Translations under genes and position numbers: made by a program
IMG/VR virus record: IMGVR_UViG_2706796412_000001
Coordinates: 1 to 64,000 of that record
Length of the DNA stretch: 64,000 nucleotides
Direction: 5' to 3' (one strand)
From: Bixzunavirus tonenili
Taxonomy: Duplodnaviria; Heunggongvirae; Uroviricota; Caudoviricetes
The notes under the pieces: generated by a model
Databases searched by the model: none
What the model saw: the letters and a program-made list of their open reading frames with translations, nothing else
Told to the model about the DNA's origin: nothing
Shown: positions 1 through 64,000 of the stretch, in pieces
Layout: each line of letters begins with the position of its first letter
How positions within the stretch are numbered: position 1 is the first letter of the stretch

Positions 1-17
1 GACGCGGAGTCACTGTC

Positions 18-269
18 ATGAACCACGAGTCGGTCCGTGTCGAGATCCCGAGCGACCTGCTGCCCCTGGTGTACCTGGTGGCCGAAGACCGCGATGTGTC
101 GCCTCACACCGTGGCTCTCGCCTGGATGATCACCGGCGCCGAAAAGGCTGTCACGGTCGACGACATCAAGGACATGGCCGCACGACAGGGTGAGCGGGTC
201 AGCGCCAGGTTCTTGAACTTCCTCAGCGAGCATGCCGCCACCTGCAAGAAGTGGTTCGGACGACGATGA
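18..269 (+). CDS. hypothetical protein (83 aa)
   Basis: ORF on coding strand; stop TGA overlaps next ATG (ATGA at 266-269). Confidence 0.4.
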   Translation: MNHESVRVEIPSDLLPLVYLVAEDRDVSPHTVALAWMITGAEKAVTVDDIKDMAARQGERVSARFLNFLSEHAATCKKWFGRR

Positions 270-463
270 CGACCTACCGGCAGAAGGCTCAGATCGCCTT
301 CGTCATTTCCATGTTCGCCGCCGTGATCAGCCTGGTCTCGTGGGGAATTGACAACCGCCTACAGGACGAAAAGAGTCCTCGGCCCTGCCATTCACCCGTC
401 GACTACAATTATCCTGATGGATCACTGTCACACACCTACACTCACACTGCAGGAGGACTATAG
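266..463 (+). CDS. small membrane protein (65 aa)
   Basis: ATGA overlap with upstream gene; hydrophobic segment AFVISMFAAVISLVSWGI. Confidence 0.35.
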   Translation: MTTYRQKAQIAFVISMFAAVISLVSWGIDNRLQDEKSPRPCHSPVDYNYPDGSLSHTYTHTAGGL

Positions 464-466
464 GTT

Positions 467-1318
467 ATGAGTGACAAGCCCGCGACAGAGGTTCTTGTCG
501 AGCCGGTCGCTGACGTCTTCAAGACCCCGCACTCTTCCCCACATCATCAGCAGATCGCTCTGGATGGGTTGATCTATCTCAGCGAGGTGGGCAGCACCCT
601 GCACGGGGTGAGCACCGACGCCACCAACGATGACATCGACGAGATGGGCGTCGCCATCGAGCCGCCCCGCTGTGTGATCGGCTTCGAGCAGTTCGACCTG
701 TACGAGTACCGGACCAAGCCGGTCGGTGTGTGCTCGCAGGCGGGCGATATCGATCGCACGATCTACAGCCTGCGCAAGTACGCCAGGATGTTGGCCGACG
801 GCAACCCGACCGTGCTCATGCCGATGTTCGCCCCGGCGGACAAGGTGCGCTACGTCCATCCGCTGGGCCAGGTGCTGCGTGACAACGTGGGGCATTTCCT
901 GAGCAGGCAGACCGGCTGGCGCTTCCTGGGCTACCTCAACCGTCAGCGCTCTCGCTACCTGGATCCCGAGCGCACCGACACCATCCACGGCGCCCGCCCG
1001 GAGCTGATCGAGGCCTATGGCTGGGACACCAAGACCGGGTATCACGCGCTGCGCCTGGCCATTCAGGGTGAGGAGATGATGACCTTCGGCACCATCACGC
1101 TGCCGATGGAAGAGCACAACCGCGAGTATCTGCTCGGCGTGCGCAATGGCACGTACACCAAGGAGCAGGTCACCAACGCGCTGGACACGTACTTCATTCC
1201 GATCCTCAAGGATGCGATCGAGAAGTCCACGCTGCCCGAGCATCCGAACCGGCGCTACATCAACCACCTCATGGTGCAGCTGCATCAGGAGTACTGGACC
1301 GACCACGGGTGGGTCTGA
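467..1318 (+). CDS. putative nucleotidyltransferase (PF10127/RlaP-like)
   Basis: 283 aa; motifs GSTLHGVSTDATNDDIDEMGVAIEPP, IGFEQFDLYEY, YSLRKYARMLADGNPTVLMPMF resemble predicted-nucleotidyltransferase family; antisense ORF 458-1306 rejected. Confidence 0.55.
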   Translation: MSDKPATEVLVEPVADVFKTPHSSPHHQQIALDGLIYLSEVGSTLHGVSTDATNDDIDEMGVAIEPPRCVIGFEQFDLYEYRTKPVGVCSQAGDIDRTIYSLRKYARMLADGNPTVLMPMFAPADKVRYVHPLGQVLRDNVGHFLSRQTGWRFLGYLNRQRSRYLDPERTDTIHGARPELIEAYGWDTKTGYHALRLAIQGEEMMTFGTITLPMEEHNREYLLGVRNGTYTKEQVTNALDTYFIPILKDAIEKSTLPEHPNRRYINHLMVQLHQEYWTDHGWV

Positions 1319-1327
1319 TGAAAGGGC

Positions 1328-1513
1328 ATGGACATGGATCTGTTCTGGACAGCTTCCGGCGTCGGCTTGGCGTTCTTCTTGGTGCTCTCGGGCCTGGGCG
1401 TTCAGTCCTGGATGGACTCAAGGGCCGCGCTGGCCAAGGCGCAGGCACTCAGGGAGCTGCGCGAGGCGGGGTATTCGGTGCCCGACGGGACGCAGTTCAA
1501 CTTCCCCCCGTGA
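1328..1513 (+). CDS. small membrane protein (61 aa)
   Basis: ORF with N-terminal TM helix, follows upstream gene by 10 nt. Confidence 0.35.
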   Translation: MDMDLFWTASGVGLAFFLVLSGLGVQSWMDSRAALAKAQALRELREAGYSVPDGTQFNFPP

Positions 1514-1544
1514 CGGGGTGGACCGACGGAGAGGAGCCGATCTG

Positions 1545-1820
1545 ATGGCCGACGTCAACGCCCGGGTCCCGCTGCTGCAGGGCTATCAGGAGTTGCATCA
1601 GGACGACCGCAAGTGGATCGAGTACATCCTCGACGCTCAACTGGGCGATCATGTCCGCTACGAAGAAACGATCGCGTCCCGGCTGGGTCCGTCCGTGATG
1701 CGCCCCAATCCCTACCCGATCGATCTGGAGGGCCTGAAGGGCGCCCTGGTCCAGTACTGCATGAACCTGCGCCTGGCCGTGGCCCAGTCGCCTGACAAGG
1801 AGGCCGAATCCCATGAGTGA
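1545..1820 (+). CDS. hypothetical protein (91 aa)
   Basis: internal ATG of ORF 1146-1820 with GGAG 8 nt upstream; protein-like composition. Confidence 0.4.
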   Translation: MADVNARVPLLQGYQELHQDDRKWIEYILDAQLGDHVRYEETIASRLGPSVMRPNPYPIDLEGLKGALVQYCMNLRLAVAQSPDKEAESHE

Positions 1821-2109
1821 TCGCGCACGTGCGGATTGGTGCACGAGATGCAGCACCGACGCCGGGACGTTCGTCCAGGAGAACGGCGAGTTGATGCATG
1901 CGACTGGGGCGGAGACCGCGTTCCATCCGGCAGAACGCCTTCCGGCGACGAAGGTGTTCCCTGTGGTTTCCGATGAGACCAAGCAGGCCCTGGCCATCCT
2001 GCTGGGCGTCAGCACGAACATGATCGAGGGCGTCTTTCTGCGCAAGGTCGACGTGGTGATCAAGACCAGTCCGTCGACCAAGGTCAAGCGCACGTTGGAC
2101 CTGGGCTGA
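1813..2109 (+). CDS. hypothetical protein (98 aa)
   Basis: ORF overlapping upstream stop by 8 nt, ATGA overlap with next gene. Confidence 0.4.
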   Translation: MSDRARADWCTRCSTDAGTFVQENGELMHATGAETAFHPAERLPATKVFPVVSDETKQALAILLGVSTNMIEGVFLRKVDVVIKTSPSTKVKRTLDLG

Positions 2110-2474
2110 TGAGCACTACACCCAGGATGGTCTCGTTCGCTGACCAGCAAGAGCTGGAGGACTACGTCGAGAAGATGAACCAGGCGGGCATCACGCCCGA
2201 TCTGGGCATCATCGACAGTCGGGGCAATCAGGTGCTGGCCTGCCGCATCGCGCCCGGCGGCGACGGTTACGCCTTTGTCTACTACGCGCCCGACACCGAC
2301 GACGGCATGATCCACTGCTGCGGCTGCGCCGAGTGCGACCGCGACTGCGAGTATGCCCATCGTCGCCGCGACTGGCGTCCGTTCTTCCCGGTCTGGGCCC
2401 TGGTGAGCTTCGACGTGGACGCGTGTGTCTGCAGGACCGATGGCGATCACGACGACTGCCCGGTGCATCCATGA
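2109..2474 (+). CDS. Cys-rich hypothetical protein (121 aa)
   Basis: IHCCGCAECDRDCEYAH and CVC motifs suggest metal binding. Confidence 0.4.
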   Translation: MSTTPRMVSFADQQELEDYVEKMNQAGITPDLGIIDSRGNQVLACRIAPGGDGYAFVYYAPDTDDGMIHCCGCAECDRDCEYAHRRRDWRPFFPVWALVSFDVDACVCRTDGDHDDCPVHP

Positions 2475-2782
2475 GAGCCGAGATCGTCCCCTTCCACGTC
2501 GAGGTGGACACCGACGCCGATGTGAGCATCCACGGCGATCGATTCATGGTCATCCCTGATCGAGACGAAGAGGTCGGGATCTGCGTCAAAGGCCAACCTG
2601 GCTATCTCTACATGCCGCCCGAGGCTCACCCGCAGCTCGACGAGGAGTCGGTCATCCTGCTGGCAGGCAACATCCAGGTCACCTGGTCGGTGCGCGAGTG
2701 GCAGGCCTTGACCGTCCGCATGGACGAATTGATCGCGGCAGGACGCCGTAGCCGTGAGGCCACATTCGGAGTGAAGTCATGA
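2471..2782 (+). CDS. hypothetical protein (103 aa)
   Basis: ATGA overlap with 2109-2474; start ATG 2471 within ORF 2333-2782. Confidence 0.4.
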   Translation: MRAEIVPFHVEVDTDADVSIHGDRFMVIPDRDEEVGICVKGQPGYLYMPPEAHPQLDEESVILLAGNIQVTWSVREWQALTVRMDELIAAGRRSREATFGVKS

Positions 2783-3000
2783 GCCCGTTCGAGGTCTACG
2801 TCATCATCGGCATCGTCATCGCCGTCATCACCTGGGGCGTCCTGGTCGTACACACAGCCCGTGAGTCCGACTTCTTCGAGACCATGATCTTTGGCGTGAT
2901 GGTCGGCGCGCTGATCGCAGGGGTAGTCGGCTTTGCCTGGCCGCTGTTCTTGATCGGCGCTGGGATCGGTGCCGGGGTCTACCTGGTGACGCAGCGATGA
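2779..3000 (+). CDS. small membrane protein (73 aa, 2 TM)
   Basis: hydrophobic ORF, ATGA overlaps both neighbours. Confidence 0.4.
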   Translation: MSPFEVYVIIGIVIAVITWGVLVVHTARESDFFETMIFGVMVGALIAGVVGFAWPLFLIGAGIGAGVYLVTQR

Positions 3001-3088
3001 GCCTGTTCGACACTCTGTGCGTGGCGCTGCTGGTCTTCGGCGTGCTGGTGCAGACCATGCACACCCTTGGCAAGTGGATGATGAAGCG

Positions 3089-3388
3089 ATGACCGACACC
3101 CTGCTGGCGCCGGACCTGGCCGACCTCGTCGACATGAAGTCCCAGCCTGCTTGTGAGTGCAAGAGCAGTCTCACCGACGAGGACGAGTGGGAAGAGTGCC
3201 CGCACGCGGCCACCTGGCGTGCTGTCAGCAGGTGCTGTGCGCTGACTCTGCTGATATGTGACGACCATCGACTCTGGTATCTGGACTACGTCGCGAAGAT
3301 GTCGGCGCGGAAGTCGTGGGTATTCATTTGCGGGCGGTGCCGGGCCACGATGCAGGGCAATCCGTTCGCTAGCCTGGAGCGCCTGTGA
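3089..3388 (+). CDS. Cys-rich zinc-finger-like protein (99 aa)
   Basis: CECK..CPH..CC..C..C..CGRC pattern; ATG 3089 overlaps stop of 31-aa membrane micro-ORF 2997-3092. Confidence 0.4.
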   Translation: MTDTLLAPDLADLVDMKSQPACECKSSLTDEDEWEECPHAATWRAVSRCCALTLLICDDHRLWYLDYVAKMSARKSWVFICGRCRATMQGNPFASLERL

Positions 3389-3591
3389 CCGTCGCGATCG
3401 TCGTCACCTACTTGGCGGGCGTCGTGGCCATGGCCGCGATCGTCCTGGCCACCGAGGTACTCGACGAGCCGGTCTATGCCGACATGAGCGAGACCAGAAA
3501 GCTCTACGCCCTGACCTGCATGGCGTTGGGCTGGCCGCTGGTCATCATGGCCGCGCTGGCCCTGATGCTGCTCTACTGGCTCAAGCGCTGA
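3385..3591 (+). CDS. small membrane protein (68 aa)
   Basis: two predicted TM helices; GTGA overlap. Confidence 0.4.
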   Translation: MTVAIVVTYLAGVVAMAAIVLATEVLDEPVYADMSETRKLYALTCMALGWPLVIMAALALMLLYWLKR

Positions 3592-3608
3592 AAAACACCG
3601 AGCGCGCA

Positions 3609-3643
3609 GGAATGAAATACCCTGTAGATGCGCTATAGTGGGA
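3609..3643 (+). promoter_or_regulatory. promoter-like motif GGAATGAAAT..GCTATAGTGGGAT with CACTCACC leader
   Basis: member of repeated GGAATGA(N17-19)TATAnT family, 38 nt upstream of gene 3681. Confidence 0.45.
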
Positions 3644-3680
3644 TAGACTGATCACGCACACACTCACCAAGGGAGACCAT

Positions 3681-4358
3681 ATGCCCAGACTCATCACGGA
3701 CAAGCGCGGCGCCAAGCTGGCCCGCGAGATCCTCACCCAGATCGAGGCCGAAGTGGAGGCCCAACTGGTACGCGAGTCGTCTACTTCTACTGAAGGCCCG
3801 GTGTGGAACCAGAGCGTGTGGGTCATGGTCGACCTCGACCTGCTTCCTCCGCGTTCATCGGTCGAGCTGATTGATCCCGCCACGATCACCGCCCGTCGAT
3901 CGCTTGACTATGTTCCGAACGGGCACGCCGTTCGGTCAGGCTTGGCGGCGGCGATCGACAGCGGGGTCGGTCCCTCCTGCGGCACGGCCCTGTGCTTTGC
4001 CGGGCATGCCTCGATCATGGCGGGCGACCGGTATGTCATCCCGGTGAGACCGGAGGTCGCCCAGAAGCTCAGGACCGGAAGGGTCCGGCGCAGTCTGCGG
4101 CACTTCGTGAACAACTATCGGCACAAGCTGCCTCCCTCCCTCTCCGACATCCTCGGTTCGACAGTGATCACGCCGGACAACGAGGTGACGACGGTCGAGA
4201 TCCGCGCGCGGGAACTGCTGGGCCTCACTGCAGGAGAGGCAGAAACGCTTTTCGCTGGCGGAAACACCCTCTCCGACCTGCGCAGGTACGTGGAGATGAT
4301 GGAGCAGGGCCTGCACCTGGTCACCGGCAGGCCAAAGCGTCGGAGGTGGGCTCGATGA
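3681..4358 (+). CDS. hypothetical protein (225 aa)
   Basis: ORF after promoter motif and AAGGGAG RBS. Confidence 0.5.
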   Translation: MPRLITDKRGAKLAREILTQIEAEVEAQLVRESSTSTEGPVWNQSVWVMVDLDLLPPRSSVELIDPATITARRSLDYVPNGHAVRSGLAAAIDSGVGPSCGTALCFAGHASIMAGDRYVIPVRPEVAQKLRTGRVRRSLRHFVNNYRHKLPPSLSDILGSTVITPDNEVTTVEIRARELLGLTAGEAETLFAGGNTLSDLRRYVEMMEQGLHLVTGRPKRRRWAR

Positions 4359-4516
4359 GCGGATTCTCCGGCTACGAGGCGAACAAGCTCGCCGACGCCA
4401 TGGAAAAGCTGGCCCGAATCTCGCGCGACCGTATCGAGGTCGAGCGCCGCAAGGCCGCCGCGCTGGAGCGCATCGCCGAGGCCATGGAGCAGCGCGACCG
4501 AGAGCCGAACACATGA
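4355..4516 (+). CDS. small coiled-coil protein (53 aa)
   Basis: ATGA overlap; internal start of ORF 3992-4516. Confidence 0.35.
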   Translation: MSGFSGYEANKLADAMEKLARISRDRIEVERRKAAALERIAEAMEQRDREPNT

Positions 4517-4962
4517 CCACCATCACCCTGCACCAGGTCTCTGACGACGAGGTGGTGCGTCCGGCCACCGTCAACATCCGGCATATCCGCACCACCCGGT
4601 GGAACAAGCAGACCAAGCTCACCGAGGTCGGGCTGGAGGCCGTGCTGCACAGCACCGCGCGCATCTGCGTGCTCGAACATCCTCGGCGCATCTCTCTGCT
4701 GATCAGGCGGGCCCACCAGGCCCAGGCTGTCAAGGAGAGCCTGAACAGGGTTGCGCGGACGCAGCCACAGTCAGGCGATACGCCGCTGCAGCGCAAGCTC
4801 AAGGAGGCCGTGACACAGGCTCAGGCGCCTCGCGACGACGCCGACACGGCCAGCTACGAGGCCTACGCCCAGGACATGGCCATGAGCAACCTGCTGGCCG
4901 AGGCCAAGAAGACCAACGGCCTGCTTGCCGAGATCGCCAAGAACCTGCCCAAGGAGGACTGA
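4513..4962 (+). CDS. hypothetical protein (149 aa)
   Basis: ORF with ATGA overlap upstream, TGATG overlap downstream. Confidence 0.45.
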   Translation: MTTITLHQVSDDEVVRPATVNIRHIRTTRWNKQTKLTEVGLEAVLHSTARICVLEHPRRISLLIRRAHQAQAVKESLNRVARTQPQSGDTPLQRKLKEAVTQAQAPRDDADTASYEAYAQDMAMSNLLAEAKKTNGLLAEIAKNLPKED

Positions 4963-5282
4963 TGAACACCGAAGAGCAGTTTGTCACTCTCGATCGCGAC
5001 GATGACGGCAAGAGTGTCCGCTTCGAGATGATCGAGGACGAGGACGGCGACGCCTTCTGGGCCTACGGCCACGTGCCCGGCGAGTCCATGGTGGCCGAGG
5101 TCAACCGCTGGCTGACCCACTGCGGGCTGGAAGCCGACGTCCTGGTGTCCTCGTCGGCGACCGTCGACCACGTGTGGGCCAGGTTCACCGACAACGAGCG
5201 TTTCAGCCTGGGAGAGCCGATCGGCAAGGAGACCGACGCCGAGCTGTTCCCCGTGACCCGTCTCTACTGGTTCGTGGCCTAG
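4962..5282 (+). CDS. hypothetical acidic protein (106 aa)
   Basis: ATG 4962 after AAGGAGG; internal start of ORF 4599-5282. Confidence 0.4.
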   Translation: MNTEEQFVTLDRDDDGKSVRFEMIEDEDGDAFWAYGHVPGESMVAEVNRWLTHCGLEADVLVSSSATVDHVWARFTDNERFSLGEPIGKETDAELFPVTRLYWFVA

Positions 5283-5284
5283 CG

Positions 5285-5548
5285 ATGTCGCAGTCGAGCG
5301 AGACCATCGTGACCACCCTCGGTGTGACGGCCATCCCGATCGGCAGTCCGTCGCGCGAAATCCTGCCGCGTCCGTACGGCTATGGCGCGCACGCCCAGTT
5401 CACCATGAGAATGACCGATCAGGGCTCTCAGTGGGCTCTGGTCGTGCGTGACCAGACCGACCTGGGCCGTCACCGCAAGCTCACTATGGTGTTTCGCACC
5501 GACGAGTACGAGCGTGCCGCCGATTCGGCTCGAAGCGAGGAAAAATGA
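5285..5548 (+). CDS. hypothetical protein (87 aa)
   Basis: ATG 5285 2 nt after upstream stop. Confidence 0.4.
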   Translation: MSQSSETIVTTLGVTAIPIGSPSREILPRPYGYGAHAQFTMRMTDQGSQWALVVRDQTDLGRHRKLTMVFRTDEYERAADSARSEEK

Positions 5549-5778
5549 CTTACGTTCTGTTTCTGTGGTTTGGGCCGCGCGCATACGGCGCGGAGTCGAA
5601 GTACGGCTGCTGGATGCCCACCGTTCCCCGCGTCGGCGACACCGTAGTGATACCGCGAGGGCAGCCCGACTACCGAGGCAACACCGATCCAGAGGACACC
5701 CAGCACATGGAAGTTCTGCGGGTGACATGGACGTGCGACGGTACGCCACACTGGCACGCCGAGGTTCAACTGCGGTAG
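5545..5778 (+). CDS. hypothetical protein (77 aa)
   Basis: ATGA overlap. Confidence 0.4.
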   Translation: MTYVLFLWFGPRAYGAESKYGCWMPTVPRVGDTVVIPRGQPDYRGNTDPEDTQHMEVLRVTWTCDGTPHWHAEVQLR

Positions 5779-5846
5779 CCCCGCAATCGAAGCTGAGGAA
5801 GCCGACCGGCGTGCTGCCCGATCGGCTCGAAGGAGTGAGACCTGAC

Positions 5847-6080
5847 ATGAGCATGCAACTGACCCTGCAGATCGACCGGGGCCGGATCGTCGAGGCCGAC
5901 GTCCGGCGCATCGTGTCCCGCTCGAACGGGATGCACGTCTACCGCTGGAGCTGCGGCGAACCCGAGGAGCATCGCCACCTGGGCGGCACCGTCGAACACT
6001 ACGAGCCCGACGGCGCGGTCGCGCTGGCCAAGAGGGTGCTCGATTCCTATCTCGACCAGGCGCAAGGGTTGCGACGATGA
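5847..6080 (+). CDS. hypothetical protein (77 aa)
   Basis: ATG 5847 preceded by AAGGAG; internal start of ORF 5448-6080. Confidence 0.4.
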   Translation: MSMQLTLQIDRGRIVEADVRRIVSRSNGMHVYRWSCGEPEEHRHLGGTVEHYEPDGAVALAKRVLDSYLDQAQGLRR

Positions 6081-6418
6081 TGAGCGACGAGTTGCGTGCT
6101 GTACTCACAGAAGCCCTCGTGGATGAGTTGTCCGGTTGGACCATCGGAGATGGCTATTACAAGTCGCAGGTGCCGTTTCACGAGGCCCGCGAAATGGCAG
6201 ACACCCTCGTCGGCATTCTGCTGTCTCTTCCGGGTGTGGCGGTAATCCAACTGCCCAAACCCGACGAACTGCGCTATGGATGGTGCTTGCAGGTCGAACC
6301 CAGCGGCATTATCCGCGACCTGGGGCCTATGGACTCATACACAGCGGAGGACGCACGCGGATTCGCAGGGGCACTGGTCGCTGCTGCTGCGGTTGTAGCC
6401 GAGGGGGAAGACAAGTGA
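6077..6418 (+). CDS. hypothetical protein (113 aa)
   Basis: ATGA overlap. Confidence 0.4.
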   Translation: MMSDELRAVLTEALVDELSGWTIGDGYYKSQVPFHEAREMADTLVGILLSLPGVAVIQLPKPDELRYGWCLQVEPSGIIRDLGPMDSYTAEDARGFAGALVAAAAVVAEGEDK

Positions 6419-6846
6419 GTGATGTTGTGGAGCGCGCGAAAGCAGCACTGGAAGCCCTGGGTGATAGAGGGCCGTGGACTATCGACTCCGAAGACGGCGA
6501 GCCGATTATTCACGAAGCTCATCACTACGACTCGATGGACGAATGGTACGACGTGAACGGGGCGAACGGCGGGTGGGTGGCGCACTGCGAAGACCTCCCG
6601 GTGGCCGAGTTCATTGCTTCTGCGCGTTCGTTGGTCCCCGAGTTGATCGCCGAAGTCGAGAAGTGGCGGGCCGCTGCGGTCTACGCCCATGACGACAACG
6701 GGGCACTCCAAGCGATGAAGGCTGAGCGGGACCATCTCGCCGAAATCGTTGAGCGGGTCGGTGAAGTCGTGGACAGCTACAAGCTCATCGAGGACGTACA
6801 GATCCTCGCCATCATCAACCCGAACGGGGGCCGCGATGAGGGGTGA
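6415..6846 (+). CDS. hypothetical acidic protein (143 aa)
   Basis: GTG 6415 overlapping upstream stop (GTGA). Confidence 0.4.
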   Translation: MSDVVERAKAALEALGDRGPWTIDSEDGEPIIHEAHHYDSMDEWYDVNGANGGWVAHCEDLPVAEFIASARSLVPELIAEVEKWRAAAVYAHDDNGALQAMKAERDHLAEIVERVGEVVDSYKLIEDVQILAIINPNGGRDEG

Positions 6847-6881
6847 GTTTGCTGCGGTTGTGGCTGCAGGGGAGGAACACC

Positions 6882-7316
6882 ATGGCTGACATCACTGCCC
6901 GAATCGCCGACATCCTCGAATCCCGAGGACTTGTGCAGCATGCTCAGATCCGCGCCGCCATCGCTGAAGCCCTCGTGGAGGAATTGGGCCTGGAAGTGGA
7001 GTGGCGGGCTGTCTGCCCCACAACCGTTTTTCCTGCCGAGGACCGTGCGGTGGCTCAGGGGTTGGTGGACATGTATCGGCGAGGGCGGGTCGAGTCTCGG
7101 ATTGTCGCGCAGTGGGCTGCAGGGGAAGGAAGCGCGGCTGGCGATCCGAGATCTGTGGCATTCGAAGCGTTAATGGGCGCTGCGGAAGACCGTGCCGTTC
7201 AATGTGTTCGCTGCGGTAACGCTGCCTCGCGGCACGGTGAGCGCCCACAGGATAGTCCACCCGGTTGCGGATGGACGTATTCAATGGTCGTCCGGGCTGC
7301 AGGGGAGGAAGCGTGA
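6882..7316 (+). CDS. hypothetical protein (144 aa)
   Basis: ATG 6882 after GGGGAGGA RBS. Confidence 0.4.
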   Translation: MADITARIADILESRGLVQHAQIRAAIAEALVEELGLEVEWRAVCPTTVFPAEDRAVAQGLVDMYRRGRVESRIVAQWAAGEGSAAGDPRSVAFEALMGAAEDRAVQCVRCGNAASRHGERPQDSPPGCGWTYSMVVRAAGEEA

Positions 7317-7645
7317 GCAGGGACTTCTGGTGGGGCATGTTCGTCATTCCCGCAGCTGCCCTCGCCGTTGCCGGTGTCCTGGTCGCGATCATGGCTGTCA
7401 TCTGGGCCTCGTCGAGGTGGGGAGGCGACGAGTACAAGCTGTGGCCGAAACAGTGGGGCCAGCGTGAGTCCATCGTGACCGTCGTCGCTACCGCCAAATC
7501 AGTGCGCTACCTGTGGATTCCCGGATGGCACATCGTCATCTGCCGAACAACAATGGCTACCCGAGAGAGTCGTCCGGAATGGCAGCGGCGACTGCGTGTC
7601 CAGCACGCCATCGGTGCCGCAATCAGGGCTGAGGAGACCGAGTGA
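7313..7645 (+). CDS. membrane-anchored hypothetical protein (110 aa)
   Basis: GTG 7313 after AGGGGAGGAA; N-terminal TM helix. Confidence 0.4.
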   Translation: MSRDFWWGMFVIPAAALAVAGVLVAIMAVIWASSRWGGDEYKLWPKQWGQRESIVTVVATAKSVRYLWIPGWHIVICRTTMATRESRPEWQRRLRVQHAIGAAIRAEETE

Positions 7646-8109
7646 TGTCTGATCCCACCTGCGTGTTCTGCCCGGACAACTGGGACAACCTCGACATCCT
7701 GCATGAGCACACGATCATCGAGAGCAGGACGCACAGCCGGGTGCCGAGTGTGCCCATCATCCAGTTCGTGCGTCCACTCAACCCGGTGACCGAGGGCCAC
7801 CTGCTGGTGATTCATCGCGAGCACACCGACAACGCCGCCGACGGGCTGAAGGGGCCGACATTCGCCAGCGAGTGCATGCACTTTGCCGCAGGCTATGTGC
7901 GCAAGAAGGGCATTCAGGCCAACATCATCACCAGCATCGGCCCGGCGGCCACCCAGACGGTGATGCATACCCATTTGCACATCGTGCCGCGCACCGAGGG
8001 CGACAAGCTGCTGCTGCCCTGGACGCTGCAGCAGCTGCGCGAGAATCGGCAGCGTCAGGCCAAAGAGTGGCTGAGGCAGTACGACGACTGGCCTGATGAG
8101 AACCTCTGA
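7642..8109 (+). CDS. HIT-family (histidine triad) nucleotide hydrolase
   Basis: 155 aa; histidine-triad motif HTHLHIVPR near C-terminus. Confidence 0.6.
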   Translation: MMSDPTCVFCPDNWDNLDILHEHTIIESRTHSRVPSVPIIQFVRPLNPVTEGHLLVIHREHTDNAADGLKGPTFASECMHFAAGYVRKKGIQANIITSIGPAATQTVMHTHLHIVPRTEGDKLLLPWTLQQLRENRQRQAKEWLRQYDDWPDENL

Positions 8110-8320
8110 CTTTCGGGACGATCCGAGGGCTGAGATCTACGGGCCGCTGTGGGAGGCCATGGCGGCTCAGGGCGTCGGTCCCCACATCGTGACCGCCAAG
8201 GATGGCCGAGCGGCGCTCTGCGGCGGTCCTGGGGCCTGTTACGTATGCGGCAAGGAGGCGTGATGGCCGCGACCGACTCACTGAAGGGGTGCGGGAGCTG
8301 AATTCCGACACGCCGAGGCA

Positions 8321-8357
8321 GGAATGAGCTAGTCCAACTGTAGGTTCACTACAGTAT
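8321..8357 (+). promoter_or_regulatory. promoter-like motif GGAATGAGCT..TACAGTATGAC
   Basis: variant of repeated motif; -10-like hexamer abuts ATG 8356, possible leaderless start (ATG 8356 or 8362). Confidence 0.35.
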
Positions 8358-8640
8358 GACTATGAGCTTGGACTTGAATTTTGTAGATCTGCCGGACAAG
8401 CAGGTGGGCGGTAGCCGCTCTGGTCCTCGTGCTCGTTTGAAAGCTCTTGCCGAAGCTCTGCGGGCCCAGCGCGGCAAGTGGGCCGAGTGGCCCTGGGCCA
8501 ACTCGTCGCCGTACGCGACCGGCAACCACATCAACCACGGGCGTTACGCCAGTCTGCCGCCGGAGGAATTCCAGGCCACGGTGCGCAACCGGGTGCTCTA
8601 CGTGCGCGCCCGCACCGAGGAAGAGATGAGGCAGTCATGA
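8356..8640 (+). CDS. hypothetical protein (94 aa)
   Basis: ORF immediately after promoter-like motif. Confidence 0.4.
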   Translation: MTMSLDLNFVDLPDKQVGGSRSGPRARLKALAEALRAQRGKWAEWPWANSSPYATGNHINHGRYASLPPEEFQATVRNRVLYVRARTEEEMRQS

Positions 8641-8876
8641 ACACCATCAGACTCCTGTTCCGAGGCATCATCGTCGGCCTATTCGGCATCGCGCTGGCCT
8701 TCAGCCTGCTCAGCATCTACGCCGCGCTGACCGACTACGATCTGCCGCGTCCCGGTGATTCTTCGGGCTCGGGCGTCGGCATCGTCCCCGGCGGCGGGCT
8801 CGGCATCGACATGGGCGGCGGCATCATGCTCGACCCGTCGTCCGGTCGGCTCACCCCGGGGGTTCCGCTGCCATGA
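8637..8876 (+). CDS. Gly-rich membrane protein (79 aa)
   Basis: ATGA overlap; TM helix then GxG repeats. Confidence 0.4.
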   Translation: MNTIRLLFRGIIVGLFGIALAFSLLSIYAALTDYDLPRPGDSSGSGVGIVPGGGLGIDMGGGIMLDPSSGRLTPGVPLP

Positions 8877-9052
8877 CCGCGTTGATCGCAGGCGTCGTCT
8901 TGATCGCGCTGGTGGCGGGCGCCCTCCTCGTCTTCACCTTTCGTGCCATGACCTTCGTCGAGTGGGCGACGGCCTGGGGCCTGTCTGTGCTGGGCACGGT
9001 GGTCATCGGCGTCGGCGCATTCCTGATCGGAAAAGGGATCGAACAGCTATGA
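8873..9052 (+). CDS. small membrane protein (59 aa)
   Basis: ATGA overlap; two hydrophobic segments. Confidence 0.3.
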   Translation: MTALIAGVVLIALVAGALLVFTFRAMTFVEWATAWGLSVLGTVVIGVGAFLIGKGIEQL

Positions 9053-9234
9053 ATCTCGACGACCTGGCCCCCACCGCCTACTGGACAAGTCAGACGCATG
9101 TCGGGAACGCCTCCGTCCCGATTCAGCGCGACTGCCCGCGCGCGTCCTGCGCGGCCATGGGCATCCAGTGCAAGGACCGTCGCGAGGGGCGCCCGTGCGA
9201 GCCCGGCTATCAGCCGCCCGACAAGAAGCCGTAG
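9049..9234 (+). CDS. hypothetical protein (61 aa)
   Basis: ATG overlapping upstream stop. Confidence 0.35.
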   Translation: MNLDDLAPTAYWTSQTHVGNASVPIQRDCPRASCAAMGIQCKDRREGRPCEPGYQPPDKKP

Positions 9235-9474
9235 TCATGGACGCCGACGAGCTGTGTCGTTTCCGGCGTCGACGCAGCAGCCACCACACCGCCTGGCAGC
9301 ATCCCCGCACCAGCTGGCGGCAGCCCGCCTGGCCGCCTCCTCGCCCACACGTTGACGAAAGCACGCCCCAAGAGGAAATAAAACAACCTATAGTATCGTT
9401 ACAGAAGGTGTAGTAAACTCCCAGGTATGGGGAGCAAAACACACCCACACACACCCACAGAAAGGCACACACAC

Positions 9475-9759
9475 ATGAAAAGCGCTTTGGTGGCCGTCGT
9501 GGCCGCACCCGTCATCACCATCTCCGGTCTGTTCTTCGCCGCCCCGGCGCTGGCCGGAGGCTTGCAGTCCGACGTGCTGTGTTCGTCGAACGTCGCCTAC
9601 CGCAACTCGCCCGCCCACGCCAAGGAGTGCAAGGACATCTCCATCGGTTCGCACGGCGGCGGCGGCGGCTGGGTCGATTCCGACGGCGACGGCATCGGCG
9701 ATAAGGTCGACCGGCATCCCGACGACGCTTCCAACGGTGGTGGTGACGGCGGCGAGTGA
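9475..9759 (+). CDS. secreted Gly/Asp-rich protein (94 aa)
   Basis: signal peptide MKSALVAVVAAPVITISGLFFAAPALA; AGAAAGG RBS. Confidence 0.45.
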   Translation: MKSALVAVVAAPVITISGLFFAAPALAGGLQSDVLCSSNVAYRNSPAHAKECKDISIGSHGGGGGWVDSDGDGIGDKVDRHPDDASNGGGDGGE

Positions 9760-9879
9760 ATTTGCTGGACTCGGGCCTGGATTGATTCCCGGCCCGAGCC
9801 CGTTGTCCAGCCACCTGCATCACGCGGCGGCATGACCACTGCGCATGTGTTTGCTGCGCGATCCACGAGAGGACCGGAT

Positions 9880-10275
9880 ATGGAACCATATGAACACTAC
9901 GTCGCCACCGAGGATCTGCTCGTCGAGGGCAGACGCGTGGTCGCCCAGATCAGCGACGTCAACGACGATCGCGCGATCACGCGCAAGCTGCTTGCCGAGG
10001 TCACGGCGGTGGACGGAGAGGGTGCCGAGAAGCTACAGCGCGAGGTCGCTCTCCTCACCGAGCGGATGGACGAGCTGGGCAAGAAGGCCATGGGTATCTG
10101 GGCTCAGGCCCAGGTGCACGCCGCGCTGGCCCGAGTTCCCTCTGATGTTGTCAGCCGCGCCCGGGTGTATCAGTACCGGCAGAGCCAGTACCAGCCCTCC
10201 CGAACGACCGCGCTCGACAAGACCGCCATCCCACGCTACGAGACCTTCAGTGTCGGCGAGGAGGACAGCAACTAG
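9880..10275 (+). CDS. hypothetical protein (131 aa)
   Basis: ATG 9880 after GAGAGGA. Confidence 0.45.
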   Translation: MEPYEHYVATEDLLVEGRRVVAQISDVNDDRAITRKLLAEVTAVDGEGAEKLQREVALLTERMDELGKKAMGIWAQAQVHAALARVPSDVVSRARVYQYRQSQYQPSRTTALDKTAIPRYETFSVGEEDSN

Positions 10276-10475
10276 TGAGCTGGCACCTGACTTCCAAGGG
10301 CATCAAGCGCGTTCGCACCAGCTGGCACGTCGTCGGCGCCGATCCGACCCCCGACGGCTACCGCGACCACCTGCTCTACCGGGGCACCTCGCGCTGGCAG
10401 GCCTTCAAGGCGGTGCGGGCCGCTCTCAAGGAGGACATGACCGTCACCATCACCCCTCATCTCGTCACCAAGTAG
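10275..10475 (+). CDS. hypothetical protein (66 aa)
   Basis: GTG overlapping upstream stop. Confidence 0.35.
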   Translation: MSWHLTSKGIKRVRTSWHVVGADPTPDGYRDHLLYRGTSRWQAFKAVRAALKEDMTVTITPHLVTK

Positions 10476-10504
10476 CACCCCTCCCTCTACAGAAAGAGAT
10501 CCCC

Positions 10505-11449
10505 ATGGCAATGCTTGCCACTGTCGTACTGGCCCTGCTGGCCCTTGTCGCCATCGGAGCCGTCATCATTCTGCTGCTCACCAACGACAAAGACACCTGG
10601 GCCGGTTCGTTTCTCACCGCCGCTGGCGCCCTGGTGCTGTTCCTGATCGTCGGCTTCTTCGCCACCTTCACCGTGGTCTCGACCCGCAACATCGGCGTGG
10701 TCACCACCTTCGGTCGTCCGGTCGGCACTTTGAGCAACGGCCCGCACTTTGTCTGGCCCTGGCAGAGCGTCGAGGAACTCGACGGCGCCATCCAGATCGA
10801 TTGGCACAAGGACAACGATCCCAACGGGGACAACCATGACGGCGCGATCGTGGTCCGCTTGGCCAACAACTCCAACGCCTGGGCCGACACCTCGGTGAGC
10901 TGGGAGATGAAGCAGGACAAGGCCGACGAGCTGTTCCTGCAGTACAAGACGTTTGACAACATCCGGACCAACCTGGTCACCCGCAACCTGCAGACCGCGA
11001 TGAACGAGGTCTTCGCCACCTATAACCCGCTGGGTCAGATCAAGACCGTTCAAACTCCTGAGGGCCCGAAGACCGAGATCGAGCCGGTGACCGAGTCGCA
11101 GCTGCCCAAGCTGGCCACCCAGGTCCGCGACATCATGCAGGACAAGGTCGGCGACTACGTCTCGATCAAGGAGGTCCAGATCCCCACCATCGCCTTCGAC
11201 GGCAACACCCAGCAGCGCATCGACGAACTCAACCAGCAGAAGGCCGCGACAGCGGTGGCCATCGAGAAGCAGGCCACGGCCAGCGCCGAGTCCGAGGCCA
11301 ACGCTCAGATCGCCGCCTCGATCAACAAGGACCCCAACGTCCTGGTCAACAAGTGCCTCGACATCGTGCGCGAGAAGGGCGGCAACGTGCTGGGCTGCTG
11401 GCCGGGCACCAACGTCGTGCCGACCGTCCCGGCCAACCCGCAGGGGTGA
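10505..11449 (+). CDS. SPFH/band-7 (stomatin/prohibitin-like) membrane protein
   Basis: 314 aa; N-terminal TM helices, SPFH core NIGVVTTFGRPVGTLSNGPHFVWPWQSVEELDG, C-terminal Ala/Gln coiled coil. Confidence 0.65.
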   Translation: MAMLATVVLALLALVAIGAVIILLLTNDKDTWAGSFLTAAGALVLFLIVGFFATFTVVSTRNIGVVTTFGRPVGTLSNGPHFVWPWQSVEELDGAIQIDWHKDNDPNGDNHDGAIVVRLANNSNAWADTSVSWEMKQDKADELFLQYKTFDNIRTNLVTRNLQTAMNEVFATYNPLGQIKTVQTPEGPKTEIEPVTESQLPKLATQVRDIMQDKVGDYVSIKEVQIPTIAFDGNTQQRIDELNQQKAATAVAIEKQATASAESEANAQIAASINKDPNVLVNKCLDIVREKGGNVLGCWPGTNVVPTVPANPQG

Positions 11450-11451
11450 TC

Positions 11452-11805
11452 ATGGGTATCTCCAGGGGTGCGGTCGTCCAGATCGATGGCGCGTTCAGTA
11501 TCGATCATCTGTCGGCTCTGGTGGCCCGGATGAAGATGTTGGGCGTCGGCACGACGACGCCGGTCGAACTCTGGGGTCAGGGCGATCAGTTAGTCCTGGT
11601 CCCGGCGTTCGTCGAGATGCATCTGCGTGAGCAGGGTTGGACGCTGTTGGTCGGCGTGCATGGTCCCGTCGGCGTCAGAGCTGCGGACCGGGCCAAGGCC
11701 AAAGCCAGGGACTCGAAGAAGGCCACGACCACGCGTCGTGGCCCGATCGGCTGGTTCCAGCGACACTGGAGCGGCGAGGCCTTCAAGGAGAAAGAGTCGT
11801 CATGA
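11452..11805 (+). CDS. hypothetical protein (117 aa)
   Basis: ATG 2 nt after SPFH stop. Confidence 0.4.
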   Translation: MGISRGAVVQIDGAFSIDHLSALVARMKMLGVGTTTPVELWGQGDQLVLVPAFVEMHLREQGWTLLVGVHGPVGVRAADRAKAKARDSKKATTTRRGPIGWFQRHWSGEAFKEKESS

Positions 11806-11933
11806 CCTGCCCGAACTGCGACACCGAGCTGACCGACACCACCGAGGACACCATCATCGACGGCCAGGAGGCCAAGATGCACGTCGTTGCCTGCCCCAAC
11901 GGCTGCTTCCGCAGCGCCACACCCGCCCAGTAG
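11802..11933 (+). CDS. zinc-ribbon small protein (43 aa)
   Basis: CPNC..x19..CPNGC; ATGA overlap. Confidence 0.35.
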   Translation: MTCPNCDTELTDTTEDTIIDGQEAKMHVVACPNGCFRSATPAQ

Positions 11934-12006
11934 CAAACAACCACCCGGACGAGGATGCCCAGGTCGCTGGGCAACTCGCTCCAGCCAAGGAAGAAGGACA
12001 GCTAAC

Positions 12007-12357
12007 ATGAGCACGCCCGCGCAGTACCGCAAGAAGCCCATCGTCGTCGAGGCGTTGCAGTGGACCGGCGACAACGCCGAGGACCTGGCCGAGTGGGCCA
12101 CGATGCCCTGCCACGGCGCCATCCCCGGCTCCGAGCTGATCTGCTTCGTGCCGATGGACGACGACGAGATCTTCGACACGATCGACTCGACGCGCTATGA
12201 CGAATTTCGCGCCGTGGGCGCCACGGCGGCACTGTGGGTCAACGCCAACCAGAGTTGGCTGCCGATCAAGGACGGGGAGTGGGTCATCAAGGACCGGCTG
12301 GGCTTCTATCCGATCGAGGACAGCATGTTCGCCGAGAACTACGAGCCGGTCCCGTGA
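12007..12357 (+). CDS. hypothetical protein (116 aa)
   Basis: ATG 12007 after GGAAGAAGGA. Confidence 0.45.
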   Translation: MSTPAQYRKKPIVVEALQWTGDNAEDLAEWATMPCHGAIPGSELICFVPMDDDEIFDTIDSTRYDEFRAVGATAALWVNANQSWLPIKDGEWVIKDRLGFYPIEDSMFAENYEPVP

Positions 12358-12821
12358 GCACCAAGCTCTACGTCTACCGCGTCCCCAAGAGCCAGTGGTG
12401 GGACTTCTACGCCGCCGTCCGTCGGGTCTATCTCGACGAACATCTGATCGCCAGGGCGGTACGCGGGCTGGCCGAAAGAAAGGCTCCGCACCGGGACGTC
12501 CGCCGGATCATCAACGAGTCGGTCCCCGAGTACGAGGTGGAGCTGCAGCTCTTCGACGACGGCGAGCACTGGATCGTCCGCCCGCTGGAGAGCGGTTGGT
12601 TCTTCACGAACCAGCACCACCGCTGGCTGGAGTTCGGCCTGGTCCCGGTCTTCTACGACGACCGCGCTGACGTCCCGCCCGAGCACGAGGCCAACAAGGT
12701 CGTCGCCGATTGGGTCGACAAGCAGATCGAGACGCATCGCTACCTGATGGCGCCGGTGCTCAACCGTGACGCCTTCTTCAGCATCTGGATCGATGCGCTT
12801 TATCCCAAAGCTCCGGAATGA
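12354..12821 (+). CDS. hypothetical protein (155 aa)
   Basis: GTGA overlap; stop codon is the TGA inside downstream GGAATGA promoter box. Confidence 0.45.
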   Translation: MSTKLYVYRVPKSQWWDFYAAVRRVYLDEHLIARAVRGLAERKAPHRDVRRIINESVPEYEVELQLFDDGEHWIVRPLESGWFFTNQHHRWLEFGLVPVFYDDRADVPPEHEANKVVADWVDKQIETHRYLMAPVLNRDAFFSIWIDALYPKAPE

Positions 12822-12849
12822 ATCCCCATCTCAGTGCGTTATACTGGGT
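12815..12849 (+). promoter_or_regulatory. promoter-like motif GGAATGAATCCCCAT..GTTATACTGGGT plus CACTCACCCAGGAG leader
   Basis: consensus copy of repeated motif 39 nt upstream of ATG 12888. Confidence 0.5.
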
Positions 12850-12887
12850 ATAGCACTCACGCAGAAACACTCACCCAGGAGTCCGAC

Positions 12888-13178
12888 ATGACCGCCACCG
12901 CCCCCTACAGCGTCATCTGGTTCGAAGGCACCCCGGATGCGCCGGTCAAGAAGACCCGCAATGGTTTCGCCACCTTCGACGCCGCCGAGGTCTGGGCGCA
13001 GACCCGCATCAACGGCACGACCCTCCCCAACGTCGACCTGGACCCGCACCGCAAGGAGTGGACCAACCAGCACGGCATGACCTTCACCCTGGTCGCCGGG
13101 AAGGTCTACGAGACCGGCGTCTTCGACGGCCCGAACCGCTTCGCCTTCATCGGCCTGGACAAGAAGGCGGTCTCCTGA
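12888..13178 (+). CDS. hypothetical protein (96 aa)
   Basis: first gene after consensus promoter and leader. Confidence 0.45.
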   Translation: MTATAPYSVIWFEGTPDAPVKKTRNGFATFDAAEVWAQTRINGTTLPNVDLDPHRKEWTNQHGMTFTLVAGKVYETGVFDGPNRFAFIGLDKKAVS

Positions 13179-13179
13179 C

Positions 13180-13341
13180 ATGCTGCCGCACATCGGAGAT
13201 TTCCCGCCCAACTGGTGGCCAGGCGCCGACCGGATGGACGAGGCTGCCAGCTGGACCTACAACCGGATCGGCTACGCCCTGACCGACGTCCGCAAGGACC
13301 TCAAGCGCTGGGACCAGACCGGCGAGTGGCTGGAGGACTGA
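13180..13341 (+). CDS. hypothetical protein (53 aa)
   Basis: short ORF, TGATG overlap downstream. Confidence 0.3.
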   Translation: MLPHIGDFPPNWWPGADRMDEAASWTYNRIGYALTDVRKDLKRWDQTGEWLED

Positions 13342-13559
13342 TGCCCCCGACATCCGACTTGCGTCCCGACTTGCGCATGGGACGGCCTCCCAAGGGCACC
13401 GTCAGCTCGGGCAAGACGTCCGCCCTGACTGTCCGTATCCCCGAGTCCGTTCGTGTGGAGATGAAGCGCCGCGTCCGGCTCGGACTGCACAAGTCGGAGT
13501 CTGAGCTGGTGCGGGTCGCACTCGTCGAATACTTCGAAAATCATCCGCTGGAGGATTGA
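13341..13559 (+). CDS. ribbon-helix-helix (CopG/Arc-like) DNA-binding protein
   Basis: 72 aa; SALTVRIPESVRVEMKRR beta-strand then helices, SESELVRVALVEYFE. Confidence 0.5.
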   Translation: MPPTSDLRPDLRMGRPPKGTVSSGKTSALTVRIPESVRVEMKRRVRLGLHKSESELVRVALVEYFENHPLED

Positions 13560-13720
13560 TGCCCCGGACACCCGACTTCCGCGACCTTGTGATCGCCGAC
13601 CTCTCCCAGTACCTGCGTGAGCGCTGTGGCATGAGCGAGGAGACGGCGCGGAAGGAGGCCAACCGGCTGCTCGACCGGGCCGTGAAAGATTTTGAGAAAT
13701 CTTTGGAATCCGGGGAATGA
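13559..13720 (+). CDS. hypothetical protein (53 aa), N-terminus similar to RHH gene
   Basis: MPRTPDFRDL versus MPPTSDLRPDL; stop inside downstream GGAATGA box. Confidence 0.3.
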   Translation: MPRTPDFRDLVIADLSQYLRERCGMSEETARKEANRLLDRAVKDFEKSLESGE

Positions 13721-13748
13721 TCTCTCATACCGCTCCGTTATACTAGGT
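13712..13748 (+). promoter_or_regulatory. promoter-like motif GGGGAATGATCTCTCAT..GTTATACTAGGT
   Basis: repeated motif and ACACTCACCCAAGGAG leader upstream of ATG 13785. Confidence 0.5.
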
Positions 13749-13784
13749 GTAAGACACAGACACACTCACCCAAGGAGCCCCGAA

Positions 13785-14114
13785 ATGAATGCCACCGCCA
13801 TCGCCCAGACCACCACCGAGCTGACCGTTGCCGACTTCGCCGAGTCGTTCATCAGCCCGCGCCGCACGCGGATCTACTTCGCCAACACCGCGCTGCGCTC
13901 GCGCTCGGAGGGCGGCAACGGTCGCTACCAGATCGAGCAGTTCGGTGCCCGGCTGTGGGTCCTGACCCACCACCAGGTGATCAAGGGCGGCGAGAGCAGC
14001 GTCGTGCGCCGGATCGGCCAGTTCCCCTCGAAGGCTGCGGCCATCCGCGAGGCCCAGCATGACGTGGCCGACCTGGAGGCCAACGTCCTGGATCACATCC
14101 TGCGGGCTCACTGA
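13785..14114 (+). CDS. hypothetical protein (109 aa)
   Basis: ORF after promoter motif. Confidence 0.45.
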   Translation: MNATAIAQTTTELTVADFAESFISPRRTRIYFANTALRSRSEGGNGRYQIEQFGARLWVLTHHQVIKGGESSVVRRIGQFPSKAAAIREAQHDVADLEANVLDHILRAH

Positions 14115-14117
14115 CCC

Positions 14118-14153
14118 GGGAATGAATCCCCATAACGCGCCGTTATACTGAGT
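14118..14153 (+). promoter_or_regulatory. promoter-like motif GGGAATGAATCCCCAT..GTTATACTGAGT
   Basis: consensus copy with CACTCACCCACACAGGAG leader, upstream of ATG 14187. Confidence 0.5.
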
Positions 14154-14186
14154 ACACCACCACCACTCACCCACACAGGAGCCGAA

Positions 14187-14450
14187 ATGTCCAAGGTCAT
14201 CGTCAACAAGGTCGCCATCGCCCGCTTCCTGCGCGAGCGCGGCATCCCGGCCCGCGAGGCCATCTTCGCCTCGGTCATCCTGGGCAACGCGGGCATCGAT
14301 CTGCCCGAGATCGCCGACGCCTTCGACGTCGCCGTCGAGAACCCTCCTCGCTTCCAGGCGGTCTACGACGCCCTGGAGGCCGCGCACGTCCAGTCCAAGT
14401 CCCCGACCGCGCTGGCCGACGAACTGGCGCTGAATCGAGTGGAGGCCTGA
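14187..14450 (+). CDS. hypothetical protein (87 aa)
   Basis: ORF after promoter motif. Confidence 0.45.
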   Translation: MSKVIVNKVAIARFLRERGIPAREAIFASVILGNAGIDLPEIADAFDVAVENPPRFQAVYDALEAAHVQSKSPTALADELALNRVEA

Positions 14451-14452
14451 TC

Positions 14453-14713
14453 ATGGAGATCACCTTCGCCGCCGAGTGGCGCAAGCCGCACGACTTCACC
14501 GACGACCTGGTCCTGGAGATCGGCCCCTACACCGCTCGGGTGCACTTCGCCGGAGACGTGTGGGAGTCCGAGGTCGAGGTCGACGACGGTCGCTCTGTCG
14601 GCATCCGGATTTGGGAACCCACCCGTGAGCAGGCCAAGGCCCGTGCCGAGGAGACCATCCGCAGGCATGTCGAAATCCGGAACGCCCGCGAGAAGGAGTC
14701 CAGCGATGCCTAA
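14453..14713 (+). CDS. hypothetical protein (86 aa)
   Basis: ORF 2 nt after upstream stop. Confidence 0.4.
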   Translation: MEITFAAEWRKPHDFTDDLVLEIGPYTARVHFAGDVWESEVEVDDGRSVGIRIWEPTREQAKARAEETIRRHVEIRNAREKESSDA

Positions 14714-14996
14714 CCAGCTCCTGCGCAACCGCATCGTCGTGGGCGGGCCAGGCCAGCTGCTCGGCGCTATCGACGTCTCGACCGCCGACGCCAACAAGAT
14801 GGTCTTCCGGCCTGAGACCTGCCTGTTCTGGGGCCTGGGTAGCTCCTTGGTCGTCGAACGGTATAACACCTGGGACGAGGCGATTTCCGGACATAGCCGC
14901 TGGTACAACAACCCGGCGCGCTGCGTCGAACGCATCCTGGCCTACAACGCCGAGCGTGACCGGGTCTACCAAGAGGAATACGGCAATGTCCAGTGA
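14706..14996 (+). CDS. hypothetical protein (96 aa)
   Basis: ATG 14706 overlapping upstream end by 8 nt. Confidence 0.4.
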   Translation: MPNQLLRNRIVVGGPGQLLGAIDVSTADANKMVFRPETCLFWGLGSSLVVERYNTWDEAISGHSRWYNNPARCVERILAYNAERDRVYQEEYGNVQ

Positions 14997-15234
14997 ATAC
15001 AGCTGTCTGGTGCCGGTGATGAACTTCGCCATCCGGTGCTCGGAAACGAACTCTTACGACGGCGAGGACGAGAACTGCGAGGCGTCCTGGTGCGCCGACC
15101 CGCCGGTGATTCGGCACGCCTCCAGCGAGGAAGCCATGGCCGAGGACCTGGAACGCGACGGCTGGCTGGTGCTGCGCGAGCGGCACGGCTGGAGCCTGAC
15201 TTGTCCGAACTGCCGCAAGCGAGAGGGATTGTGA
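14986..15234 (+). CDS. Cys-rich hypothetical protein (82 aa)
   Basis: CxxC..CxxC pattern (CSETNSYDGEDENCEASWC ... CPNC). Confidence 0.4.
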   Translation: MSSEYSCLVPVMNFAIRCSETNSYDGEDENCEASWCADPPVIRHASSEEAMAEDLERDGWLVLRERHGWSLTCPNCRKREGL

Positions 15235-15361
15235 TGGACAGGATGCACCGGCTCTGTCACCGGTTACTCCCTGACCACTCTGTCCGAAAGTCCGAGATGC
15301 ACTCCACTTGGACGGACTACTGGGGTGAGGCCGGGAGGAAGCTCTCCTTCTTCATCTGCAC

Positions 15362-15568
15362 GTGTGGGGCGGTGTGGCCGCGATGATGGACGGGATGCAT
15401 ATCGGGCGCAGCTGGGTCGACCACCCTGTGGAAGACGCCTGTCCATGCCCGAAGGCGCCGTGCGGCCTGGTCATCGCCAGCCAAGCTGTCTGCGATGAGC
15501 ACCGGCTCGACGGCGGCAAGACCATGCGTCAGGGCCACTCGGCCAACCGTTGCCCTGGGGAGGCCTGA
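15362..15568 (+). CDS. hypothetical protein (68 aa)
   Basis: ORF with TGATG overlap downstream; start uncertain (15362 or 15383). Confidence 0.3.
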   Translation: MWGGVAAMMDGMHIGRSWVDHPVEDACPCPKAPCGLVIASQAVCDEHRLDGGKTMRQGHSANRCPGEA

Positions 15569-15810
15569 TGTCCGATCCGGCAATCGAAGCGGTGGAGCGA
15601 TCGCTGCCGTACGAGTACGAGGCCGACGAGGTCATGGCCGACGTCGCGGTGCGTGTCGCCCGTGAGGCGTTGAAGCCGGTTCGCGAGTGGCACACGAAGA
15701 TGGCCGCAGCGTACGCGTTGGACGACCGTCCAGAGGGAGTGCTCGTAGAGGCGGTTCTTCAGGAACTCGCGAAGCTGATCTACACCACCGAGGAGCTTGG
15801 CAATGCCTGA
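15568..15810 (+). CDS. hypothetical protein (80 aa), paralog A
   Basis: C-terminus ...LAKLIYTTEELGNA; tandem paralog of next gene. Confidence 0.4.
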   Translation: MSDPAIEAVERSLPYEYEADEVMADVAVRVAREALKPVREWHTKMAAAYALDDRPEGVLVEAVLQELAKLIYTTEELGNA

Positions 15811-16036
15811 TCCAGCAGTAGAAGCCGCACACCGGGCGATGCCGGAACTTAGCAGTGCCGCTCCGACTGAGGACATGATCGCCGCTGCCCGTGAGATGGC
15901 CAAGCCGATACGCGCGGCGTACACGCGCTGGGAGAGCGCTTTCGGCGGACGCCGTGGAGATGTGCCGGAAATGGTTCAGGTCCTTCTGGAGGAACTTGCA
16001 CCACTGATCTACAGCACCGAGGAGCTGGACCGATGA
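15803..16036 (+). CDS. hypothetical protein (77 aa), paralog B
   Basis: GAGGAG RBS; C-terminus ...LAPLIYSTEELDR matches upstream gene. Confidence 0.4.
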   Translation: MPDPAVEAAHRAMPELSSAAPTEDMIAAAREMAKPIRAAYTRWESAFGGRRGDVPEMVQVLLEELAPLIYSTEELDR

Positions 16037-16419
16037 GCGACATTGTTGAGCGGACAAAGGCCGACCAGGCCCGCATCGACCGCATCAGTGAAATCCTGCA
16101 CAAGCATCAGTTCGACTGGAGCAACAGCGGTACCAGATGTATCGGGAGCGGTTGCGACTGGCGGGGCGGCTACCGTCCACAGCACCACGAACATGTGGCC
16201 GAGCTGATCGACGCTGCGTTGTATCCCTGCATCGAGACCGCTGAACAACTCGAAGCGCTGCCAGACGGTGCGGTCGTTGAGGTAGTCAAAGGTGTGCCCG
16301 AGGTCAAGTGGGATGGCTGCTGGTACGCGATGACGTCCGACGCATTCGAACCTGACCTTCCGGCCTGCGTGCTCTACACCCCGACCGGTGAGACGCGGAT
16401 CACACCGACGCGGGAATGA
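16033..16419 (+). CDS. hypothetical protein (128 aa)
   Basis: ATGA overlap; stop inside GGAATGA box. Confidence 0.4.
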   Translation: MSDIVERTKADQARIDRISEILHKHQFDWSNSGTRCIGSGCDWRGGYRPQHHEHVAELIDAALYPCIETAEQLEALPDGAVVEVVKGVPEVKWDGCWYAMTSDAFEPDLPACVLYTPTGETRITPTRE

Positions 16420-16440
16420 TCCTGGGGTATATCAGGTTGA
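16412..16440 (+). promoter_or_regulatory. promoter-like motif (variant) GGGAATGATCCTGGGGTATATCAGG
   Basis: GGGAATGA box plus TATAT element and ACACTCACCCAGGAG leader, upstream of ATG 16480. Confidence 0.4.
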
Positions 16441-16479
16441 AATGAGTGTAAGCGACACACACTCACCCAGGAGCCCGAA

Positions 16480-16908
16480 ATGTCCAGCATCCGCAAGGTC
16501 CAGGCCACCAATCCCCACACCGGCGTCGTCACCACCCGCACCAGCAAGAGCAAGGTCTACACCCACGCGCTGGTCGTGCATCATCCGGCCCAGGAGGCCT
16601 ACACCATTCCCGCTGGCACCTACGTCGTCCCGAAGAAGCGCATCCGGGGCCGCACCATCGCCTCCTACACCACCAACATCAGCTCCGACATCGTCTACGA
16701 GGCCCGCGAGGCCAGCTGGAGTCTGCTGAGCTTCCACACCAGCTACGACGCCGCCGCCAAGGCCGGACGCAGCGAGGTCTCGCTGGCCGTGACCCGAAAC
16801 GACGAGGACAAGGCTGTCTTCGGTGAGCACGTCGCGAACAGGACCCCCTTTGTCGACAACTTCGAGGTCGTCGAGGTCGAGGTCCTCGACGAGGGCTTCA
16901 ACGCCTGA
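16480..16908 (+). CDS. hypothetical protein (142 aa)
   Basis: ORF after promoter and leader. Confidence 0.5.
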   Translation: MSSIRKVQATNPHTGVVTTRTSKSKVYTHALVVHHPAQEAYTIPAGTYVVPKKRIRGRTIASYTTNISSDIVYEAREASWSLLSFHTSYDAAAKAGRSEVSLAVTRNDEDKAVFGEHVANRTPFVDNFEVVEVEVLDEGFNA

Positions 16909-16926
16909 GACGCGGATCACACGTCC

Positions 16927-16964
16927 CGGGGAATGAATCCCCATACCGCCGCGTTATACTCAGT
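16927..16964 (+). promoter_or_regulatory. promoter-like motif GGGGAATGAATCCCCAT..GTTATACTCAGT
   Basis: consensus copy, CACTCACTCACTCAGGAG leader, upstream of ATG 16997. Confidence 0.5.
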
Positions 16965-16996
16965 GTAAGACACACTCACTCACTCAGGAGTCCACG

Positions 16997-17278
16997 ATGA
17001 TCACTCTCGCCGCCGCCCCCACCAGCATCAACCTCTCCGACTACAACGAGGTCCGCCTCGTCGGCAACGTCCGCACCGGCGACGTCCTGAGCCGCGACGG
17101 TCACCTGCTGGTGGTCACCAAGGTGGTCCGCACCGCCAAGACCATCGAGATCCGCGCCGAGAACGCCAACGGCGAGGCCGGGTACGGCAAGCGCCTGTGG
17201 ACCAGCAAGCACCGCAGCTCCACCCCGGTCTCCCGGGCCCTCGGCGACACCACTCACATCTTCCGGAAGGCGGTCTGA
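16997..17278 (+). CDS. hypothetical protein (93 aa)
   Basis: ORF after promoter and leader. Confidence 0.45.
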   Translation: MITLAAAPTSINLSDYNEVRLVGNVRTGDVLSRDGHLLVVTKVVRTAKTIEIRAENANGEAGYGKRLWTSKHRSSTPVSRALGDTTHIFRKAV

Positions 17279-17280
17279 CC

Positions 17281-17487
17281 ATGGACGGCTTCCGCCTGAT
17301 CGGCCACCTCGAAGACGAGGTCCACCGCGTGACCAATCGCCAGGCCGTCATCGCCGATCGACTGGCCCGGCTCGCCGAGGCCCGCAGGGCCAAGACCGAG
17401 TCCACGCCCGAACGCAAGGCGCAACGCGCCAAAGAGAAGGCCGCCCGCCAGCAGACCAAACGACGCAGGAAGCAGGGACGACGATGA
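17281..17487 (+). CDS. hypothetical protein with Lys/Arg-rich tail (68 aa)
   Basis: ATG 17281 3 nt after upstream stop. Confidence 0.4.
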   Translation: MDGFRLIGHLEDEVHRVTNRQAVIADRLARLAEARRAKTESTPERKAQRAKEKAARQQTKRRRKQGRR

Positions 17488-17756
17488 GCACTATCAAGAC
17501 CGACACCGAACTGGCCCAGACGATCGACGCGTTCGCCGCGAACGCCGTCACGGCGTCCGACACTCTCGACAATGTCCTGGAGACCCTCGATGGCCTGCTC
17601 TATCAGGCCGAGTACGTCAGCGAGACCGGTTTGCCGATCAACCGCAACCAGGCTGCCGGTGCCGTCGTCGAGGTCCAGGAGAGCTTGATCCGGCTGCGCC
17701 AGGCGATGGAGCAGCTGCGCGGGGAGCTGCGGTCCCACCTCGGAGATCAGTCCTGA
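17484..17756 (+). CDS. hypothetical protein (90 aa)
   Basis: ATGA overlap. Confidence 0.4.
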   Translation: MSTIKTDTELAQTIDAFAANAVTASDTLDNVLETLDGLLYQAEYVSETGLPINRNQAAGAVVEVQESLIRLRQAMEQLRGELRSHLGDQS

Positions 17757-17935
17757 TGGCCCTCAAGAACCTCCAGCACTACAGTCCGGAGGAGTTGCGC
17801 CTGATTCTCGACGTACTCGTCGACGTCCACGAGTACGGCCAGCAGAATGACCGCGAGGAGATCATGGGCTACCTGACCCAGCGCAAGCGCACCGTGCGCA
17901 ACCGGCTCAAGACCGTAGGGAATCAACTGAGATAG
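17756..17935 (+). CDS. hypothetical protein (59 aa)
   Basis: TGATG overlap; 3' end overlaps next promoter motif. Confidence 0.3.
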   Translation: MALKNLQHYSPEELRLILDVLVDVHEYGQQNDREEIMGYLTQRKRTVRNRLKTVGNQLR

Positions 17936-17952
17936 CCTCGTGTTATACTCAG
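17917..17952 (+). promoter_or_regulatory. promoter-like motif GGGAATCAACTGAGAT..GTTATACTCAGT
   Basis: variant copy; leader CACACCACCACACAAACACCCACAGGAG. Confidence 0.45.
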
Positions 17953-17983
17953 TGCACACCACCACACAAACACCCACAGGAGA

Positions 17984-18229
17984 ATGACAATGGCTCTCCC
18001 CGCTCTTACCTGGCGCACCGAGACCAACGGGCGCAAGAAGGTCGCCACCACCCATCTGCGCACCACCTACACCCTGGAGAAGATCGACGGCACCTGGGTC
18101 GCCCGGGTGACCGTCCCCCAGACCCGCAACCGCATCGGTGGCGGCACCGAGACCCTGGTGTCCGGCGTGACCTTCGCCCAGGCCCGCGCCGCTGCCCTGG
18201 ACGACTACAAGCGCAACGGAGGTAACTGA
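17984..18229 (+). CDS. hypothetical protein (79-81 aa)
   Basis: ATG 17984 or 17990 after GGAGAA. Confidence 0.45.
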   Translation: MTMALPALTWRTETNGRKKVATTHLRTTYTLEKIDGTWVARVTVPQTRNRIGGGTETLVSGVTFAQARAAALDDYKRNGGN

Positions 18230-18230
18230 G

Positions 18231-18476
18231 ATGGCCACTGTCGTCGCGGCCTGGCGCCCCCTGAAGTTGAGTACCGGCTACATCCTGGAGACTCCGCGCG
18301 CGACGTTCTGGGTCGAGAAGATTAGCGCTCCCGGCGAGCGTTCCTTCTGGCAGATGAAGCTTCGCCGCAAGAACACGGACGACCGCACCGTCCTCGTGTG
18401 GCAGCACGATCTCACGGCCAGGTCCCTCAAGGCTGAGGCCGAACGACTGGACGCCGACTGGACCGAGGAGAACTGA
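18231..18476 (+). CDS. hypothetical protein (81 aa)
   Basis: ORF 2 nt after upstream stop. Confidence 0.4.
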   Translation: MATVVAAWRPLKLSTGYILETPRATFWVEKISAPGERSFWQMKLRRKNTDDRTVLVWQHDLTARSLKAEAERLDADWTEEN

Positions 18477-18477
18477 G

Positions 18478-18864
18478 ATGGGCAAGATCACCGAGAGCCC
18501 GCTGGGCATCTACCTCAAGCTTGGTGACACGACCGCCGAGGACGTCTTCTACCACGACCTGGGTCTGGCGATCCCACAGAAGCACGTCGGCAAGCCCAAG
18601 CACGACTGGGTCGAGGTGTCCCGGGGACACGTCTTCCGGCCTCGCATCGTCACAGCGCCCCGGGGCGAGGACTGGGTGTCGGTCGGCGGTGTCGAGCACA
18701 CCCGTGCCGATGTCACCATCACCACCGACGAGTTGGCCCGCCAGCTCCGCCGGGTGGCGTACGTCTTGATCGACGAGGCCGACCGCCAGCGCAAGGAGAA
18801 GGACTACTTCGCCGAACAGCTCGCGGCCAAGAGTTGCGAGGTCACCATGCCCGAGGAGAACTGA
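18478..18864 (+). CDS. hypothetical protein (128 aa)
   Basis: ORF 2 nt after upstream stop. Confidence 0.45.
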   Translation: MGKITESPLGIYLKLGDTTAEDVFYHDLGLAIPQKHVGKPKHDWVEVSRGHVFRPRIVTAPRGEDWVSVGGVEHTRADVTITTDELARQLRRVAYVLIDEADRQRKEKDYFAEQLAAKSCEVTMPEEN

Positions 18865-18865
18865 G

Positions 18866-19081
18866 ATGCCCAAGCTGTCCGAGCTGTCCAACAAATCGGT
18901 CTACCATGCCGCCGAGGTCGCGCTGAAGCAATACCGGCTGCTGACTGAGGAGGGATCTTCCTCGCCGCACCTCTGGGAGGCCTACCGCGTCAGCGCCGAG
19001 GAGTGGACCGCGCTGGCCCTGGAGCGGCTGCGCGCGGCCAAGGACGGCGGCACGATCGATCTACCCACCAAGGAGGCGTGA
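18866..19081 (+). CDS. hypothetical protein (71 aa)
   Basis: ORF 2 nt after upstream stop. Confidence 0.4.
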   Translation: MPKLSELSNKSVYHAAEVALKQYRLLTEEGSSSPHLWEAYRVSAEEWTALALERLRAAKDGGTIDLPTKEA

Positions 19082-19407
19082 TGCCCAACACCAAGATGAC
19101 CATGATGCGGGGTGGCAAGACCGTCTTCAGCTACTCGGTCAGCATTCCGGGCACCTGGGCTCGAACCGACGACCAGCTACGTGCGGCCTGGAACCGGGCC
19201 GCCGTCGCTCTCAACGAGCTGGCCACCCTGATCGACGAGCGCACCAATGACAAGCACCTGCCGCTGCCGGTGCACTATCGCGACAACGGCGAGCTGTGCG
19301 AGTACAGCGAGAGCCACGACATGGCCTCCGGCTGTCCGCGCGGCTGTGCGAGCGCCAGGACCCACTACGCCAACGATGGCCACCTGATGTGCGCCGAGGA
19401 GGACTGA
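19081..19407 (+). CDS. hypothetical protein (108 aa)
   Basis: TGATG overlap. Confidence 0.4.
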   Translation: MPNTKMTMMRGGKTVFSYSVSIPGTWARTDDQLRAAWNRAAVALNELATLIDERTNDKHLPLPVHYRDNGELCEYSESHDMASGCPRGCASARTHYANDGHLMCAEED

Positions 19408-19557
19408 TGCCGAGTTCCCGCATTTACGTCCGGGCGGTTGCAGTGATGAGGACCGCGACCTGCGGATGGTGACGAACCAGATGCTCCTCGACGCCCTGAA
19501 GGTCATCGAAGCGCCGATCTGCCAGCGGCTGGAGGACGAGTTCAACTCATAGCGTTC

Positions 19558-19580
19558 GGGAATGGATGCGGCTATAGTCT
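19558..19580 (+). promoter_or_regulatory. promoter-like motif (variant) GGGAATGGATGCGGCTATAGTCT
   Basis: GGGAATGGA box with CTATAGT element; leader CACCCACCACACACGCAGGAG upstream of ATG 19625. Confidence 0.4.
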
Positions 19581-19624
19581 CGTTACACATCACGTACCAC
19601 CCACCACACACGCAGGAGCACCCA

Positions 19625-19855
19625 ATGTTCGTTCTCTCCCTCACCCCGACCGGCACCGTCGACACCGAGCGCACCGAGCACCCCAACCTCGTCGAGGCCC
19701 GCCGGGCCCTGACCGAGTTCGCCCGGGCGCGCGGGCTGCGTCTCAACATCAACGACACCGGTGCCGGTGTGGGCCGGGGCTCGCTGAGCTACGCCCCCTC
19801 CGGCACCTTCCACCAGGCCACCCACACCTGGGTCATCGACGAGAAGGAGGCCTGA
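19625..19855 (+). CDS. hypothetical protein (76 aa)
   Basis: ORF after promoter and leader. Confidence 0.45.
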   Translation: MFVLSLTPTGTVDTERTEHPNLVEARRALTEFARARGLRLNINDTGAGVGRGSLSYAPSGTFHQATHTWVIDEKEA

Positions 19856-19858
19856 GCC

Positions 19859-20233
19859 ATGAAGTACCTGATCAAGCACGACTCCGACGTCCCGCGCGGC
19901 GACGTCGAGTTCCACGAGATTCCCAACGCCCAGCCGGATCTGTACAACCTGTACCGCTGGTCGGTGGATGTCTACAACAGCCAGTTCGATGTCATATTTG
20001 ACGGCAATCGTGCCGGGGAGGTGATCATCCGGACCACCGACGGGCGGATCTCGTCCACCAGCATCCCGAATCCGATCGACGACTCCGGCACCGCCCGCCG
20101 GTACGCCCTGGCTCTGCTGGCCGCTGCCGACCTCTGGGACGAGCTGTTCCCCGACGGCAAGGTGGACAGCGAGGTCCTCAATCGGATGGCTCGCGAGCAG
20201 CGCGAGCGGTTCGTCCCCGACGAGACCGCCTGA
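19859..20233 (+). CDS. hypothetical protein (124 aa)
   Basis: ORF 3 nt after upstream stop. Confidence 0.45.
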   Translation: MKYLIKHDSDVPRGDVEFHEIPNAQPDLYNLYRWSVDVYNSQFDVIFDGNRAGEVIIRTTDGRISSTSIPNPIDDSGTARRYALALLAAADLWDELFPDGKVDSEVLNRMAREQRERFVPDETA

Positions 20234-20262
20234 CCCCTCACCCACGAGAGAAGGAGAAACCC

Positions 20263-20565
20263 ATGGCCCGATCCAAGGTGGTGTCCATCCAGGCCGCCCC
20301 GCGCCGGTCCTACAAGTCCTCGACGGCCAAGATCCAGGCCGAGACCCTGCGCAAGGCCTCGCGCGCCGGGCTGCCCTGGGAGGACGACGAGGTCGCCCGC
20401 CTCGCTCAAGGCATCGCCGCTGACGAGACCAGCCGCGAGATCGCGCTGTCGCTCGGACGCACCTACTACGGCGTGATGGGTGCGCGCACCCACGTGCGGT
20501 TCGCCCTGGACCACTGGGATGCGCTGGCGCCGGTGGCCAAGGACGCCCGGAGGAAGGTGCGCTAG
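20263..20565 (+). CDS. hypothetical protein (100 aa)
   Basis: ORF after AGAAGGAGAAACCC RBS. Confidence 0.4.
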   Translation: MARSKVVSIQAAPRRSYKSSTAKIQAETLRKASRAGLPWEDDEVARLAQGIAADETSREIALSLGRTYYGVMGARTHVRFALDHWDALAPVAKDARRKVR

Positions 20566-20701
20566 TGGATCCCAACCAAACCCTCGGCGACCTGCGCGAC
20601 TGCATCGAAGGCGAGCGCTGGGATGAGGCTGCCGAGCACTTCCAGGCCCTCGACACCTGGCTGACTCAGGGCGGCTTTCTGCCGACAGATTGGGCGCGTC
20701 G

Positions 20702-20956
20702 ATGACCATCATCAATCCCAAGCATCAGTTTCGCCTGGTCTTCAAGACCTGGCTGGGTAACTACAAGGGCGAGCAGTCGTTCACCAGCGCGCCGCAACGC
20801 AACCTCGACGAGGTGATCGACCTGGTCCGCCAGACTCAGGCCAGCGCGCTGCATCCGCACATCCGCAGCTATGTCGTGCAGGAGAACCTCGCCGAGTCCT
20901 CCTTCGCCCCGTGCTGGAACACCCTGGATCCCTCAGATTGGATGGACCTGCTGTGA
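20702..20956 (+). CDS. hypothetical protein (84 aa)
   Basis: ATGA overlap. Confidence 0.4.
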   Translation: MTIINPKHQFRLVFKTWLGNYKGEQSFTSAPQRNLDEVIDLVRQTQASALHPHIRSYVVQENLAESSFAPCWNTLDPSDWMDLL

Positions 20957-21276
20957 GTGAAGCCCCACTTCGCTACATCACCGCCGACGGCGTCCTTTGG
21001 GACGCGGTTGGTGTCAAGCACGGCGGCTCGATGGCTTTCGTCCGGGTGAGTGATGACGCAGGTCTCGGGCCGGGTTACCTGTCGCTCAACGAGGTCCTTC
21101 GGCAACATGGCGCCCTGGAGATCTATGACCCGATCGTGCACACAGCGCGAATCCTGGTGGCCGCTGCCGAGGAGGTCGGTCGCGAGATGTCGCAGTCAAC
21201 TGCCGAGGATCTCGTCATAGGCCTGAAGACCCTGGGTCGGGAGATCGTCAAAGTGACCGACGACACGCCAGAGTAG
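20953..21276 (+). CDS. hypothetical protein (107 aa)
   Basis: GTGA overlap. Confidence 0.4.
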   Translation: MSEAPLRYITADGVLWDAVGVKHGGSMAFVRVSDDAGLGPGYLSLNEVLRQHGALEIYDPIVHTARILVAAAEEVGREMSQSTAEDLVIGLKTLGREIVKVTDDTPE

Positions 21277-21287
21277 GTCATGGCAGC

Positions 21288-21325
21288 GGGGAATGAATCC
21301 AGGTAAAGTGTGGTTGTAGAAGACG
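21288..21325 (+). promoter_or_regulatory. promoter-like motif (variant) GGGGAATGAATCCAGG..GTTGTAGAAG
   Basis: repeated box; leader ACACCCACACACAAGGAG upstream of ATG 21361. Confidence 0.4.
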
Positions 21326-21360
21326 TAAGGCACAAACACCCACACACAAGGAGCCCCGAA

Positions 21361-21768
21361 ATGACCGCCATTGCCACCACCGCCCCGGCCACCCACGACG
21401 AGTGGATCGCTCTGATGCTCAACTCGGTGTCGCCCTTCATGCGCACCGTAATCCGCGAGGAGTACATCATCGCGGCGGAGACCGGCGACTATATGGACCA
21501 GCTGTACCTGGCGGGCGAGGTGCAGATGTGGCTGCGCCTGGAGGCCAAGACCGACGGCCAGCTGGTCACCGAGCTCTCGGTGCTCGCCGAAGAGCGCCAG
21601 GCCTACTGGGACGAAGAGGACTCCAGCGAGATCACCTGGGAGGACACCGAGCAGTGGGACCACCAGATGTGGGCGATTCGTGAGCTGCAGGCCTACCGGG
21701 CCGCGCAGGCTCGGTACACCAACCAGCCTCCGCTGACCCACAGCCCGTTCGCGGCGCTGGCCACATGA
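21361..21768 (+). CDS. hypothetical acidic protein (135 aa)
   Basis: ORF after promoter and leader. Confidence 0.45.
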   Translation: MTAIATTAPATHDEWIALMLNSVSPFMRTVIREEYIIAAETGDYMDQLYLAGEVQMWLRLEAKTDGQLVTELSVLAEERQAYWDEEDSSEITWEDTEQWDHQMWAIRELQAYRAAQARYTNQPPLTHSPFAALAT

Positions 21769-21770
21769 TC

Positions 21771-21818
21771 TCCGCCTCCCCACCCCGGGTGATACGGCCC
21801 CGGGGCGGGGAGGTCACC
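21771..21818 (+). terminator. GC-rich imperfect hairpin (CTCCCCACCCCGGG..CCCCGGGGCGGGGAG)
   Basis: long inverted repeat immediately after stop of 21361-21768; no U-tract. Confidence 0.35.
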
Positions 21819-21858
21819 AACCTACCGAATACCCCACTCACACGAAGGAGCCACCACC

Positions 21859-22554
21859 ATGGGCGCACGAGCCAACTTCCTCCAGACCGTCCGGGTCTAC
21901 GGCTGGGAGCCCGACCCCCGCCAGACCGTCACGCGTAGCTGGTCGAACCGGGAGCGGGTGCAGGACCCGCATGCGTTCACCAAGCCCGCCGCCCACGGCG
22001 GCACCTGGCACATCTACCTGGACTACCGCAATCGGTCCAGTTACCACCAGAACTACGACGACACGCTGCGCAAGGTCGAGGTCCGTCACCGTGACGCCGA
22101 GGGCGAGATGGATGAGCGGTCAACGCTGGATCGTCCCGACACCTTCCGAACCTTCATTGCACTCTGGGAGGCCACTGCCGATCCGGCCAAGAAGAACGGC
22201 GGTACTCTGCGCGACCGGGCCACCCTGCTGGTGGCCGACGTCGACCTGGTGATGTGGCTGGCCGCCGAGATCACGCACAAGCATGCGCTGGAAATGAAGG
22301 CCGAGAGCGATCGCCGCGAGCAGGATCGCCGTGAGCGTGACCGTCCGCTGCCGCTGACGCCGGAAGGCCAGAAGAGCTGGTGGGAGGTCAAGCGCAGTCT
22401 GTACGACGCCGCCGACCACATCTACAAGTCCGACGGCAAGAGTGATCTGGCCGCGCTGATCGTGGCCGCGCGCCGGGCCCTGGCCCGCGTCGAGGACGCT
22501 GTCAACGCCGATGTGCAGGCGCAGATCGAGGCCCTGGAGGCGGTGACAGCATGA
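21859..22554 (+). CDS. hypothetical protein (231 aa)
   Basis: ORF after AAGGAG RBS; Arg/Glu-rich central region. Confidence 0.5.
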   Translation: MGARANFLQTVRVYGWEPDPRQTVTRSWSNRERVQDPHAFTKPAAHGGTWHIYLDYRNRSSYHQNYDDTLRKVEVRHRDAEGEMDERSTLDRPDTFRTFIALWEATADPAKKNGGTLRDRATLLVADVDLVMWLAAEITHKHALEMKAESDRREQDRRERDRPLPLTPEGQKSWWEVKRSLYDAADHIYKSDGKSDLAALIVAARRALARVEDAVNADVQAQIEALEAVTA

Positions 22555-22745
22555 CCGACTTCATCGCGTACTCCGAGGAGCCCCTGGGCTACGACGACAT
22601 CGTCGCCTACCAGTCCTTCGACCCGCCCACCGACCAGATCCCCGTGGTTTCCGAAGCGATGGTCGACGCCTACCTGGCACTGCCGTGGTGGCGGCGCCTG
22701 GCCGTCGACTTCGGCCTCGTCGACCCACTGACGCTGGTGACCTGA
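22551..22745 (+). CDS. hypothetical protein (64 aa)
   Basis: ATGA overlap. Confidence 0.35.
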   Translation: MTDFIAYSEEPLGYDDIVAYQSFDPPTDQIPVVSEAMVDAYLALPWWRRLAVDFGLVDPLTLVT

Positions 22746-23056
22746 TGGGCGCACAGCTGACCCCCGCCGAGCTGGCAGGCGCGGCGATGAGGCCGCGCTA
22801 TCAACAGCTGACGCCGGTCGTCGACTATCAGACCGCACTGCACCGGTTCCTCCTCGAAGAGCTGCCGCCGGACACTGTCTTCGACGTCGAGCACGTCAAT
22901 CTGGGACTGCAGCTGATTATCGAGTTCAACCGTGACATCTGGCCGCACCGAGTCCCGACCAACTGGGAGCTGGTGCTGGCCGATCGTGCCGGACGTCTCG
23001 AAGAACGCATCGCCGAGATCGAGGCCGAGTATCAACACAGCAAGGAGACACGATGA
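22745..23056 (+). CDS. hypothetical protein (103 aa)
   Basis: TGATG overlap. Confidence 0.4.
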   Translation: MGAQLTPAELAGAAMRPRYQQLTPVVDYQTALHRFLLEELPPDTVFDVEHVNLGLQLIIEFNRDIWPHRVPTNWELVLADRAGRLEERIAEIEAEYQHSKETR

Positions 23057-23259
23057 CAACCTCAGTTGTCTACAACCAGCTCCAGATGGAGCTGATCACC
23101 AAGGTGACCGAGGCCATGGAGCGCAACGGCTGGTCCCAGGGCGACTTGGAGCGTCGTTCGGGTGTGACTCAGCCCAACATCAGCAACCTGCTTGCCGGGA
23201 AGCGTCTGGGGACGCTGCACACCTGGAACAAGCTGCTGCGCGCGATCGAGGCGCCGTGA
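23053..23259 (+). CDS. helix-turn-helix (XRE-like) DNA-binding protein
   Basis: 68 aa; WSQGDLERRSGVTQPNISNLLAGKR HTH signature. Confidence 0.5.
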   Translation: MTTSVVYNQLQMELITKVTEAMERNGWSQGDLERRSGVTQPNISNLLAGKRLGTLHTWNKLLRAIEAP

Positions 23260-23564
23260 GCAAGCTGACGCCCACCCAGGAACTCATTCTGGAGGTGCTC
23301 GCCGCGCGCAGCCGTCTGGGCGAGCAGTTCTGGACCTTCCCGACCCGTACGGCACTCGTGCGGGCCGCCAGGAGCCTGGAGAACACCGGATTCGTCTGGT
23401 GTGACACCGCGCCGACGCCGCGCAGCTTTCGCGTCGGGCTTACCGAGCAAGGCCAGCTGGCCTGCATCGATCCCGGCTACACCCCACCTGTGGAGCGCAC
23501 CAGCACCGAGAGCGTCCGCAGGCGGATGCACGAGGCTGTCGATCGCGTCCTGGACGGCCTCTGA
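23256..23564 (+). CDS. winged-helix-like regulator (102 aa)
   Basis: GTGA overlap; LTPTQELILEVLAARS resembles MarR/PadR wHTH N-terminus. Confidence 0.4.
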   Translation: MSKLTPTQELILEVLAARSRLGEQFWTFPTRTALVRAARSLENTGFVWCDTAPTPRSFRVGLTEQGQLACIDPGYTPPVERTSTESVRRRMHEAVDRVLDGL

Positions 23565-23896
23565 TGGAGTTTGTCTTCTTCGACGAGTTGACCCCTCAAC
23601 AGCAGGAGGCGTGGCTGCAGGGGGACGCTCTGGACATGGCACACCGCTGGCTGCGGGGTCGGCGCCAGCGCGAGCTGCTGATCAAGATGTTCTACCACGA
23701 GAAGGTCTACGGCCCGCGTGGTTCGCGCTGGGGCTACAGCGCCGAGTCGCGCCGGATACTCGCCGCCCTGCTTCGGCACAGCCTGGTGATCAAGTGCGAC
23801 AGCGCGGTGCCGCCGGAGCGTCCGGGCAAGCAGCTGTGGCGTCTGAGCGACATGGGCCGACGGTGCGCCAAGATCATGATCGAAGAGAAGCTGTGA
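23564..23896 (+). CDS. hypothetical protein (110 aa)
   Basis: TGATG overlap. Confidence 0.4.
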   Translation: MEFVFFDELTPQQQEAWLQGDALDMAHRWLRGRRQRELLIKMFYHEKVYGPRGSRWGYSAESRRILAALLRHSLVIKCDSAVPPERPGKQLWRLSDMGRRCAKIMIEEKL

Positions 23897-23916
23897 CGCA
23901 GGACACATAACCCCAA

Positions 23917-23951
23917 GGAATGATTCGCCCTATAGCAAGGTTATAGTGGGT
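23917..23951 (+). promoter_or_regulatory. promoter-like motif GGAATGATTCGCCCTAT..GTTATAGTGGGT driving a long non-coding leader
   Basis: repeated motif, but next credible start codon is about 450 nt downstream (24404). Confidence 0.45.
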
Positions 23952-24403
23952 GTAGCACCGAACATCGACAACTCAAGAGAGCATCTGGACCACCGAGGCA
24001 CCGTGCAATTACCCCTGTGAAACATCCCCTGACGGCTAACGACCACGACCTCACCCCAGAGACCGGACCGAAAGGCCCCATCGCGATACACCCCAGCCAC
24101 GTGTGGCGGGGCCGGTGGGAACCAGCCCCAGAGAAGCCGGAGACGGGCGTGAGGCGACCCCTGAACGAAGGGATGCGGAGGGCGAAATCCGCCGCGAGAG
24201 AAGGTGAGGCCAAGAGCCATCGAGCGCGCCGACGGGCGCGGGAAGGATGGACGAGCGCCGCGTCAAACAGACAGGTCTAGTACCGATGGTAGCCGGGGAG
24301 TGCGCACGAACCGGGGAGACTAGGGAACGAAACCGGCTGGCCAGATGCTCCCTTGGGTTGTCGATGTCGGCACTCAACCGCCACCCACCGAAAGGAGGGC
24401 CGC
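23952..24403 (+). ncRNA. candidate structured ncRNA or long 5' leader (purine-rich, GC hairpins)
   Basis: about 450 nt without convincing CDS downstream of consensus promoter; multiple GC-rich stem-loops (GCGGAgggcgaaaTCCGC, GGCCCC..GGGGCC). Confidence 0.3.
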
Positions 24404-24637
24404 ATGGCCCACAATGATCTGGTCAAGCTCGCCAGCGAAGCCAACGAACGCGCGCTGTATCTGCGCGAGCAGATGGAGGCCTGGACCTACATGGCCCCGG
24501 CGGGCATCGTCGAGCTGCTGGCCGCTGTCGACGCTCTGACCGGCGCCGTGGTCGAGCTGGCCGCGACCGACGACGATGTCGCCGCCGAGCTTGAAGCGCT
24601 GCAGACCAAGTTCGATCGCCTGCGGACCTGTCGGTGA
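24404..24637 (+). CDS. hypothetical protein (77 aa)
   Basis: ATG after AAAGGAGGG RBS. Confidence 0.45.
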   Translation: MAHNDLVKLASEANERALYLREQMEAWTYMAPAGIVELLAAVDALTGAVVELAATDDDVAAELEALQTKFDRLRTCR

Positions 24638-24978
24638 GAGTCTTCTTCGGCGCCCGCGAGGTTACCGAGGAGGAGGCCAAGGCCCTCGAAGCCGAGGGCC
24701 GGGCCCACTTCTCCTACGTCGACGACGAGGGCAACTTCATCCTGGAGCGTGGGCCGGGCAACAAGTGGCTGGAGACCCAGCCGCCGCACGTGTTCGCCCT
24801 GCACATCTTCGGGCACACCGCCACCTGGGCCGGGATGGCCACGAAGTGGGCCACCACTTCCGCTGAAGGCGAAGACGCCGATGCCGTCGATGCCATGTTG
24901 ATGAGCGGCGTTGCCGCCGCCCTGGTCGTGCTCAACCGCAAGCTGGCCGTCGCCCACAAGAATCTGTCCCGGAGCTGA
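24634..24978 (+). CDS. hypothetical protein (114 aa)
   Basis: GTGA overlap. Confidence 0.4.
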   Translation: MRVFFGAREVTEEEAKALEAEGRAHFSYVDDEGNFILERGPGNKWLETQPPHVFALHIFGHTATWAGMATKWATTSAEGEDADAVDAMLMSGVAAALVVLNRKLAVAHKNLSRS

Positions 24979-24980
24979 TC

Positions 24981-25496
24981 ATGGCCTATACCGTCGTCGA
25001 CTACGGGGAGCAGACCCCGCAGACTCTAGACCGCTTCGGCACCGGGCAGGAGTATCTGGTCTGGGGACGCAACGGCGATCGGCATTTTCACCACCACGTC
25101 GTGCCGCAACGCAGCTCGTGGTCGCGGCGGGCGTTGAAGCGTCTGCAGCGTGCCGCCCGGCGTGAAGAGCATCGTTTCACCTGGGAAAGTACCAACGTCC
25201 CGGGCACAATGCTCTACCACGTCCGGCTCAACAGCGGTCGCGTGGTGACCATCACCGACAGCGCCGACGGACGCGTGGCCGTCCGAGTGGACCATCAGCA
25301 CGTTTATCGGGAAACCAATCGGATGCGCAACGGCCAGCGCGAGCGTGCCGTCATCCAACTGCAGTCACAGGAAGCTTTCGAGCGCGAGCTTGCTCAGGAG
25401 GCGCACAAGGAGGCCCTGCGGGCCAAGCTGGGCACCGACATCATTCACTCACCCACACAGGAGCATCATGACCAAGATCCTCGCCACGATCGCTAG
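24981..25496 (+). CDS. hypothetical protein (171 aa)
   Basis: ORF 2 nt after upstream stop; 3' end overlaps next gene by 29 nt, end may be misassigned. Confidence 0.4.
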   Translation: MAYTVVDYGEQTPQTLDRFGTGQEYLVWGRNGDRHFHHHVVPQRSSWSRRALKRLQRAARREEHRFTWESTNVPGTMLYHVRLNSGRVVTITDSADGRVAVRVDHQHVYRETNRMRNGQRERAVIQLQSQEAFERELAQEAHKEALRAKLGTDIIHSPTQEHHDQDPRHDR

Positions 25497-25671
25497 CGTG
25501 GCCGTTCTCTCCGCCTGCGCCGCTCAGGTGCCCGCCGCCCCGGAGGTCCCCGAGCACAAGGACCTGCCGTTCGTCTACCAGCTGATCGAAGACCTCAAGA
25601 ACCCGCCGACGACCACCGTGGTCCAGCCGACCACCATTGCCGACATGCTGCTGCCTCCGGAGGTGAAGTGA
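25468..25671 (+). CDS. putative lipoprotein (67 aa)
   Basis: leader CACTCACCCACACAGGAG; signal plus lipobox LSAC. Confidence 0.4.
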   Translation: MTKILATIASVAVLSACAAQVPAAPEVPEHKDLPFVYQLIEDLKNPPTTTVVQPTTIADMLLPPEVK

Positions 25672-25803
25672 GATGGCCAGACACGCGGCAGCTCCTACGC
25701 TGGGCGACATCGCGGACCAGCTGCGCGAGTGGAAAGACGTCGGGGTGACCCTGGAATCACTGCAGTGGGTCATCCGTGAGCAGGTCTACTTCGAGGAGTC
25801 CCG

Positions 25804-26100
25804 ATGAAGACCGTGCGGGTCACCACCCAACGGATCAAGCGCGACGTCTCGTTCGGCGCCCGGTATGTCGAAGAGATGGGCGCCGAAGGTCTGAAGAATC
25901 GGATGTACGACACGGCTATCGAAGACGACGACGCTCGCTGGCCCGGAGAGCAAGGCTGGCATGTCGACTCGGTAGAGGTTATCAGCCAGTACATCGATCC
26001 CAGACATCCCGGCGTGATCAGGGTCAACGCCTTGATCACCGAGAGCAAGACGATCCGCGTCCCTGAGACGACTGAGGAAGATCCAAACTACAAAGGTTGA
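25804..26100 (+). CDS. hypothetical protein (98 aa)
   Basis: ATGA overlap with 44-aa micro-ORF 25673-25807. Confidence 0.4.
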   Translation: MKTVRVTTQRIKRDVSFGARYVEEMGAEGLKNRMYDTAIEDDDARWPGEQGWHVDSVEVISQYIDPRHPGVIRVNALITESKTIRVPETTEEDPNYKG

Positions 26101-26209
26101 GTTCAGAAGAGAAACTTGCCTATAGCGGAATTAAAGTCTTAGAGTCTCGGTTGTACGGTTTGTACGACGCTCACCCAGAGCACCACCACCACCCACACAA
26201 GGAGTACCT

Positions 26210-27445
26210 ATGAGCACCATCACCAACCTCCCCGAGGTCCCCGCCCAGGTTCTGCGCAGCGCCGATCTGGCCGAGGCCGCCAAGGTCCTGCGGGCCCGTC
26301 GGGCCCAGAAGATCGACGTGGTCGTCCCGACCAACCAGCTCTCGCTGCAGAACGGCAACCTGCTCGTGCAGGGCCTGGACTCGGTCCAGGTGCCCGAGCA
26401 CACCGTGCTGCGCGAGGACGGCGTGGAGACCATCCCGGGCTTCACCTACAACCCGTCGGGCCTGTACCGCCCGACCTCGGTCGTCGACCAGCACATCGCC
26501 TCGCTGTTCGAGATCCCGGTCCGCTACATCCGCAAGCTGCGCGAGCAGGACGTCGAGCTGCTCGACATCAACGTCAACCGGCATGCCGCTCGGTCCGGCG
26601 GGTCGAACCTGGTTCGGCTGATCTGGGGCCAGACCCCCGGCGACGAGACCACCACCGGCATTGCTCGTGCGGTGCTCTCGGATCGCTACGCGATCATCGA
26701 TCACCTGGACACGGTGATGTCGATCCTGTCCGGTCTCGACGAACTGGGCATCTCCGGTGACAGCCTGATCCGCCTGGACCTCTCCGAGCGCAAGCTCTAC
26801 ATGGAGATCGACGCCCCGCAGATCGCGGTGCACGGTCGTGAGCTGGTGAAGAACTACCGCTCGCCGTTCACCGGTCAGACCGGTGACGAGCTGCCTCTGG
26901 TCAACGCGGGCATCAAGATCACCAACTCCGAGATCGGCCACGGCGCGTTCGAGGTCAAGCCGTTCGCCCGCTTCCAGGTCTGCATGAACGGCGCGACCAT
27001 CGACGCGGTCGGCAACAGCAAGGTCGGCCTGCGCAAGGTCCACGTCGGCAAGCAGCTTGACGAGGGGGTCATCAACTGGAGCCAGGACACCGTCCGGGCG
27101 GCCAACGAGCTGGTGCGCAACCAGGTCAAGGACGCTGTCGGTCAGTACCTGTCGGTGGACTTCCTGCAGCGCGCGGTCGACGAATGGCGCGAGCTGGCCG
27201 GAGTCGAGGTCAAGCGTCCCGCCGACACGATCAAGGTCGTCGCCGACGAGCTGTCGTGGACCGAGGGCGAGATGAACAACATCATCAACAAGTTCACCTC
27301 CGGCGGACACACCAGCGCGTTCGGTGTCGGTCAGGCGGTCACCGCCGCCGTCCAGGACATCGCGGATCCCGACCGGGCCCACGAGCTGGGCGAGCAGCAC
27401 CTCAAGGCTGCAACCATCGCCGCCCGCGAGGCTGCGAAGGCCTGA
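26210..27445 (+). CDS. DUF932-like phage/plasmid protein (411 aa)
   Basis: long ORF after leader CACCCAGAGCACCACCACCACCCACACAAGGAG; size and LSDRYAIIDHLD segment reminiscent of DUF932; family call tentative. Confidence 0.5.
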   Translation: MSTITNLPEVPAQVLRSADLAEAAKVLRARRAQKIDVVVPTNQLSLQNGNLLVQGLDSVQVPEHTVLREDGVETIPGFTYNPSGLYRPTSVVDQHIASLFEIPVRYIRKLREQDVELLDINVNRHAARSGGSNLVRLIWGQTPGDETTTGIARAVLSDRYAIIDHLDTVMSILSGLDELGISGDSLIRLDLSERKLYMEIDAPQIAVHGRELVKNYRSPFTGQTGDELPLVNAGIKITNSEIGHGAFEVKPFARFQVCMNGATIDAVGNSKVGLRKVHVGKQLDEGVINWSQDTVRAANELVRNQVKDAVGQYLSVDFLQRAVDEWRELAGVEVKRPADTIKVVADELSWTEGEMNNIINKFTSGGHTSAFGVGQAVTAAVQDIADPDRAHELGEQHLKAATIAAREAAKA

Positions 27446-27453
27446 GGCCTGAC

Positions 27454-27480
27454 GGGAGGACCGGAGACCCCGGTCCTCCC
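27454..27480 (+). terminator. perfect 11-bp hairpin GGGAGGACCGG-agacc-CCGGTCCTCCC
   Basis: inverted repeat 8 nt after stop of 26210-27445. Confidence 0.5.
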
Positions 27481-27514
27481 ACCACTCACCCATCTAGAAA
27501 TGGAAAGGTCAGCC

Positions 27515-28195
27515 ATGACCCTCAACACCCGCATTGCCGTACGCCTGCCCGGCGAGCACGGCCTCACCCCGCGCCAGGTCTTCGACGAACTGGTCAAGGC
27601 GCTGATCCACGCCGGTGGCCCCTGGTCCAGAGATCTCTCGGAGAACATCTTCGACCCCAATCCGACCCTGGCCCCGGCCAGCACCGAAATGCCGAAGACC
27701 GAGAAGTCCAAGGGCGAGGAGACCGGAAGTATCTACACCGCGCTCGGTCAGGGTTTTCACGGCATCACCGACATCGAATATCGTGTCGACGGCTCGCCGC
27801 TCTACCCCAAGGACGTAACCAACGGGGAGTTGTATCCGGAGGACTACGACCCGAACGATCCCGACGACGTCAGACACGCCCAGAACCTGGCCTATCCGGC
27901 CTGCTGGTATCTGCTCTCGGTTGACACCGCTTACGGCTATCGGCCCGATACGGGCCACATGCCCGGGGTGACCGGCTGCACCACCCTGCATGCGGCGGCG
28001 ATCGGCATCTTCAACCAGTGGGTGGTTGCCCAGGGCGGCTCGGTGATCTGGGAGAACGAGTACGCCGGGACCTGGCACACCATGGACGACGAGGAGGGCT
28101 GGGCCAACTTCGCCGGGAATGGCGCCGAGGCCATGAGCTGGTTCAAGAACACCATCCCTGTCGTCGTCGCCACATACGGATCCAGCAACAGCTGA
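27515..28195 (+). CDS. hypothetical protein (226 aa)
   Basis: ATG after GAAAGG; follows terminator and CCACTCACCCA leader. Confidence 0.5.
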   Translation: MTLNTRIAVRLPGEHGLTPRQVFDELVKALIHAGGPWSRDLSENIFDPNPTLAPASTEMPKTEKSKGEETGSIYTALGQGFHGITDIEYRVDGSPLYPKDVTNGELYPEDYDPNDPDDVRHAQNLAYPACWYLLSVDTAYGYRPDTGHMPGVTGCTTLHAAAIGIFNQWVVAQGGSVIWENEYAGTWHTMDDEEGWANFAGNGAEAMSWFKNTIPVVVATYGSSNS

Positions 28196-28230
28196 TCAAC
28201 CTCATTCACTCACCCACTCGAAGGAGAATC

Positions 28231-28506
28231 ATGAAGACCACACTGACCCTCGCCGTCCTCGGCACCGCCGTCACCCTCGCTCTTGCCCCCGTCGCTCAGG
28301 CCGCGCCCGCCTGGGTCGAAGACGAGAGCGCCAACATCTGCAACTCGTTGAACCTGGCGTCCAGCTACGACAGGTCCTGGGTCACCACGCAGATCTCGCT
28401 GCTGCAGTTGTCTCACGACATCGGTCGCGCCGAGGCTGTCGCGGGCATCCGTGCCGCCGCGATCGAGTACTGCCCCGAATACCTGTCCGTCGTCCCTGCG
28501 AAATAA
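28231..28506 (+). CDS. secreted protein (91 aa)
   Basis: leader CACTCACCCACTCGAAGGAG; signal peptide MKTTLTLAVLGTAVTLALAPVAQA. Confidence 0.45.
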   Translation: MKTTLTLAVLGTAVTLALAPVAQAAPAWVEDESANICNSLNLASSYDRSWVTTQISLLQLSHDIGRAEAVAGIRAAAIEYCPEYLSVVPAK

Positions 28507-28522
28507 CCCAAGGACTGATCAC

Positions 28523-29107
28523 GTGGTGGTGGTCACTGAGGAGGAGTCCCGGGACTACGGTTCCGGGGCTCCTTCGCCTTCCTTGGAGACGATGGCCACG
28601 ATGTGGCTGCAGGCTGACCGCCGGATGTATCAGGCGGTGCACGGCAAGTCCAACGGACCGGTTTTCGGCATCCTGCTGCCCGATCAGCTGCGGATGCGCT
28701 ATGAGCGCGAGGTCTACAACCGTAACGGCGTGGCCGATCCAGCGATCGAGTCCGGCATCTACCACCGCGCCTACAACCCTCAGGTCGGTCGTCGGCCCCG
28801 CCGTAAATTCGACCCACACAACGACGGTCCTGCCCACCACTACGACTCCCGTGTCGGTATGGAGGGCAATCATGTCGGCTGGTCAGAAGACCTGTGCGGT
28901 CCGCACCGCGATCCGGCCTGGTCGGATCCTCCCGGTCAGAACCGCTGGCATCATCTGGACCGAATGCAGCGCAGTCGCATTCGTGCGACGTTGCGCAAGC
29001 TGCCGCAAGAGCATCTGGCACTGCGCGACATCGTCCGGCGGCATCTGTCCGCGACCTACGGTGTGCCGGTGCATGTCATTGTCAGGGTGGAGCTGAGCGG
29101 CTTATAG
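28523..29107 (+). CDS. hypothetical protein (194 aa)
   Basis: GTG after AAGGA; alternative ATG 28592. Confidence 0.4.
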   Translation: MVVVTEEESRDYGSGAPSPSLETMATMWLQADRRMYQAVHGKSNGPVFGILLPDQLRMRYEREVYNRNGVADPAIESGIYHRAYNPQVGRRPRRKFDPHNDGPAHHYDSRVGMEGNHVGWSEDLCGPHRDPAWSDPPGQNRWHHLDRMQRSRIRATLRKLPQEHLALRDIVRRHLSATYGVPVHVIVRVELSGL

Positions 29108-29116
29108 TCTGGAGCC

Positions 29117-29482
29117 ATGGCCAGCAGCGGCATCGCGTTTCCCGCGACTCACCCGATCCACGAGAAGGTGCGGGCGTACCGGGAGGAACGCGAACGTCAG
29201 GAGCGCGCGCTGGATGAGGCCACCGGCGGCTACGACGCCGACAAGGCCGACTACTTCGCTCGGGGCGGCAAGCCGCTGATCACCTTCAAGGACTGGCTCA
29301 AGAGCACCAAGGCGTCCGACGCCGAGCAAGCCCAGCAGGCCGGGCCGGTGACCAACGAGGTGTACGCTCCTGACCCCGACGCCTGGGGGTCCGACGACGA
29401 CGTGCCCGCCTGGGCCAGGATGGCGCGACGTCGCTTTTCCATCCCGATTCGAGTCCTTCTGCCGAAACAAATCGGCCTGTAG
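29117..29482 (+). CDS. hypothetical protein (121 aa)
   Basis: ORF after GGAG. Confidence 0.4.
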   Translation: MASSGIAFPATHPIHEKVRAYREERERQERALDEATGGYDADKADYFARGGKPLITFKDWLKSTKASDAEQAQQAGPVTNEVYAPDPDAWGSDDDVPAWARMARRRFSIPIRVLLPKQIGL

Positions 29483-29529
29483 TACTGTTATAGTCAGCAC
29501 ACACACTCACCCACTCAGAGGAGATCGCC

Positions 29530-30264
29530 ATGGGACAGTATTACCGCCCGACCGTCGTCGACCAGCACAACAACGTCTTGTTCACCGCCTACAGCCACGA
29601 GTTCGACAGCGGACTCAAGCTTCTGGAACACAGCTGGATCGGCAACGACTTCGTCCAGGCCTTCGAAACCCTGCTCGTCGCCGACGGGCCGGTGCGCGTG
29701 GTGTGGGCCGGTGACTACGCCGACCCCGAGACCGACGCCGAGGGCAACCCGCTGAAGGTGACCGGCACAGATGGCAACGAGTACGACGCCAACCTGTACA
29801 CCCTCGCTGCACTCGCCGAGGACAAGCACTATCGCCCCGACGTCCCGGCCTGGAACCGTCAGTCGGTCTGCAACTGGACCTACGCCAACGGCAGGCGCCG
29901 CGAGAAGCCCAAGATCACCTACGTCCCGTACGACGAGGACCTCAAGCCCAACGCCTTTCCGGAGGTGCTGCCCACGACGACCAGCCACCCGTATCTGCTC
30001 AACCACGACAAGGGCCTGGCCGTCGACAAGCGCCGGGTCCCCAAGGATGCGACCGGCTGGCGCATTCATCCGTTGCCGCTGCTCACCGTGGAGGGTAACG
30101 GTCGTGGCGGCGGCGACTTCCATGTCGATCCGAGCTACTTTCGCACCGGTGGTAATCGGGGCAATTTCGACCTGATCGGCTCGTGGTCACGCGATCGGAT
30201 CTCGTTGTCCAAGACTCTGCCCAAGGGTTTTGAGCGGATCGACTTCGACTTGGTGGAAGGGTGA
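29530..30264 (+). CDS. hypothetical protein (244 aa)
   Basis: leader ACACACTCACCCACTCAGAGGAG 47 nt after TTATAGT element. Confidence 0.5.
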   Translation: MGQYYRPTVVDQHNNVLFTAYSHEFDSGLKLLEHSWIGNDFVQAFETLLVADGPVRVVWAGDYADPETDAEGNPLKVTGTDGNEYDANLYTLAALAEDKHYRPDVPAWNRQSVCNWTYANGRRREKPKITYVPYDEDLKPNAFPEVLPTTTSHPYLLNHDKGLAVDKRRVPKDATGWRIHPLPLLTVEGNGRGGGDFHVDPSYFRTGGNRGNFDLIGSWSRDRISLSKTLPKGFERIDFDLVEG

Positions 30265-30476
30265 TCATTGCCGGGCTGGCTTGGGCTGATTCTCAGTCCA
30301 AGCCGCCACTGTCCAATGTCATACCACTTCGTGAGGCTCCCATGCCCGGAGACGGAATTCAGTTACAAAGCGGGTCTGAGTTGCTCGTAATCCGTCGCAA
30401 ATTCCTGGAGTTACCTTCTGATCCCGCGCAGGCGTCCAATCATGTCGACTTGATCCTGACCGTAAGGGAGAAGTGA
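30261..30476 (+). CDS. hypothetical protein (71 aa)
   Basis: GTGA overlap; atypical composition. Confidence 0.3.
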   Translation: MIIAGLAWADSQSKPPLSNVIPLREAPMPGDGIQLQSGSELLVIRRKFLELPSDPAQASNHVDLILTVREK

Positions 30477-30478
30477 GA

Positions 30479-31042
30479 ATGTCTGACTTTGTCTTTGCGT
30501 GGGATGAGCGCGAAGAGGAGTGGCACGAGGAGCAGCTGGCGAAAGGACTGTGTCCGACGCTGCAGTCCCACCAGGTGTGTCGTGCTGCCGAAGAGATCAT
30601 GGACGAGGATGATCCGGCGCCGGACTGGCCCAAGGCCGACAAGTGCTTCTGGTGCGGCAAGAAGTGCGACGGCAACTGTCTGCGTGTCAACCACGAGTCC
30701 GGTCCCAGGCAGATGACCCCCGAGGACCCGGCCTACTGGATGCTCTCCAGTGGCAAAACCACCAGCACGACGGTTTCTGATCCGAGCTGCTATGTCTGCC
30801 AGGATCCAGAGTTTGCGCAAATGGGTTTGCCGTTGTGCAAGCCGTGTCCGGACTGCACCGCCAAGGAGGGCAGGGACGCGGGTCATGTGCCCGCCGACGA
30901 CGAGGAGTGCACCGTCTGCGGATTCAATCTGCGCGTCTACTACGAGTGCGGCAAGGACATGGATGCCTATCGCAAGCTCACGCAGGAAGAGGCTGGACCC
31001 TGCACACGAGAAGGAGCCGAATGGGAACCACCTACGCCCTGA
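30479..31042 (+). CDS. Cys-rich zinc-binding protein (187 aa)
   Basis: four CxxC pairs (CFWCGKKCDGNC, CYVC, CKPCPDC, CTVC) after AAGGGAG. Confidence 0.45.
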   Translation: MSDFVFAWDEREEEWHEEQLAKGLCPTLQSHQVCRAAEEIMDEDDPAPDWPKADKCFWCGKKCDGNCLRVNHESGPRQMTPEDPAYWMLSSGKTTSTTVSDPSCYVCQDPEFAQMGLPLCKPCPDCTAKEGRDAGHVPADDEECTVCGFNLRVYYECGKDMDAYRKLTQEEAGPCTREGAEWEPPTP

Positions 31043-31191
31043 TGCGCAACGGTCGCATCATCAACACCGTCACCACGGTGGCGTCGCAGGAGGAGGTCGA
31101 GAGAAGGTTCAAGACCTTCGACGTGAAGCCGATTGACGAGGTGCCGCTGTCTGTCCGGCAGGCCTACAAGTACTGGGACGAAAGGCCGTGA
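31021..31191 (+). CDS. hypothetical protein (56 aa)
   Basis: AAGGAG RBS; overlaps upstream gene. Confidence 0.35.
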   Translation: MGTTYALMRNGRIINTVTTVASQEEVERRFKTFDVKPIDEVPLSVRQAYKYWDERP

Positions 31192-31258
31192 CCTGATAGA
31201 CCCTGTCAACCCTTCCGGTGCTGCCTCGAATAGATGACGGGGCGAGGGAGGAGTTGTT

Positions 31259-31585
31259 GTGGACAACGACGACGACAAGGTCCGGGTCTGGATCCATCTG
31301 TACGGAGGCGAGCAGGACGGGTGGCGCCGCAAGATCGTGCTGGCCGACGCCGATCCGGAGAAGGCTCCGCAGATGTTCTACGTCTGCCGCATTCGTGACG
31401 AGGTCAAGATCTCCGAAGCGGCGTCGCCGACTGCCCGCATGACCCTGCAGAATCAGCTCTCACAGCTCGCCTACGAGCTGTACGCCGATGTTGTCATTCC
31501 ATGTGCGAGTGGCAAACCCGAACGCGAGTTGCGTTATCGACGGCTGGAGTCCGCCGACAAGGTGATGCCCAACGCAATGGGATAA
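31259..31585 (+). CDS. hypothetical protein (108 aa)
   Basis: GTG after GGGAGGAG. Confidence 0.4.
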   Translation: MDNDDDKVRVWIHLYGGEQDGWRRKIVLADADPEKAPQMFYVCRIRDEVKISEAASPTARMTLQNQLSQLAYELYADVVIPCASGKPERELRYRRLESADKVMPNAMG

Positions 31586-31594
31586 TCCCCTTTT

Positions 31595-31617
31595 CCTCCT
31601 CTAACAGATAGAGGAGG
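31595..31617 (+). promoter_or_regulatory. SD-sequestering hairpin CCTCCTCT-aacagat-AGAGGAGG
   Basis: 8-bp stem whose 3' arm is the GAGGAGG RBS 6 nt before ATG 31624. Confidence 0.45.
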
Positions 31618-31623
31618 TCACCT

Positions 31624-32355
31624 ATGTTTCGTTCCGCGTCGGCCATTGAGGCCGAAGCCGCTCAGCGCAAGCTGGACCAGTTGCGCGAAGACTGGCAACG
31701 CACGGCGAGCACCTGGTTTGACGGTACCGCCGAGTCGGTGGACCGCCGAATCGCTCAGCTCGATCGGGTGATCGCATTCGCCTCGCGTACCGCCCAGCGT
31801 GACGGAGATCCGGCAAAGTTCTGCCTGTCGGCACTGCCCACACTCAAGGCCAATCGCGAAGAGCTGACTGAACTGCGTCGCCAGCTGGTCGGCGGCTCCT
31901 GGTACACCGGTCCTGAGGATCACGGATTCGCCCTGAATCCCAACGACTACTCCAGCATGCGCGAGTGGATGGATGCGTCCAACATGAGCAGCTACATCCA
32001 GGACGCTCACGACAAGCACCCTCAGGACAACTGGGACCGCCACAAGGGCGACTACGCTGTCGACGAGAGCTGGATGGACCCGCATGCGCCCGCCGCATCG
32101 GGCCGCGACCTCATTCTCAATCACGCTGCTCTCGACTTCATCGCCGAGCAAGACACCACCGATCCCGGAGAACTCAAGATCCGGGCCCAGCGCCTCATCG
32201 CGGCGCGTACTTCCACATGGTCACGTGAAGCATCGGCCCGGGCAGTCCAGGCCTTTGTGAGGGCCGTGGAGGACAACAGTCCCCGACCGGTCCGGACAGC
32301 ATCGGCTCCAGTGCGGCACCTGCCCGGCTTCGAGGATTACCTCATGTTCAGTTGA
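31624..32355 (+). CDS. hypothetical protein (243 aa)
   Basis: ORF after hairpin-embedded RBS. Confidence 0.5.
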   Translation: MFRSASAIEAEAAQRKLDQLREDWQRTASTWFDGTAESVDRRIAQLDRVIAFASRTAQRDGDPAKFCLSALPTLKANREELTELRRQLVGGSWYTGPEDHGFALNPNDYSSMREWMDASNMSSYIQDAHDKHPQDNWDRHKGDYAVDESWMDPHAPAASGRDLILNHAALDFIAEQDTTDPGELKIRAQRLIAARTSTWSREASARAVQAFVRAVEDNSPRPVRTASAPVRHLPGFEDYLMFS

Positions 32356-32616
32356 GCACAGAGAGGCTGGTGGGTCCGATGATGTCACCAGAGGAAAAGT
32401 GGGAGATCAAGCAGCTGGTGCACCAGGAGCTGGCCGCGATCGAATACGAGATCGCGCACAACGCCGGGAGTTACCGGTACCTGTGTGCTTCGGGCGGAAT
32501 CACATTTTTTAGTCACACCCCCGTCGGGACGGTACTGCGAAGCATTCCGCCTCGAACGCACTTGCCGGTCAGTGTGTGACCGACCCAAGTGAGTGTCGTG
32601 ATAAGGAGAAACTGTA

Positions 32617-32910
32617 GTGGCGAGCTGGCGCAATCCGCTCCGAGACATCAGGCCGCTGACCGTCACGATGTTTCTGGTCACGGCGATGTGGGCGGTGTTC
32701 CAAGCAGTGGACCCCGCGCCGCCGCCGGTTCTGGACCAGATTCTTATCGCGATCTTCGGCGCCTGGCTTGCACGCGAGACGGTTGATCGGAAAAACGAGC
32801 GGGTAAATAGCGACGAGCCGGAGAAGGATGCCGCTGCACCCGCGTCAATAAGCGATGATGGGCAGAAGGGCAAGGTCGGGGACAAGACCGAAGAGGATGA
32901 GACAGGCTGA
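32617..32910 (+). CDS. membrane protein (97 aa)
   Basis: GTG start; two TM helices; acidic tail. Confidence 0.35.
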   Translation: MASWRNPLRDIRPLTVTMFLVTAMWAVFQAVDPAPPPVLDQILIAIFGAWLARETVDRKNERVNSDEPEKDAAAPASISDDGQKGKVGDKTEEDETG

Positions 32911-33045
32911 TGGGGGACCTGGTCGTGGATCTTCTGGGTGGGTTGTGGACGTGGCAGACGCCCGTTTCCTTCCTGGCCGGTATCGGCGCGACTCGGCTCT
33001 ACGACTTCTGCCTTGACACCTGCCGACGACGCTCCAAGAGAGAGA

Positions 33046-33540
33046 CACCCGATGTTCAGAAGGAAGAGTGACGGCACCTACGCGCTGTCTGCCCGGTTCT
33101 GGACCTACGCGATCATCTTCACACTGATCACGGTCTGGATCGGCATCCGGACCCAGCGCACGGCCAACCTGGTCGAGGACCAGGCCAAGAGCACCACGGC
33201 CTTCGCCGAGGCCACCAACAAATGCCTCAATCAGGTGATCGACGTGCTGACCACCCGTGTGGGGTACAACGACCAGATCGCCGATCTCGAACGTCGGTGG
33301 TCGGTGCTCGACGCCCGGCGTCAGGCCATCTGGGATCAGCTGGTTTTCGACCTGGCCCAGGCCAACAACTCCGACGGCCTCAACAAGCAGGCCCTCGACC
33401 GTTTCCTGACCTCCAACGCCCAGCTCAAGGACGAAATCGGCGCCGTCCGCAGCGAGCAGGCCAAGCTCGGCGATCGCCGCGAAGAGATCCAGTATCCCGA
33501 CTGCGCAGCGGCGCTGGCAGCCGACGGCCCCGGGAAGTAA
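33046..33540 (+). CDS. membrane-anchored coiled-coil protein (164 aa)
   Basis: N-terminal TM helix YAIIFTLITVWIGI. Confidence 0.4.
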   Translation, partial: HPMFRRKSDGTYALSARFWTYAIIFTLITVWIGIRTQRTANLVEDQAKSTTAFAEATNKCLNQVIDVLTTRVGYNDQIADLERRWSVLDARRQAIWDQLVFDLAQANNSDGLNKQALDRFLTSNAQLKDEIGAVRSEQAKLGDRREEIQYPDCAAALAADGPGK

Positions 33541-33542
33541 CG

Positions 33543-35798
33543 ATGTGCTACGGCTGCCAGCAGGTCCTTGCCGACCTGCAGGACTACCACGAGGGCGCAC
33601 GGATCACCGCCGCCGAGTACCAGGTCCCGCCGGAGTGGCAGCGCTACTACGACCACATGAGCGGTCAGCCGGATCGCTCGCAGGCCGCGCACCTGATGAT
33701 GCCGACCGAGCTGGTACACCACTACCGCGAGTACGACCGTGACCCCGCCGACCCGAACTACCAGGTGCTCAAGAAGGTCATCCGGGAGCACGGCAATCAG
33801 ATCCGTCAGCCGCTGGTGATCAACGCCGACGACACCCACGGCGTGCTGACCGAGGGCAATCACCGCGCGGCCATCGCGCGCGAGCTGGGCATCACTCATC
33901 TGCCAGTGCGGGTCCAGTACGGCCCTAAAGCCCAGGCCAACGAGGGCACCCCGGTGCCGCACCATCCTGCATTCAAGCAGTGGCTGGACGCGAACATGGG
34001 CACGTTGCGCACCGCCGGGGCCAACGGCGACCTTCCTGAGCTGCGCTACGAATACTCCATGGGCCCGAAGACCAAGCGTCACAGGCTCATGGCCTACGAC
34101 GACACTCTCCGCGTCGGCTGGCTCGACTGGACCCCGGGCGGAGAGGTCGAGAACATCGAAATTCATCCCGACTATCAGCGTCGAGGCATTGCCAGCGAGA
34201 TGTGGCGACGTGCTCAGGACATCGACCCCTACATCAGCCACTCGCGTGCTCAGACATCGGAGGGCAAGGCGTGGGCTGCTGCGGTTGGCGGACGTACCGC
34301 CAGCTTCCACGAGGGCGCACGGATCGCCGCCGCTGAGACCCCGTTCATCGCGCGCGGGATGTCCATCGGACTTCCCGACGATGACCACGACCTATTCCAT
34401 GCGATCAACGAGCACCGGGCCACCCCGGAGCACATGTATCGGCTGCTGACCCACACCGACGGGCGCGCGGGTGTGTGGTGGGGTACCTATCGCGACGACG
34501 AGCACCCCGACCCCAAGGCCTACGGCAGCTTCGAGGACTTCGTCGCGCATGCCGGAATGGGCGAGGAGTCGGTGGCCAAGTATCACGACTCTGGTGAGTA
34601 CCACGACCGCGTGCGCGCGGAAGGCGGCCAGGGCCCTGGTCAGATCTTCGCCGAGGTGCCGGTGGTCGCCGTCGGCACCCGACCCAAGCGCGGGGACGAG
34701 CTGTGGGACCCCGACAAGCACAACCCTGCCGACTCGCTGATGGGCAACTCCTATCTGGACGACAACGAGCCCATCGACCTGCACGAGGTGCACTACAACT
34801 CAGGCCGAGGCTGGGTGAAGGTGCCGATGAAGGGCTACCGTGTCCAGGCCGTGCGGACGGCGGGCGCCTATGACCCATATGTCCCGATTCGCCAGGATGA
34901 TCAGTTCGGCCAGTTCTACGCGCCGACGCAGACCGACGACCAGGGCCGTATTCGGGTACATCGAGGTCTAATCGTCCCGCACGGCACTCATCCCGATCAT
35001 GTTGCTGATGGCGGCGTCGGCCCACACTGGAGTGTCAACTCTCAGATCTCCGAATCATTCGCCGACCCGGACTATTACGGAGAGGGCGACGACGATATCG
35101 GCATGGTGCTGTCTGGTTGGCTCGATCCGACCCATGACACCAATATGGACTCCGACGACCTCACGGGCGGCAGCGGGTATCACAATGAGCAGGAGTTGAC
35201 CCTGCATCCAGGCACTCCTGTACATGTGGATCGGGTGCGGTGGAGACCGACGAATCATGACGGCCACTCCTGGAACGAGCACCCCTGGACTCCGCGCACC
35301 GTCACCGCCTTCTATCAGGCCGACGACTCGCTGATGGAGCCCGACCCGGCGCCATTCGGAGTTCCACGTCGATACGCTTCGATCCCTGATGGCTACAACA
35401 TCCATCTGGTCACCACCAACGGATACGGCGGTGGCACGGTGGCCGCATATCCGAAGACGGTGCGCAAGCCCGGCCCGAACAACTGGCATGCAGGCCTGCA
35501 GTGGGACAACTACGGCAAGATCACTCACGTCGACACCAAGGAACCGTATCGGGGCAAGGGACTGGCCAGGGCGCTCTACGAGCACGTCAAGCAGAACTAT
35601 CGTCCCGATCTCATGCATGACAGTGCGATCAGTGCTGACGGCAAGGCGTTCGCCGACGCCGTGGGTGGGCAGATGTTCGACGCCGACGAATATCAACGCC
35701 GACGCGATCAGCATGACCAGGAGAGGAAACTCCCCTACGAGCAACGCAGTCAGATGTGGAAAGAACGTGGCTGGCCAAGCTTCGGTGTGCTAGATTGA
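33543..35798 (+). CDS. polyvalent protein: ParB-like nuclease domain plus GNAT-like acetyltransferase motifs (752 aa)
   Basis: ParB/Srx motif QPLVINADDTHGVLTEGNHRAAIARELGITHLPV; GNAT-like IEIHPDYQRRGIASEMWRRA and YRGKGLARALYEHV; internal repeat HEGARI(T/A)AAE twice. Confidence 0.6.
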   Translation: MCYGCQQVLADLQDYHEGARITAAEYQVPPEWQRYYDHMSGQPDRSQAAHLMMPTELVHHYREYDRDPADPNYQVLKKVIREHGNQIRQPLVINADDTHGVLTEGNHRAAIARELGITHLPVRVQYGPKAQANEGTPVPHHPAFKQWLDANMGTLRTAGANGDLPELRYEYSMGPKTKRHRLMAYDDTLRVGWLDWTPGGEVENIEIHPDYQRRGIASEMWRRAQDIDPYISHSRAQTSEGKAWAAAVGGRTASFHEGARIAAAETPFIARGMSIGLPDDDHDLFHAINEHRATPEHMYRLLTHTDGRAGVWWGTYRDDEHPDPKAYGSFEDFVAHAGMGEESVAKYHDSGEYHDRVRAEGGQGPGQIFAEVPVVAVGTRPKRGDELWDPDKHNPADSLMGNSYLDDNEPIDLHEVHYNSGRGWVKVPMKGYRVQAVRTAGAYDPYVPIRQDDQFGQFYAPTQTDDQGRIRVHRGLIVPHGTHPDHVADGGVGPHWSVNSQISESFADPDYYGEGDDDIGMVLSGWLDPTHDTNMDSDDLTGGSGYHNEQELTLHPGTPVHVDRVRWRPTNHDGHSWNEHPWTPRTVTAFYQADDSLMEPDPAPFGVPRRYASIPDGYNIHLVTTNGYGGGTVAAYPKTVRKPGPNNWHAGLQWDNYGKITHVDTKEPYRGKGLARALYEHVKQNYRPDLMHDSAISADGKAFADAVGGQMFDADEYQRRRDQHDQERKLPYEQRSQMWKERGWPSFGVLD

Positions 35799-35848
35799 TC
35801 GACATGATCGCTTTCCGCCTGAGTTTGTCCTCATCGCTAGTTAGCTAG

Positions 35849-35869
35849 CGGAGGGCTCACTCCTCCGCG
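35849..35869 (+). terminator. hairpin GCGGAGG-gctcact-CCTCCGC
   Basis: 7-bp perfect stem 50 nt after stop of polyvalent gene, just before tRNA array. Confidence 0.35.
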
Positions 35870-35874
35870 TCTAA

Positions 35875-35957
35875 GGAGGGTGAGCATCAGGTGATGCAGC
35901 GAGATTGCTAATCCCGTACGGTAACCACCCCGTGAGGTTCGAATCCTCCTCCCTCCG
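35875..35957 (+). tRNA. tRNA-Ser(GCU)-like, class II (hand-folded)
   Basis: acceptor GGAGGGT/TCCCTCC, D-stem GCAT/ATGC, anticodon loop TTGCTAA with imperfect stem, long variable arm, T-arm GAGG-TTCGAAT-CCTC, G73. Confidence 0.4.
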
Positions 35958-36065
35958 CGTAGTACATCTATGGAGGATGAAGCAGCCGCGTAGTGCGGCG
36001 ACCGGATTCGAAACCCGGGTAGCGCGTCATGGCGCTTGGGGAGCGTGCCCTCCTTCCTCCGCTTG

Positions 36066-36149
36066 GGAGAAGAAACCGTCAAGGCTGACGGGACCGCTTG
36101 GAAAGCGGCTCGTGGGTAACACCATGAGGATCGTGCCCTCTCTTCTCCG
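36066..36149 (+). ncRNA. aberrant tRNA-like cloverleaf (8-bp acceptor, 6-bp D-stem with 4-nt loop, GGA anticodon-like loop, long variable arm, non-canonical T-loop)
   Basis: GGAGAAGA/TCTTCTCC closing stem; hairpins CCGTCA-aggc-TGACGG, CCGCTT-ggaa-AAGCGG, GAGG-atcgtgc-CCTC stacked on acceptor; G discriminator. Confidence 0.3.
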
Positions 36150-36150
36150 C

Positions 36151-36225
36151 GCTCCCGTAGCCCAATTGGCAGGAGGCACCAGATTCAGGATCTGGGCAGT
36201 GTGAGTTCGAATCTCACCGGGAGTA
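36151..36225 (+). tRNA. tRNA with Leu anticodon CAG but class-I architecture (75 nt)
   Basis: acceptor GCTCCCG/CGGGAGT, U8A9, anticodon stem CCAGA/TCTGG loop TTCAGGA, 5-nt variable loop GCAGT, T-arm GTGAG-TTCGAAT-CTCAC, A73. Confidence 0.5.
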
Positions 36226-36345
36226 CGTGTGTGTTCCATGTGGCGGATGTCCCGACTGCGGGCCGGTGTACGCGTGCGAACGTTGCGTCAAGGCAGCGTT
36301 CGACCGGGTGCTGGTCCGCTGGGCCTCTGTCCTGGAACGCCTCGC

Positions 36346-36419
36346 GTCTCTGTAGGCAAACCGGAAAAGCCGCCATCTTGAGGGGGTGGTGCGTGCGGGT
36401 TCGACTCCCGCCAGAGACA
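36346..36419 (+). tRNA. tRNA with Leu anticodon GAG but class-I architecture (74 nt)
   Basis: acceptor GTCTCTG/CAGAGAC, D-stem GGC/GCC with 11-nt loop, anticodon stem CCATC/GGTGG loop TTGAGGG, variable TGCGT, T-arm GCGGG-TTCGACT-CCCGC, A73. Confidence 0.5.
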
Positions 36420-36420
36420 C

Positions 36421-36493
36421 GCCGTGGTAGGCCATCTGGCGAGCCGCCGAATTCAAGTTTCGGTGTTTGCGGGTTCGAATCCCGCCCACGGTA
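36421..36493 (+). tRNA. tRNA with Leu anticodon CAA but class-I architecture (73 nt)
   Basis: acceptor GCCGTGG/CCACGGT, perfect anticodon stem CCGAA/TTCGG loop TTCAAGT, variable TGTTT, T-arm GCGGG-TTCGAAT-CCCGC, A73. Confidence 0.5.
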
Positions 36494-36563
36494 CAACCTG
36501 TAGAAAACCTACCGACCTGTTCTAACCAGTAGGAGCAACACCTTCTATCTGGCAGGAGCAGGG

Positions 36564-39500
36564 ATGAGTGACTTTGGTCTGTTCGAGGCGGCAGCTGACG
36601 CCGAACAGGAGCCGAGCCGTAAGCACCGGATCGCCGCGCGCAAGATGGCCGCAGCGCTGGCCGACGTGCACGCCAAGTTCGGGTCGTTCATGACCAACGC
36701 TGATGGCGTCGACAACTTTGAGGATCGATTCTCGATGAGTCGTCGTGACATCGCCAAGATCATGGTGGCCCACGGGGTGGGCGCCTATCCGGCGGTGATG
36801 CGTGAAGTCCACGGCAGCCTCAAGAGCGCCTGGTACGAGAAGCGCGCCGAGTTCGACGAGGATGCGGGCGACAGCGAGGAATCCAACTTCACCGACGGTG
36901 ACGACTCCGGCTCGGACAAGCCGGGCGACAAGGAGGCCCGCCGTAAGGTCGCTGAAGACCGTGACGCTCCGATTCAGGACATCCAGGAGACCTACGCGCC
37001 GTCGAGCGGCAACTTGATCCCCGAGGGCGACTTCGAGGGCTACCTCGACGACGTCGACCAGGGTGGTCCCGAGGCGGTCAGTGGCCACGACTTCACTCCC
37101 GGCGGCGATTCGGGCGCCGACGCGCCGCGACGCGAAGCTATGCAGCTCGTCGCCGATCTCTACACCGACTGGGCTCAGAGCAATGGTCTTCGTGTCGCGT
37201 CGATGAACACTCTCGACGTCTACGCGGCCAACGGCCTGCATGACGACGACTACTACCTGCTGGCCTCGCTGATCCACAAGGCTGAGTGCGAGTGTGACGA
37301 GGACAAGGACAAGTCCGACAGCGATGACTCGGACGACAAGTCCGATGACAGCGATTCGGGCAGCTCGGACAGCGACTCCGACACCGACACCGACACCGAT
37401 GGCCCCGAAGGTCCGGACACCGACACCGACGGCCCGCCTGCGGGTGCTGCCGAGAAGGGCGGCGAGACCTCCGACGAGGACGGATCCGAAGACGACTCCA
37501 ATCCGTTCGGCGGCGAGGGAGACACCGCCGAGAGCGGCGACGCCGAGGACGAGGCCCCTGAAGAGGGCGGCGAGGACTTCCCGGCAGACCCCAACGGCCT
37601 GGAGGACGCCGGTCCTCAGGACGCGCCCGTCGACGACGGCAGCGCTGGCGGTCAGGAGTTCACCGTCCCCGAGCAGGCCCCCGAGCTGCCACAGGACGAG
37701 ATGAGCCAGCTGCAGGACTCCGGCCCACAGAGCGTGCCGCCGGAGGTTATCGACGACATCCTGGGCCTGCCTCCGGGCACCCTGGAGCAGCTCATCGCCG
37801 AGGAACTCGGTCAGGCTGGCGGCGGCGCTCCGCCGCAAGGGCCGCCTCCGCAGTTGGCCCGCCGACGCCGTCAGGCGGCAGAGGACCCCACCGGGGCCGC
37901 TGAGTCTGCCGACCAGGGTGACGCAGCGGCGGCAGCAGCCCCGGCAGCCGCAGGCGCGGGCAGCGCTGGAGCCATCCCGCCGCCCGGATCGGCCTCGGTC
38001 GCTCCTCCGCCCGCCCCGGCGCCGCTGGAGAACCAGCCTGCCGAGGACGCGCTGCTGGACACCGCCGTGCAGTCGGTCACCCAGATGATCGACCGCGAGA
38101 CTCAGGAGTACCAGCAGATCATCGATCCGCTGACCCAGGCCCTGCAGGCGATCGAGTTCGCCCAGCAGGTTGAGCAGGCCGAGAACCCGCTGGATGTCAC
38201 CCCGCCGGAGGGCACCGTCGACGCCACTCCGGCAGCCGCCCCCGGTGGCGCCAACAGCCTGCAGCAGCAGGCTAGCCACGCGCGGCGCATGATGGCGCGC
38301 ACGGCAGGCATCGCCAAGCAGTTCGGTCTGACCAAGCGGGCCGAGGCCATGATGATCGACGCGATGAGCCGCAAGCACTACGAGCACGTGGCCGAGGCCA
38401 TCCGCATGGTGCCGCCGGAGATGCGCGGTCCGGTGGCCGAGCACATCGGCGCGATGTTCCGCGAGGACAACCCCCGGTTCAACCACGACCTGTGGATGCA
38501 GCACGTCGCCGGACGCACTGCGGGCCGCTGGAACACCCCGCCGGGCGGGACGCCGTGGCTGGATGCCACCCCAGCGAGCCGCCGCCCTTTCGTCGTTAGC
38601 CGGACTGCCGGGGAGACCTGGAAGAACACGCCCACCATGGACGCGTTCGAGTTCCCCGGCCACGGCGAGACGCCGGAGATCTCCGACAACATGAAGATCA
38701 ACGACCTGCCGAAGGCAAAGAGCGCCGCGCTCGACGTCGAGGCCAAGGGCGTGCTCGACATGTTCGACGACTTCACCAAGAAGCGCACCGAGAAGGGTCT
38801 GAACCTGGGCCCTGCGGCCAACGTCGAGACATTCAAGCAGGAGAAGGGCGACAAGGTCGGTCCCAAGGCTCTCGACAAACTGGAGAAGACCATCGAGGCC
38901 AACCGCAAGGCGGCGTCGTTCTTCACCCGCAAGGTGCCGGGCTGGCAATGGAACGACCATCTGGCCGGATACGTGAGCAAGGAGGCCCGCGCCTTCATCT
39001 GCTCGTGCGGCGCCGAGATCGAGACGCCGAGCTACACCATGTGCCACTGCGGCAAGATCTGGAACAGCTACGCGATCGGTGATGGCCACCATCTGGCCAG
39101 CGACTCTGCCGAGCAGTTCATCACCCGTGAGATCCCGGTCCGCAAGGATGTCGTGCTGGCCAACCGCCAGATGCAGGCCTGGACCTCTGACAGTGGCTGG
39201 ACCCCGCCGGACCAGCGCGACGTCGACTGGGTCGAGGACGAGGACCGCGAGGACGCCGACGCCCCGCACGCCCCGGGCAAGACCGCCGGTGCCTTCGGTA
39301 ACGATCACAAATTCCCCGGATGGGTGCAGAGTCTTCATCCCGAAGGACGGCACCCCGACGATATGGATGACAACGAGTACGCGGAGTGGAGTCACGCGTG
39401 GGCCACCGCAGGGGATGACTACCGGAATAAGTACCAGCCGCCTTCGGCGCCCGCACCGGGCAAGACCGCCGGTGCCTTCGACACCTACATGAACGGCCTG

Positions 39501-39851
39501 TCGCAGCTGCCGGAGTTCGACGAGTGGGCCATGGGCAGTGATCATGTCCCGGCGCCGGAATCCACACCTGCTCCTCCAGCACCAGCACCGGCTCCCTCGC
39601 TCAAGGACCGGGTCCGCCAGCATCTGATCGACCGGATGAACCGCACGGGTCCTCCTGGAGGTTTCGCCGGTGGCCGCTCGGCCAAGCTCAAGGACGAGGA
39701 CTACATCGTCAAGTACACCGACGATGAAGATCCGGCGCGTCGGTCCGGCCCAAAGAAGCCTCCGTCCACCACGATCAAGGGTGGAGATCAGAAGTGGCAC
39801 AGCCGCGCCGATGACGGCAAGTTCCAGTCCACCTCGCCGTTCGGGAAGTAG
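36564..39851 (+). CDS. giant acidic low-complexity protein (1095 aa) with poly-Asp/Ser/Thr tracts and C-terminal zinc ribbon
   Basis: uninterrupted ORF after GGAGCAGGG RBS; DSDDSDDKSDDSDSGSSDSDSDTDTDTD tract; Pro/Ala/Gly-rich linkers; CSCGAEIETPSYTMCHCG; antisense ORF 36522-39800 rejected. Confidence 0.6.
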   Translation: MSDFGLFEAAADAEQEPSRKHRIAARKMAAALADVHAKFGSFMTNADGVDNFEDRFSMSRRDIAKIMVAHGVGAYPAVMREVHGSLKSAWYEKRAEFDEDAGDSEESNFTDGDDSGSDKPGDKEARRKVAEDRDAPIQDIQETYAPSSGNLIPEGDFEGYLDDVDQGGPEAVSGHDFTPGGDSGADAPRREAMQLVADLYTDWAQSNGLRVASMNTLDVYAANGLHDDDYYLLASLIHKAECECDEDKDKSDSDDSDDKSDDSDSGSSDSDSDTDTDTDGPEGPDTDTDGPPAGAAEKGGETSDEDGSEDDSNPFGGEGDTAESGDAEDEAPEEGGEDFPADPNGLEDAGPQDAPVDDGSAGGQEFTVPEQAPELPQDEMSQLQDSGPQSVPPEVIDDILGLPPGTLEQLIAEELGQAGGGAPPQGPPPQLARRRRQAAEDPTGAAESADQGDAAAAAAPAAAGAGSAGAIPPPGSASVAPPPAPAPLENQPAEDALLDTAVQSVTQMIDRETQEYQQIIDPLTQALQAIEFAQQVEQAENPLDVTPPEGTVDATPAAAPGGANSLQQQASHARRMMARTAGIAKQFGLTKRAEAMMIDAMSRKHYEHVAEAIRMVPPEMRGPVAEHIGAMFREDNPRFNHDLWMQHVAGRTAGRWNTPPGGTPWLDATPASRRPFVVSRTAGETWKNTPTMDAFEFPGHGETPEISDNMKINDLPKAKSAALDVEAKGVLDMFDDFTKKRTEKGLNLGPAANVETFKQEKGDKVGPKALDKLEKTIEANRKAASFFTRKVPGWQWNDHLAGYVSKEARAFICSCGAEIETPSYTMCHCGKIWNSYAIGDGHHLASDSAEQFITREIPVRKDVVLANRQMQAWTSDSGWTPPDQRDVDWVEDEDREDADAPHAPGKTAGAFGNDHKFPGWVQSLHPEGRHPDDMDDNEYAEWSHAWATAGDDYRNKYQPPSAPAPGKTAGAFDTYMNGLSQLPEFDEWAMGSDHVPAPESTPAPPAPAPAPSLKDRVRQHLIDRMNRTGPPGGFAGGRSAKLKDEDYIVKYTDDEDPARRSGPKKPPSTTIKGGDQKWHSRADDGKFQSTSPFGK

Positions 39852-39862
39852 AGGGCAGTCCC

Positions 39863-40231
39863 GTGAGGGATTTGTGTTTCGGGTGCAAGACGTTCAAGGA
39901 GATCGTCCACACCGAGAGCGGGACGGGTCATCCGTACTGCCAGGAGTGTGCCCTGATGCAGCCGCCGACCTCCGACGAGTGGGCGTTGGTGTTGCTCAAC
40001 GCCCCCTGGTCGCCGTTTTCGGCCCCCTTCCGTCCGGGCGACAGGGTGGAGGCCCGCACGGCGGGTCAGATCTTCGACGGAGTCGGCGAAGTCGTCGACA
40101 TGTCCGTCTCGCTGGAGCACGGGGGAACTCCCGTGTATCCAACGTTCAAAGTGGTTCTCAGCGAAAAGGCACACGACCTGGCTCCTGACGAAGCCTGGTA
40201 CACGGAATGCTGCCTTCAACGAGTGGAGTGA
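39863..40231 (+). CDS. zinc-ribbon protein (122 aa)
   Basis: GTG after GAGGGCAG; CFGCK..x14..CQEC. Confidence 0.4.
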   Translation: MRDLCFGCKTFKEIVHTESGTGHPYCQECALMQPPTSDEWALVLLNAPWSPFSAPFRPGDRVEARTAGQIFDGVGEVVDMSVSLEHGGTPVYPTFKVVLSEKAHDLAPDEAWYTECCLQRVE

Positions 40232-40234
40232 TGC

Positions 40235-42874
40235 ATGAGTAGTCCCATCTACAAGGCCGGGTCCAACTGGTCGGCAGAAGTCAGCCGCCTGCGTAAGGCG
40301 GGCGTGAGCATGCCGAACAGCCCGGCTCTGGCTCGGGCTCAGGCTGCCGCATTCCAGAACACCGTGGACAACAAGCCGCTGATCGACTACTTCCAGGGGC
40401 GCCGTCGCGCCGCTGCGGCCAATCGGGCCCGGCTGGAGAGCTACCGGGGTCGAGGCATGGCTCGCGCGGCCAGCTTCGGTTCCAACATGCAGATCGCCAT
40501 GCCCAAGATCCGCCAGCCGTTGGGCACGCTGGCCGACAAGGGCATCCCGTTCAACGTCGAGGACGAAGAAGAGCTTCGGGTCATCAGACACTGGTGCCGC
40601 CTCTTCTATGCCACCCACGACCTCGTCCCGCTGCTCATCGACATCTACTCGAAGTTCCCGGTCGTGGGCATGGAGTTCGACTCCAAAGACCCACTGATCA
40701 AGACGTTCTACGAGGACCTGTTCTTCGGCGAAGACCTCAACTACCTGGAGTTCCTCCCCGACCAGTTCGGGCGCGAGTACTTCACCGTCGGCGAAGTGAC
40801 CTCGCTGGCGCACTTCAACGAGTCGCTCGGCGTCTGGTCGTCGGAAGAGATCCTCAACCCCGACATGCTGCGGGTGTCCCGGTCTGTTTTCCGCCGCCCC
40901 GAACGCGTCCAGCTCATGGTCAAGGATCTCGTCGACAGTCTGCGTCAAGGCCCGCAGTCGGCGGGCGGCAACATGTCGACCGTCGAGGAGACGCCCTCGG
41001 AACGGCTGCAGCGCATGCGCGAGTTCGAGGATCTGCAGCGCAACTACCCCGAGATCATTCAGGCCGCGATGCAGAACGACGGTCTCGACATTTCTGAGGC
41101 TCTGGTCAGCCGCGTGGTTAACCGGCCCACCCCGTGGGCCACCCGGGGCGCTCCGCACCTGTTGCGGTCGTTCCGAACTCTGATGGCCGAGGAGTCGCTC
41201 AACGCTGCCCAGGACGCCGTGGCCGATCGCCTCTACAGCCCGCTGGTGCTGGCCACCCTCGGTATCGAGGATATGGGCGACGGCGAGCCGTGGATCCCTG
41301 ACGCCTCGGAGCTGGACGAGGTGCGCGACGACATGCAGGCACTGCTGGCCGCCGACTTCCGGCTCATGGTGCACAACTTCGGTCTGAAGGTGGAGAACGT
41401 CTTTGGGCGCGAGAGCGTGCCCAACCTCGATACCGACTACGACCGCATCGAGCGCAAGCTGCTGCAGGCCTGGGGCATCGGTGAGGCCTTGATCTCCGGT
41501 GGCACCGGCGGCGCCTACGCGTCCAGCGCGCTCAACCGTGAGTTCGTCACCCAGATCATGACCGGCTTCCAGAACGCCCTCAAGCGTCACATCCGGCGCC
41601 GGTGCGAGGTGGTCGCCGAAGCCCAGGGCCACTACGACTACGACCTCAAGGGCGGGGTCCGTGTCCCGATCTATCGCGAGATTGTCGATTACGACGAGGA
41701 GACCGGCCAGGAGTACATCCGCAAGGTCCCCAAGCTGCTTATCCCAGAGATCAAATTCTCCACGCTCAACCTGCGTGACGAGGCCCAGGAGCGTGCCTTC
41801 ATCGCCCAGCTCAAGGGCATGGGCGTGCCGGTGTCGGACAAGACTCTGGCGGTCAACATCGACATGAAGTTCGACCAGGAGCTGGAACGTCAGGCCGACG
41901 AGACGGTGCAGAAGCTCATGGCCACCGCACAGGCCATGAAGAAGGTCCAGGACCTGTGCGACGCGCAGAACCTGCCTTACCCGCCGGAGCTGGCCCAGCA
42001 CCTGCAGTCCACCCTGGCCCTGCGTCAGGGCAAGACCCAGACCGAGCTGGGCGAGGCTCAGGCGGTCGCGGGCGAGGCCCAGGCCGAGCTGCAGACCAAG
42101 CAGATCGAGATGCAAGAGGTCATGCTGGACCAGCAGATGTCTGGCGGTGCGATGCCCGGTCAGCCGATGCTGCCACCGGGTGCTGCCGGTCCTCCTCCCG
42201 GCATGCCCGGCGATCCTGCCGCCGCCGAAGGCCCGCCCCCGCCCGCCGGTGGCCCGATGGGCGGTCCTCCGGTGGCCCCGGCGCCCGGCGTCGCCGGGCC
42301 GGGCAACGCTCCGGCGAGCTTCTACGCGGCCAGCCTGCGCACGGCGGACGCCATCAATGGCCCGACCGGCACCGGTCCCTCGGCGGACGGTCCGCTCGGC
42401 CCGACCGGACCCGAGTTGCCTCCCGGCGTGCCCGAGCCGACCGAGGTCCCGCGCAACCGGCAACGTCCGGCGGAGTCCGACGACAACCACCCGGGCGGCA
42501 ACCTCAAGCCCGCCAGCCGTCGCAAGCGGACTCGCAAAGGTGTCGAGGAGCCACGCGGCCTGAGCCGATTCGAGCGCGGACCGTCCAGCTACGGCAAGAG
42601 CAGGACAGCTTCCGAGGAGCATGTGATTGCTCAAATCCGCCGTCGTGAGGCGGTAGCCAACTGGGATTGGTCACAGTTCCGTAACGGTCCAAGAGTTGCT
42701 GATCTGGTTCATGATCCGCGCTTTTACCAGGCCACCAACATGCAGGCGTATCAGTCGCAGTTGCAGGCCGACTGGCCGGAGATCCAGGCCGGTGGCGCAG
42801 AGGACAGTCGCCGGATTCTGGACGATATGCTGAGCCAATTTCACGAGATCTTTGGTGTCGAACCGCAGTGGTGA
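40235..42874 (+). CDS. large virion protein, possible portal (879 aa) with Pro/Gly-rich C-terminal region
   Basis: position at start of head module; size; PPGAAGPPPGMPGDPAAAEGPPPPAGGPMGGPP low-complexity tail; functional call tentative. Confidence 0.5.
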   Translation: MSSPIYKAGSNWSAEVSRLRKAGVSMPNSPALARAQAAAFQNTVDNKPLIDYFQGRRRAAAANRARLESYRGRGMARAASFGSNMQIAMPKIRQPLGTLADKGIPFNVEDEEELRVIRHWCRLFYATHDLVPLLIDIYSKFPVVGMEFDSKDPLIKTFYEDLFFGEDLNYLEFLPDQFGREYFTVGEVTSLAHFNESLGVWSSEEILNPDMLRVSRSVFRRPERVQLMVKDLVDSLRQGPQSAGGNMSTVEETPSERLQRMREFEDLQRNYPEIIQAAMQNDGLDISEALVSRVVNRPTPWATRGAPHLLRSFRTLMAEESLNAAQDAVADRLYSPLVLATLGIEDMGDGEPWIPDASELDEVRDDMQALLAADFRLMVHNFGLKVENVFGRESVPNLDTDYDRIERKLLQAWGIGEALISGGTGGAYASSALNREFVTQIMTGFQNALKRHIRRRCEVVAEAQGHYDYDLKGGVRVPIYREIVDYDEETGQEYIRKVPKLLIPEIKFSTLNLRDEAQERAFIAQLKGMGVPVSDKTLAVNIDMKFDQELERQADETVQKLMATAQAMKKVQDLCDAQNLPYPPELAQHLQSTLALRQGKTQTELGEAQAVAGEAQAELQTKQIEMQEVMLDQQMSGGAMPGQPMLPPGAAGPPPGMPGDPAAAEGPPPPAGGPMGGPPVAPAPGVAGPGNAPASFYAASLRTADAINGPTGTGPSADGPLGPTGPELPPGVPEPTEVPRNRQRPAESDDNHPGGNLKPASRRKRTRKGVEEPRGLSRFERGPSSYGKSRTASEEHVIAQIRRREAVANWDWSQFRNGPRVADLVHDPRFYQATNMQAYQSQLQADWPEIQAGGAEDSRRILDDMLSQFHEIFGVEPQW

Positions 42875-42980
42875 CCACTTTCCTCAGCAATGAAACTTTG
42901 GGGTGACCAGGCCGGGAGAGAGTGCTATTCTCAACCTGTAGTCGAATCAAAGTGATCGACGGTCCGAGGGGTTCAGTTCA

Positions 42981-43340
42981 TTGCACGCAGACGCTGAAGT
43001 CACGTCCGAAATTGAGATAGGTCTCAAGTTGCCGGACGGCACACAGATTTTCCCACCAGAAACCTTTCACGGCAGCTCACTTGCCACCGCAGAGGACCGA
43101 CAGGCCATCCACGCGGCTTTGCTGGTTGCCGCCGCAAACATGGGTTACCCGCCCGACCGCATCCAGGAGGACTACTCCTGGATCCAGCGTGAGAACGAAG
43201 TGGTAACCATCAGAAGACCTGTAGCGATACAGGAGTTGCGGATCGACGATCCGCGCATCCTGTCAGCTTGTCTAGACAGCGTGTCTGTTGTTGACAACGA
43301 GAGTTCTGGACCGCCGGGCGCCGACGGCGATACCGGCTGA
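42981..43340 (+). CDS. hypothetical protein (119 aa)
   Basis: ORF with non-ATG (TTG) start; weak. Confidence 0.3.
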   Translation: MHADAEVTSEIEIGLKLPDGTQIFPPETFHGSSLATAEDRQAIHAALLVAAANMGYPPDRIQEDYSWIQRENEVVTIRRPVAIQELRIDDPRILSACLDSVSVVDNESSGPPGADGDTG

Positions 43341-43410
43341 GACCCTTCCAACAACCGCGCGAGCGGCTCGAATAGGTGTCCAATGTCCATCTATTTGAGA
43401 GGGCGACACC

Positions 43411-43566
43411 ATGCTCGTTCTTGGCATCATCCTTCTGGTTCTGGGCTACCTGCTCGGGATCCACGTTCTGTACGTCATCGGCGGCATTCTGGCAGCTGTC
43501 GGAGCTTTGCTGTTGCTCCTTGGCTCGGTGGGACGTCCGGTCGGTGGCCGACGCTACTGGTACTAG
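43411..43566 (+). CDS. small membrane peptide (51 aa)
   Basis: GAGAGGG RBS; two TM-like segments. Confidence 0.3.
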   Translation: MLVLGIILLVLGYLLGIHVLYVIGGILAAVGALLLLLGSVGRPVGGRRYWY

Positions 43567-43632
43567 CCATCTTTGACTCGGAAAAGTTTTCTGGGTCCTT
43601 CCACCCACTGCAAGTGAAGAAACGGGAGCAAA

Positions 43633-44340
43633 GTGCTCGATATTCAGTTCACCGATGAGATCGTCGTCGAGGTGCTCGACAGCAACTTCTCCGACAGCCG
43701 GGTCTGCGTCGCAGCCCGAACATCGACCGCTGGTGCTGGTGCCGACGACACCGAGCGCTACGGGCTGATCAACGCCCTGATGCGCGACCGTCACGGCACC
43801 CCGTTCGAGCACATGAACGCCACCTTCCGGGTCACCGCCCCGATCTTTGTCTGGCGCGAGCATCACCGTCACAGGTCGGGGTGGAGCTACAACGAGGAGA
43901 GTGGGCGCTACAAGCAGCTCGATCCGGTCTTCTACGTGTGCGGCAAGGACCGCCCGATCGCCAAGGTCGACGGCACCAAGAACATGGACTACGTCCTGCA
44001 GGAAGGTACCCGCGAACAGTACGCGTTGCTGGAAGAGCTGGATGTCGAAGAGTGCACCCTGTTGTACCAAAACTACCTGCGCAAGCTCGACGCCGGGATC
44101 GTGCGCGAAGTCGCGCGCAAAAACCTCCCGCTAAGCATCATGAGCACTTGCATCGTGACTTGCAACGCGCGATCACTGATGCACTTCCTGTCGTTGCGGC
44201 AGCGCCACGACGACGCCAAGTTCCCCAGCAAGCCTCAGTACGAAATCAACCTCGTTGCTGACGGGTACGAGCGGCTGCTGGCCGAAGATGCGCCACTGGT
44301 GCATCGCAGTTATGTCGAAAACGGGCGAGTTGCCCCGTAG
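43633..44340 (+). CDS. thyX: flavin-dependent thymidylate synthase ThyX
   Basis: 235 aa; ThyX signature RHRSGWSYNEESGRY (RHR..S..xS.RY) and N-terminal TPFEH region. Confidence 0.75.
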   Translation: MLDIQFTDEIVVEVLDSNFSDSRVCVAARTSTAGAGADDTERYGLINALMRDRHGTPFEHMNATFRVTAPIFVWREHHRHRSGWSYNEESGRYKQLDPVFYVCGKDRPIAKVDGTKNMDYVLQEGTREQYALLEELDVEECTLLYQNYLRKLDAGIVREVARKNLPLSIMSTCIVTCNARSLMHFLSLRQRHDDAKFPSKPQYEINLVADGYERLLAEDAPLVHRSYVENGRVAP

Positions 44341-44360
44341 CCGCCTTGGAGGACAAAGTC

Positions 44361-44609
44361 ATGCCGATCATCCGTAATATCAGCTATCACACCATCCAGA
44401 CTCATCACGCCGATGAAGCGGAGTCGCTGGCCTTCTACCTCAACGAGCATGGAGTTTGTGCTCAAGCCAAGGGTGACGCCATCGACGTTCCGGTGCCGGA
44501 CCGAGAGACCTTCGACAAAGTCGAGAAGCTCAAGGAGACCTGGGAGATGTTCTGGGAGACCTCGGACTCGGGCTTGTTCGGCCTGCCGATGTACGTCAAG
44601 GAGGGCTGA
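44361..44609 (+). CDS. hypothetical protein (82 aa)
   Basis: ATG after GGAGGA. Confidence 0.4.
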   Translation: MPIIRNISYHTIQTHHADEAESLAFYLNEHGVCAQAKGDAIDVPVPDRETFDKVEKLKETWEMFWETSDSGLFGLPMYVKEG

Positions 44610-45328
44610 TGCCCGATGTCATGCGGGGTGCGGGCAACCCTGCGTCGTTCCGGGAGAACGGCAGGGTTGTCAGGGCCAGAGTTCGCCATCTGGAAGAGTG
44701 CGTTGCGGCAGGTATTCCTGTGGTAGGTGACAAGATTCAGCGTCATAGCTACATGCGCGACCCGCACAGTGGCGCGGACAACTGCATCTGCGGTCGACAG
44801 GATGGGCACCTTCTGCACATGGGCACTCCGATCATCCGAAGCGCTGACGCCGAGCAGGCCAAGGCGACCGGCGGCATGGTCGCGCTCTACCCATCGACGG
44901 AGTCGGCGCAGAAGATCGTGGTGCCCGGCGGGGAACCGATCGACGACCTGCACCTGACGGTCACCTACTTCGGGCGGGACGTCACCGGGCAGGACCCGAC
45001 CGAGCTGGTCGACTTCCTGTACTACCTGGCCCCGCAGTTCCCGCCGATCGAGGCGAATATCTTCGGTTCGGCGGTGTTCAACTCGACCGGCGAGGATCCC
45101 TGCATCGTCTACCTGGTCGGCAACTCTCCGCACTTGACGCCGCTCTTCCAGCAACTCAAGCGGTTCGCGCTGGAACACTACCCCGGCGCTGCCGAGCAGC
45201 ACGACCCGTGGATCCCGCACGTCACGGCGGCCTACGGCGCCGGAGCCATGGTCGACTACGAAGGCCCGATCCTTTTCGACCGCATCGGCCTGCGCTGGCC
45301 TGGTGCTGATCAGGACTTCAACCTGTAG
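44609..45328 (+). CDS. 2H phosphoesterase (LigT/2',3'-cyclic phosphodiesterase-like) with N-terminal Cys/His segment
   Basis: 239 aa; two H-x-T-x motifs HLTVTYFG and HVTAAYG at the spacing typical of 2H superfamily. Confidence 0.6.
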   Translation: MPDVMRGAGNPASFRENGRVVRARVRHLEECVAAGIPVVGDKIQRHSYMRDPHSGADNCICGRQDGHLLHMGTPIIRSADAEQAKATGGMVALYPSTESAQKIVVPGGEPIDDLHLTVTYFGRDVTGQDPTELVDFLYYLAPQFPPIEANIFGSAVFNSTGEDPCIVYLVGNSPHLTPLFQQLKRFALEHYPGAAEQHDPWIPHVTAAYGAGAMVDYEGPILFDRIGLRWPGADQDFNL

Positions 45329-45338
45329 TAGACCCAAG

Positions 45339-45375
45339 TTCCTCCTCGAATGGTTAGGAGCCTTCGAGGAGGAAC
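45339..45375 (+). promoter_or_regulatory. SD-sequestering hairpin GTTCCTCCTCGAA-N11-TTCGAGGAGGAAC
   Basis: 13-bp perfect inverted repeat whose 3' arm contains RBS GAGGAGGAA 1 nt before ATG 45377. Confidence 0.5.
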
Positions 45376-45376
45376 A

Positions 45377-48300
45377 ATGGCGACGGTTTACACCGACTAC
45401 GGTCCGGGCGAGGTCATCGCATCGGAGACCGTGCGGGGCCGCACTCAGTACCAGGTTCGGGTGGCCGGTTACGGCGAGATGTGGCTGGACGCGACCAAGG
45501 TGGGCGCCATCCATGAGGCGTGGGCGCCGATGGACCACGACAACTCGGTCAGCCTCCCCTACGACCCAAAGCCGCAGTACCCGGCCCTGCCGGGCGATAC
45601 CGAGAGCACCATTCAGCCGATCCACGAGATCGACGCCGATGAGCGACTCTCCCCGGCGGACTCGATCACCTTCGAAGACCGCTCCGACGATGAGTCCATC
45701 ATCGACGGCCACAGCGACAACTTCGCCAAGAGTGCTGCCGTCCCCCTGCCGTACGGCGCCGGAGGCCTGGAGGGTGACCCGCACGAGCTGCATCGGCAGT
45801 GGATGGAAGAGACCGGCGAGCACCCCTCGCTGTCCCCGTACGCCGATGAGGTCGGTGCTCACGAGGATGACTTTCTCCCCGAAGAAGACTGGCATCCCAG
45901 CGACCAGTACGGCGACCTGAACAAGCCGTATCCGGCAGACACCTGGCGTTCCGATGTCGACCAGCGTTACCTCGGTTCGGCCAACCCTGATCTGCCTGGC
46001 CACATGACCAATGCGCACGAGGCCGCAGCCTTCCTCATCCCGCTCATGGGCGCCGGTGCGGCTGCCGGTGAGGCCGGACTCGGTGGCGCGGTGGCCGGAG
46101 GCCTGGCTCGTGGTGTCGGGATGGGCGCGGCCTCGGAGATGCTCGGCGGCGGCGGAGACCCGTCTCAGGGCGGCGGCGGAGTCGTCGACCAGGCCATTGA
46201 CGCCGCACAGCCCGGACCGGGCTGGGGAGAGCTGCAGCGCGGCGCCAGCCTGGATCAGTGGCTGTCCGGCCAGGATCAGGGCTCCGGGCGAGCTGCCGGT
46301 CTCGGCGACCGCTACATCGATCTCACCGCTGCGATCGACCCCAACGACCCGGTGACCATGTTCCGTCAGGATCCGGTTGCGTTCATCAATCGCACCGGCC
46401 ACGTTCATGACGAGCCGGTCAGTGAGCAGATGCAGCACTACGGGCATCTGATCGAGGCCAACCCGCAGATCCGCGAGGCCGCCTGGCGTGACGTCCGGGC
46501 CAAGGCGCTGCGACTGCGGCGCGAGGGCCGGGTGCACGTCAAAGATGTGGCGCCCGATCGCATCTACGCCAGCGTTGATGGCGACCACGGCACCTACGAC
46601 GTCATGATCGCCAAGGGCAGCGCCTTCGGTGGATTCGGCGGTGGCCACGCGATCAGCAACTGGCGCTGCGCGTGCGAGTGGGGCAAGTGGGCCTTCCAGC
46701 GTCGGATGACTTACGTCGGTCGGCTGTGCAGCCACGGCTACGCGGCCTACCTGACCATGCAGTCCGAGCACATGAAGGGCAAGCCGCGTCAGCGCCGGAT
46801 GCCTCAGGTCCGCAAGCGTGCCGACGCGCTGCAGAACACCCCGCAGCGTCTGGTGCCCGAGCTGGCCGTCAACGACTCCGACGACGCGCACACCTTCCTC
46901 GACGTCACCGAGGACGAGCGCAAGGACACCGGTCCCGACGACGTCATCACCGAGAAGGACATCGTCCACTTCTCCCGGCTGATGGCCAAGTGCGATGCCG
47001 AGCGTCTGCCTTACCCCCGGACCCTGGTGGCCTTCCTGGAGCGCTACGCCGACGACCAGACCCCCGAGGACTGGAAGATCGAGGACACCGGCAAGGCCGC
47101 TCCGGCTCTGGAAGAGCTGCGCGACTGGGCCGACACCTCGCAGGAGGACTACCTCGGCAACATGGAGGAGCGTGTCGAGGACATCCGCGACGCGGTCGAT
47201 ACCGCGCGCGAGTATGGCGTGGACGCCTCGCAGCTGACCGCCGGGGTGAACTTCCGCACCGCTGATCTCGACGACTACGTCCGCACCAACTCGGACGGAT
47301 CCAAGACGCAACGATCCAGGGGCACCACGACCACCACGACGCCCAGCGACGCGGCGGCAGACACCGAGGCCGACAATCAGGACGATCCGTCCTACGTGCC
47401 GGGCAGCGCGAGCAACGGCGCCGATCCGCGCTTCCGCAACCCCAACCAGCCTGCCGGGCTGCAGGGACCGGGCTTCAACGGCGACTACCCGGGCACCCAG
47501 ATCCAGGGTCCGGGTGTGCCGAGTGCCAATCAGCCGGGCCCGGGGGGCCAAGCGCCGGACTCGGCGGTCAACGGCGGCGCCGGTGCGGGCGGCAACTTCT
47601 ACAAGGACTGGTACGGCGGTCCCGGCGGCACCCAGAACACTCCGGGTAGCGGTTCCGCCTCGGGTGGCGGTTCGGGCAGCAGTGGCAATTCCTCCAGCGG
47701 CACCGGTGGTGGTGGAGGCGGCTGGGAGCGCAACACCGACACCAGCCCGATCTCTCAGGGCGAGTACCAGATCCAGTCTGGCGACACCCTGGCCGACATC
47801 GCGCAGCGGTCCGGTTACGGCGGCGACTACAACTCGCTGGCCCAGCAGAACAGCATCGCTGACCCCAACAAGATCAACGCGGGTGACACGATCAATATCG
47901 GCACCCCGGGCACCGGTGGCGGCGCTCCGGCCTCCAATCCGGCCCAGACCGGGTCGAATCCGGCCACCCCGTCGACCGGCGCACCGTCGACCACCCAGGT
48001 CGACACCTCGGCAGCGACTCAGAGCGGCGGAAGCGGGACCGGCAGCAGCACGGTGGACACCAGTGCGGCAGCCTCGACCCCGACCGACAACGCGGCCTCG
48101 CAGACGACCACCGAGACCAACAAGACCAGCCGTCGTCGGCGTCAGGCCGCGCCGTCGGGCAGCACCACCACCCCGGCGCAGAGCACCACGCCGGACTCCG
48201 AGGGTCTCGTCGACTCGATGGACAACCCGGCGGCGCCGACCGGCGGCACTCCGGCCAGCTCGTCGACGGCCATCGATCTGCCCGACAGCAACACCACGAC

Positions 48301-49180
48301 GCCAGGTAGCACCATCGACACCAGCGGCATGCCTGACGCCACCGGTGCAGGCAGCCAGGCCACCACGCCGGGCGGATTCGACCTGAGCCAGTTCAACGAC
48401 ACCATCAGCGGGGTCGGCGACGCCATCAATACCGGTGTGGGCATTGCCAGCGACATCGCGAGCGGAGTCGGCGATGTGGTCAGCGGCATCGGCAGCATCT
48501 TCAGCTCGCGTCAGGACTACGAGGAGTGGCACCGCTACGCCTACCCGGAGCCTGGCGACCACAAGCCGTTCGCCGGGTCGGGACCGGCAGGGCCGCTGGA
48601 GATCGGCCCGTCGACCGAGTACGCCGACAAGGCTCGCCGGAAGATGGACGACGTCACCGACCTGGACTACGACCACACCAAGCCGGTCAACCCTCGGCAG
48701 TCCTCGGCAGGCGGCGGCATCCAGCGTGCCGGTCGTGGCCCGCGTCGATCGGTGGAGCCGGTGGTGGTTCGTGAACAGCGCCCCGGACGTCCCGTGGTCG
48801 CCGCCGAGCAGCCTCATGTGCCCGACAACTTCGATCCGCTGGCGCCGCGCACGGCGGCCAGCTTCGACGATCCGTACGCCGACGATCAGGCCGCGATACA
48901 CATCGCGGCCAGCACTGACGACGACATCGTCGCAGCCTTCCAGCGTAGCGCTGGTGCCGAGGCCATCATGTCCAGTTCGGGCGGTGGCACCGACTACGAC
49001 GACTTCTCCTCGTCGCCTGCGGTGATCGCGGCCATGCAGCGCACCGCCGGACGGCAGTACTCGCCTGCCGAGCAGGCCGAGCTGATCCGCGAGGGCGACC
49101 GGGGCGGTGCGGGCAATCTCGACGCCCTGGATCTGCGCGGCACGCACTACGAGGCAGAGCACAGCATCGGCCTGTGGTGA
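45377..49180 (+). CDS. giant protein (1267 aa) with SWIM-type zinc finger and LysM peptidoglycan-binding domain
   Basis: CACEWGKWAFQRRMTYVGRLCSHGYAAYL (CxC..CxH); LysM YQIQSGDTLADIAQRSGYGGDYNSLAQQNSIADPNKINAGDTINIG; Gly/Ser/Thr linkers; antisense ORF 44462-49162 rejected. Confidence 0.6.
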   Translation: MATVYTDYGPGEVIASETVRGRTQYQVRVAGYGEMWLDATKVGAIHEAWAPMDHDNSVSLPYDPKPQYPALPGDTESTIQPIHEIDADERLSPADSITFEDRSDDESIIDGHSDNFAKSAAVPLPYGAGGLEGDPHELHRQWMEETGEHPSLSPYADEVGAHEDDFLPEEDWHPSDQYGDLNKPYPADTWRSDVDQRYLGSANPDLPGHMTNAHEAAAFLIPLMGAGAAAGEAGLGGAVAGGLARGVGMGAASEMLGGGGDPSQGGGGVVDQAIDAAQPGPGWGELQRGASLDQWLSGQDQGSGRAAGLGDRYIDLTAAIDPNDPVTMFRQDPVAFINRTGHVHDEPVSEQMQHYGHLIEANPQIREAAWRDVRAKALRLRREGRVHVKDVAPDRIYASVDGDHGTYDVMIAKGSAFGGFGGGHAISNWRCACEWGKWAFQRRMTYVGRLCSHGYAAYLTMQSEHMKGKPRQRRMPQVRKRADALQNTPQRLVPELAVNDSDDAHTFLDVTEDERKDTGPDDVITEKDIVHFSRLMAKCDAERLPYPRTLVAFLERYADDQTPEDWKIEDTGKAAPALEELRDWADTSQEDYLGNMEERVEDIRDAVDTAREYGVDASQLTAGVNFRTADLDDYVRTNSDGSKTQRSRGTTTTTTPSDAAADTEADNQDDPSYVPGSASNGADPRFRNPNQPAGLQGPGFNGDYPGTQIQGPGVPSANQPGPGGQAPDSAVNGGAGAGGNFYKDWYGGPGGTQNTPGSGSASGGGSGSSGNSSSGTGGGGGGWERNTDTSPISQGEYQIQSGDTLADIAQRSGYGGDYNSLAQQNSIADPNKINAGDTINIGTPGTGGGAPASNPAQTGSNPATPSTGAPSTTQVDTSAATQSGGSGTGSSTVDTSAAASTPTDNAASQTTTETNKTSRRRRQAAPSGSTTTPAQSTTPDSEGLVDSMDNPAAPTGGTPASSSTAIDLPDSNTTTPGSTIDTSGMPDATGAGSQATTPGGFDLSQFNDTISGVGDAINTGVGIASDIASGVGDVVSGIGSIFSSRQDYEEWHRYAYPEPGDHKPFAGSGPAGPLEIGPSTEYADKARRKMDDVTDLDYDHTKPVNPRQSSAGGGIQRAGRGPRRSVEPVVVREQRPGRPVVAAEQPHVPDNFDPLAPRTAASFDDPYADDQAAIHIAASTDDDIVAAFQRSAGAEAIMSSSGGGTDYDDFSSSPAVIAAMQRTAGRQYSPAEQAELIREGDRGGAGNLDALDLRGTHYEAEHSIGLW

Positions 49181-49215
49181 CCACGACGACCACCTAGAAG
49201 AAGAGAGGAGGTGTC

Positions 49216-52200
49216 GTGGCTACCAAGCACGTGCTGCATGCCGAACGACGGGACATCACCACCCGTCCTACGGACAGGGCCATCCGGCGCAAGCTGAAGC
49301 ATGCCGAGACTATCGGCGACTTCAAAATGCGTCCGGGTTACCTCTACACCGTGGTTCGGGCCATCTCGGCGCGAGTTAACCAGAACTACGACGGTTGGCC
49401 GTCCGAAGAGCTGAAGAAGGCCGCGCACACCTTCATCGGAAAGCCGGTCTTTGTCAACCACGAGAACTACGACCCGAAGAAGGCTAGGGGAGTTGTTGTC
49501 GCCGCTCGTTACGTCGAGAACGGCAACGACAAGTTCATCGAGGTCATTCAGGAAATCGACGCCAAGCGTTTCCCAAAGCTGGCCCGCGAGATCCGCACCG
49601 GCGGACTTGACTCTGTGTCGATGGGCGCCGAGGCCGGATTCACGATCTGCTCTTACTGCGGCAACAAGGCGACCGACGTCCCCGACTTCTGCGATCACGT
49701 CAAGTACCACAAGGGCGACCGTTTGCCACGGTGGAACGCTAAGACCGGCAAGGTCGAGGACGTTCTGGTCTACGAGTCCTGCCACAAGATCAGCTTCTTC
49801 GAGTTGAGCTATGTGTTCGACCCGGCGGACGAGACGGCGGTGGCCTCCAAGGTCATCATGGCCAACAACAAGACCGCTGCCGACTGCCCGCCCGGCCAGG
49901 ACTGCACGGTCGGCGGCAAGCCCGAGGACCAGATCACTCCGGACTCGGCCAACAACCCGGTCAACGGCGGCAGCAACGACAGCAGCAGCACCGGCGGCGG
50001 TGCTGGAGCGAGCGCGGCCACCACGGTTTCTGGCGGCGAGCTGGGCGAGCCTGGCGAGTCGGTGTCCGCCGGAGGAGGAGCCGGGGCCGACGGCATCATG
50101 GACGTCTCGCGCCCGCTCTACGACCAGCTCAAGACGATCGACCCGAACGCCGACATCGGCGGCTACCGCCCTGGCGGCGACGGCTACGACGAGCACAACA
50201 ACGGCGCGCTCGACTACATGACCACCGACCCGGCAGTGGCCGAACAGGTCAAGCAGAAGGCGTTCGAGAACGGCGCCCCGTACGTCATCTGGCAGCAGCA
50301 GCTGCACTATCCCGACGGCTCCACCAAAGCGATGGAGGACCGAGGCAGTCCGACGCAGAACCACATGGACCACGTGCACACGGGCCCGCTCACCGGACCG
50401 AAGGCTGCCCGGGTCGAGCACACGGTTCTGGTCACCGCCGGGTTCGTCGATCCGGCTGCCGACTGCACCGTATGCCGTCAGGCCCGGGTGGCCACCAAGT
50501 GCCACTACTGCGCCGGAGACGCCGAGGAGGGCTTCTCCTCGTGCGCCGCGCATCGGCCCATGGAAGAGAAGAAGTTCAGGGCCGCACAGCGAGAGGAGGC
50601 CGCGATGACGTTCGAGGCCCGCGTGATTCGTGAGTTCCTCGGTGGCCCGCCGCCACCGGCCCGCCCGATGACCGGCATCGAGCACCAGCCCGGCCTCAAC
50701 CCCGAGGACTATGTCGTGCCGTACAAGGGGCGCGGCTACAAGCCCGGCATGCCGGTCGACGTCTACCGCAACCTGCATTCGGAGAAGACCGGCACCGGCC
50801 TGTGGTCGGTCCGGCACAAGGGCCAGGTGGTCGGCCACGCCGATTTCATCCACATGCCCGACGGCAAGTTCTTCGTCGGCGAGGGCGGCAACCAGAAGGT
50901 CCAGGAGACCGGCCAGAAGAACGTGCACGCCGGAGCGCGCGGCGTGCTGGGCCCGGTGCCGCACGATCACGATCCGTCCCAGTACGTCGGCATCACCTAC
51001 AACCCCAAGGCCGGAGACACCAGCTTCTACCAGCGCGAGACCAAGGAGCCGGTCTGGGAGGCCGACCATGTGCACCTGGGTCCCGACGGCAAGGCCTACA
51101 CCCTCGGTCCGCGCAGCGGCATGGCCAGCGCCGACCAGAAGGTCTTCGAGGCCATGGTCCTGCAGGCCTACGGCGAGACCGAGGCGCCCACCCGTGTGGA
51201 CACCCTGCGTGAAGAGGGCTCGGCGCCCGAGGACGACAACAACGACTTCTACCACTACGTCGAGCCGCCCAAGGAGCTGCAGACCCCAGATCTGTCTGAG
51301 GCCGCACAGATCGACCGCGAGCAGGCCGAAAACATGGGCGGCAATGGTGCTGTCGACACCGACGGTGATCCCGGCCCGCACAGCGTGATGAACCAGCAGC
51401 CTGCCGCGCCGCAGCAGCAGTACATGACGCTGCAGATCCCGATCCCTCCGCAGGGTGCGGGCGTCCCGAGCGTGCCGATGCAGGCCTTCCAGCCTCAGCC
51501 CGGTCCCGCCCCGGCCCCGGCACAGCAGATCGCTGCCTCGACGCTCGACTACTTCGACCGCTACTTCGGGCGCCGTGTGGCCAACTGGCTCGACGCCGTC
51601 GAGGCCGGGCGCCCGTTCACCGCCGAAGAGGCTTCGGACTACAGGCGGCAAGCAATGAAGCTATCGACCCTGCAAAACGCGGCCTCAGCTTCAACAACAA
51701 GTAGGAACCCCAGGAAAGGAACCGCCAACATGGCACGCAGCACTCTCGCCTCGCGCAGCAAGGTGGTGACGGCTGGTCGTCGGCAGCACTTCGCCGAAGG
51801 TCCGTTGGTGGACTCCGGCGACCAGAGCCGCAACGACCAGGGAGAGCAGGAAGAGGCCTTCATCTCGACCACGCCTCCCGAGGAGCCGGTGGTGGCTCCG
51901 ACCGATGACACCCCGAACATCTCCAACACCGAGCAGAACCTCGTTGCTCGGGTGCAGCGGGGCCGCGCCCAGCTCATGGCCGACGCGCAGAAGCTGGCTC
52001 AGCTTCAGGCCGCCCGCAAGCGCCGGACGGCCAACGAGGCCGGAGGCCCGGTGGCCACCGAGGTCAACCCGACCGTCAACTCCGGCCCGGGCGCCGAGGA
52101 GCTGACCGGGGACGACTTCGAGTCGGCCAACCCCAACGACGGCGTTGTCGAGACTCAGCCCAAGGATGCGAGCCTCCACGCGTTCCGCACCTTCGACTCG

Positions 52201-52926
52201 TGGCTGAAGCGCAAGACGGGCAAGTCGAGCCGGTACCACACTCACGCGACGATTCGTCGCGCGGCGGACGACTTCAGCCGTCAGTCCGGAGTTTCCGTCC
52301 AGGCCCTGTTCCCGGCCCTGGGAATCGTGCTGCGAGAAGCACGAAAGAACGAAAAGGCAGCAGCCAACACCAAGGGAGCCAACATGCGCAAGCGCGCCGA
52401 CGAGAAGCTGGAAGTCGCAGCTCCGGATGGACGTGTTGACGTCGAGGCCCCGACCCGAGGAACGACTGACGCAGAGGCTCAGGCCTCTCAGTTCGACCTC
52501 AACGACTTCGGCAACAACGCCGGAGACGATATCGCCGATCCGGATCTGAGCACTGATCAGAACTGGGCCCCCGGCGAGGCCACCAAGACCAGCAGGGTCA
52601 AGACGGCAGGTGGCGTTCTCGCCTTCCGTCTGGCGGAAGCCATGATCGCTGCTGGTATCGAGCCGAACACCGCCGAGCGGAAGTATGCGCTGGCGGCAGA
52701 GTTCGAAAACATGAGCCGTGGTGCGGTCCAGGACCGTATCGCGCTGTGCGAGCGCTTCGTGCCGGTTCTGGCCGCAGCTCGCCGTCAGGTCGCCAGCGGT
52801 AGTACTCGCGGGGCCGCACTGAAGTCCCCCATCCCTTCGGGTCTGGCACAGGGCGCGCAGCGCACCGCCGGTCGCGCAGTGGTGGCGGCAAACGACCCCC
52901 GTAATGACTCTTCGCTCTTCATCTGA
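49216..52926 (+). CDS. giant protein (1236 aa) with HK97-type (S78) prohead protease-like N-terminal region
   Basis: GTG after AGAGGAGG; N-terminal KPVFVNHENYDPKKARGVVVAARYVENGN resembles S78 protease His-region; immediately upstream of capsid genes; rest Pro/Ala/Gln-rich. Confidence 0.55.
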   Translation: MATKHVLHAERRDITTRPTDRAIRRKLKHAETIGDFKMRPGYLYTVVRAISARVNQNYDGWPSEELKKAAHTFIGKPVFVNHENYDPKKARGVVVAARYVENGNDKFIEVIQEIDAKRFPKLAREIRTGGLDSVSMGAEAGFTICSYCGNKATDVPDFCDHVKYHKGDRLPRWNAKTGKVEDVLVYESCHKISFFELSYVFDPADETAVASKVIMANNKTAADCPPGQDCTVGGKPEDQITPDSANNPVNGGSNDSSSTGGGAGASAATTVSGGELGEPGESVSAGGGAGADGIMDVSRPLYDQLKTIDPNADIGGYRPGGDGYDEHNNGALDYMTTDPAVAEQVKQKAFENGAPYVIWQQQLHYPDGSTKAMEDRGSPTQNHMDHVHTGPLTGPKAARVEHTVLVTAGFVDPAADCTVCRQARVATKCHYCAGDAEEGFSSCAAHRPMEEKKFRAAQREEAAMTFEARVIREFLGGPPPPARPMTGIEHQPGLNPEDYVVPYKGRGYKPGMPVDVYRNLHSEKTGTGLWSVRHKGQVVGHADFIHMPDGKFFVGEGGNQKVQETGQKNVHAGARGVLGPVPHDHDPSQYVGITYNPKAGDTSFYQRETKEPVWEADHVHLGPDGKAYTLGPRSGMASADQKVFEAMVLQAYGETEAPTRVDTLREEGSAPEDDNNDFYHYVEPPKELQTPDLSEAAQIDREQAENMGGNGAVDTDGDPGPHSVMNQQPAAPQQQYMTLQIPIPPQGAGVPSVPMQAFQPQPGPAPAPAQQIAASTLDYFDRYFGRRVANWLDAVEAGRPFTAEEASDYRRQAMKLSTLQNAASASTTSRNPRKGTANMARSTLASRSKVVTAGRRQHFAEGPLVDSGDQSRNDQGEQEEAFISTTPPEEPVVAPTDDTPNISNTEQNLVARVQRGRAQLMADAQKLAQLQAARKRRTANEAGGPVATEVNPTVNSGPGAEELTGDDFESANPNDGVVETQPKDASLHAFRTFDSWLKRKTGKSSRYHTHATIRRAADDFSRQSGVSVQALFPALGIVLREARKNEKAAANTKGANMRKRADEKLEVAAPDGRVDVEAPTRGTTDAEAQASQFDLNDFGNNAGDDIADPDLSTDQNWAPGEATKTSRVKTAGGVLAFRLAEAMIAAGIEPNTAERKYALAAEFENMSRGAVQDRIALCERFVPVLAAARRQVASGSTRGAALKSPIPSGLAQGAQRTAGRAVVAANDPRNDSSLFI

Positions 52927-52957
52927 CGCGAAGTAAGGACTCAGGAGGACCACGGAA

Positions 52958-53500
52958 ATGACTTTCCGTCCACCGGCGTCCAATCCGGCTCAGAAGCGGA
53001 CGCTGGTTCCGCGTTACGCCAACACCCAGGCCACCCCCTGGGCGGGCTTCCTCGATCCGGATCTGGACATCGATTTCGACATCCTGCCCGGCACCGTGAT
53101 GCAGCGGCTGTACGGCGACGTGTTCGCTCCGTACACCGGCGCAGCGGGCACCGTGCCCTTCGGCCTGTCGGCCCTGTTCGTCGCCCCACGTCTGGGCGTC
53201 AGCGAGGTCTCCAGCTCGGGCACCGGCCTGTTCACCGTGTGGGTGGGCGACAGCCAGGCCGTCTTCGACGTGCTGGCACCGGCATTCGACGTGGATGCTG
53301 ACTGGCCCGCCGCTGGCGCGACCGGACCGCATCGCGTCATGTTGACGGCGAACGCGAAGGGTCGGCTGACTCCCGAGGGTGTGACCCCGGAGAACGTCAT
53401 CGCCGAGCTGATCGACATCCCGTCGACCGACAAGATCACGATCCGCCTGAACCGCCTCGACCTCGCGGCGACCGGTGGCGGACTGGCGGGAGGCAGCTAA
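52958..53500 (+). CDS. head-associated protein (180 aa; scaffold or decoration candidate)
   Basis: AGGAGGA RBS; sits between protease-like gene and major capsid gene. Confidence 0.45.
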   Translation: MTFRPPASNPAQKRTLVPRYANTQATPWAGFLDPDLDIDFDILPGTVMQRLYGDVFAPYTGAAGTVPFGLSALFVAPRLGVSEVSSSGTGLFTVWVGDSQAVFDVLAPAFDVDADWPAAGATGPHRVMLTANAKGRLTPEGVTPENVIAELIDIPSTDKITIRLNRLDLAATGGGLAGGS

Positions 53501-53503
53501 GCC

Positions 53504-54505
53504 ATGACTCTTCCAGTTGCAGTCGGAAGCGGCCTGGGCCGCTTCGCCAAGGCGTCCGACGACTACGTGGCCGACATCGTCGAGGCCAAGCAGCGTATGG
53601 GCAATCGCAAGCTCAGCGCTCGCGAGAAGCAGGCCAAGCTCGCTCACATCCTGAGCGACAAGGTCGGCGGCATCCAGCGTCTGGGCCAGTCGATGATCGG
53701 CCCGATCCAGCTCCAGCTGCGTTACCAGGGCATCCTGCGTAACGTCCTGCTGGAGGACACGCTGACCCCCGGCGTGCCGATCCAGTACGACGTCCTGGAC
53801 GACCTCGGCCAGGCCTACATGCTGCACGGCAACGAGGGCGAGATCCGCATCACCCCCTTCGAGGGCAAGCGTATCGAGGTCCAGCTGTTCCGCATCGCGA
53901 GCTTCCCGCAGATCAAGAAGGAAGACCTGTACTACCTCCGCAGCAACATCGTGGAGTACACGCAGGACATGACCAAGCAGGCCATCATGCGCCAGGAGGA
54001 CTCGCGCCTCGTGACGCTGCTGGAGGCTGCAGCGGTCAGCTACCGCGTCGTGGACAGCTCGGCTCAGCCGGGCGTCGGCGCACTGCCCAACGAGATCACC
54101 ATCGCCGGTTCACACCTGATGCCGGATGATCTCTACACGGCGGTGACCTACACCGACCAGCGTCAGCTGGACAGCTCGCGCCTGCTGGCGAACCCGCAGG
54201 AGTACCGCGACCTGTACCGGTGGGACATCAACACGACCGGTTGGGCCTTCAAGGACTCGGTGGTCGCTGGTGAGCGCATCGTCCAGTTCGGCGAGTTCCA
54301 GATCGGCAAGTCGATCATCATCCCGCGTGGCACCGTCTACCTGACCCCGGAGCCCGAGTTCCTCGGCGTCTTCCCGGTCATGTACTCCCTCGATGTCGAG
54401 GAGGACAACAAGGTGGAGCGGTTCAACAAGGGCTGGGTGATGGACGAGCTGGTCGGCATGGCCGTGCTCAACCCGAGGGGCATCGTCATCCTCAGGAAAG
54501 CCTGA
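53504..54505 (+). CDS. major capsid protein (HK97-fold candidate, 333 aa)
   Basis: size, position after protease/scaffold genes, strong terminator downstream. Confidence 0.6.
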   Translation: MTLPVAVGSGLGRFAKASDDYVADIVEAKQRMGNRKLSAREKQAKLAHILSDKVGGIQRLGQSMIGPIQLQLRYQGILRNVLLEDTLTPGVPIQYDVLDDLGQAYMLHGNEGEIRITPFEGKRIEVQLFRIASFPQIKKEDLYYLRSNIVEYTQDMTKQAIMRQEDSRLVTLLEAAAVSYRVVDSSAQPGVGALPNEITIAGSHLMPDDLYTAVTYTDQRQLDSSRLLANPQEYRDLYRWDINTTGWAFKDSVVAGERIVQFGEFQIGKSIIIPRGTVYLTPEPEFLGVFPVMYSLDVEEDNKVERFNKGWVMDELVGMAVLNPRGIVILRKA

Positions 54506-54537
54506 CAAGGTCGTCCTTAGGACAATCCTGCAGTAGG

Positions 54538-54578
54538 ACCCCGCTACCTGCAAAGGTGGCGGGGTTCCTGCTTTCTCT
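54538..54578 (+). terminator. rho-independent terminator ACCCCGC-[ACCT gcaa AGGT]-GCGGGGT plus T-rich tail
   Basis: 7-bp stem with nested GNRA hairpin then TTCCTGCTTTCTCT, 33 nt after capsid gene stop. Confidence 0.6.
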
Positions 54579-54766
54579 GATTGACGTCAAGGGCTGGTTG
54601 CGTCCAGAGTCCGAGGTCAAGTGCCGCGAGGCTGGTGTCCGATTGATCACCAAAGCCGACCTGCTGCGTCTGGAATCTGGCGACAGTCTGGACGCCCACC
54701 GCATGCTGCTGTGGAACCCTGTGACGGCCTCGTGATCTGACTCAAATAGGTGAAGGGAGGTCTGTC

Positions 54767-55144
54767 ATGCGCCGCATCGTCACCGCACGTGAGCAGGCTG
54801 AGATGCTGCTGCCGTGGCGCACGGCGATGCCCTGGTATGGCGTTCCTGATGAGCACAGGGGTGTGCCGATGTACCACAGCTCCCCGTCATACAACCGCGA
54901 CTCCATCCAGAGTCAGGGGCTGACAACTGGGTTTTCTGACGACGAGGGGATTGAGCCAGGCATCTATATGACGCCGATCAAGCACGACTACCTCGATGCC
55001 GATCATGACGTGTGGCAAATTGATACTTCAGGTCTGGAACACCTAGAGCCTGATGGAGGATATGACCACCCCACAACCGGCAAACATCTGCCTGCGTACT
55101 GGACTCGAAATAACATTCCACCTCATGCCTTGAAGCGACTGTAG
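54767..55144 (+). CDS. protein with N-terminal RIVTAREQAEMLLPW motif (125 aa)
   Basis: GGGAGG RBS; N-terminal motif shared with 57084 and 58675 genes. Confidence 0.5.
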   Translation: MRRIVTAREQAEMLLPWRTAMPWYGVPDEHRGVPMYHSSPSYNRDSIQSQGLTTGFSDDEGIEPGIYMTPIKHDYLDADHDVWQIDTSGLEHLEPDGGYDHPTTGKHLPAYWTRNNIPPHALKRL

Positions 55145-55193
55145 CGGCATTGTCATCCTCCGGAAGGCATAACCCCAGGTCAAGCAACGAGAA

Positions 55194-55222
55194 GGCCCCC
55201 TCTTCGGAGGGGGTTTTCTTGT
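55194..55222 (+). terminator. rho-independent terminator CCCCCTC-TTCG-GAGGGGG plus TTTTCTT
   Basis: 7-bp GC stem with UUCG tetraloop and U-tract after 54767-55144. Confidence 0.65.
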
Positions 55223-55248
55223 GTCTGCCGGAAAAACTTCGCGGGCCG

Positions 55249-55284
55249 GGAATGAATGCCCATGCCGGTCTGTTATACTGAGTA
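55249..55284 (+). promoter_or_regulatory. promoter-like motif GGGAATGAATGCCCAT..GTTATACTGAGT
   Basis: consensus copy; leader ACGCACTCACACGAAAGG upstream of ATG 55317. Confidence 0.5.
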
Positions 55285-55316
55285 CACGACACGCACTCAC
55301 ACGAAAGGTCAGATCC

Positions 55317-55949
55317 ATGAGCATCTACCCCGCATCCGACGCCCAGATCCGCTTCATCAACACCCTGCTTGCCGAGCGTGACGTCCCGCAGGCCTCCCGC
55401 GATTACGTCGAGCAGCTGCTGACCACCGGCATCAGCAGCAAGCGTGCCAGCGACGCCATCACCCACCTGAAGGGCTTCGTCAAGATCCAGGTCCAGCAGG
55501 AGCTGGCCGTCGCGGCCATCGCCCGCCCCCGGCCCACCGAGCCCGGCTTCTACCTGGTCGACGGCGAGGTCTTCAAGGTCGTCGAGACCCGTGACGGCGA
55601 GCGGCTCTACGCCAAGAAGACCACCGCCCACGGCCTGGAGTACGTCCCCGGCGCCATGACCCGGATCTTCGCCGATCAGAAGCTCTCGCCCGAGCAGATC
55701 GCCGAGCAGGGCTTGACTCAGGGCTTCTGCATCGTGTGCTCCTCGGAGTTCGAGGACCCGACCTCCAAGCACATCGGCATCGGCCCGACCTGCGGTCCCA
55801 AGACCCTGGGCAAGGACGTCTACAAGGAGCTGCGGCTGAGCGTGGCCGATCGCCCCGACGTTGTCGCCTTCGAGGCCGCGAAGAAGGCCCGGGCCAAGGA
55901 GGCCCGCGAGGCCAAGAAGCGCCAGGGCGAGCAGCTCGCGCTGGTGTGA
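55317..55949 (+). CDS. hypothetical protein (210 aa) in self-contained promoter-gene-terminator cassette
   Basis: flanked by consensus promoter and two copies of the same UUCG-tetraloop terminator. Confidence 0.55.
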   Translation: MSIYPASDAQIRFINTLLAERDVPQASRDYVEQLLTTGISSKRASDAITHLKGFVKIQVQQELAVAAIARPRPTEPGFYLVDGEVFKVVETRDGERLYAKKTTAHGLEYVPGAMTRIFADQKLSPEQIAEQGLTQGFCIVCSSEFEDPTSKHIGIGPTCGPKTLGKDVYKELRLSVADRPDVVAFEAAKKARAKEAREAKKRQGEQLALV

Positions 55950-55963
55950 CCCGCCAGCCAAGA

Positions 55964-55995
55964 GGCCCCCTCTTCGGAGGGGGTCTCTTCGTTTG
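55964..55995 (+). terminator. rho-independent terminator CCCCCTC-TTCG-GAGGGGG plus TCTCTTCGTTTG
   Basis: second copy of the hairpin found at 55194. Confidence 0.65.
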
Positions 55996-56030
55996 CCCGA
56001 GGGCCATGAATAGATGAGGAGGACTTCCCC

Positions 56031-56570
56031 ATGACTCTGCCTGGACCCCCGAACACTCCGCCCGGCGCCGATTCTCCGGCCTGGCCTCCGGTCGTCTCTG
56101 CCAACGGCTACGTGCCGCCCGAGAGCATTCCGACCCGTACCACGGTGACCTCGGTCGAGGGTCGGTCCGGTGATGTCGACGTCACCATGGGCGACATCGA
56201 GGGCCTGCAGGAAGCGCTGGACGAAGCGAGCGCCCCGGCGACGTGGGACACCCTATCCGGCAAGCCTGCCGTGATCGCTGCCGGGGCCACCCAGGCCGCC
56301 GCTCGGTCGGCCATCGGCGCGGGCACTTCCAGCCTGGCCCTGGGCACCACGGCCTCCACCGCACTGGCGGGCAACACCGCGCTGGTGCCGCCCACGCGCA
56401 CCGTCAACGGCAAGGCCCTCAGTGCCAACGTGACGCTCGGTGGTGGTGATGTGGCACTGACCGGCTACGCCGCCGGGACCGCCGAACCGGTGGCCGCCAC
56501 CGACACGGTCAACGCGGCCATCGCCAAGCTGGAGGCGAGGATCGCCGCCCTGGAGGCCGGACAGCCGTAA
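56031..56570 (+). CDS. tail fibre-like protein with LPGPPNTPP N-terminus (179 aa)
   Basis: Ala/Thr/Gly-rich repeats (ALSANVTLGGGDVALTG), C-terminal coiled coil AKLEARIAALEAGQ. Confidence 0.45.
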   Translation: MTLPGPPNTPPGADSPAWPPVVSANGYVPPESIPTRTTVTSVEGRSGDVDVTMGDIEGLQEALDEASAPATWDTLSGKPAVIAAGATQAAARSAIGAGTSSLALGTTASTALAGNTALVPPTRTVNGKALSANVTLGGGDVALTGYAAGTAEPVAATDTVNAAIAKLEARIAALEAGQP

Positions 56571-56573
56571 GTG

Positions 56574-56609
56574 GGGAATGAATCCCCATATCTCTGTGTT
56601 ATACTAGGT
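56574..56609 (+). promoter_or_regulatory. promoter-like motif GGGGAATGAATCCCCAT..GTTATACTAGGT
   Basis: consensus copy; leader CATTCACCCACACACAGAGGAG upstream of ATG 56642. Confidence 0.5.
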
Positions 56610-56641
56610 GCACATTCACCCACACACAGAGGAGTTCCGGC

Positions 56642-56860
56642 ATGATCATCGACGACCTCAACGGAGAACTGGTCGACATCGAGGACGGCGGCGTCTCGAA
56701 CGAGAAGCTCGTCCAGATAGAGCGTGAGTACTTCTCGCTTCTGATCGATCCGGGCACCGAGCGCTACTGGGGGCGGGACTACCTGCGCCACTTGGGCCAG
56801 GACTACGACTCGATCGTCGAGGAGATCGGCTACCGTCGACGCGATCGGGAATGGGTGTGA
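56642..56860 (+). CDS. hypothetical protein (72 aa)
   Basis: ORF after promoter and leader. Confidence 0.4.
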   Translation: MIIDDLNGELVDIEDGGVSNEKLVQIEREYFSLLIDPGTERYWGRDYLRHLGQDYDSIVEEIGYRRRDREWV

Positions 56861-56875
56861 GGAGGTGACCATGAG

Positions 56876-57040
56876 ATGGAGCGCTACCTGTTCGCCGGAA
56901 GCGAGTTGACCCGCGACGAACTGGAGAAGGCTTTGGCTCCAGAGCTGGACGAACTCAACGCCGCCCAGGGCACCAAGATCGGCTTCGACGAATACCTGGC
57001 CGCAGCTCTGAACACCGGCACCATCACCGAGATCCTGTAA
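56876..57040 (+). CDS. hypothetical protein (54 aa)
   Basis: GAGGAGG RBS. Confidence 0.3.
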   Translation: MERYLFAGSELTRDELEKALAPELDELNAAQGTKIGFDEYLAAALNTGTITEIL

Positions 57041-57052
57041 GGCGGGGCGGGA

Positions 57053-57074
57053 CCTCCTCTAATAGGTGAGGAGG
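57053..57074 (+). promoter_or_regulatory. SD-sequestering hairpin CCTCCTC-taataggt-GAGGAGG
   Basis: 7-bp stem whose 3' arm is the RBS of gene 57084; same architecture as hairpin at 31595. Confidence 0.45.
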
Positions 57075-57083
57075 CCTGTCCTG

Positions 57084-58682
57084 ATGCGAATCACCACTGC
57101 TCGCGAGCAGTTCGAAATGCTCTTGCCCTGGCGAGAGGCCGACGTCGCTATTCGCCCAGACGCCGTTCCGCCAGGAGTTCCTGGTGCTGGCAATCAGCCT
57201 CAGATCCCGGCCCGAGAGAAGAACATCGGCGAAAACACGCCATGGTCGCAGGTCGACTGGCGTACCGCCGACGATTACGGGGCGCATCGGTCCACCAGTC
57301 GACCACCGATGTCTTCCGACATCCCGCACCCGACCGAGCTGCTCGATCCCCGCAAGGCCGGTCATCGTGCACGCCTGGAGCGTGCGATGGCCAGCGAAGA
57401 CCCGGTGAACGATCCATGGAACGTCCTCGGCGGCACACCCTGGACATTCGAAGACCTGGTCCAGAACCACATGAGCCACCACCAGAACATGAATCCCGAG
57501 CAGGAGTTTCAGGGGCGTGTCTGGTACCCAGCGGCCCATGACTCCACCAAGGACGTGGCCCAGCGGACCATCGGTGACCACGAGCGCACGGTGGCCGTCG
57601 ATTCGGCGCTGTCGCCGGTCAAGGACTGGGACCTCAACAACGAGCAGATGATCCACTACCTGACCAACTACGAGGGTCAGGAGGGATACAAGTCTCCGAC
57701 GAAGAACTGGAAGGGATTCAGCCGCGACGCGCCCGAGCGCGACCCTGAGAACCGGTTCCGGGTCAAGGCGCCCGACGATCAGAACGAGAAGGCTCATCGG
57801 CTGATGGACGCCCCGGCAGGATCGCTGGGGCGAGAGGACTACCTCAACATCCTGTCCGGCCCCAAGACCAGCTCCTTCTTCAACAACATCCTCGACGAGA
57901 CCCCGCTGCGCGAACCGCGCTCAGGCGTGCCGGACGACGAGGGGTTCTACGAGCACCAGATCAATCCGAACACCGGCAAGCCGGACTGGCGCTACGGCGA
58001 TCAGGACGTCACCGTGGACACCCATCACGCTCGGGTTCAGACGATCCCGCACGGCGCCGATCTCAGCCAGGTGGGGTACGTGGTGCCCGACCACTTCGGC
58101 GAGAAGCTCACAGTCAACAAGAAGGCCTACCACCCCGGTTATGACCTGCACGCTCGTGCGTCGGCGGAAGCAACCCGTCGGCTCAACGCCATGCAGGAGG
58201 ACGACCTGCGGACCTTGAAGCCCAAGCAGGCTCAGGCCGGTCCGTGGGTCAAGTTCAAGAAGGACGTCGTCGACGCCGGTGTGTCGCCGAACATGCCCGA
58301 GCCCGGCCAGATGCCCAAGTCTTTCAATCCCGACAAGCCGACCCAGCTGAGGGGCCCGTATCCGAACACTCCGGACCAGCCTCGTTACCAGCGTGACGTT
58401 GGCGACTTCTGGGTACATCCAGACCGTCCGGACCCGGACTTGCGCCGGGCTCCGAACTGGAACAACCGCACGCCCAGCTGGCGTAGCGAGAAGAATCGTC
58501 GGCAGTCGTCGGTGCGGGTGGGCTTCGTCGAGGAATGGATCGCTCAGCACTTCCCGCATCGGGCTTCTGGCGTTCCCGAAGACGGCAGCGTCCAGCAGGT
58601 GGTTCAGGCCAGCTTCGACGACGGATCTCGGCTGACTGCTGAGACTCTCGCCTTCGCCGATGAGGTGCTCAAGAATGTGTAA
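57084..58682 (+). CDS. large protein (532 aa) with N-terminal RITTAREQFEMLLPW motif
   Basis: shared N-terminal motif; Pro/Asp-rich; downstream of capsid genes. Confidence 0.55.
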   Translation: MRITTAREQFEMLLPWREADVAIRPDAVPPGVPGAGNQPQIPAREKNIGENTPWSQVDWRTADDYGAHRSTSRPPMSSDIPHPTELLDPRKAGHRARLERAMASEDPVNDPWNVLGGTPWTFEDLVQNHMSHHQNMNPEQEFQGRVWYPAAHDSTKDVAQRTIGDHERTVAVDSALSPVKDWDLNNEQMIHYLTNYEGQEGYKSPTKNWKGFSRDAPERDPENRFRVKAPDDQNEKAHRLMDAPAGSLGREDYLNILSGPKTSSFFNNILDETPLREPRSGVPDDEGFYEHQINPNTGKPDWRYGDQDVTVDTHHARVQTIPHGADLSQVGYVVPDHFGEKLTVNKKAYHPGYDLHARASAEATRRLNAMQEDDLRTLKPKQAQAGPWVKFKKDVVDAGVSPNMPEPGQMPKSFNPDKPTQLRGPYPNTPDQPRYQRDVGDFWVHPDRPDPDLRRAPNWNNRTPSWRSEKNRRQSSVRVGFVEEWIAQHFPHRASGVPEDGSVQQVVQASFDDGSRLTAETLAFADEVLKNV

Positions 58683-59976
58683 CCACCGTCGCATCGTCAC
58701 CGCCCGCGAGCAGTTCGAGATGCTGCAACCCTGGCACCGCGAAGCGGCTGCGCACCCGGAGGCTCACCCGGATCTGCACCACAGCTTCGCCACGCACGGC
58801 TCGGTGCACACCACCGGTGGCCGCGTGCTGCCGCAGCGCACCGCCAACTCGCCGACCTTCCAGGATCCGGCGGGATGGACCTTCCACAAGTCCTTCGAGC
58901 CCAGCCAGCACGCATTGCAGGGCGCACGGGCCTACGCCTCGCTGGTCGGCCTGCCGGACCCACACTCCGGTCATGTGGACTACCTCAACGCCCGCCGGAC
59001 GCCCGACAGCGTGGCCAAGGTGGCCAAGGCCTACGACAGCCTGCCGGACATGGACCGCAGTGCCATCCCGCACTTCCAGGCGATGGCCGACGAGGTGGCC
59101 AAGCAGCACGACTTCATGACCAATCGTCTGGGCATCAAGACCCAGTCGGTGGACTACGACCCGTACACCGACGTGCACGAGATGCTGCACGACATCAACC
59201 ACAACAAGACCCTCAAGGTGATGGGCACCCATGTCACCGGCGGGCATCCCTTGTTCAGCAACAAGCAGAACGACATGTTCCGCGCTGTGCACGACTTCTT
59301 CGGTCATGCCGCGACCGGGCGCAGCTTTGACCGACATGGCGAGCAGGCTGCATACCTGGCGCACGCGCAGATGTTCTCTCCGCACGCGCTGCCCGCGCTG
59401 GCCAGCGAGACCAAGGGTCAGAACAGCTCGCTGATCTACAACGGCCAGTTCGGTCCGCAGAAGATCGGCATCATGTCGCCGGAGCACTACACCGACGGCC
59501 TGGCGCTGCACCGACCGCGTATGTCATCCTATAGAACAGCTGTAGGAGATCCACAGTGGCAGAACGAGGTAGAGAAGGCCGTGCGCGAGACGGGCGGGTA
59601 CACCTTCCGCGATCGTCCTGGTGACGGCCCGCAGAGCGGATTCATGGTGGCCCTGCCGGGCGCCGAGAAGATCGTTCCGCGTGACGAGTTCTCCGGAGAG
59701 GATGCCGCCCGCTATCGCCAGGAGTGGGACGACAGGATCCGGGAGGATCCCGATCGCTATCAGGGTGGCTGGGACGACGTCGAGTCGGGCAACTTCTACC
59801 ACGACGTGGCCAAGCACTACGACGACCTCTGGGAGTCGGGTGTGGCCGGACGCGCCGAGAACGACGAAGATGCCCAGCACGGTATCTACCATCTCGACTC
59901 CGACACCACGTTCAGCCCTCTGGAGGTCAACTACGGCGGCACGCCGGGATACATGATGGCCAGGAGGGAAGACTGA
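58675..59976 (+). CDS. large protein (433 aa) with N-terminal RIVTAREQFEMLQPW motif
   Basis: ATG overlaps upstream stop; shared N-terminal motif; His-rich central segment HDFFGHAATG. Confidence 0.55.
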   Translation: MCNHRRIVTAREQFEMLQPWHREAAAHPEAHPDLHHSFATHGSVHTTGGRVLPQRTANSPTFQDPAGWTFHKSFEPSQHALQGARAYASLVGLPDPHSGHVDYLNARRTPDSVAKVAKAYDSLPDMDRSAIPHFQAMADEVAKQHDFMTNRLGIKTQSVDYDPYTDVHEMLHDINHNKTLKVMGTHVTGGHPLFSNKQNDMFRAVHDFFGHAATGRSFDRHGEQAAYLAHAQMFSPHALPALASETKGQNSSLIYNGQFGPQKIGIMSPEHYTDGLALHRPRMSSYRTAVGDPQWQNEVEKAVRETGGYTFRDRPGDGPQSGFMVALPGAEKIVPRDEFSGEDAARYRQEWDDRIREDPDRYQGGWDDVESGNFYHDVAKHYDDLWESGVAGRAENDEDAQHGIYHLDSDTTFSPLEVNYGGTPGYMMARRED

Positions 59977-60188
59977 TGGCGCTGGATATGGAGAAGCTGC
60001 GCGCGTTCGCCAGCGAGGTGGGTTACTGGCCTGCCACCGACGATGACGATGAGCTGGAGGCCCGGCGCCAGGCGCACGCTGCCGACACCGGCTCGCTGGA
60101 GCACACTCACGCCAAGTACGGCCACCTGCGTGAACACAAGCGTCAGGTCGAGGCCGAGGCTGCCGCGCGGCGCGATCTCAAGGACTGA
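59976..60188 (+). CDS. hypothetical protein (70 aa)
   Basis: TGATG overlap. Confidence 0.35.
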   Translation: MALDMEKLRAFASEVGYWPATDDDDELEARRQAHAADTGSLEHTHAKYGHLREHKRQVEAEAAARRDLKD

Positions 60189-60190
60189 CC

Positions 60191-60562
60191 ATGACGATGC
60201 CCACCGAGGAAAGCGGCAAGCCGGGTCTGTTCGACCGGTTTGCCGACCTCATCAACCAGTTCACCTCGCGCGCGTGGTTCTTCCTCGCCTGCGTTTTGCT
60301 CGTGCTGATATGGGCACCCAGCTTTCTGGTGGTGGGCAACATCGACACCTGGCAGCTGCTGATCAACACCCCGACCACGGTGATCACATTCCTGCTGGTG
60401 GCCCTGCAGGCCAACACCTCGAAGCGGTCCGACGCCTCGACGCAGACCAAGCTCAATGCCGTCGCCGACGGCATGGCCGACCTGATGGAGCACTTCGGGG
60501 TCACCAAGCATGCCCACGAACTACGAGAGGCCGTGGGACTGGAAGAAAAGGAGTCCACCTGA
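60191..60562 (+). CDS. DUF1003-like integral membrane protein (123 aa)
   Basis: two TM helices; LLINTPTTVITFLLVALQANTSKRSDASTQTKL resembles DUF1003 small membrane proteins. Confidence 0.45.
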   Translation: MTMPTEESGKPGLFDRFADLINQFTSRAWFFLACVLLVLIWAPSFLVVGNIDTWQLLINTPTTVITFLLVALQANTSKRSDASTQTKLNAVADGMADLMEHFGVTKHAHELREAVGLEEKEST

Positions 60563-60807
60563 TGCCGAACGAGACCGACACCGTTCGGGGTATCCAGGGG
60601 CATCCGGACCTGCCGGGTCCGCCCAACACCCCGCCGACGACCCAGATGCCGCCGGAGTACTGGCGCAAGAATCCTGCCGGTGATCCCGACCACGGCCAGT
60701 ACCAGACCGTGGAGAGGGGACGCGACGACGTCGTGAAGGTCCCTGTCGAACCCGGCTGGGACAATCCGGTGCACTTCGGGCCGGAAGGCGACGGGAACGA
60801 TGCCTGA
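60562..60807 (+). CDS. hypothetical protein (81 aa) with DLPGPPNTPPT motif
   Basis: TGATG overlap; paralog of next gene. Confidence 0.4.
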   Translation: MPNETDTVRGIQGHPDLPGPPNTPPTTQMPPEYWRKNPAGDPDHGQYQTVERGRDDVVKVPVEPGWDNPVHFGPEGDGNDA

Positions 60808-61021
60808 GTACGATCACGTGCGTGGCATTGAAGGTCGCACCGATCTGCCGGGCCCGCCGTACGATCCGCCGACCCACACCTGGGCGGTGCCGGTCAACGA
60901 CGTCGTTCGGACGCCCAAGGGCGATCCCGGTGCCAAGCGCAAGCAGTACATCGAGATCCGAGGACCGCAGTTGGAGTTCATCGAGACGCGTGACGACGCG
61001 CCCGAGAGTGATGAAAACTGA
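60800..61021 (+). CDS. hypothetical protein (73 aa) with DLPGPPYDPPT motif
   Basis: overlaps upstream by 8 nt; paralog. Confidence 0.4.
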   Translation: MPEYDHVRGIEGRTDLPGPPYDPPTHTWAVPVNDVVRTPKGDPGAKRKQYIEIRGPQLEFIETRDDAPESDEN

Positions 61022-61139
61022 CACCCGCCGACACCGGCGTTACACTTGTTTCTGAGGCGCTCCTTGCGAGTGCAAAATTCTTCTCAGTGGGTGAGAAGTG
61101 GTGGAGAGCAAAGGGATTCGTTTCCCCGTCAGCTCCCCG

Positions 61140-61190
61140 GAGGACCTGTGCTTGCTCGGGCGTGCCAGCACAGGTCCTCTTCCATTTTGT
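61140..61190 (+). terminator. rho-independent terminator: 13-bp stem GAGGACCTGTGCT..AGCACAGGTCCTC plus TTCCATTTTGTGT
   Basis: long perfect inverted repeat followed by T-rich tract. Confidence 0.65.
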
Positions 61191-61298
61191 GTCGTTCGAC
61201 ACCAGCGACTTTGGCTTCCTTGCCTTTCTCCCGCAAACAAATCACAATGAGTTATAGACCACCTACAGGAGCACTGACCCCCGATGGGAGGACGACGG

Positions 61299-61550
61299 AT
61301 GAACACCTATCTCGTCCGCCTGGCCGACCGCCACACCGGCGAGGGCCAGCGGATTCTTGTGCAGGATCGTAACCCGAGCGCCGACCCCGCCACGGCACTC
61401 GATGATATGCAGCACTGGGTGGACTCCCACAAGGGTCTGTTCGATCCGCCACTGGCCATCGACGATCCGGTGGTCATCGACATGCACCTGCTCAAGATAA
61501 AGCGTCCGGCGCGCACGGTCCTGCCGACCGCGACTCGAGCAGGTGTATGA
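61299..61550 (+). CDS. hypothetical protein (83 aa)
   Basis: GGGAGGACGACGG RBS after terminator and TTATAG element. Confidence 0.4.
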   Translation: MNTYLVRLADRHTGEGQRILVQDRNPSADPATALDDMQHWVDSHKGLFDPPLAIDDPVVIDMHLLKIKRPARTVLPTATRAGV

Positions 61551-61567
61551 CGGTCATCACATAGCGG

Positions 61568-61603
61568 GGCGGAATGATCCTCCGCCGGGTTGGGTTGTAC
61601 AGA
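61568..61603 (+). promoter_or_regulatory. promoter-like motif (variant) GGCGGAATGATCCTCC..GTTGTACAGAGT
   Basis: repeated box; leader CACTCACACACTCACCCCGGAGGAAG upstream of ATG 61640. Confidence 0.4.
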
Positions 61604-61639
61604 GTGTTCGACACTCACACACTCACCCCGGAGGAAGCC

Positions 61640-61762
61640 ATGAATCCCAAGGCCCAGATGATGTCCGCCACCGGATACGTCAAGCGCCCCAACAAGGCCA
61701 CCCGCGCCAAGGAGAACCGCGCCTGGAAGCGTGATCAGGAGGTCTCCCGCTACTACCGCTGA
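61640..61762 (+). CDS. small basic protein (40 aa)
   Basis: short ORF after promoter and leader; Lys/Arg-rich. Confidence 0.3.
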   Translation: MNPKAQMMSATGYVKRPNKATRAKENRAWKRDQEVSRYYR

Positions 61763-61769
61763 CACTGTC

Positions 61770-61816
61770 GAAGACCCCTTCAGCCACTCGAATCAATGAG
61801 TGGAAGGAGGGGTCTT
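61770..61816 (+). terminator. compound hairpin GAAGACCCCT..[CCACTC-gaatcaat-GAGTGG]..AGGGGTCTTC overlapping downstream RBS
   Basis: 10-bp outer stem with nested 6-bp hairpin; 3' arm contains GGAAGGAGGGG RBS of gene 61821. Confidence 0.45.
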
Positions 61817-61820
61817 CGTC

Positions 61821-62315
61821 GTGTCTGACCAGCAGCAGATTATCGAGGTCGAACTCGATCCGATCGGGTATGTGCCGCGTCCCGACCTCTTCGTGCGCAA
61901 CCTGTCGCCGCAAACGATCACCTTCAACATGGGCAAGATCCGGTGGACCCTGCCGCCCTTCCCCAACCCGGACTACGAGCAGCCGCTGCCCTGGACTGTC
62001 GCGCGCTCGTCGGGATTCGGTCGTCTGTGGTCGCGACAGCAAGTCCTCGTCGCCGCCGACGAAGAATTCACCACCATCGTCACCGACCTCCCTGAGGGTG
62101 GGTCACTCTTCCGGCCCTTCGTTCATCGGCAGGAGATCGCGCAGTCGGTGGTCGACATCGACCACGACTTGAACCGCGATGGCCCCGTGATGATCTCGGT
62201 GTTCAGTCTCGACGGTCAGACCGAGTACTTCAACTTTCGCACCGAGATGCTCACCAAGAACCGGTGCCGCGTCTCGTTCGATGACCCGATCTCGTTCGTG
62301 GCGACCATTTTCTAA
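61821..62315 (+). CDS. hypothetical protein, possible tail/baseplate component (164 aa)
   Basis: GTG start; precedes tail-fibre genes. Confidence 0.45.
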   Translation: MSDQQQIIEVELDPIGYVPRPDLFVRNLSPQTITFNMGKIRWTLPPFPNPDYEQPLPWTVARSSGFGRLWSRQQVLVAADEEFTTIVTDLPEGGSLFRPFVHRQEIAQSVVDIDHDLNRDGPVMISVFSLDGQTEYFNFRTEMLTKNRCRVSFDDPISFVATIF

Positions 62316-62332
62316 GAGGGAGATGCCCAAGC

Positions 62333-63238
62333 ATGACTGCACGCAGGTCCGCTTCTCAGCTGGACATGAACAGCAAGAAGATCATCGAGGTCGGTGCACC
62401 TTCTGCTCCCAATGACGCCGCGCGCAAGGCCGACGTCGACACCTCCTACAACAACGCGATCTCGCGTGCCAACCACACCGGCACGCAGACCGCGTCGACC
62501 ATCAGCAACTTCGACACCCAGGTCCGGGCCAACCGGCTCGACCAGATGAGCGCGCCGACGGCGCCGGTGTCGATGAACAGCCAGCGGGTGACCTCGGTGG
62601 CCGCGCCCACCGTCGACGGCGACGCGGCCAACAAGAAGTACGTCGACGACGCGCTGGCCGGACTGGTCTCGGGCATGGAGCGCAAGGGTGGCGTGAAGGT
62701 GGCCGTGGGCACCGACGTCAACATCGCCAACCCGGGCACCTCCACACTTGACGGCGTCGCGCTGAACAACGGTGACGTGGTGCTGCTCTACGGCCAGAGC
62801 ACCGGCAGCCAGAACGGCCCGTACGTCTTCAACGGCGCTGGGGTGGGCATGACCCGCAGCCCGAACTGGGACACTGCCGGTGAAGCTGTCATCGGGTCGT
62901 TCTGGATCGTGGCGCAAGGGTCCAAGGCCGACCATTTCGCGCTGATGACCAACGACACTTTCGTGCTGGGTACCGACACCATGACGGTGCAGTTCGTCGG
63001 TGTGGCTCCGGCGGCCAATGTGCCGTTTGAGGCCGACCTCGGCGACGGCTCGGCGACGGTCTTCAACTGCGATCACAACTTCAACACCCGCGCGGTGCAC
63101 GTGACCGTCTACCGCAATGCCAGCCCGTACGACGAGCCGCTGGTCTACATCGCCCACCCGACAGTCAACCGGGTGACCATCGAGCCTGACGACGTCTGGT
63201 CCAGCGGCCAGTACCACGTGGTGATTTCTCGCGCGTGA
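62333..63238 (+). CDS. tail fibre protein (301 aa)
   Basis: N-terminal LDMNSKKIIEVGAPSAPNDAARKADVD tail-fibre signature and repeated A-P-T-x-D-x-A-N-K-x-Y-V-D units. Confidence 0.6.
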   Translation: MTARRSASQLDMNSKKIIEVGAPSAPNDAARKADVDTSYNNAISRANHTGTQTASTISNFDTQVRANRLDQMSAPTAPVSMNSQRVTSVAAPTVDGDAANKKYVDDALAGLVSGMERKGGVKVAVGTDVNIANPGTSTLDGVALNNGDVVLLYGQSTGSQNGPYVFNGAGVGMTRSPNWDTAGEAVIGSFWIVAQGSKADHFALMTNDTFVLGTDTMTVQFVGVAPAANVPFEADLGDGSATVFNCDHNFNTRAVHVTVYRNASPYDEPLVYIAHPTVNRVTIEPDDVWSSGQYHVVISRA

Positions 63239-63269
63239 CCTGGGCAAATAGAGCGAAAGTAGGCTCTTC

Positions 63270-64000
63270 ATGACAACTCGCGCCAGTGCGTCGCGGCTCT
63301 CGGTCACCCACGCCCCCGTCAACCCCGAAGACGTCGCCAACAAGGGCTACGTCGACAGCGCGATCGCCGCCGTGCTGGCCAACGACGGCATCACCATGAG
63401 CGCCATCGACGGCCTCGAAGAGGCGCTCAACACCAAGATGGACAAGTCGTTGGTCGACGCCAAGGGTGACCTGGTCATCGGCACGGCCAACAACTCTCCG
63501 GGCATCCTGCCGGTCGGCGCCGACCGGACGTTCCTGACGCCCAAGGCGGCCAATGCGACCGGCTTGGAGTGGACGACCATTCAGGCTTCTGACATCTCCG
63601 GCCTGACCGAGCTGCTGGCGCTGCGTGCCCCGATCAACAACCCGACGTTCACCGGCACCGTCTCGGGCATCACCAAGGCCATGGTGGGTCTGGGCAACGT
63701 CGACAACACCTCCGACGCGACGAAGAATTCGGCGGCGGTCACTCTGACCAACAAGCGGATCACCAAGCGGGTCCAGGACCAGAACGGCCCGGGCGTCACG
63801 CCCACGCTGGCCTGGGACTCCTACGACATGATCATCCTGCGCAACATCGGCGCGGCCATCACCTCGCTGTCTTCGGGCATCACCGGCACCCCCACTCAGG
63901 GTCAGCCCTGGCTGTTGCGGTTCAAGGACAACGGGACCGCGCGTGCGCTCACCTGGGGCGCGGCCTACCGGGCGATCGGCGTCACCCTGCCCACCACCAC
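63270..64000 (+). CDS. tail fibre protein (partial, runs off window end)
   Basis: GAAAGTAGG RBS; motifs NKGYVDSAIAAV and LGNVDNTSDATK typical of phage tail fibres; no stop within window. Confidence 0.6.
   Translation, partial: MTTRASASRLSVTHAPVNPEDVANKGYVDSAIAAVLANDGITMSAIDGLEEALNTKMDKSLVDAKGDLVIGTANNSPGILPVGADRTFLTPKAANATGLEWTTIQASDISGLTELLALRAPINNPTFTGTVSGITKAMVGLGNVDNTSDATKNSAAVTLTNKRITKRVQDQNGPGVTPTLAWDSYDMIILRNIGAAITSLSSGITGTPTQGQPWLLRFKDNGTARALTWGAAYRAIGVTLPTT

Follow-up and report, generated by a model that had tools for sequence, protein, structure and literature searches.

Among the systems closest to the genes described here, the tRNA-Leu(CAA) of Streptomyces coelicolor is a type I tRNA with a variable loop of only five nucleotides (ACAGC), and it is leucylated by the single LeuRS of this species (Fan et al., NAR 2019, PMC6614811). 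With this tRNA, ScoLeuRS reaches a kcat/Km of 6.25 s-1 uM-1, compared with 14.2 s-1 uM-1 for the UAA isoacceptor, which is type II; charging of the type I form is thus about 2.3-fold less efficient, and both the U8-A14 pair and the 5-nt length of the loop are important for this tRNA (PMC6614811). The LeuRS of E. coli and one E. coli-like Streptomyces LeuRS did not charge the S. coelicolor tRNA, and the authors termed the case rare (PMC6614811). In mycobacteria, a tRNA-Leu(TAG) with a short variable loop has been reported from a horizontally acquired tRNA gene cluster, and it differs from the chromosomal isoacceptor, which has a normal long loop (Behra et al. 2019, PMC6582537); an HNH endonuclease reported in clusters of this type fits a mobile origin (PMC6582537), and the short loop was the subject of a one-sentence remark without an analysis of identity or distribution. 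Animal mitochondria also contain type I tRNA-Leu, which possess a Leu anticodon, a short variable loop and A73 (PMC6614811).

Three tRNA genes of the mycobacteriophage Tonenili, with the anticodons CAG, GAG and CAA, can be compared with each of these systems. By description, they have in common with the S. coelicolor tRNA-Leu(CAA) the Leu anticodon, the 5-nt loop, U8-A14, G18G19 and A73. The Streptomyces tRNA coexists with class II tRNA-Leu and a single LeuRS in one cytoplasm; that LeuRS has about 967 aa and the LeuRS of M. tuberculosis 969 aa. However, the S. coelicolor gene is chromosomal and represents one isoacceptor (CAA), whereas all Leu tRNAs of Tonenili are type I, including CAG and GAG, and the S. 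coelicolor tRNA was leucylated by experiment, whereas the phage tRNAs are known from sequence. The short arm is shared with the tRNA-Leu(TAG) of the mycobacterial cluster, although anticodon and genomic setting differ. The mitochondrial tRNA-Leu are served by a dedicated mitochondrial LeuRS and often have degenerate elbows, whereas the Tonenili tRNAs, with the same short loop, Leu anticodon and A73, keep G18G19 and UUCGA.

Structure of the three tRNA-Leu genes

Base for base, the window (the whole stretch of 64 kb that was analysed) matches positions 1-64000 of Mycobacterium phage Tonenili (NC_031080.1), a Cluster C myovirus of the genus Bixzunavirus with M. smegmatis mc2 155 as host. The complete genome (161 kb) encodes 32 tRNAs and a tmRNA and covers all 20 amino acids; GenBank labels the CAG, GAG and CAA genes all as tRNA-Leu, and the 161 kb contain no other Leu tRNA. 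The block of a tRNA-Ser and three tRNA-Leu is annotated in this way in more than 200 related phage records. A sigma-70-like promoter was sought between 35600 and 36700 and none was found, and the only two terminator-like matches in this interval are both on the minus strand. The gene directly upstream, gp097, encodes GNAT acetyltransferase domains; an action of gp097 on tRNA was considered, and no evidence for such a role was obtained.

ARAGORN identified tRNA-Leu(cag) at 36151-36226, tRNA-Leu(gag) at 36346-36420 and tRNA-Leu(caa) at 36421-36494, and the Rfam model RF00005 matched all three from end to end on the plus strand, at 36151..36225 (54.8 bits), 36346..36419 (52.7 bits) and 36421..36493 (51.9 bits), respectively. 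These scores lie well above the gathering score of 29, and the E-values for the whole 64-kb window (5e-9 to 3e-8) are far beyond chance. In the Rfam alignments, the three tRNAs display U8-A9 and A73, anticodon loops UUCAGGA (CAG), UUGAGGG (GAG) and UUCAAGU (CAA), and T-loops UUCGAAU (CAG and CAA) and UUCGACU (GAG). The variable regions comprise five nucleotides each (CAG, GCAGU; GAG, UGCGU; CAA, UGUUU), and, counted to position 73, the tRNAs measure 75, 74 and 73 nt, too short to accommodate a long variable arm. Both programs thus returned three tRNAs with the anticodons and short arms given in the original prediction, and they agree with its hand-folded cloverleaves of 73-75 nt in T-loops, U8-A9, A73 and 5-nt variable loops. 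The three genes therefore combine a Leu anticodon with the cloverleaf and 5-nt loop of type I; they lack the long variable arm of the canonical bacterial class II tRNA-Leu and share its discriminator, A73.

The U8-A14 pair and the elbow between D-loop and T-loop (G18G19, U54-A58, U55C56) are intact in all three tRNAs, and CCA is not encoded, each gene being followed by a single C. The CAG tRNA has a G1.U72 pair, a 3-bp D-stem with a C13.A22 mismatch and the D-loop AAUUGGCAGG. In the GAG tRNA the D-arm reads GGCA-AACCGGAAA-AGCC (here termed the beta scaffold). The CAA gene, the start of which adjoins the trailing C of the GAG gene, again has G1.U72, with the D-arm GGCC-AUCUGGCG-AGCC and G37 after A36; together with an apparent U15/U48, the latter sets it apart from the type I tRNA of the host lineage. 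When 30 short-armed Leu tRNAs, including those of Tonenili, were folded jointly with RNAalifold, compensatory double changes occurred at 18 of 20 predicted pairs, the D-stem comprised 3 bp, and U8, A14 and A73 (30/30) were invariant.

Short-armed scaffolds in bacteria and phages

We scanned one genome per bacterial species for a relaxed form of the D-arm of the CAG tRNA followed by type I spacing to the T-arm. At least 120 loci matched, and ARAGORN predicted at least 123 matching tRNAs, of which, among the matches listed, 123 out of 123 have Leu anticodons (UAA 73, CAA 21, UAG 16, CAG 9, GAG 4) and a length of 74-78 nt. The matches listed derive overwhelmingly from Actinomycetota (Nocardia, Gordonia, Rhodococcus, Corynebacterium, Amycolatopsis and Streptomyces). 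At 98 of the 120 loci listed, the 8 kb fetched contain no tRNA besides the matching one, so that we are dealing mostly with ordinary solitary genes and not with tRNA arrays. At least seven genomes of Mycobacteriaceae possess a solitary type I tRNA-Leu(UAA), among them Mycolicibacterium sp. 050158, a member of the genus of M. smegmatis. The mycobacterial genes are 96-99% identical over the gene (L353 is 90% identical in a longer alignment), and blastn detected no alignable flanks among the seven loci. At locus L265 the neighbouring genes belong to paralogue-rich families (ADH-like, ABC transporter), and the synteny route to M. smegmatis was dropped. The occurrence of native type I tRNA-Leu(UAA) in Mycobacteriaceae implies that the LeuRS of the host lineage must already charge this scaffold, and we infer from the congeners that the LeuRS of M. 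smegmatis mc2 155 serves it as well. M. tuberculosis has five Leu isoacceptors. Of these, only tRNA-Leu-2, 3 and 5 are given with long variable loops in the MenT3 study, and two of the five would accordingly be short. The original prediction had taken class II to be the form of all known tRNA-Leu from bacteria and phages, an assumption that is contradicted by the S. coelicolor type I tRNA (PMC6614811), by the mycobacterial cluster tRNA-Leu (PMC6582537) and by our scans.

Whole-sequence identity proved useless as an isotype test, everything falling between 63 and 72%, and a profile test was used instead. Against a profile (alpha) of 126 bacterial chromosomal type I tRNA-Leu with masked anticodons, the CAG tRNA scored 58.9 bits versus 24.4 bits for the best non-Leu tRNA of Tonenili (Lys), whereas the GAG (22.7 bits) and CAA (22.5 bits) tRNAs remained at background, within the range of the Lys, Asn and Arg tRNAs. 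Only the CAG tRNA thus belongs to the alpha scaffold, sharing up to 84% identity with its chromosomal members. Since CAG clears the profile and the other two do not, the three tRNAs differ in origin: judged by profile score and D-arm, the CAG tRNA is a type I scaffold of actinobacterial chromosomes in which the anticodon has changed, and the GAG and CAA tRNAs are, on the same grounds, other short-armed scaffolds that circulate among phages. A derivation of all three from the host-type scaffold was dropped because the profile places only CAG there, and there is no need to derive the three from a class II tRNA-Leu that lost its arm, as a native type I scaffold exists. The D-arm of the CAG tRNA, GCCC-AAUUGGCAG(G)A-GGC, is shared with the chromosomal type I tRNA-Leu(UAA) of Mycolicibacterium sp. 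050158 (L364), the mycobacterial version (GCCC-AAUUGGCAGA-GGC) corresponding to the phage D-arm minus one G, the extra G of the phage lying in the D-loop. Both tRNAs have A73, and their variable loops, GCAGU for the phage and CAAGU for L364, follow the pattern NNAGU. The mycobacterial type I tRNAs found are all UAA and the bacterial matches are mainly UAA and CAA, in contrast to the phage copy, which reads CUG.

In phages, a sensitive BLAST search with the three genes recovered similar genes of about 74-77 nt, annotated as tRNA-Leu, from 578 phage records, the carriers including phages of Gordonia, Streptomyces and Cronobacter, Felix-O1-like phages of Salmonella, E. coli and Shigella, and mycobacteriophages of other clusters; six of these short phage tRNA-Leu were confirmed by ARAGORN. 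The alpha D-arm signature was present in 115 tRNAs of IMG/VR contigs, 114 of them 74-78 nt long, and all 115 have Leu anticodons, representing all six kinds; this variety, like the five kinds among the bacterial matches listed, would be expected if the body itself specifies leucine. The beta signature of the GAG tRNA was associated with Leu anticodons in 48 of 52 unique tRNAs, and the D-arm signature of the CAA tRNA was confined, in the sample scanned, to this phage cluster. In a less biased sample of viral contigs, which were selected by means of a generic non-Leu D-arm, the short form accounted for 10 of 46 unique tRNA-Leu (~22%), compared with 1 of 47 tRNA-Ser and 3 of 25 tRNA-Tyr. Within the genus, the CAG slot is occupied by a type I tRNA in Tonenili, InterFolia and Spud and by an 86-nt class II tRNA in Lukilu, Darko and Bigswole, and a class II Leu(CAG) has been recorded at the same place in 15 of 161 C1 phages (PMC10264068). 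This exchange implies that the two forms are functionally interchangeable.

Elements adjoining the tRNA-Leu genes

The tRNA block begins with a class II tRNA-Ser(GCU) at 35875..35957 (plus strand; ARAGORN 35875-35958, also annotated in GenBank), which has a long variable arm, G73 and a closed 5-bp D-hairpin with a 4-nt loop. The Rfam tRNA model did not report it at the gathering threshold; the match retained was to the tRNA-Sec model, with 39.5 bits (gathering score 47). We observed that the 192-nt gap between this gene and tRNA-Leu(CAG) contains two unannotated class II elements resembling tRNA-Ser (A and B; 35972-36150).

Element A (35972..36060, plus strand) is a weak match to the tRNA-Sec model (22.5 bits, E 0.076). 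It has the anticodon loop UUCGAAA (CGA, Ser), G73, a non-canonical T-loop (AGCGUGC) and a closed D-hairpin without G18G19, and its minimum-energy fold is cloverleaf-like. A homologue in the unrelated Mycobacterium phage Nanosmite displays compensatory changes in the acceptor stem and the D-hairpin, with an identical T-region. Element B (36065..36150, plus strand) folds with a z-score of -4.14, none of 200 shuffled sequences folding as well. Its anticodon loop reads UUGGAAA (GGA, Ser), its D-hairpin comprises 6 bp and a 4-nt loop, and it has G73, a 7-bp variable arm and a non-canonical T-region (AUCGUGC). In the copy of Bigswole the fold is kept with different sequences in D-hairpin and variable arm, and the T-loop is canonical (UUCGACU). 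It has been claimed that C1 phages avoid Ser tRNAs with the anticodons CGA and GGA; elements A and B, if functional, would contradict this.

The CAG and GAG genes are separated by a spacer of 119 nt (36227..36345, plus strand), which forms one long imperfect hairpin (minimum free energy -68.4 kcal/mol, z-score -4.43). Its fold is kept in Spud and InterFolia, with nine one-sided changes, one two-sided change and three broken pairs, and the spacer is absent in Lukilu, Darko and Bigswole, where the class II Leu(CAG) directly abuts Leu(GAG). The hairpin is possibly an element involved in processing of the precursor.

Leucine decoding and alternative explanations

Most synthetases other than LeuRS depend, by the established rules of tRNA identity, on their own anticodon, and the Ala and Ser synthetases, the other two that ignore it, use G3:U70 and the long arm as marks, both of which are absent from the CAG, GAG and CAA tRNAs. 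LeuRS does not read the anticodon (literature including PMC6614811). Results of tRNAscan-SE 2.0 for the tRNAs of Cluster C1 phages have been published as a supplement (eLife 2023, PMC10264068). There, the exact sequence of the CAG tRNA (row 32, present in 58/161 C1 phages) was called Leu/CAG with 59.0 bits and Leu as the best isotype model (65.3), a sequence one base off the GAG tRNA (row 17, 125/161 phages) was called Leu/GAG with 50.1 bits (isotype Leu, 58.5), and a sequence one base off the CAA tRNA (row 13, 130/161 phages) Leu/CAA with 48.5 bits and a modest isotype score for Leu (45.4). Independently of the anticodon, the isotype is thus Leu for all three, directly for CAG and through sequences that differ by one base for GAG and CAA, whereas isotype mismatches were recorded for many other tRNAs of the C1 phages (PMC10264068). 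The probable Leu identity of the GAG and CAA tRNAs rests on the anticodon, on these published isotype models and on the association of their families with Leu anticodons.

The Tonenili tRNAs read CUG, CUC/CUU and UUG, which account for 98.9% of the Leu codons in eight large genes of the window and for 98.6% in the published C1 average. Codon use in the window (CUG 0.622, CUC 0.290, UUG 0.048, CUU 0.028) may be compared with the published values (CUG 0.549, CUC 0.308, UUG 0.094, CUU 0.035). As the three are the only Leu tRNAs of the phage and read about 99% of its Leu codons, they would constitute its own capacity for decoding leucine. In an alignment of the DnaE polymerase of the phage and 110 homologues (43-66% identity), many of them from phages themselves, the homologues had Leu in 63% at CUG (56 sites), 64% at CUC (23 sites) and 71% at UUG (3 sites), other residues being mainly M, I, V or F, as expected for leucine. 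Positions encoded by Ile (34-51%), Val (46-53%) and Ala (38-56%) codons were no better conserved.

We conclude that the CAG, GAG and CAA genes very probably encode three functional type I Leu isoacceptor tRNAs. The isotype models, the codons read and the association of the D-arm signatures with Leu anticodons support the first of the two readings offered in the original prediction, that of streamlined Leu isoacceptors. The three tRNAs would be transcribed with the neighbouring tRNA-Ser block, their precursors would be trimmed by host enzymes, a CCA-adding enzyme would supply the CCA, and the host LeuRS, not reading the anticodon, would charge them with leucine. The simplest reading of the use of the short form by the phage is descent from an available scaffold that is accepted by the host LeuRS. 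Counterpoints must be mentioned: the GAG and CAA tRNAs are at background against the alpha profile, the CAA tRNA departs from the type I tRNA of the host lineage in G37 and apparently in U15/U48, and the S. coelicolor type I tRNA is charged less efficiently than a type II one. In addition, work on the M. tuberculosis LeuRS proposed a contact of Arg921 with the long variable arm that is of importance for charging and editing, which is counter-evidence as regards efficient charging.

In addition to ordinary Leu decoding, the short scaffold and the altered anticodon loops might resist host toxins that deplete tRNA-Leu. VapC11 has been reported to cleave tRNA-Leu(CAG) and tRNA-Leu(GAG) of M. smegmatis in vitro, all three phage tRNAs were scored as unlike those of the host in the anticodon loop (eLife 2023, PMC10264068), and the tRNAs that the phage brings along serve the commonest Leu codons and not rare ones. 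However, no toxin is known to recognise tRNA-Leu through the variable arm, and the mycobacterial toxin MenT3, a reader of the long variable loop, has a preference for tRNA-Ser and discriminates against tRNA-Leu. The class II Leu(CAG) at the same place in other C1 phages and in Lukilu, Darko and Bigswole also speaks against such a role, and simple descent explains the phage form, the host lineage having a type I scaffold of its own. The genome does contain genes of the RNA-repair type (an RlaP nucleotidyltransferase, a weak 2H-superfamily match, a PNKP phosphatase domain and PTH2), and the original prediction had cited a nucleotidyltransferase and a 2H phosphoesterase in the window as a fitting neighbourhood. 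Both are indeed present, the RlaP-family RNA-repair nucleotidyltransferase at 467-1318 and the 2H-superfamily match, weak and below the Pfam cutoff, at 44609-45328, but about 35 kb and 8 kb, respectively, lie between them and the tRNAs. None of the repair genes adjoins the tRNAs, and the proposed link by neighbourhood is lost. We therefore regard a contribution to defence escape as unlikely, if still worth considering.

A broader version of this idea would include the neighbouring elements: mycobacterial phages, perhaps all phages, might favour atypical class II tRNAs (short-armed Leu; Ser CGA/GGA with closed D-hairpin and altered T-loop) because such shapes escape toxins or nucleases that read the variable arm or the elbow. 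If true, the phage would hold a toxin-proof set for Leu and Ser decoding, though we consider this generalisation doubtful and give it less credence than defence escape by the three tRNA-Leu themselves.

It is very improbable that the genes are decaying, non-functional copies which are still recognised by software. A Spud-type variant of the CAG tRNA was flagged 'pseudo' by tRNAscan-SE (PMC10264068), the genus is highly mosaic at the CAG slot, and odd tRNA-like elements are located next door. However, all three tRNAs have intact stems, canonical T-loops and 52-55 bits, GAG and CAA are kept in 125 and 130 of 161 C1 phages, compensatory changes preserve the fold across the family, and these are the only Leu tRNAs in an otherwise complete set.

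A class I body with a Leu anticodon looks mismatched if every bacterial tRNA-Leu is assumed to be class II, and mistranslating tRNAs do exist in Actinobacteria, the tRNA-ProX family of Streptomyces being an example. The second reading of the original prediction, charging by a synthetase other than LeuRS and insertion of another residue at CUG, CUC or UUG, nevertheless has hardly any probability left: isotype model and anticodon both indicate Leu, unlike the mismatch of tRNA-ProX-like or allo-tRNA-like molecules, G3:U70 and the long arm are absent, the DnaE sites with these codons are conserved as well as, or better than, those with Ile, Val and Ala codons, the same bodies are ordinary single chromosomal Leu genes in many Actinomycetota, and recoding would corrupt the proteome, as CUG, CUC and UUG make up about 96% of the Leu codons of the window.

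The lack of the long extra arm in the three tRNAs of Tonenili is real but fairly ordinary: the compact form had already been documented, is native to the group of the host and is common in phages. For this window the finding matters little, and the annotation as tRNA-Leu in GenBank is correct. Related short-armed Leu tRNAs occur in enterobacterial phages (Felix-O1-like phages, Cronobacter phage CR9), and as the E. coli LeuRS reportedly cannot charge the type I tRNA of S. coelicolor, their charging is a testable question. With at least 120 bacterial loci and about one fifth of the phage Leu tRNAs in the less biased sample, short-armed tRNA-Leu are far commoner than the literature searched implies.

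Serine-type tRNAs and tRNA-like elements

The annotated tRNA-Ser(GCU) of Tonenili (window 35875-35957) is atypical, having a closed 5-bp D-hairpin with a 4-nt loop. At the gathering threshold, the Rfam tRNA model does not report this gene; the match kept for it is to the tRNA-Sec model and, at 39.5 bits, falls short of the cutoff for that one. The supplementary table of Cluster C1 phage tRNAs (PMC10264068) lists a near-identical Ser(gct) sequence for which there is no tRNAscan-SE call. Two class II tRNA-like elements, both unannotated, lie between this gene and the Leu genes: element A (35972-36060; anticodon loop UUCGAAA, i.e., CGA, Ser) and element B (36065-36150; anticodon loop UUGGAAA, i.e., GGA, Ser). 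Both have the discriminator G73 and closed D-hairpins without G18G19, and their T-loops read AGCGUGC (A) and AUCGUGC (B) instead of UUCGA. The elements are contained, again unannotated, in 95 phage records. A homologue of element A is present in Nanosmite, a phage of a different family, where the changes in the acceptor and D-stem are compensatory and the T-region is identical; in Bigswole, element B has another sequence, but its fold is kept and the T-loop is canonical.

Other translation- and RNA-related genes

Directly upstream of the tRNA block, gp097 (33543-35798; 751 aa, annotated as hypothetical) shows matches to GNAT acetyltransferase domains both near residues 183-226 and near residues 610-699. 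The original prediction had placed a nucleotidyltransferase and a 2H phosphoesterase in the window: the former is present as gp003 (467-1318), an RNA-repair nucleotidyltransferase of the RlaP family (PF10127, 150 bits); the latter corresponds to gp251 (44609-45328), annotated as RNA ligase/phosphoesterase, which gave only a weak match to the 2'-5' RNA ligase (2H) superfamily (25.7 bits against a cutoff of 27). Beyond the window, the Tonenili genome contains a 72-nt tRNA with the anticodon CUA (amber suppressor type; annotated as tRNA-Stop) at 97314-97385 (33314-33385 of locus L002, further Tonenili DNA). The genome as a whole also encodes a PTH2 peptidyl-tRNA hydrolase, an RF-1-domain protein and a tmRNA.

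Leucine tRNA genes and apparent turnover at the Leu(CAG) slot

Short-armed tRNA-Leu(UAG) with the same scaffold also occurs in phages that infect enterobacteria, among them Cronobacter phage CR9, Shigella phage Sf17 and further phages of the Felix-O1-like type, although type I tRNA-Leu of S. coelicolor reportedly cannot be charged by E. coli LeuRS (Fan et al., PMC6614811).

In Tonenili, tRNA-Leu(CAG) and tRNA-Leu(GAG) are separated by a 119-nt spacer (36227-36345), which forms a single long hairpin when folded (-68.4 kcal/mol, z-score -4.43) and is possibly a precursor-processing site. Spud and InterFolia keep this hairpin, mostly via G:U/G:C changes; it is missing from relatives in which a class II Leu(CAG) directly abuts Leu(GAG). 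Such an 86-nt class II gene is found in Lukilu (locus L010, 768-853), Darko (L011, 768-853) and Bigswole (L493, 446-531), and its Tonenili counterpart (36151-36225) is short-armed. In Lukilu, an HNH endonuclease gene overlaps the tRNA block. At least four unrelated genes, namely the class II gene and three distinct short-armed genes, fill the Leu(CAG) slot in this single genus of phages, which looks like cassette-like swapping of tRNA genes.

Follow-up and report, generated by a model that had tools for sequence, protein, structure and literature searches.

In Mycobacterium phage Tonenili, a myovirus of cluster C1 (Bixzunavirus), we find that three proteins with no other relationship begin with the same short peptide, and that this tag is modular, strictly N-terminal, sharply bounded, carried by very diverse cargo and, in the contexts examined, confined to virion structural gene regions. 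Taking sequences, models and gene contexts together, we consider it probable, at roughly 0.6, that the tag is a self-contained N-terminal targeting signal by which Bixzunavirus-like actinobacteriophages bring an exchangeable repertoire of enzymes into the head while it assembles. Such a signal would most likely be a capsid-targeting label comparable to the capsid-targeting sequence (CTS) of T4, with no sequence relation to it. No prior description of the tag was found in the literature, and the searchable literature returned no virion proteomics, N-terminal sequencing or reporter work on these phages.

The window analysed here comprises bases 1-64000 of Tonenili, whose whole genome has 160,985 bp. 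A six-frame scan of the entire genome placed the tag at exactly three sites, namely gp245, gp240 and gp239, in each case at the N-terminus and with the pattern RRI(V/T)TAREQxEMLxPW(R/H). A tag HMM gave about 45 bits for each of them, the next-best match in the genome reaching 7 bits. The common N-terminal peptide claimed for these genes (54767, 57084 and 58675) in the preliminary description, which was made from the DNA letters, is therefore real, and its coordinates and sequences were found correct on recheck (Table 1). Its further claim that the three proteins are unrelated past the peptide agrees with pairwise BLASTP, where similarity is limited to the first 16-29 residues (E 5e-7 to 3e-6) and every other match has E > 0.4. 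As had been proposed, the genes follow the major capsid gene (53504-54505) and precede the tail sheath gene (genome position 70803), and the 5' sequence said to be common to two of them does precede gp245 and gp240, the stretch before gp240 reading AATAGGTGAGGAGGCCTGTC, one base indel away from that of gp245. The His-rich segment pointed out in the 433-aa protein was also located. The start of gp239 overlaps the stop of gp240 (ATGTGTAA).

Table 1. Tagged genes of Tonenili, their parts, and the neighbouring head genes (positions in the window).
Feature	Position	Strand	Description
gp249 prohead-protease-like domain, residues 61-213	49396..49854	+	PHROG 18299 'head maturation protease', E 2.7e-19
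Cement gp248 and major capsid gp247	52958..54505	+	Pfam Phage_cement_3; PHROG major head protein
gp245 5' leader with ribosome-binding site	54745..54766	+	AATAGGTGAAGGGAGGTCTGTC; resembles gp240 leader
gp245, 125 aa	54767-55144	+	Starts MRRIVTAREQAEMLLPWRTA; tag and orphan cargo, variable slot directly after capsid gene
gp245 N-terminal tag	54770..54826	+	RRIVTAREQAEMLLPWRTA; tag HMM 45.8 bits
gp240 5' leader	57060..57083	+	TAATAGGTGAGGAGGCCTGTCCTG
gp240, 532 aa	57084-58682	+	Starts MRITTAREQFEMLLPWREA; tag, linker, DUF7178 domain, tail
gp240 N-terminal tag	57084..57140	+	MRITTAREQFEMLLPWREA; modelled helix residues 6-21, pLDDT 68-76
gp240 globular domain, residues ~120-400	57441..58283	+	HhH-GPD DNA-glycosylase-like fold
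gp239, 433 aa	58675-59976	+	Starts MCNHRRIVTAREQFEMLQPWHREA; tag and domains ~60-278 and ~290-430
gp239 N-terminal tag	58687..58746	+	RRIVTAREQFEMLQPWHREA; modelled short helix residues 10-17, low confidence
HDFFGHAATG, conserved His/Asp cluster of gp239 central domain	59290..59319	+	Invariant residues in 74 homologues

The tag has the consensus M(x)RRI(V/L)TAREQxEMLSPWR(T/E)A, with 17-20 residues, an invariant Pro-Trp and an invariant A-R-(E/D)-Q. Counted from the Thr, its positions R(-4) to R(+12) have a high information content, which falls to noise from +16 onwards. When 16 tag codons of gp245 and gp240 are compared, five are identical, nine differ synonymously and two non-synonymously; within the tag, only 34-39 of 48 nucleotides are identical while the peptide is almost the same. 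Since the copies differ mainly at synonymous positions, selection acts on the peptide and not on the DNA, and the tag is thus selected at the protein level. Structure models predict a short helix, which in gp239 is not packed against the domains. A Tat signal peptide was considered because of the RR pair and rejected, as the next 15 residues (TAREQxEMLSPWRTA) are charged or polar, with no hydrophobic h-region; by inspection, the tag does not contain the known clamp-binding and SSB-binding motifs either. Some proteins contain internal in-frame tags, which fit a docking or cleavage module and do not fit a signal that requires a free N-terminus.

To follow the tag beyond Tonenili, a tag-only profile, which imposes no position on the match, was compared with 1.84 billion protein-cluster representatives at a cut-off of E <= 1e-3. 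The preliminary description had proposed to look for the same peptide on different cargo in related phages, and this is what the profile returned, namely, 201 matching representatives with about 100 architectures, such that the proposal of a detachable module at the N-terminus of unrelated cargos is borne out far beyond this genome. Nearly all of the 150 matches listed start at residues 1-8, and the tagged proteins are 33-1375 aa long, two large ones (P0125 and P0126) having 1160 and 1375 aa. Grouping of the 159 cargo sequences at 60% mutual coverage gave about 100 groups, with GNAT (13/136), DUF7178, ParB_N and Arr-like ART among their domains. The peptide is kept across Mycobacterium phages, Gordonia phages and metagenomes, and a single phage can carry at least three to five tagged genes. 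Judged from these domain assignments, namely GNAT acetyltransferases, ParB_N, an Arr-like ADP-ribosyltransferase and a DNA-glycosylase-like fold, an effector role of the cargo is plausible.

Elsewhere the same cargo domains are found without the tag, behind other N-termini, or built into 'polyvalent' phage proteins linked to MuF. The motif is therefore separate from any globular domain, contrary to the possibility, raised at the outset, that it might belong to a conserved domain of full-length homologues. At least one related module, Pupper gp103, has no tag although other proteins of its phage carry one, which speaks against the targeting reading. Furthermore, the loci of the cargo genes are plastic, the tag staying constant while the cargo behind it changes. 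For instance, ScoobyDoobyDoo gp94 has the slot, leader and tag of Tonenili gp245 with a different cargo, and in Grungle gp94 a 74-aa module sits between the tag and a gp239 body that is otherwise 98.7% identical.

The three Tonenili cargos are very different from each other. For gp245, the sole match among 5.8 billion proteins was itself, with no relatives in Pfam, PDB sequences or local profiles. The most widely conserved tagged cargo is gp240, which has tagged orthologues in Myrna, Phabba, Pupper, Skog, a Mycolicibacter contig and metagenomes. Behind its tag follow a disordered, Pro-rich linker (residues 21-89), a helical DUF7178 domain (Pfam) and a disordered tail; aligning the orthologues shows a conserved tag and a linker of variable length, which is absent in Myrna and Phabba. 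The globular domain has the two-lobed helical fold of the HhH-GPD DNA glycosylase superfamily, and its family alignment has invariant GPK(261)TSSF and VTVD(312)THHARV, which resemble GRKTAN and IAVDTHIFRV of Nth; an active member of the superfamily would be expected to have a helix-hairpin-helix and a catalytic Asp, with a Lys as well in bifunctional enzymes. A sequence search of the PDB gave no significant match for this domain. In gp239, residues H191, H206, D207, F209, G210, H211, H221, E223 and H230 are invariant in 74 sequences, and neither of its domains matched a solved fold in the PDB. The gp239 domain is found behind the tag, behind Zn-ribbon or other N-termini, and in untagged proteins of 245 aa; it is also present in viral proteins whose names are head-morphogenesis (MuF), LPD, ART-PolyVal, NAT_SF and zeta toxin.

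In each of the eight contexts examined (Tonenili, Myrna, Phabba, Pupper, Skog, the Mycolicibacter contig and two metagenome contigs), the tagged genes have virion structural genes around them, and in seven of these they stand beside cement and capsid genes or the adjoining protease-fusion gene. In Tonenili this last gene is gp249 (49216-52926), just upstream of the tagged genes and encoding a 1236-aa fusion protein. The preliminary description had seen an S78 prohead-protease-like domain here, for which the PHROG match (Table 1) speaks, while Pfam Peptidase_S78_2 stayed under threshold (E 0.16, 12.4 bits against a cutoff of 24); a sequence search of the PDB returned nothing for this domain, which is a candidate processing enzyme. 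No MuF domain was detected in the scanned Tonenili head-region proteins, and no recurring cleavage motif was found in the other head proteins, the SARE-K of the capsid protein (STPE-K in Myrna, TAAE-K in the Mycolicibacter contig) resembling the tag only loosely. A capsid-targeting signal fits this virion structural gene setting, the relatedness of the cargo to domains found in polyvalent proteins linked to MuF, and the fact that near-identical phages have swapped cargo at the boundary of the tag.

By analogy with T4 and P1 we infer packaging, followed by possible removal of the tag by the prohead protease, in a series of steps that may be pictured as follows. The tag would fold as a short amphipathic helix that terminates at the invariant Pro-Trp, with a flexible linker to the cargo. 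During prohead assembly it would dock on an internal component of the capsid module of this lineage, for which the part of the gp249 protease fusion that resembles a scaffold and the inner surface of the capsid protein are candidates. Docking would enclose the cargo, the prohead protease may then trim the tag, and at infection the cargo would exit with the DNA and act early in the host. The hints at a protease site where the tag ends are indirect, namely its invariant A-R-(E/D)-Q, its abrupt boundary behind PWR(T/E)A and the protease-like domain of gp249. A more ambitious version, which we would put slightly below even odds, takes the tag as a 'zip code' used universally by a large and hitherto unrecognised packaged-effector system, where any carrier would be enclosed in the head, polyproteins with internal tags would be cut by the prohead protease to give separate internal proteins, and the cargo would be injected into mycobacteria with the DNA. 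Just as tentatively, this cargo would include a DNA-glycosylase-like enzyme, acetyltransferases, ADP-ribosyltransferases and two folds that have no solved relative.

Two other functions for a protein-level signal were considered, and we judge both of them improbable, to a similar degree. The tag could address the portal, the neck, the tail lumen with the tape measure or some other virion part, or it could serve exit through the tail instead of loading. The Tonenili tagged genes do lie between head and neck genes; in Pupper, Skog and Phabba one tagged gene adjoins genes just upstream of the tail sheath, and polyvalent-type cargo of other phages is anchored via the portal-associated MuF. However, tagged genes come directly after the capsid gene in Tonenili, Myrna and ScoobyDoobyDoo, the known precedents of T4 and P1 are head-targeting, and several cargos per genome, of up to 60 kDa (and >100 kDa in relatives), suit the head interior better than the tail lumen. 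Alternatively, the tag could be an interaction or regulatory peptide unrelated to packaging, namely, a docking motif for a hub protein of host or phage origin, a chaperone handle, a degron, or an activation propeptide that times enzyme activity. Conserved short linear motifs on diverse enzymes often bind one common partner, and a helix with a linker is compatible with many binding modes; yet such a peptide would hardly be strictly N-terminal and restricted to virion structural gene regions of one capsid lineage, on cargo domains otherwise found in MuF-linked polyvalent virion proteins, and the dissimilarity to Tat signals and to clamp-binding or SSB-binding motifs also speaks against it.

Far less probable than either is conservation at the nucleic-acid level, whether as a translation-initiation or regulatory RNA element or as the translated border of a recombination cassette. 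Two of the three genes do have similar 5' leaders, cargo is swapped exactly at the tag boundary, and mobile regulatory cassettes with similar boundary swapping have reportedly been described for T4-type phages. Nevertheless, the mostly synonymous codon differences behind a near-identical peptide, the persistence of that peptide in Gordonia phages and metagenomes, and the tag of gp239, which has no such leader, argue against it; recombination at the tag is better read as a consequence than as its function. Ordinary homology, where the peptide would be the N-terminal part of one globular domain kept by diverged paralogues, receives the lowest probability of all. Three neighbouring genes could be old paralogues, but this is already contradicted by the abrupt end of conservation after ~20 residues, by the disordered linkers of variable length, by cargo folds as different as a glycosylase-like helical domain, two folds with no PDB match, GNAT and ParB_N, and by the existence of the same cargo domains untagged.

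If the tag is a packaging signal, it catalogues at once the proteins injected by large mycobacterial and Gordonia phages, and ~100 architectures, most of unknown function, become prime candidates for anti-defence or host-takeover factors, a kind of protein that is difficult to identify in actinobacteriophages by other means. For phage engineers, the tag would be a handle of 20 residues with which enzymes or reporters could be loaded into mycobacteria-infecting particles, comparable to the T4 CTS and P1 DarB for E. coli; were the zip-code version true, this handle would be ready-made for delivering foreign proteins into mycobacteria. In evolutionary terms, a constant tag with variable cargo would have arisen independently of T4, in a different capsid and protease lineage, and the tag system would be linked to the domain pool of polyvalent proteins.

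The T4 CTS has about 10 residues, MKTYQEFIAE, to which RRIVTAREQxEMLSPWRTA has no meaningful similarity by inspection; the tag would therefore be CTS-like in its working, and not a member of that sequence family. Both are short N-terminal peptides on otherwise unrelated proteins of one lineage (in T4, IPI, IPII, IPIII and Alt; Mullaney and Black, 1996), and the T-even internal proteins are diverse apart from their conserved CTS (PMC3012670). In both systems the genes lie among late or structural genes, and the cargo is diverse and exchangeable, including enzymes and anti-defence proteins. Host phylum, capsid module and protease type differ (gp21 in T4, putatively HK97/XkdF-like in Tonenili), and given the dissimilar tag and protease the processing rules of T4 are not transferable. 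The Tonenili-type tag is also longer (17-20 residues), much more strongly conserved, spread over about 100 architectures and sometimes internal in polyproteins.

The cargo-loading peptides of encapsulins are likewise short, conserved and terminal, joined by flexible linkers to diverse enzymes, and dock inside a shell of HK97 fold. They are usually C-terminal, however, belong to bacterial nanocompartments with no DNA or ejection, and are unrelated in sequence. Phages of the phiKZ-like/SPN3US type encode near their head genes many inner-body or ejection proteins, which the prohead protease trims at S/A/G-X-E. This short cleavage motif ends in Glu, as may the A-R-(E/D) of the tag, and cleavage at ARE within the tag may be speculated upon; those propeptides are, in contrast, long and family-specific rather than one universal short tag.

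P1 DarB also has an N-terminal signal, its first 30 residues being sufficient for entry into a myovirus capsid, and its cargo is an anti-restriction enzyme (PMC9024508). It differs in being one protein of an ordered Dar assembly pathway instead of a tag for many cargos, with an unrelated sequence. Closest in cargo are the polyvalent proteins, a class proposed to be packaged and injected, with delivery together with the DNA predicted (PMC5512222, Iyer et al., 2017). They share GNAT, ART, ParB-like, zeta toxin and LPD-type domains, extensive shuffling into many architectures, and genes beside virion genes. Polyvalent proteins are, however, single giant polypeptides of 2-15 domains, usually with a MuF or portal-associated anchor, whereas the tagged proteins of Tonenili lack MuF and are separate, with one or two cargo domains each behind its own 20-residue tag.

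The sequence between 53000 and 60500 (7.5 kb) is 100% identical, at the same coordinates, to Mycobacterium phage Tonenili (NC_031080.1), a cluster C1 myovirus of the genus Bixzunavirus with a genome of 160,985 bp, and the reassembled Tonenili record agrees with the window across bases 1-64000. Upstream of the genes of interest lie the portal gene, gp250 (a 1267-aa LysM protein), gp249 (1236 aa), gp248 (cement) and gp247, and downstream are the neck and tail genes (Table). The preliminary description had proposed that gp245, gp240 and gp239 share an N-terminal peptide and are otherwise unrelated, and both claims were confirmed. The three proteins begin with MRRIVTAREQAEMLLPWRTA, MRITTAREQFEMLLPWREA and MCNHRRIVTAREQFEMLQPWHREA, respectively, and BLASTP aligns them over residues 1 to 16-29 only (E 5e-7 to 3e-6), all matches beyond the N-terminus having E > 0.4. 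A six-frame scan of the whole genome recovered these three copies of the tag and no more; the tag profile gives about 45 bits for each of them and 7 bits for the next-best segment genome-wide, and thus no weak additional copies were found. The similarity claimed for the leaders of two genes is real but short (AATAGGTGAAGGGAGGTCTGTC versus AATAGGTGAGGAGGCCTGTC). It is common to gp245 and gp240, and is missing from gp239 because the start codon of this gene overlaps the gp240 stop codon (ATGTGTAA), an arrangement that suggests translational coupling of gp240 and gp239.

Coordinates of the features discussed in the text (Tonenili unless otherwise stated).
Feature	Coordinates	Remarks
Portal gene	40235-42874	upstream of the tagged trio
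gp250	45377-49180	giant protein between portal and capsid genes
gp249	49216-52926	giant protein between portal and capsid genes
gp247	53504-54505	major capsid protein; upstream of the tagged trio
gp246	54556-54735	59-aa 'zinc finger binding domain' ORF between capsid gene and gp245
gp245	54767-55144	tagged; 'hypothetical protein' in deposited annotation
gp240	57084-58682	tagged; 'hypothetical protein' in deposited annotation
gp240 domain	57441-58283	DNA-glycosylase-like (HhH-GPD) fold with VDTH motif
gp240/gp239 overlap	58675-58682	stop and start codons
gp239	58675-59976	tagged; 'hypothetical protein' in deposited annotation
gp237	60191-60562	small 'membrane protein' just 3' of the tagged genes
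Tail sheath gene	70803	downstream of the tagged trio
Head module of M. kumamotonensis contig (L008)	LFOE01000001.1:141580-163811	GCA_001679965.1
Small genes on contig L015	11152-11598; 11598-12059	start with MSRHLMA(K/R)FRHL(H)A
Three-tag polyprotein P0125		
Three-tag polyprotein, contig L041	1591-5500	
Three-tag polyprotein, contig L036	11471-14790	

The tag is restricted in lineage and placed at protein starts. A tblastn search with the peptide matched 214 phage records, essentially all cluster C Mycobacterium phages plus Gordonia phages; cluster C phages usually carry two copies and sometimes three. Pupper, a Gordonia phage, encodes gp101, an orthologue of gp240 that begins with MARRIMTAREQ, and an unrelated 500-aa protein, gp109, that begins with MARRVVTAREQVATLAPWRTA; the tagged proteins Skog gp173 and Phabba gp123 have in common with Pupper gp109 the C-terminal domain only. 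A tag-only profile of 31 positions, searched with no word index against 1.84 billion cluster representatives at E <= 1e-3 and leaving position unconstrained, retrieved 201 proteins of 33 to 1375 aa, and nearly all of the 150 matches listed start at residues 1-8. Likewise, a separate exact-pattern scan of IMG/VR yielded 29 tagged loci at ORF starts, frequently with GTG start codons, and some contigs hold three to five tagged genes. Automatic gene calls often take the Met within the tag (MLxPW) as the start (metagenome proteins P0002-P0004, P0008-P0010, P0015, P0048, P0049 and P0127), which drops the first 12 residues, and the tag is therefore under-reported in databases.

The consensus of 166 tagged sequences is M(x)RRI(V/L)TAREQxEMLSPWR(T/E)A(A/M), in which the A, R, Q, P and W positions show 98-100% conservation, a figure that is partly circular as these sequences were chosen by profile and regular expression. 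This circularity does not affect the N-terminal position of the tag or its sharp boundary: counted from the Thr, information content is high from -4 to +12, weak over the next three positions, and at background from +16. The absence of a hydrophobic region after the twin arginines excludes a Tat signal.

What follows the tag is highly diverse. After removal of the tag, 159 cargo sequences fall into about 100 groups at 60% mutual coverage, and single linkage unites 131 of the 159, the signature of domain shuffling. As for the class of cargo, Pfam recognizes GNAT acetyltransferases (13 of 136 tagged proteins), DUF7178 (7), ParB_N (2) and an Arr-like ADP-ribosyltransferase (1), most of the 136 having no match. 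Relatives of the gp239 central domain number more than 140 in metagenomes: some are tagged, others have a Zn-ribbon or another recurrent N-terminus, and many are untagged stand-alone proteins of 245 aa. The domain is also found fused to others, including GNAT, glutaredoxin, HPr, PemK, zeta toxin, ART, DUF7178 and L5 gp82 domains. The motif is thus not part of a globular domain kept in full-length homologues; that it might be was a finding that the preliminary description had named as speaking against its proposal. Modularity is also seen among near-identical C1 phages, where the junction after the tag is the place of change. ScoobyDoobyDoo gp94 has the leader and tag of gp245 (24 residues, 92% identical) followed by a different cargo, and in Grungle gp94 a 74-aa module separates the tag from an otherwise 98.7% identical gp239 body. 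The N-terminus of Pupper gp103, which is untagged, is homologous to this module.

The other N-termini found on gp239-type domains are MSRHLMA(K/R)FRHL(H)A, a Zn-ribbon (CxKCG...MWCxMC) and MWLLAEFDDGRHPDL (P0029; P0055/58/61/64/66/68-70/76; P0014/16/18/23/30/44). The MSRHLMA-type start also occurs on two small genes of a contig, L015, that carries TAREQ tags too. These may be alternative targeting modules of other phage clades; in one phage with a Zn-ribbon-started gp239-like protein, no tag was found within 21 kb of flanking sequence.

Structural models agree with a flexibly tethered tag. In gp239 (mean pLDDT 84.6), two confident domains (~60-278 and 290-430) are preceded by the tag as a short low-confidence helix (residues 10-17), unpacked against both. 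The less confident gp240 model (mean pLDDT 62.8, from a 10-sequence alignment) has a tag helix at residues 6-21 (pLDDT 68-76), disorder at 21-89 and a confident helical domain at ~120-400; in the orthologue alignment the tag and the domain are conserved and the linker is variable, being absent from Myrna and Phabba. By inspection, the tag helix would display a hydrophobic stripe at positions 3, 6, 10 and 13 opposite a charged face, capped by the invariant Pro-Trp.

The gp239 model matched, in the BFVD database of predicted viral structures, 'phage head morphogenesis domain-containing', 'large polyvalent protein associated domain', 'ART-PolyVal-like', 'NAT_SF' and 'zeta toxin' entries, all of them polyvalent proteins of the kind for which Iyer et al. 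proposed packaging and injection (PMC5512222); in the same paper, capsid deployment was suggested for a solo GNAT encoded by the C1 phage Alice. In the case of gp240, which is probably head-internal, the best structural neighbour of its domain is the queuine-salvage enzyme DUF2419, and the family-invariant K261 (GPKTSSF) and D312 (VTVDTHHARV) resemble the Lys/Asp motifs of E. coli Nth, whose sequence was checked against 2abk. Sequence searches of gp240 against PDB gave no significant match, and glycosylase catalysis is a candidate activity only; the Skog orthologue was labelled 'glycosylase' by its GenBank annotator. The predicted fold raises the question of whether this domain may target modified bases of phage or host DNA.

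Virion structural genes surround the tagged genes in all eight contexts examined, namely, Tonenili, Myrna, Phabba, Pupper, Skog, a 439-kb Mycolicibacter kumamotonensis contig, and metagenome contigs of 172 kb and 88 kb. Seven of these show the Phage_cement_3 gene, the 333-aa capsid gene or the ~1237-aa protease-fusion gene, or the remainder of the same conserved order of structural genes, and the eighth shows the conserved downstream genes only. The M. kumamotonensis assembly contig carries a Bixzunavirus-like head module that comprises the cement gene, the gene for the 333-aa capsid protein and one for a 743-aa DUF7178 protein that bears the tag. As such phages are regarded as strictly lytic, it may represent a prophage, a carrier state, contamination or misassembly.

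Other genes of the Tonenili head region deserve mention. Long low-complexity Gly/Ser/Thr/Pro regions accompany the LysM domain of gp250, and a putative SWIM-like Cys/His motif was recognized by reading its sequence only; in gp249 a prohead-protease-like domain is joined to a further stretch of more than 1000 residues, with an L5 gp82-like domain and a region resembling tape-measure or endolysin motifs. The two giant proteins have the look of being head-internal or ejected themselves. The Pfam match of gp237 to Iron_permease (low-affinity iron permease, E 3e-20) is odd among virion structural genes. Beside the first tagged gene, the slot shows decay or variability: gp246 is what remains, at the C-terminal end, of a ~303-aa Cys-rich gene that is intact as ScoobyDoobyDoo gp93 (last ~45 residues identical), and other C1 phages have at this position a gene annotated, by annotation only, as HNH endonuclease or Holliday junction resolvase. 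A search of 5.8 billion proteins found no relatives of gp245 beyond the Tonenili copy itself. A YH(S/G)T...LTTGF pattern hinted that gp245 might be an Arr-like ADP-ribosyltransferase, which Pfam, PDB sequence search, local jackhmmer and homologue search did not support, and this reading is a lead only.

Some proteins contain in-frame internal tags. In a three-tag polyprotein family, ~250 residues of highly charged low-complexity sequence come after each of tags 1 and 2, and DUF7178 after tag 3, and (K/R/N)(S/Q)G precedes the internal tags; the family occurs in two independent contigs and is thus not an assembly artefact. Speculatively, this organization would fit a polyprotein cut at the tags. 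A protease site common to the tag (TARE-Q) and the capsid protein N-terminus (SARE-K) was rejected, as the capsid protein lacks a conserved motif here, Myrna having STPE-K and the Mycolicibacter contig TAAE-K, and no similar motif recurs in other head proteins.

We favour, with a probability of about 0.6, that the tag is a packaging signal; that it is also cleaved is a more tentative proposal, to which we give somewhat less than even odds. Two other roles for a selected peptide are each unlikely, namely, that it loads cargo into another part of the virion or serves exit, and that it is an interaction or regulatory peptide unrelated to packaging.

Explanations that do not invoke a selected, separable peptide fare far worse. 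Conservation as a nucleic-acid-level element is very improbable: over 16 aligned codons, gp245 and gp240 have five identical, nine with synonymous differences and only two with non-synonymous ones, and nucleotide identity among the Tonenili copies is 34-39 of 48. Since the differences are mostly synonymous, a recent DNA duplication, a DNA-level repeat or regulatory element, and an RNA element are ruled out as causes of the conservation, and it is the peptide, not the DNA, that is under selection. Ordinary domain homology is less probable still, as it is contradicted by the untagged cargo domains, the sharp boundary, the variable gp240 linker and the BFVD relatives of gp239.

The searchable literature, subscription-only papers being outside its coverage, yielded no description of this peptide and, for cluster C phages, neither proteomics of virions nor N-terminal sequencing. 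The value of the tag is practical and heuristic: it provides a ready catalogue of proteins that large actinobacteriophages may inject, two of which have no fold match, and a candidate handle to deliver proteins into mycobacteria.

N-terminal capsid-targeting tags on exchangeable internal proteins have been known since 1996, and the present tag is unrelated to them in sequence and lineage. Among the precedents, the T4 capsid targeting sequence (CTS) is the nearest; according to Mullaney and Black, it reportedly brings foreign proteins into the head and permits their proteolytic processing. The internal proteins of T-even phages are highly diverse and have only the conserved CTS in common, which sends them to the scaffolding core (PMC3012670), and residues 1-30 of DarB are enough for packaging in P1 (PMC9024508). 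Based on these precedents we propose that the tag would dock onto an internal component of the Bixzunavirus-type prohead, such that the cargo would become enclosed in the head and later exit with the DNA, and that the prohead protease may take the tag off.
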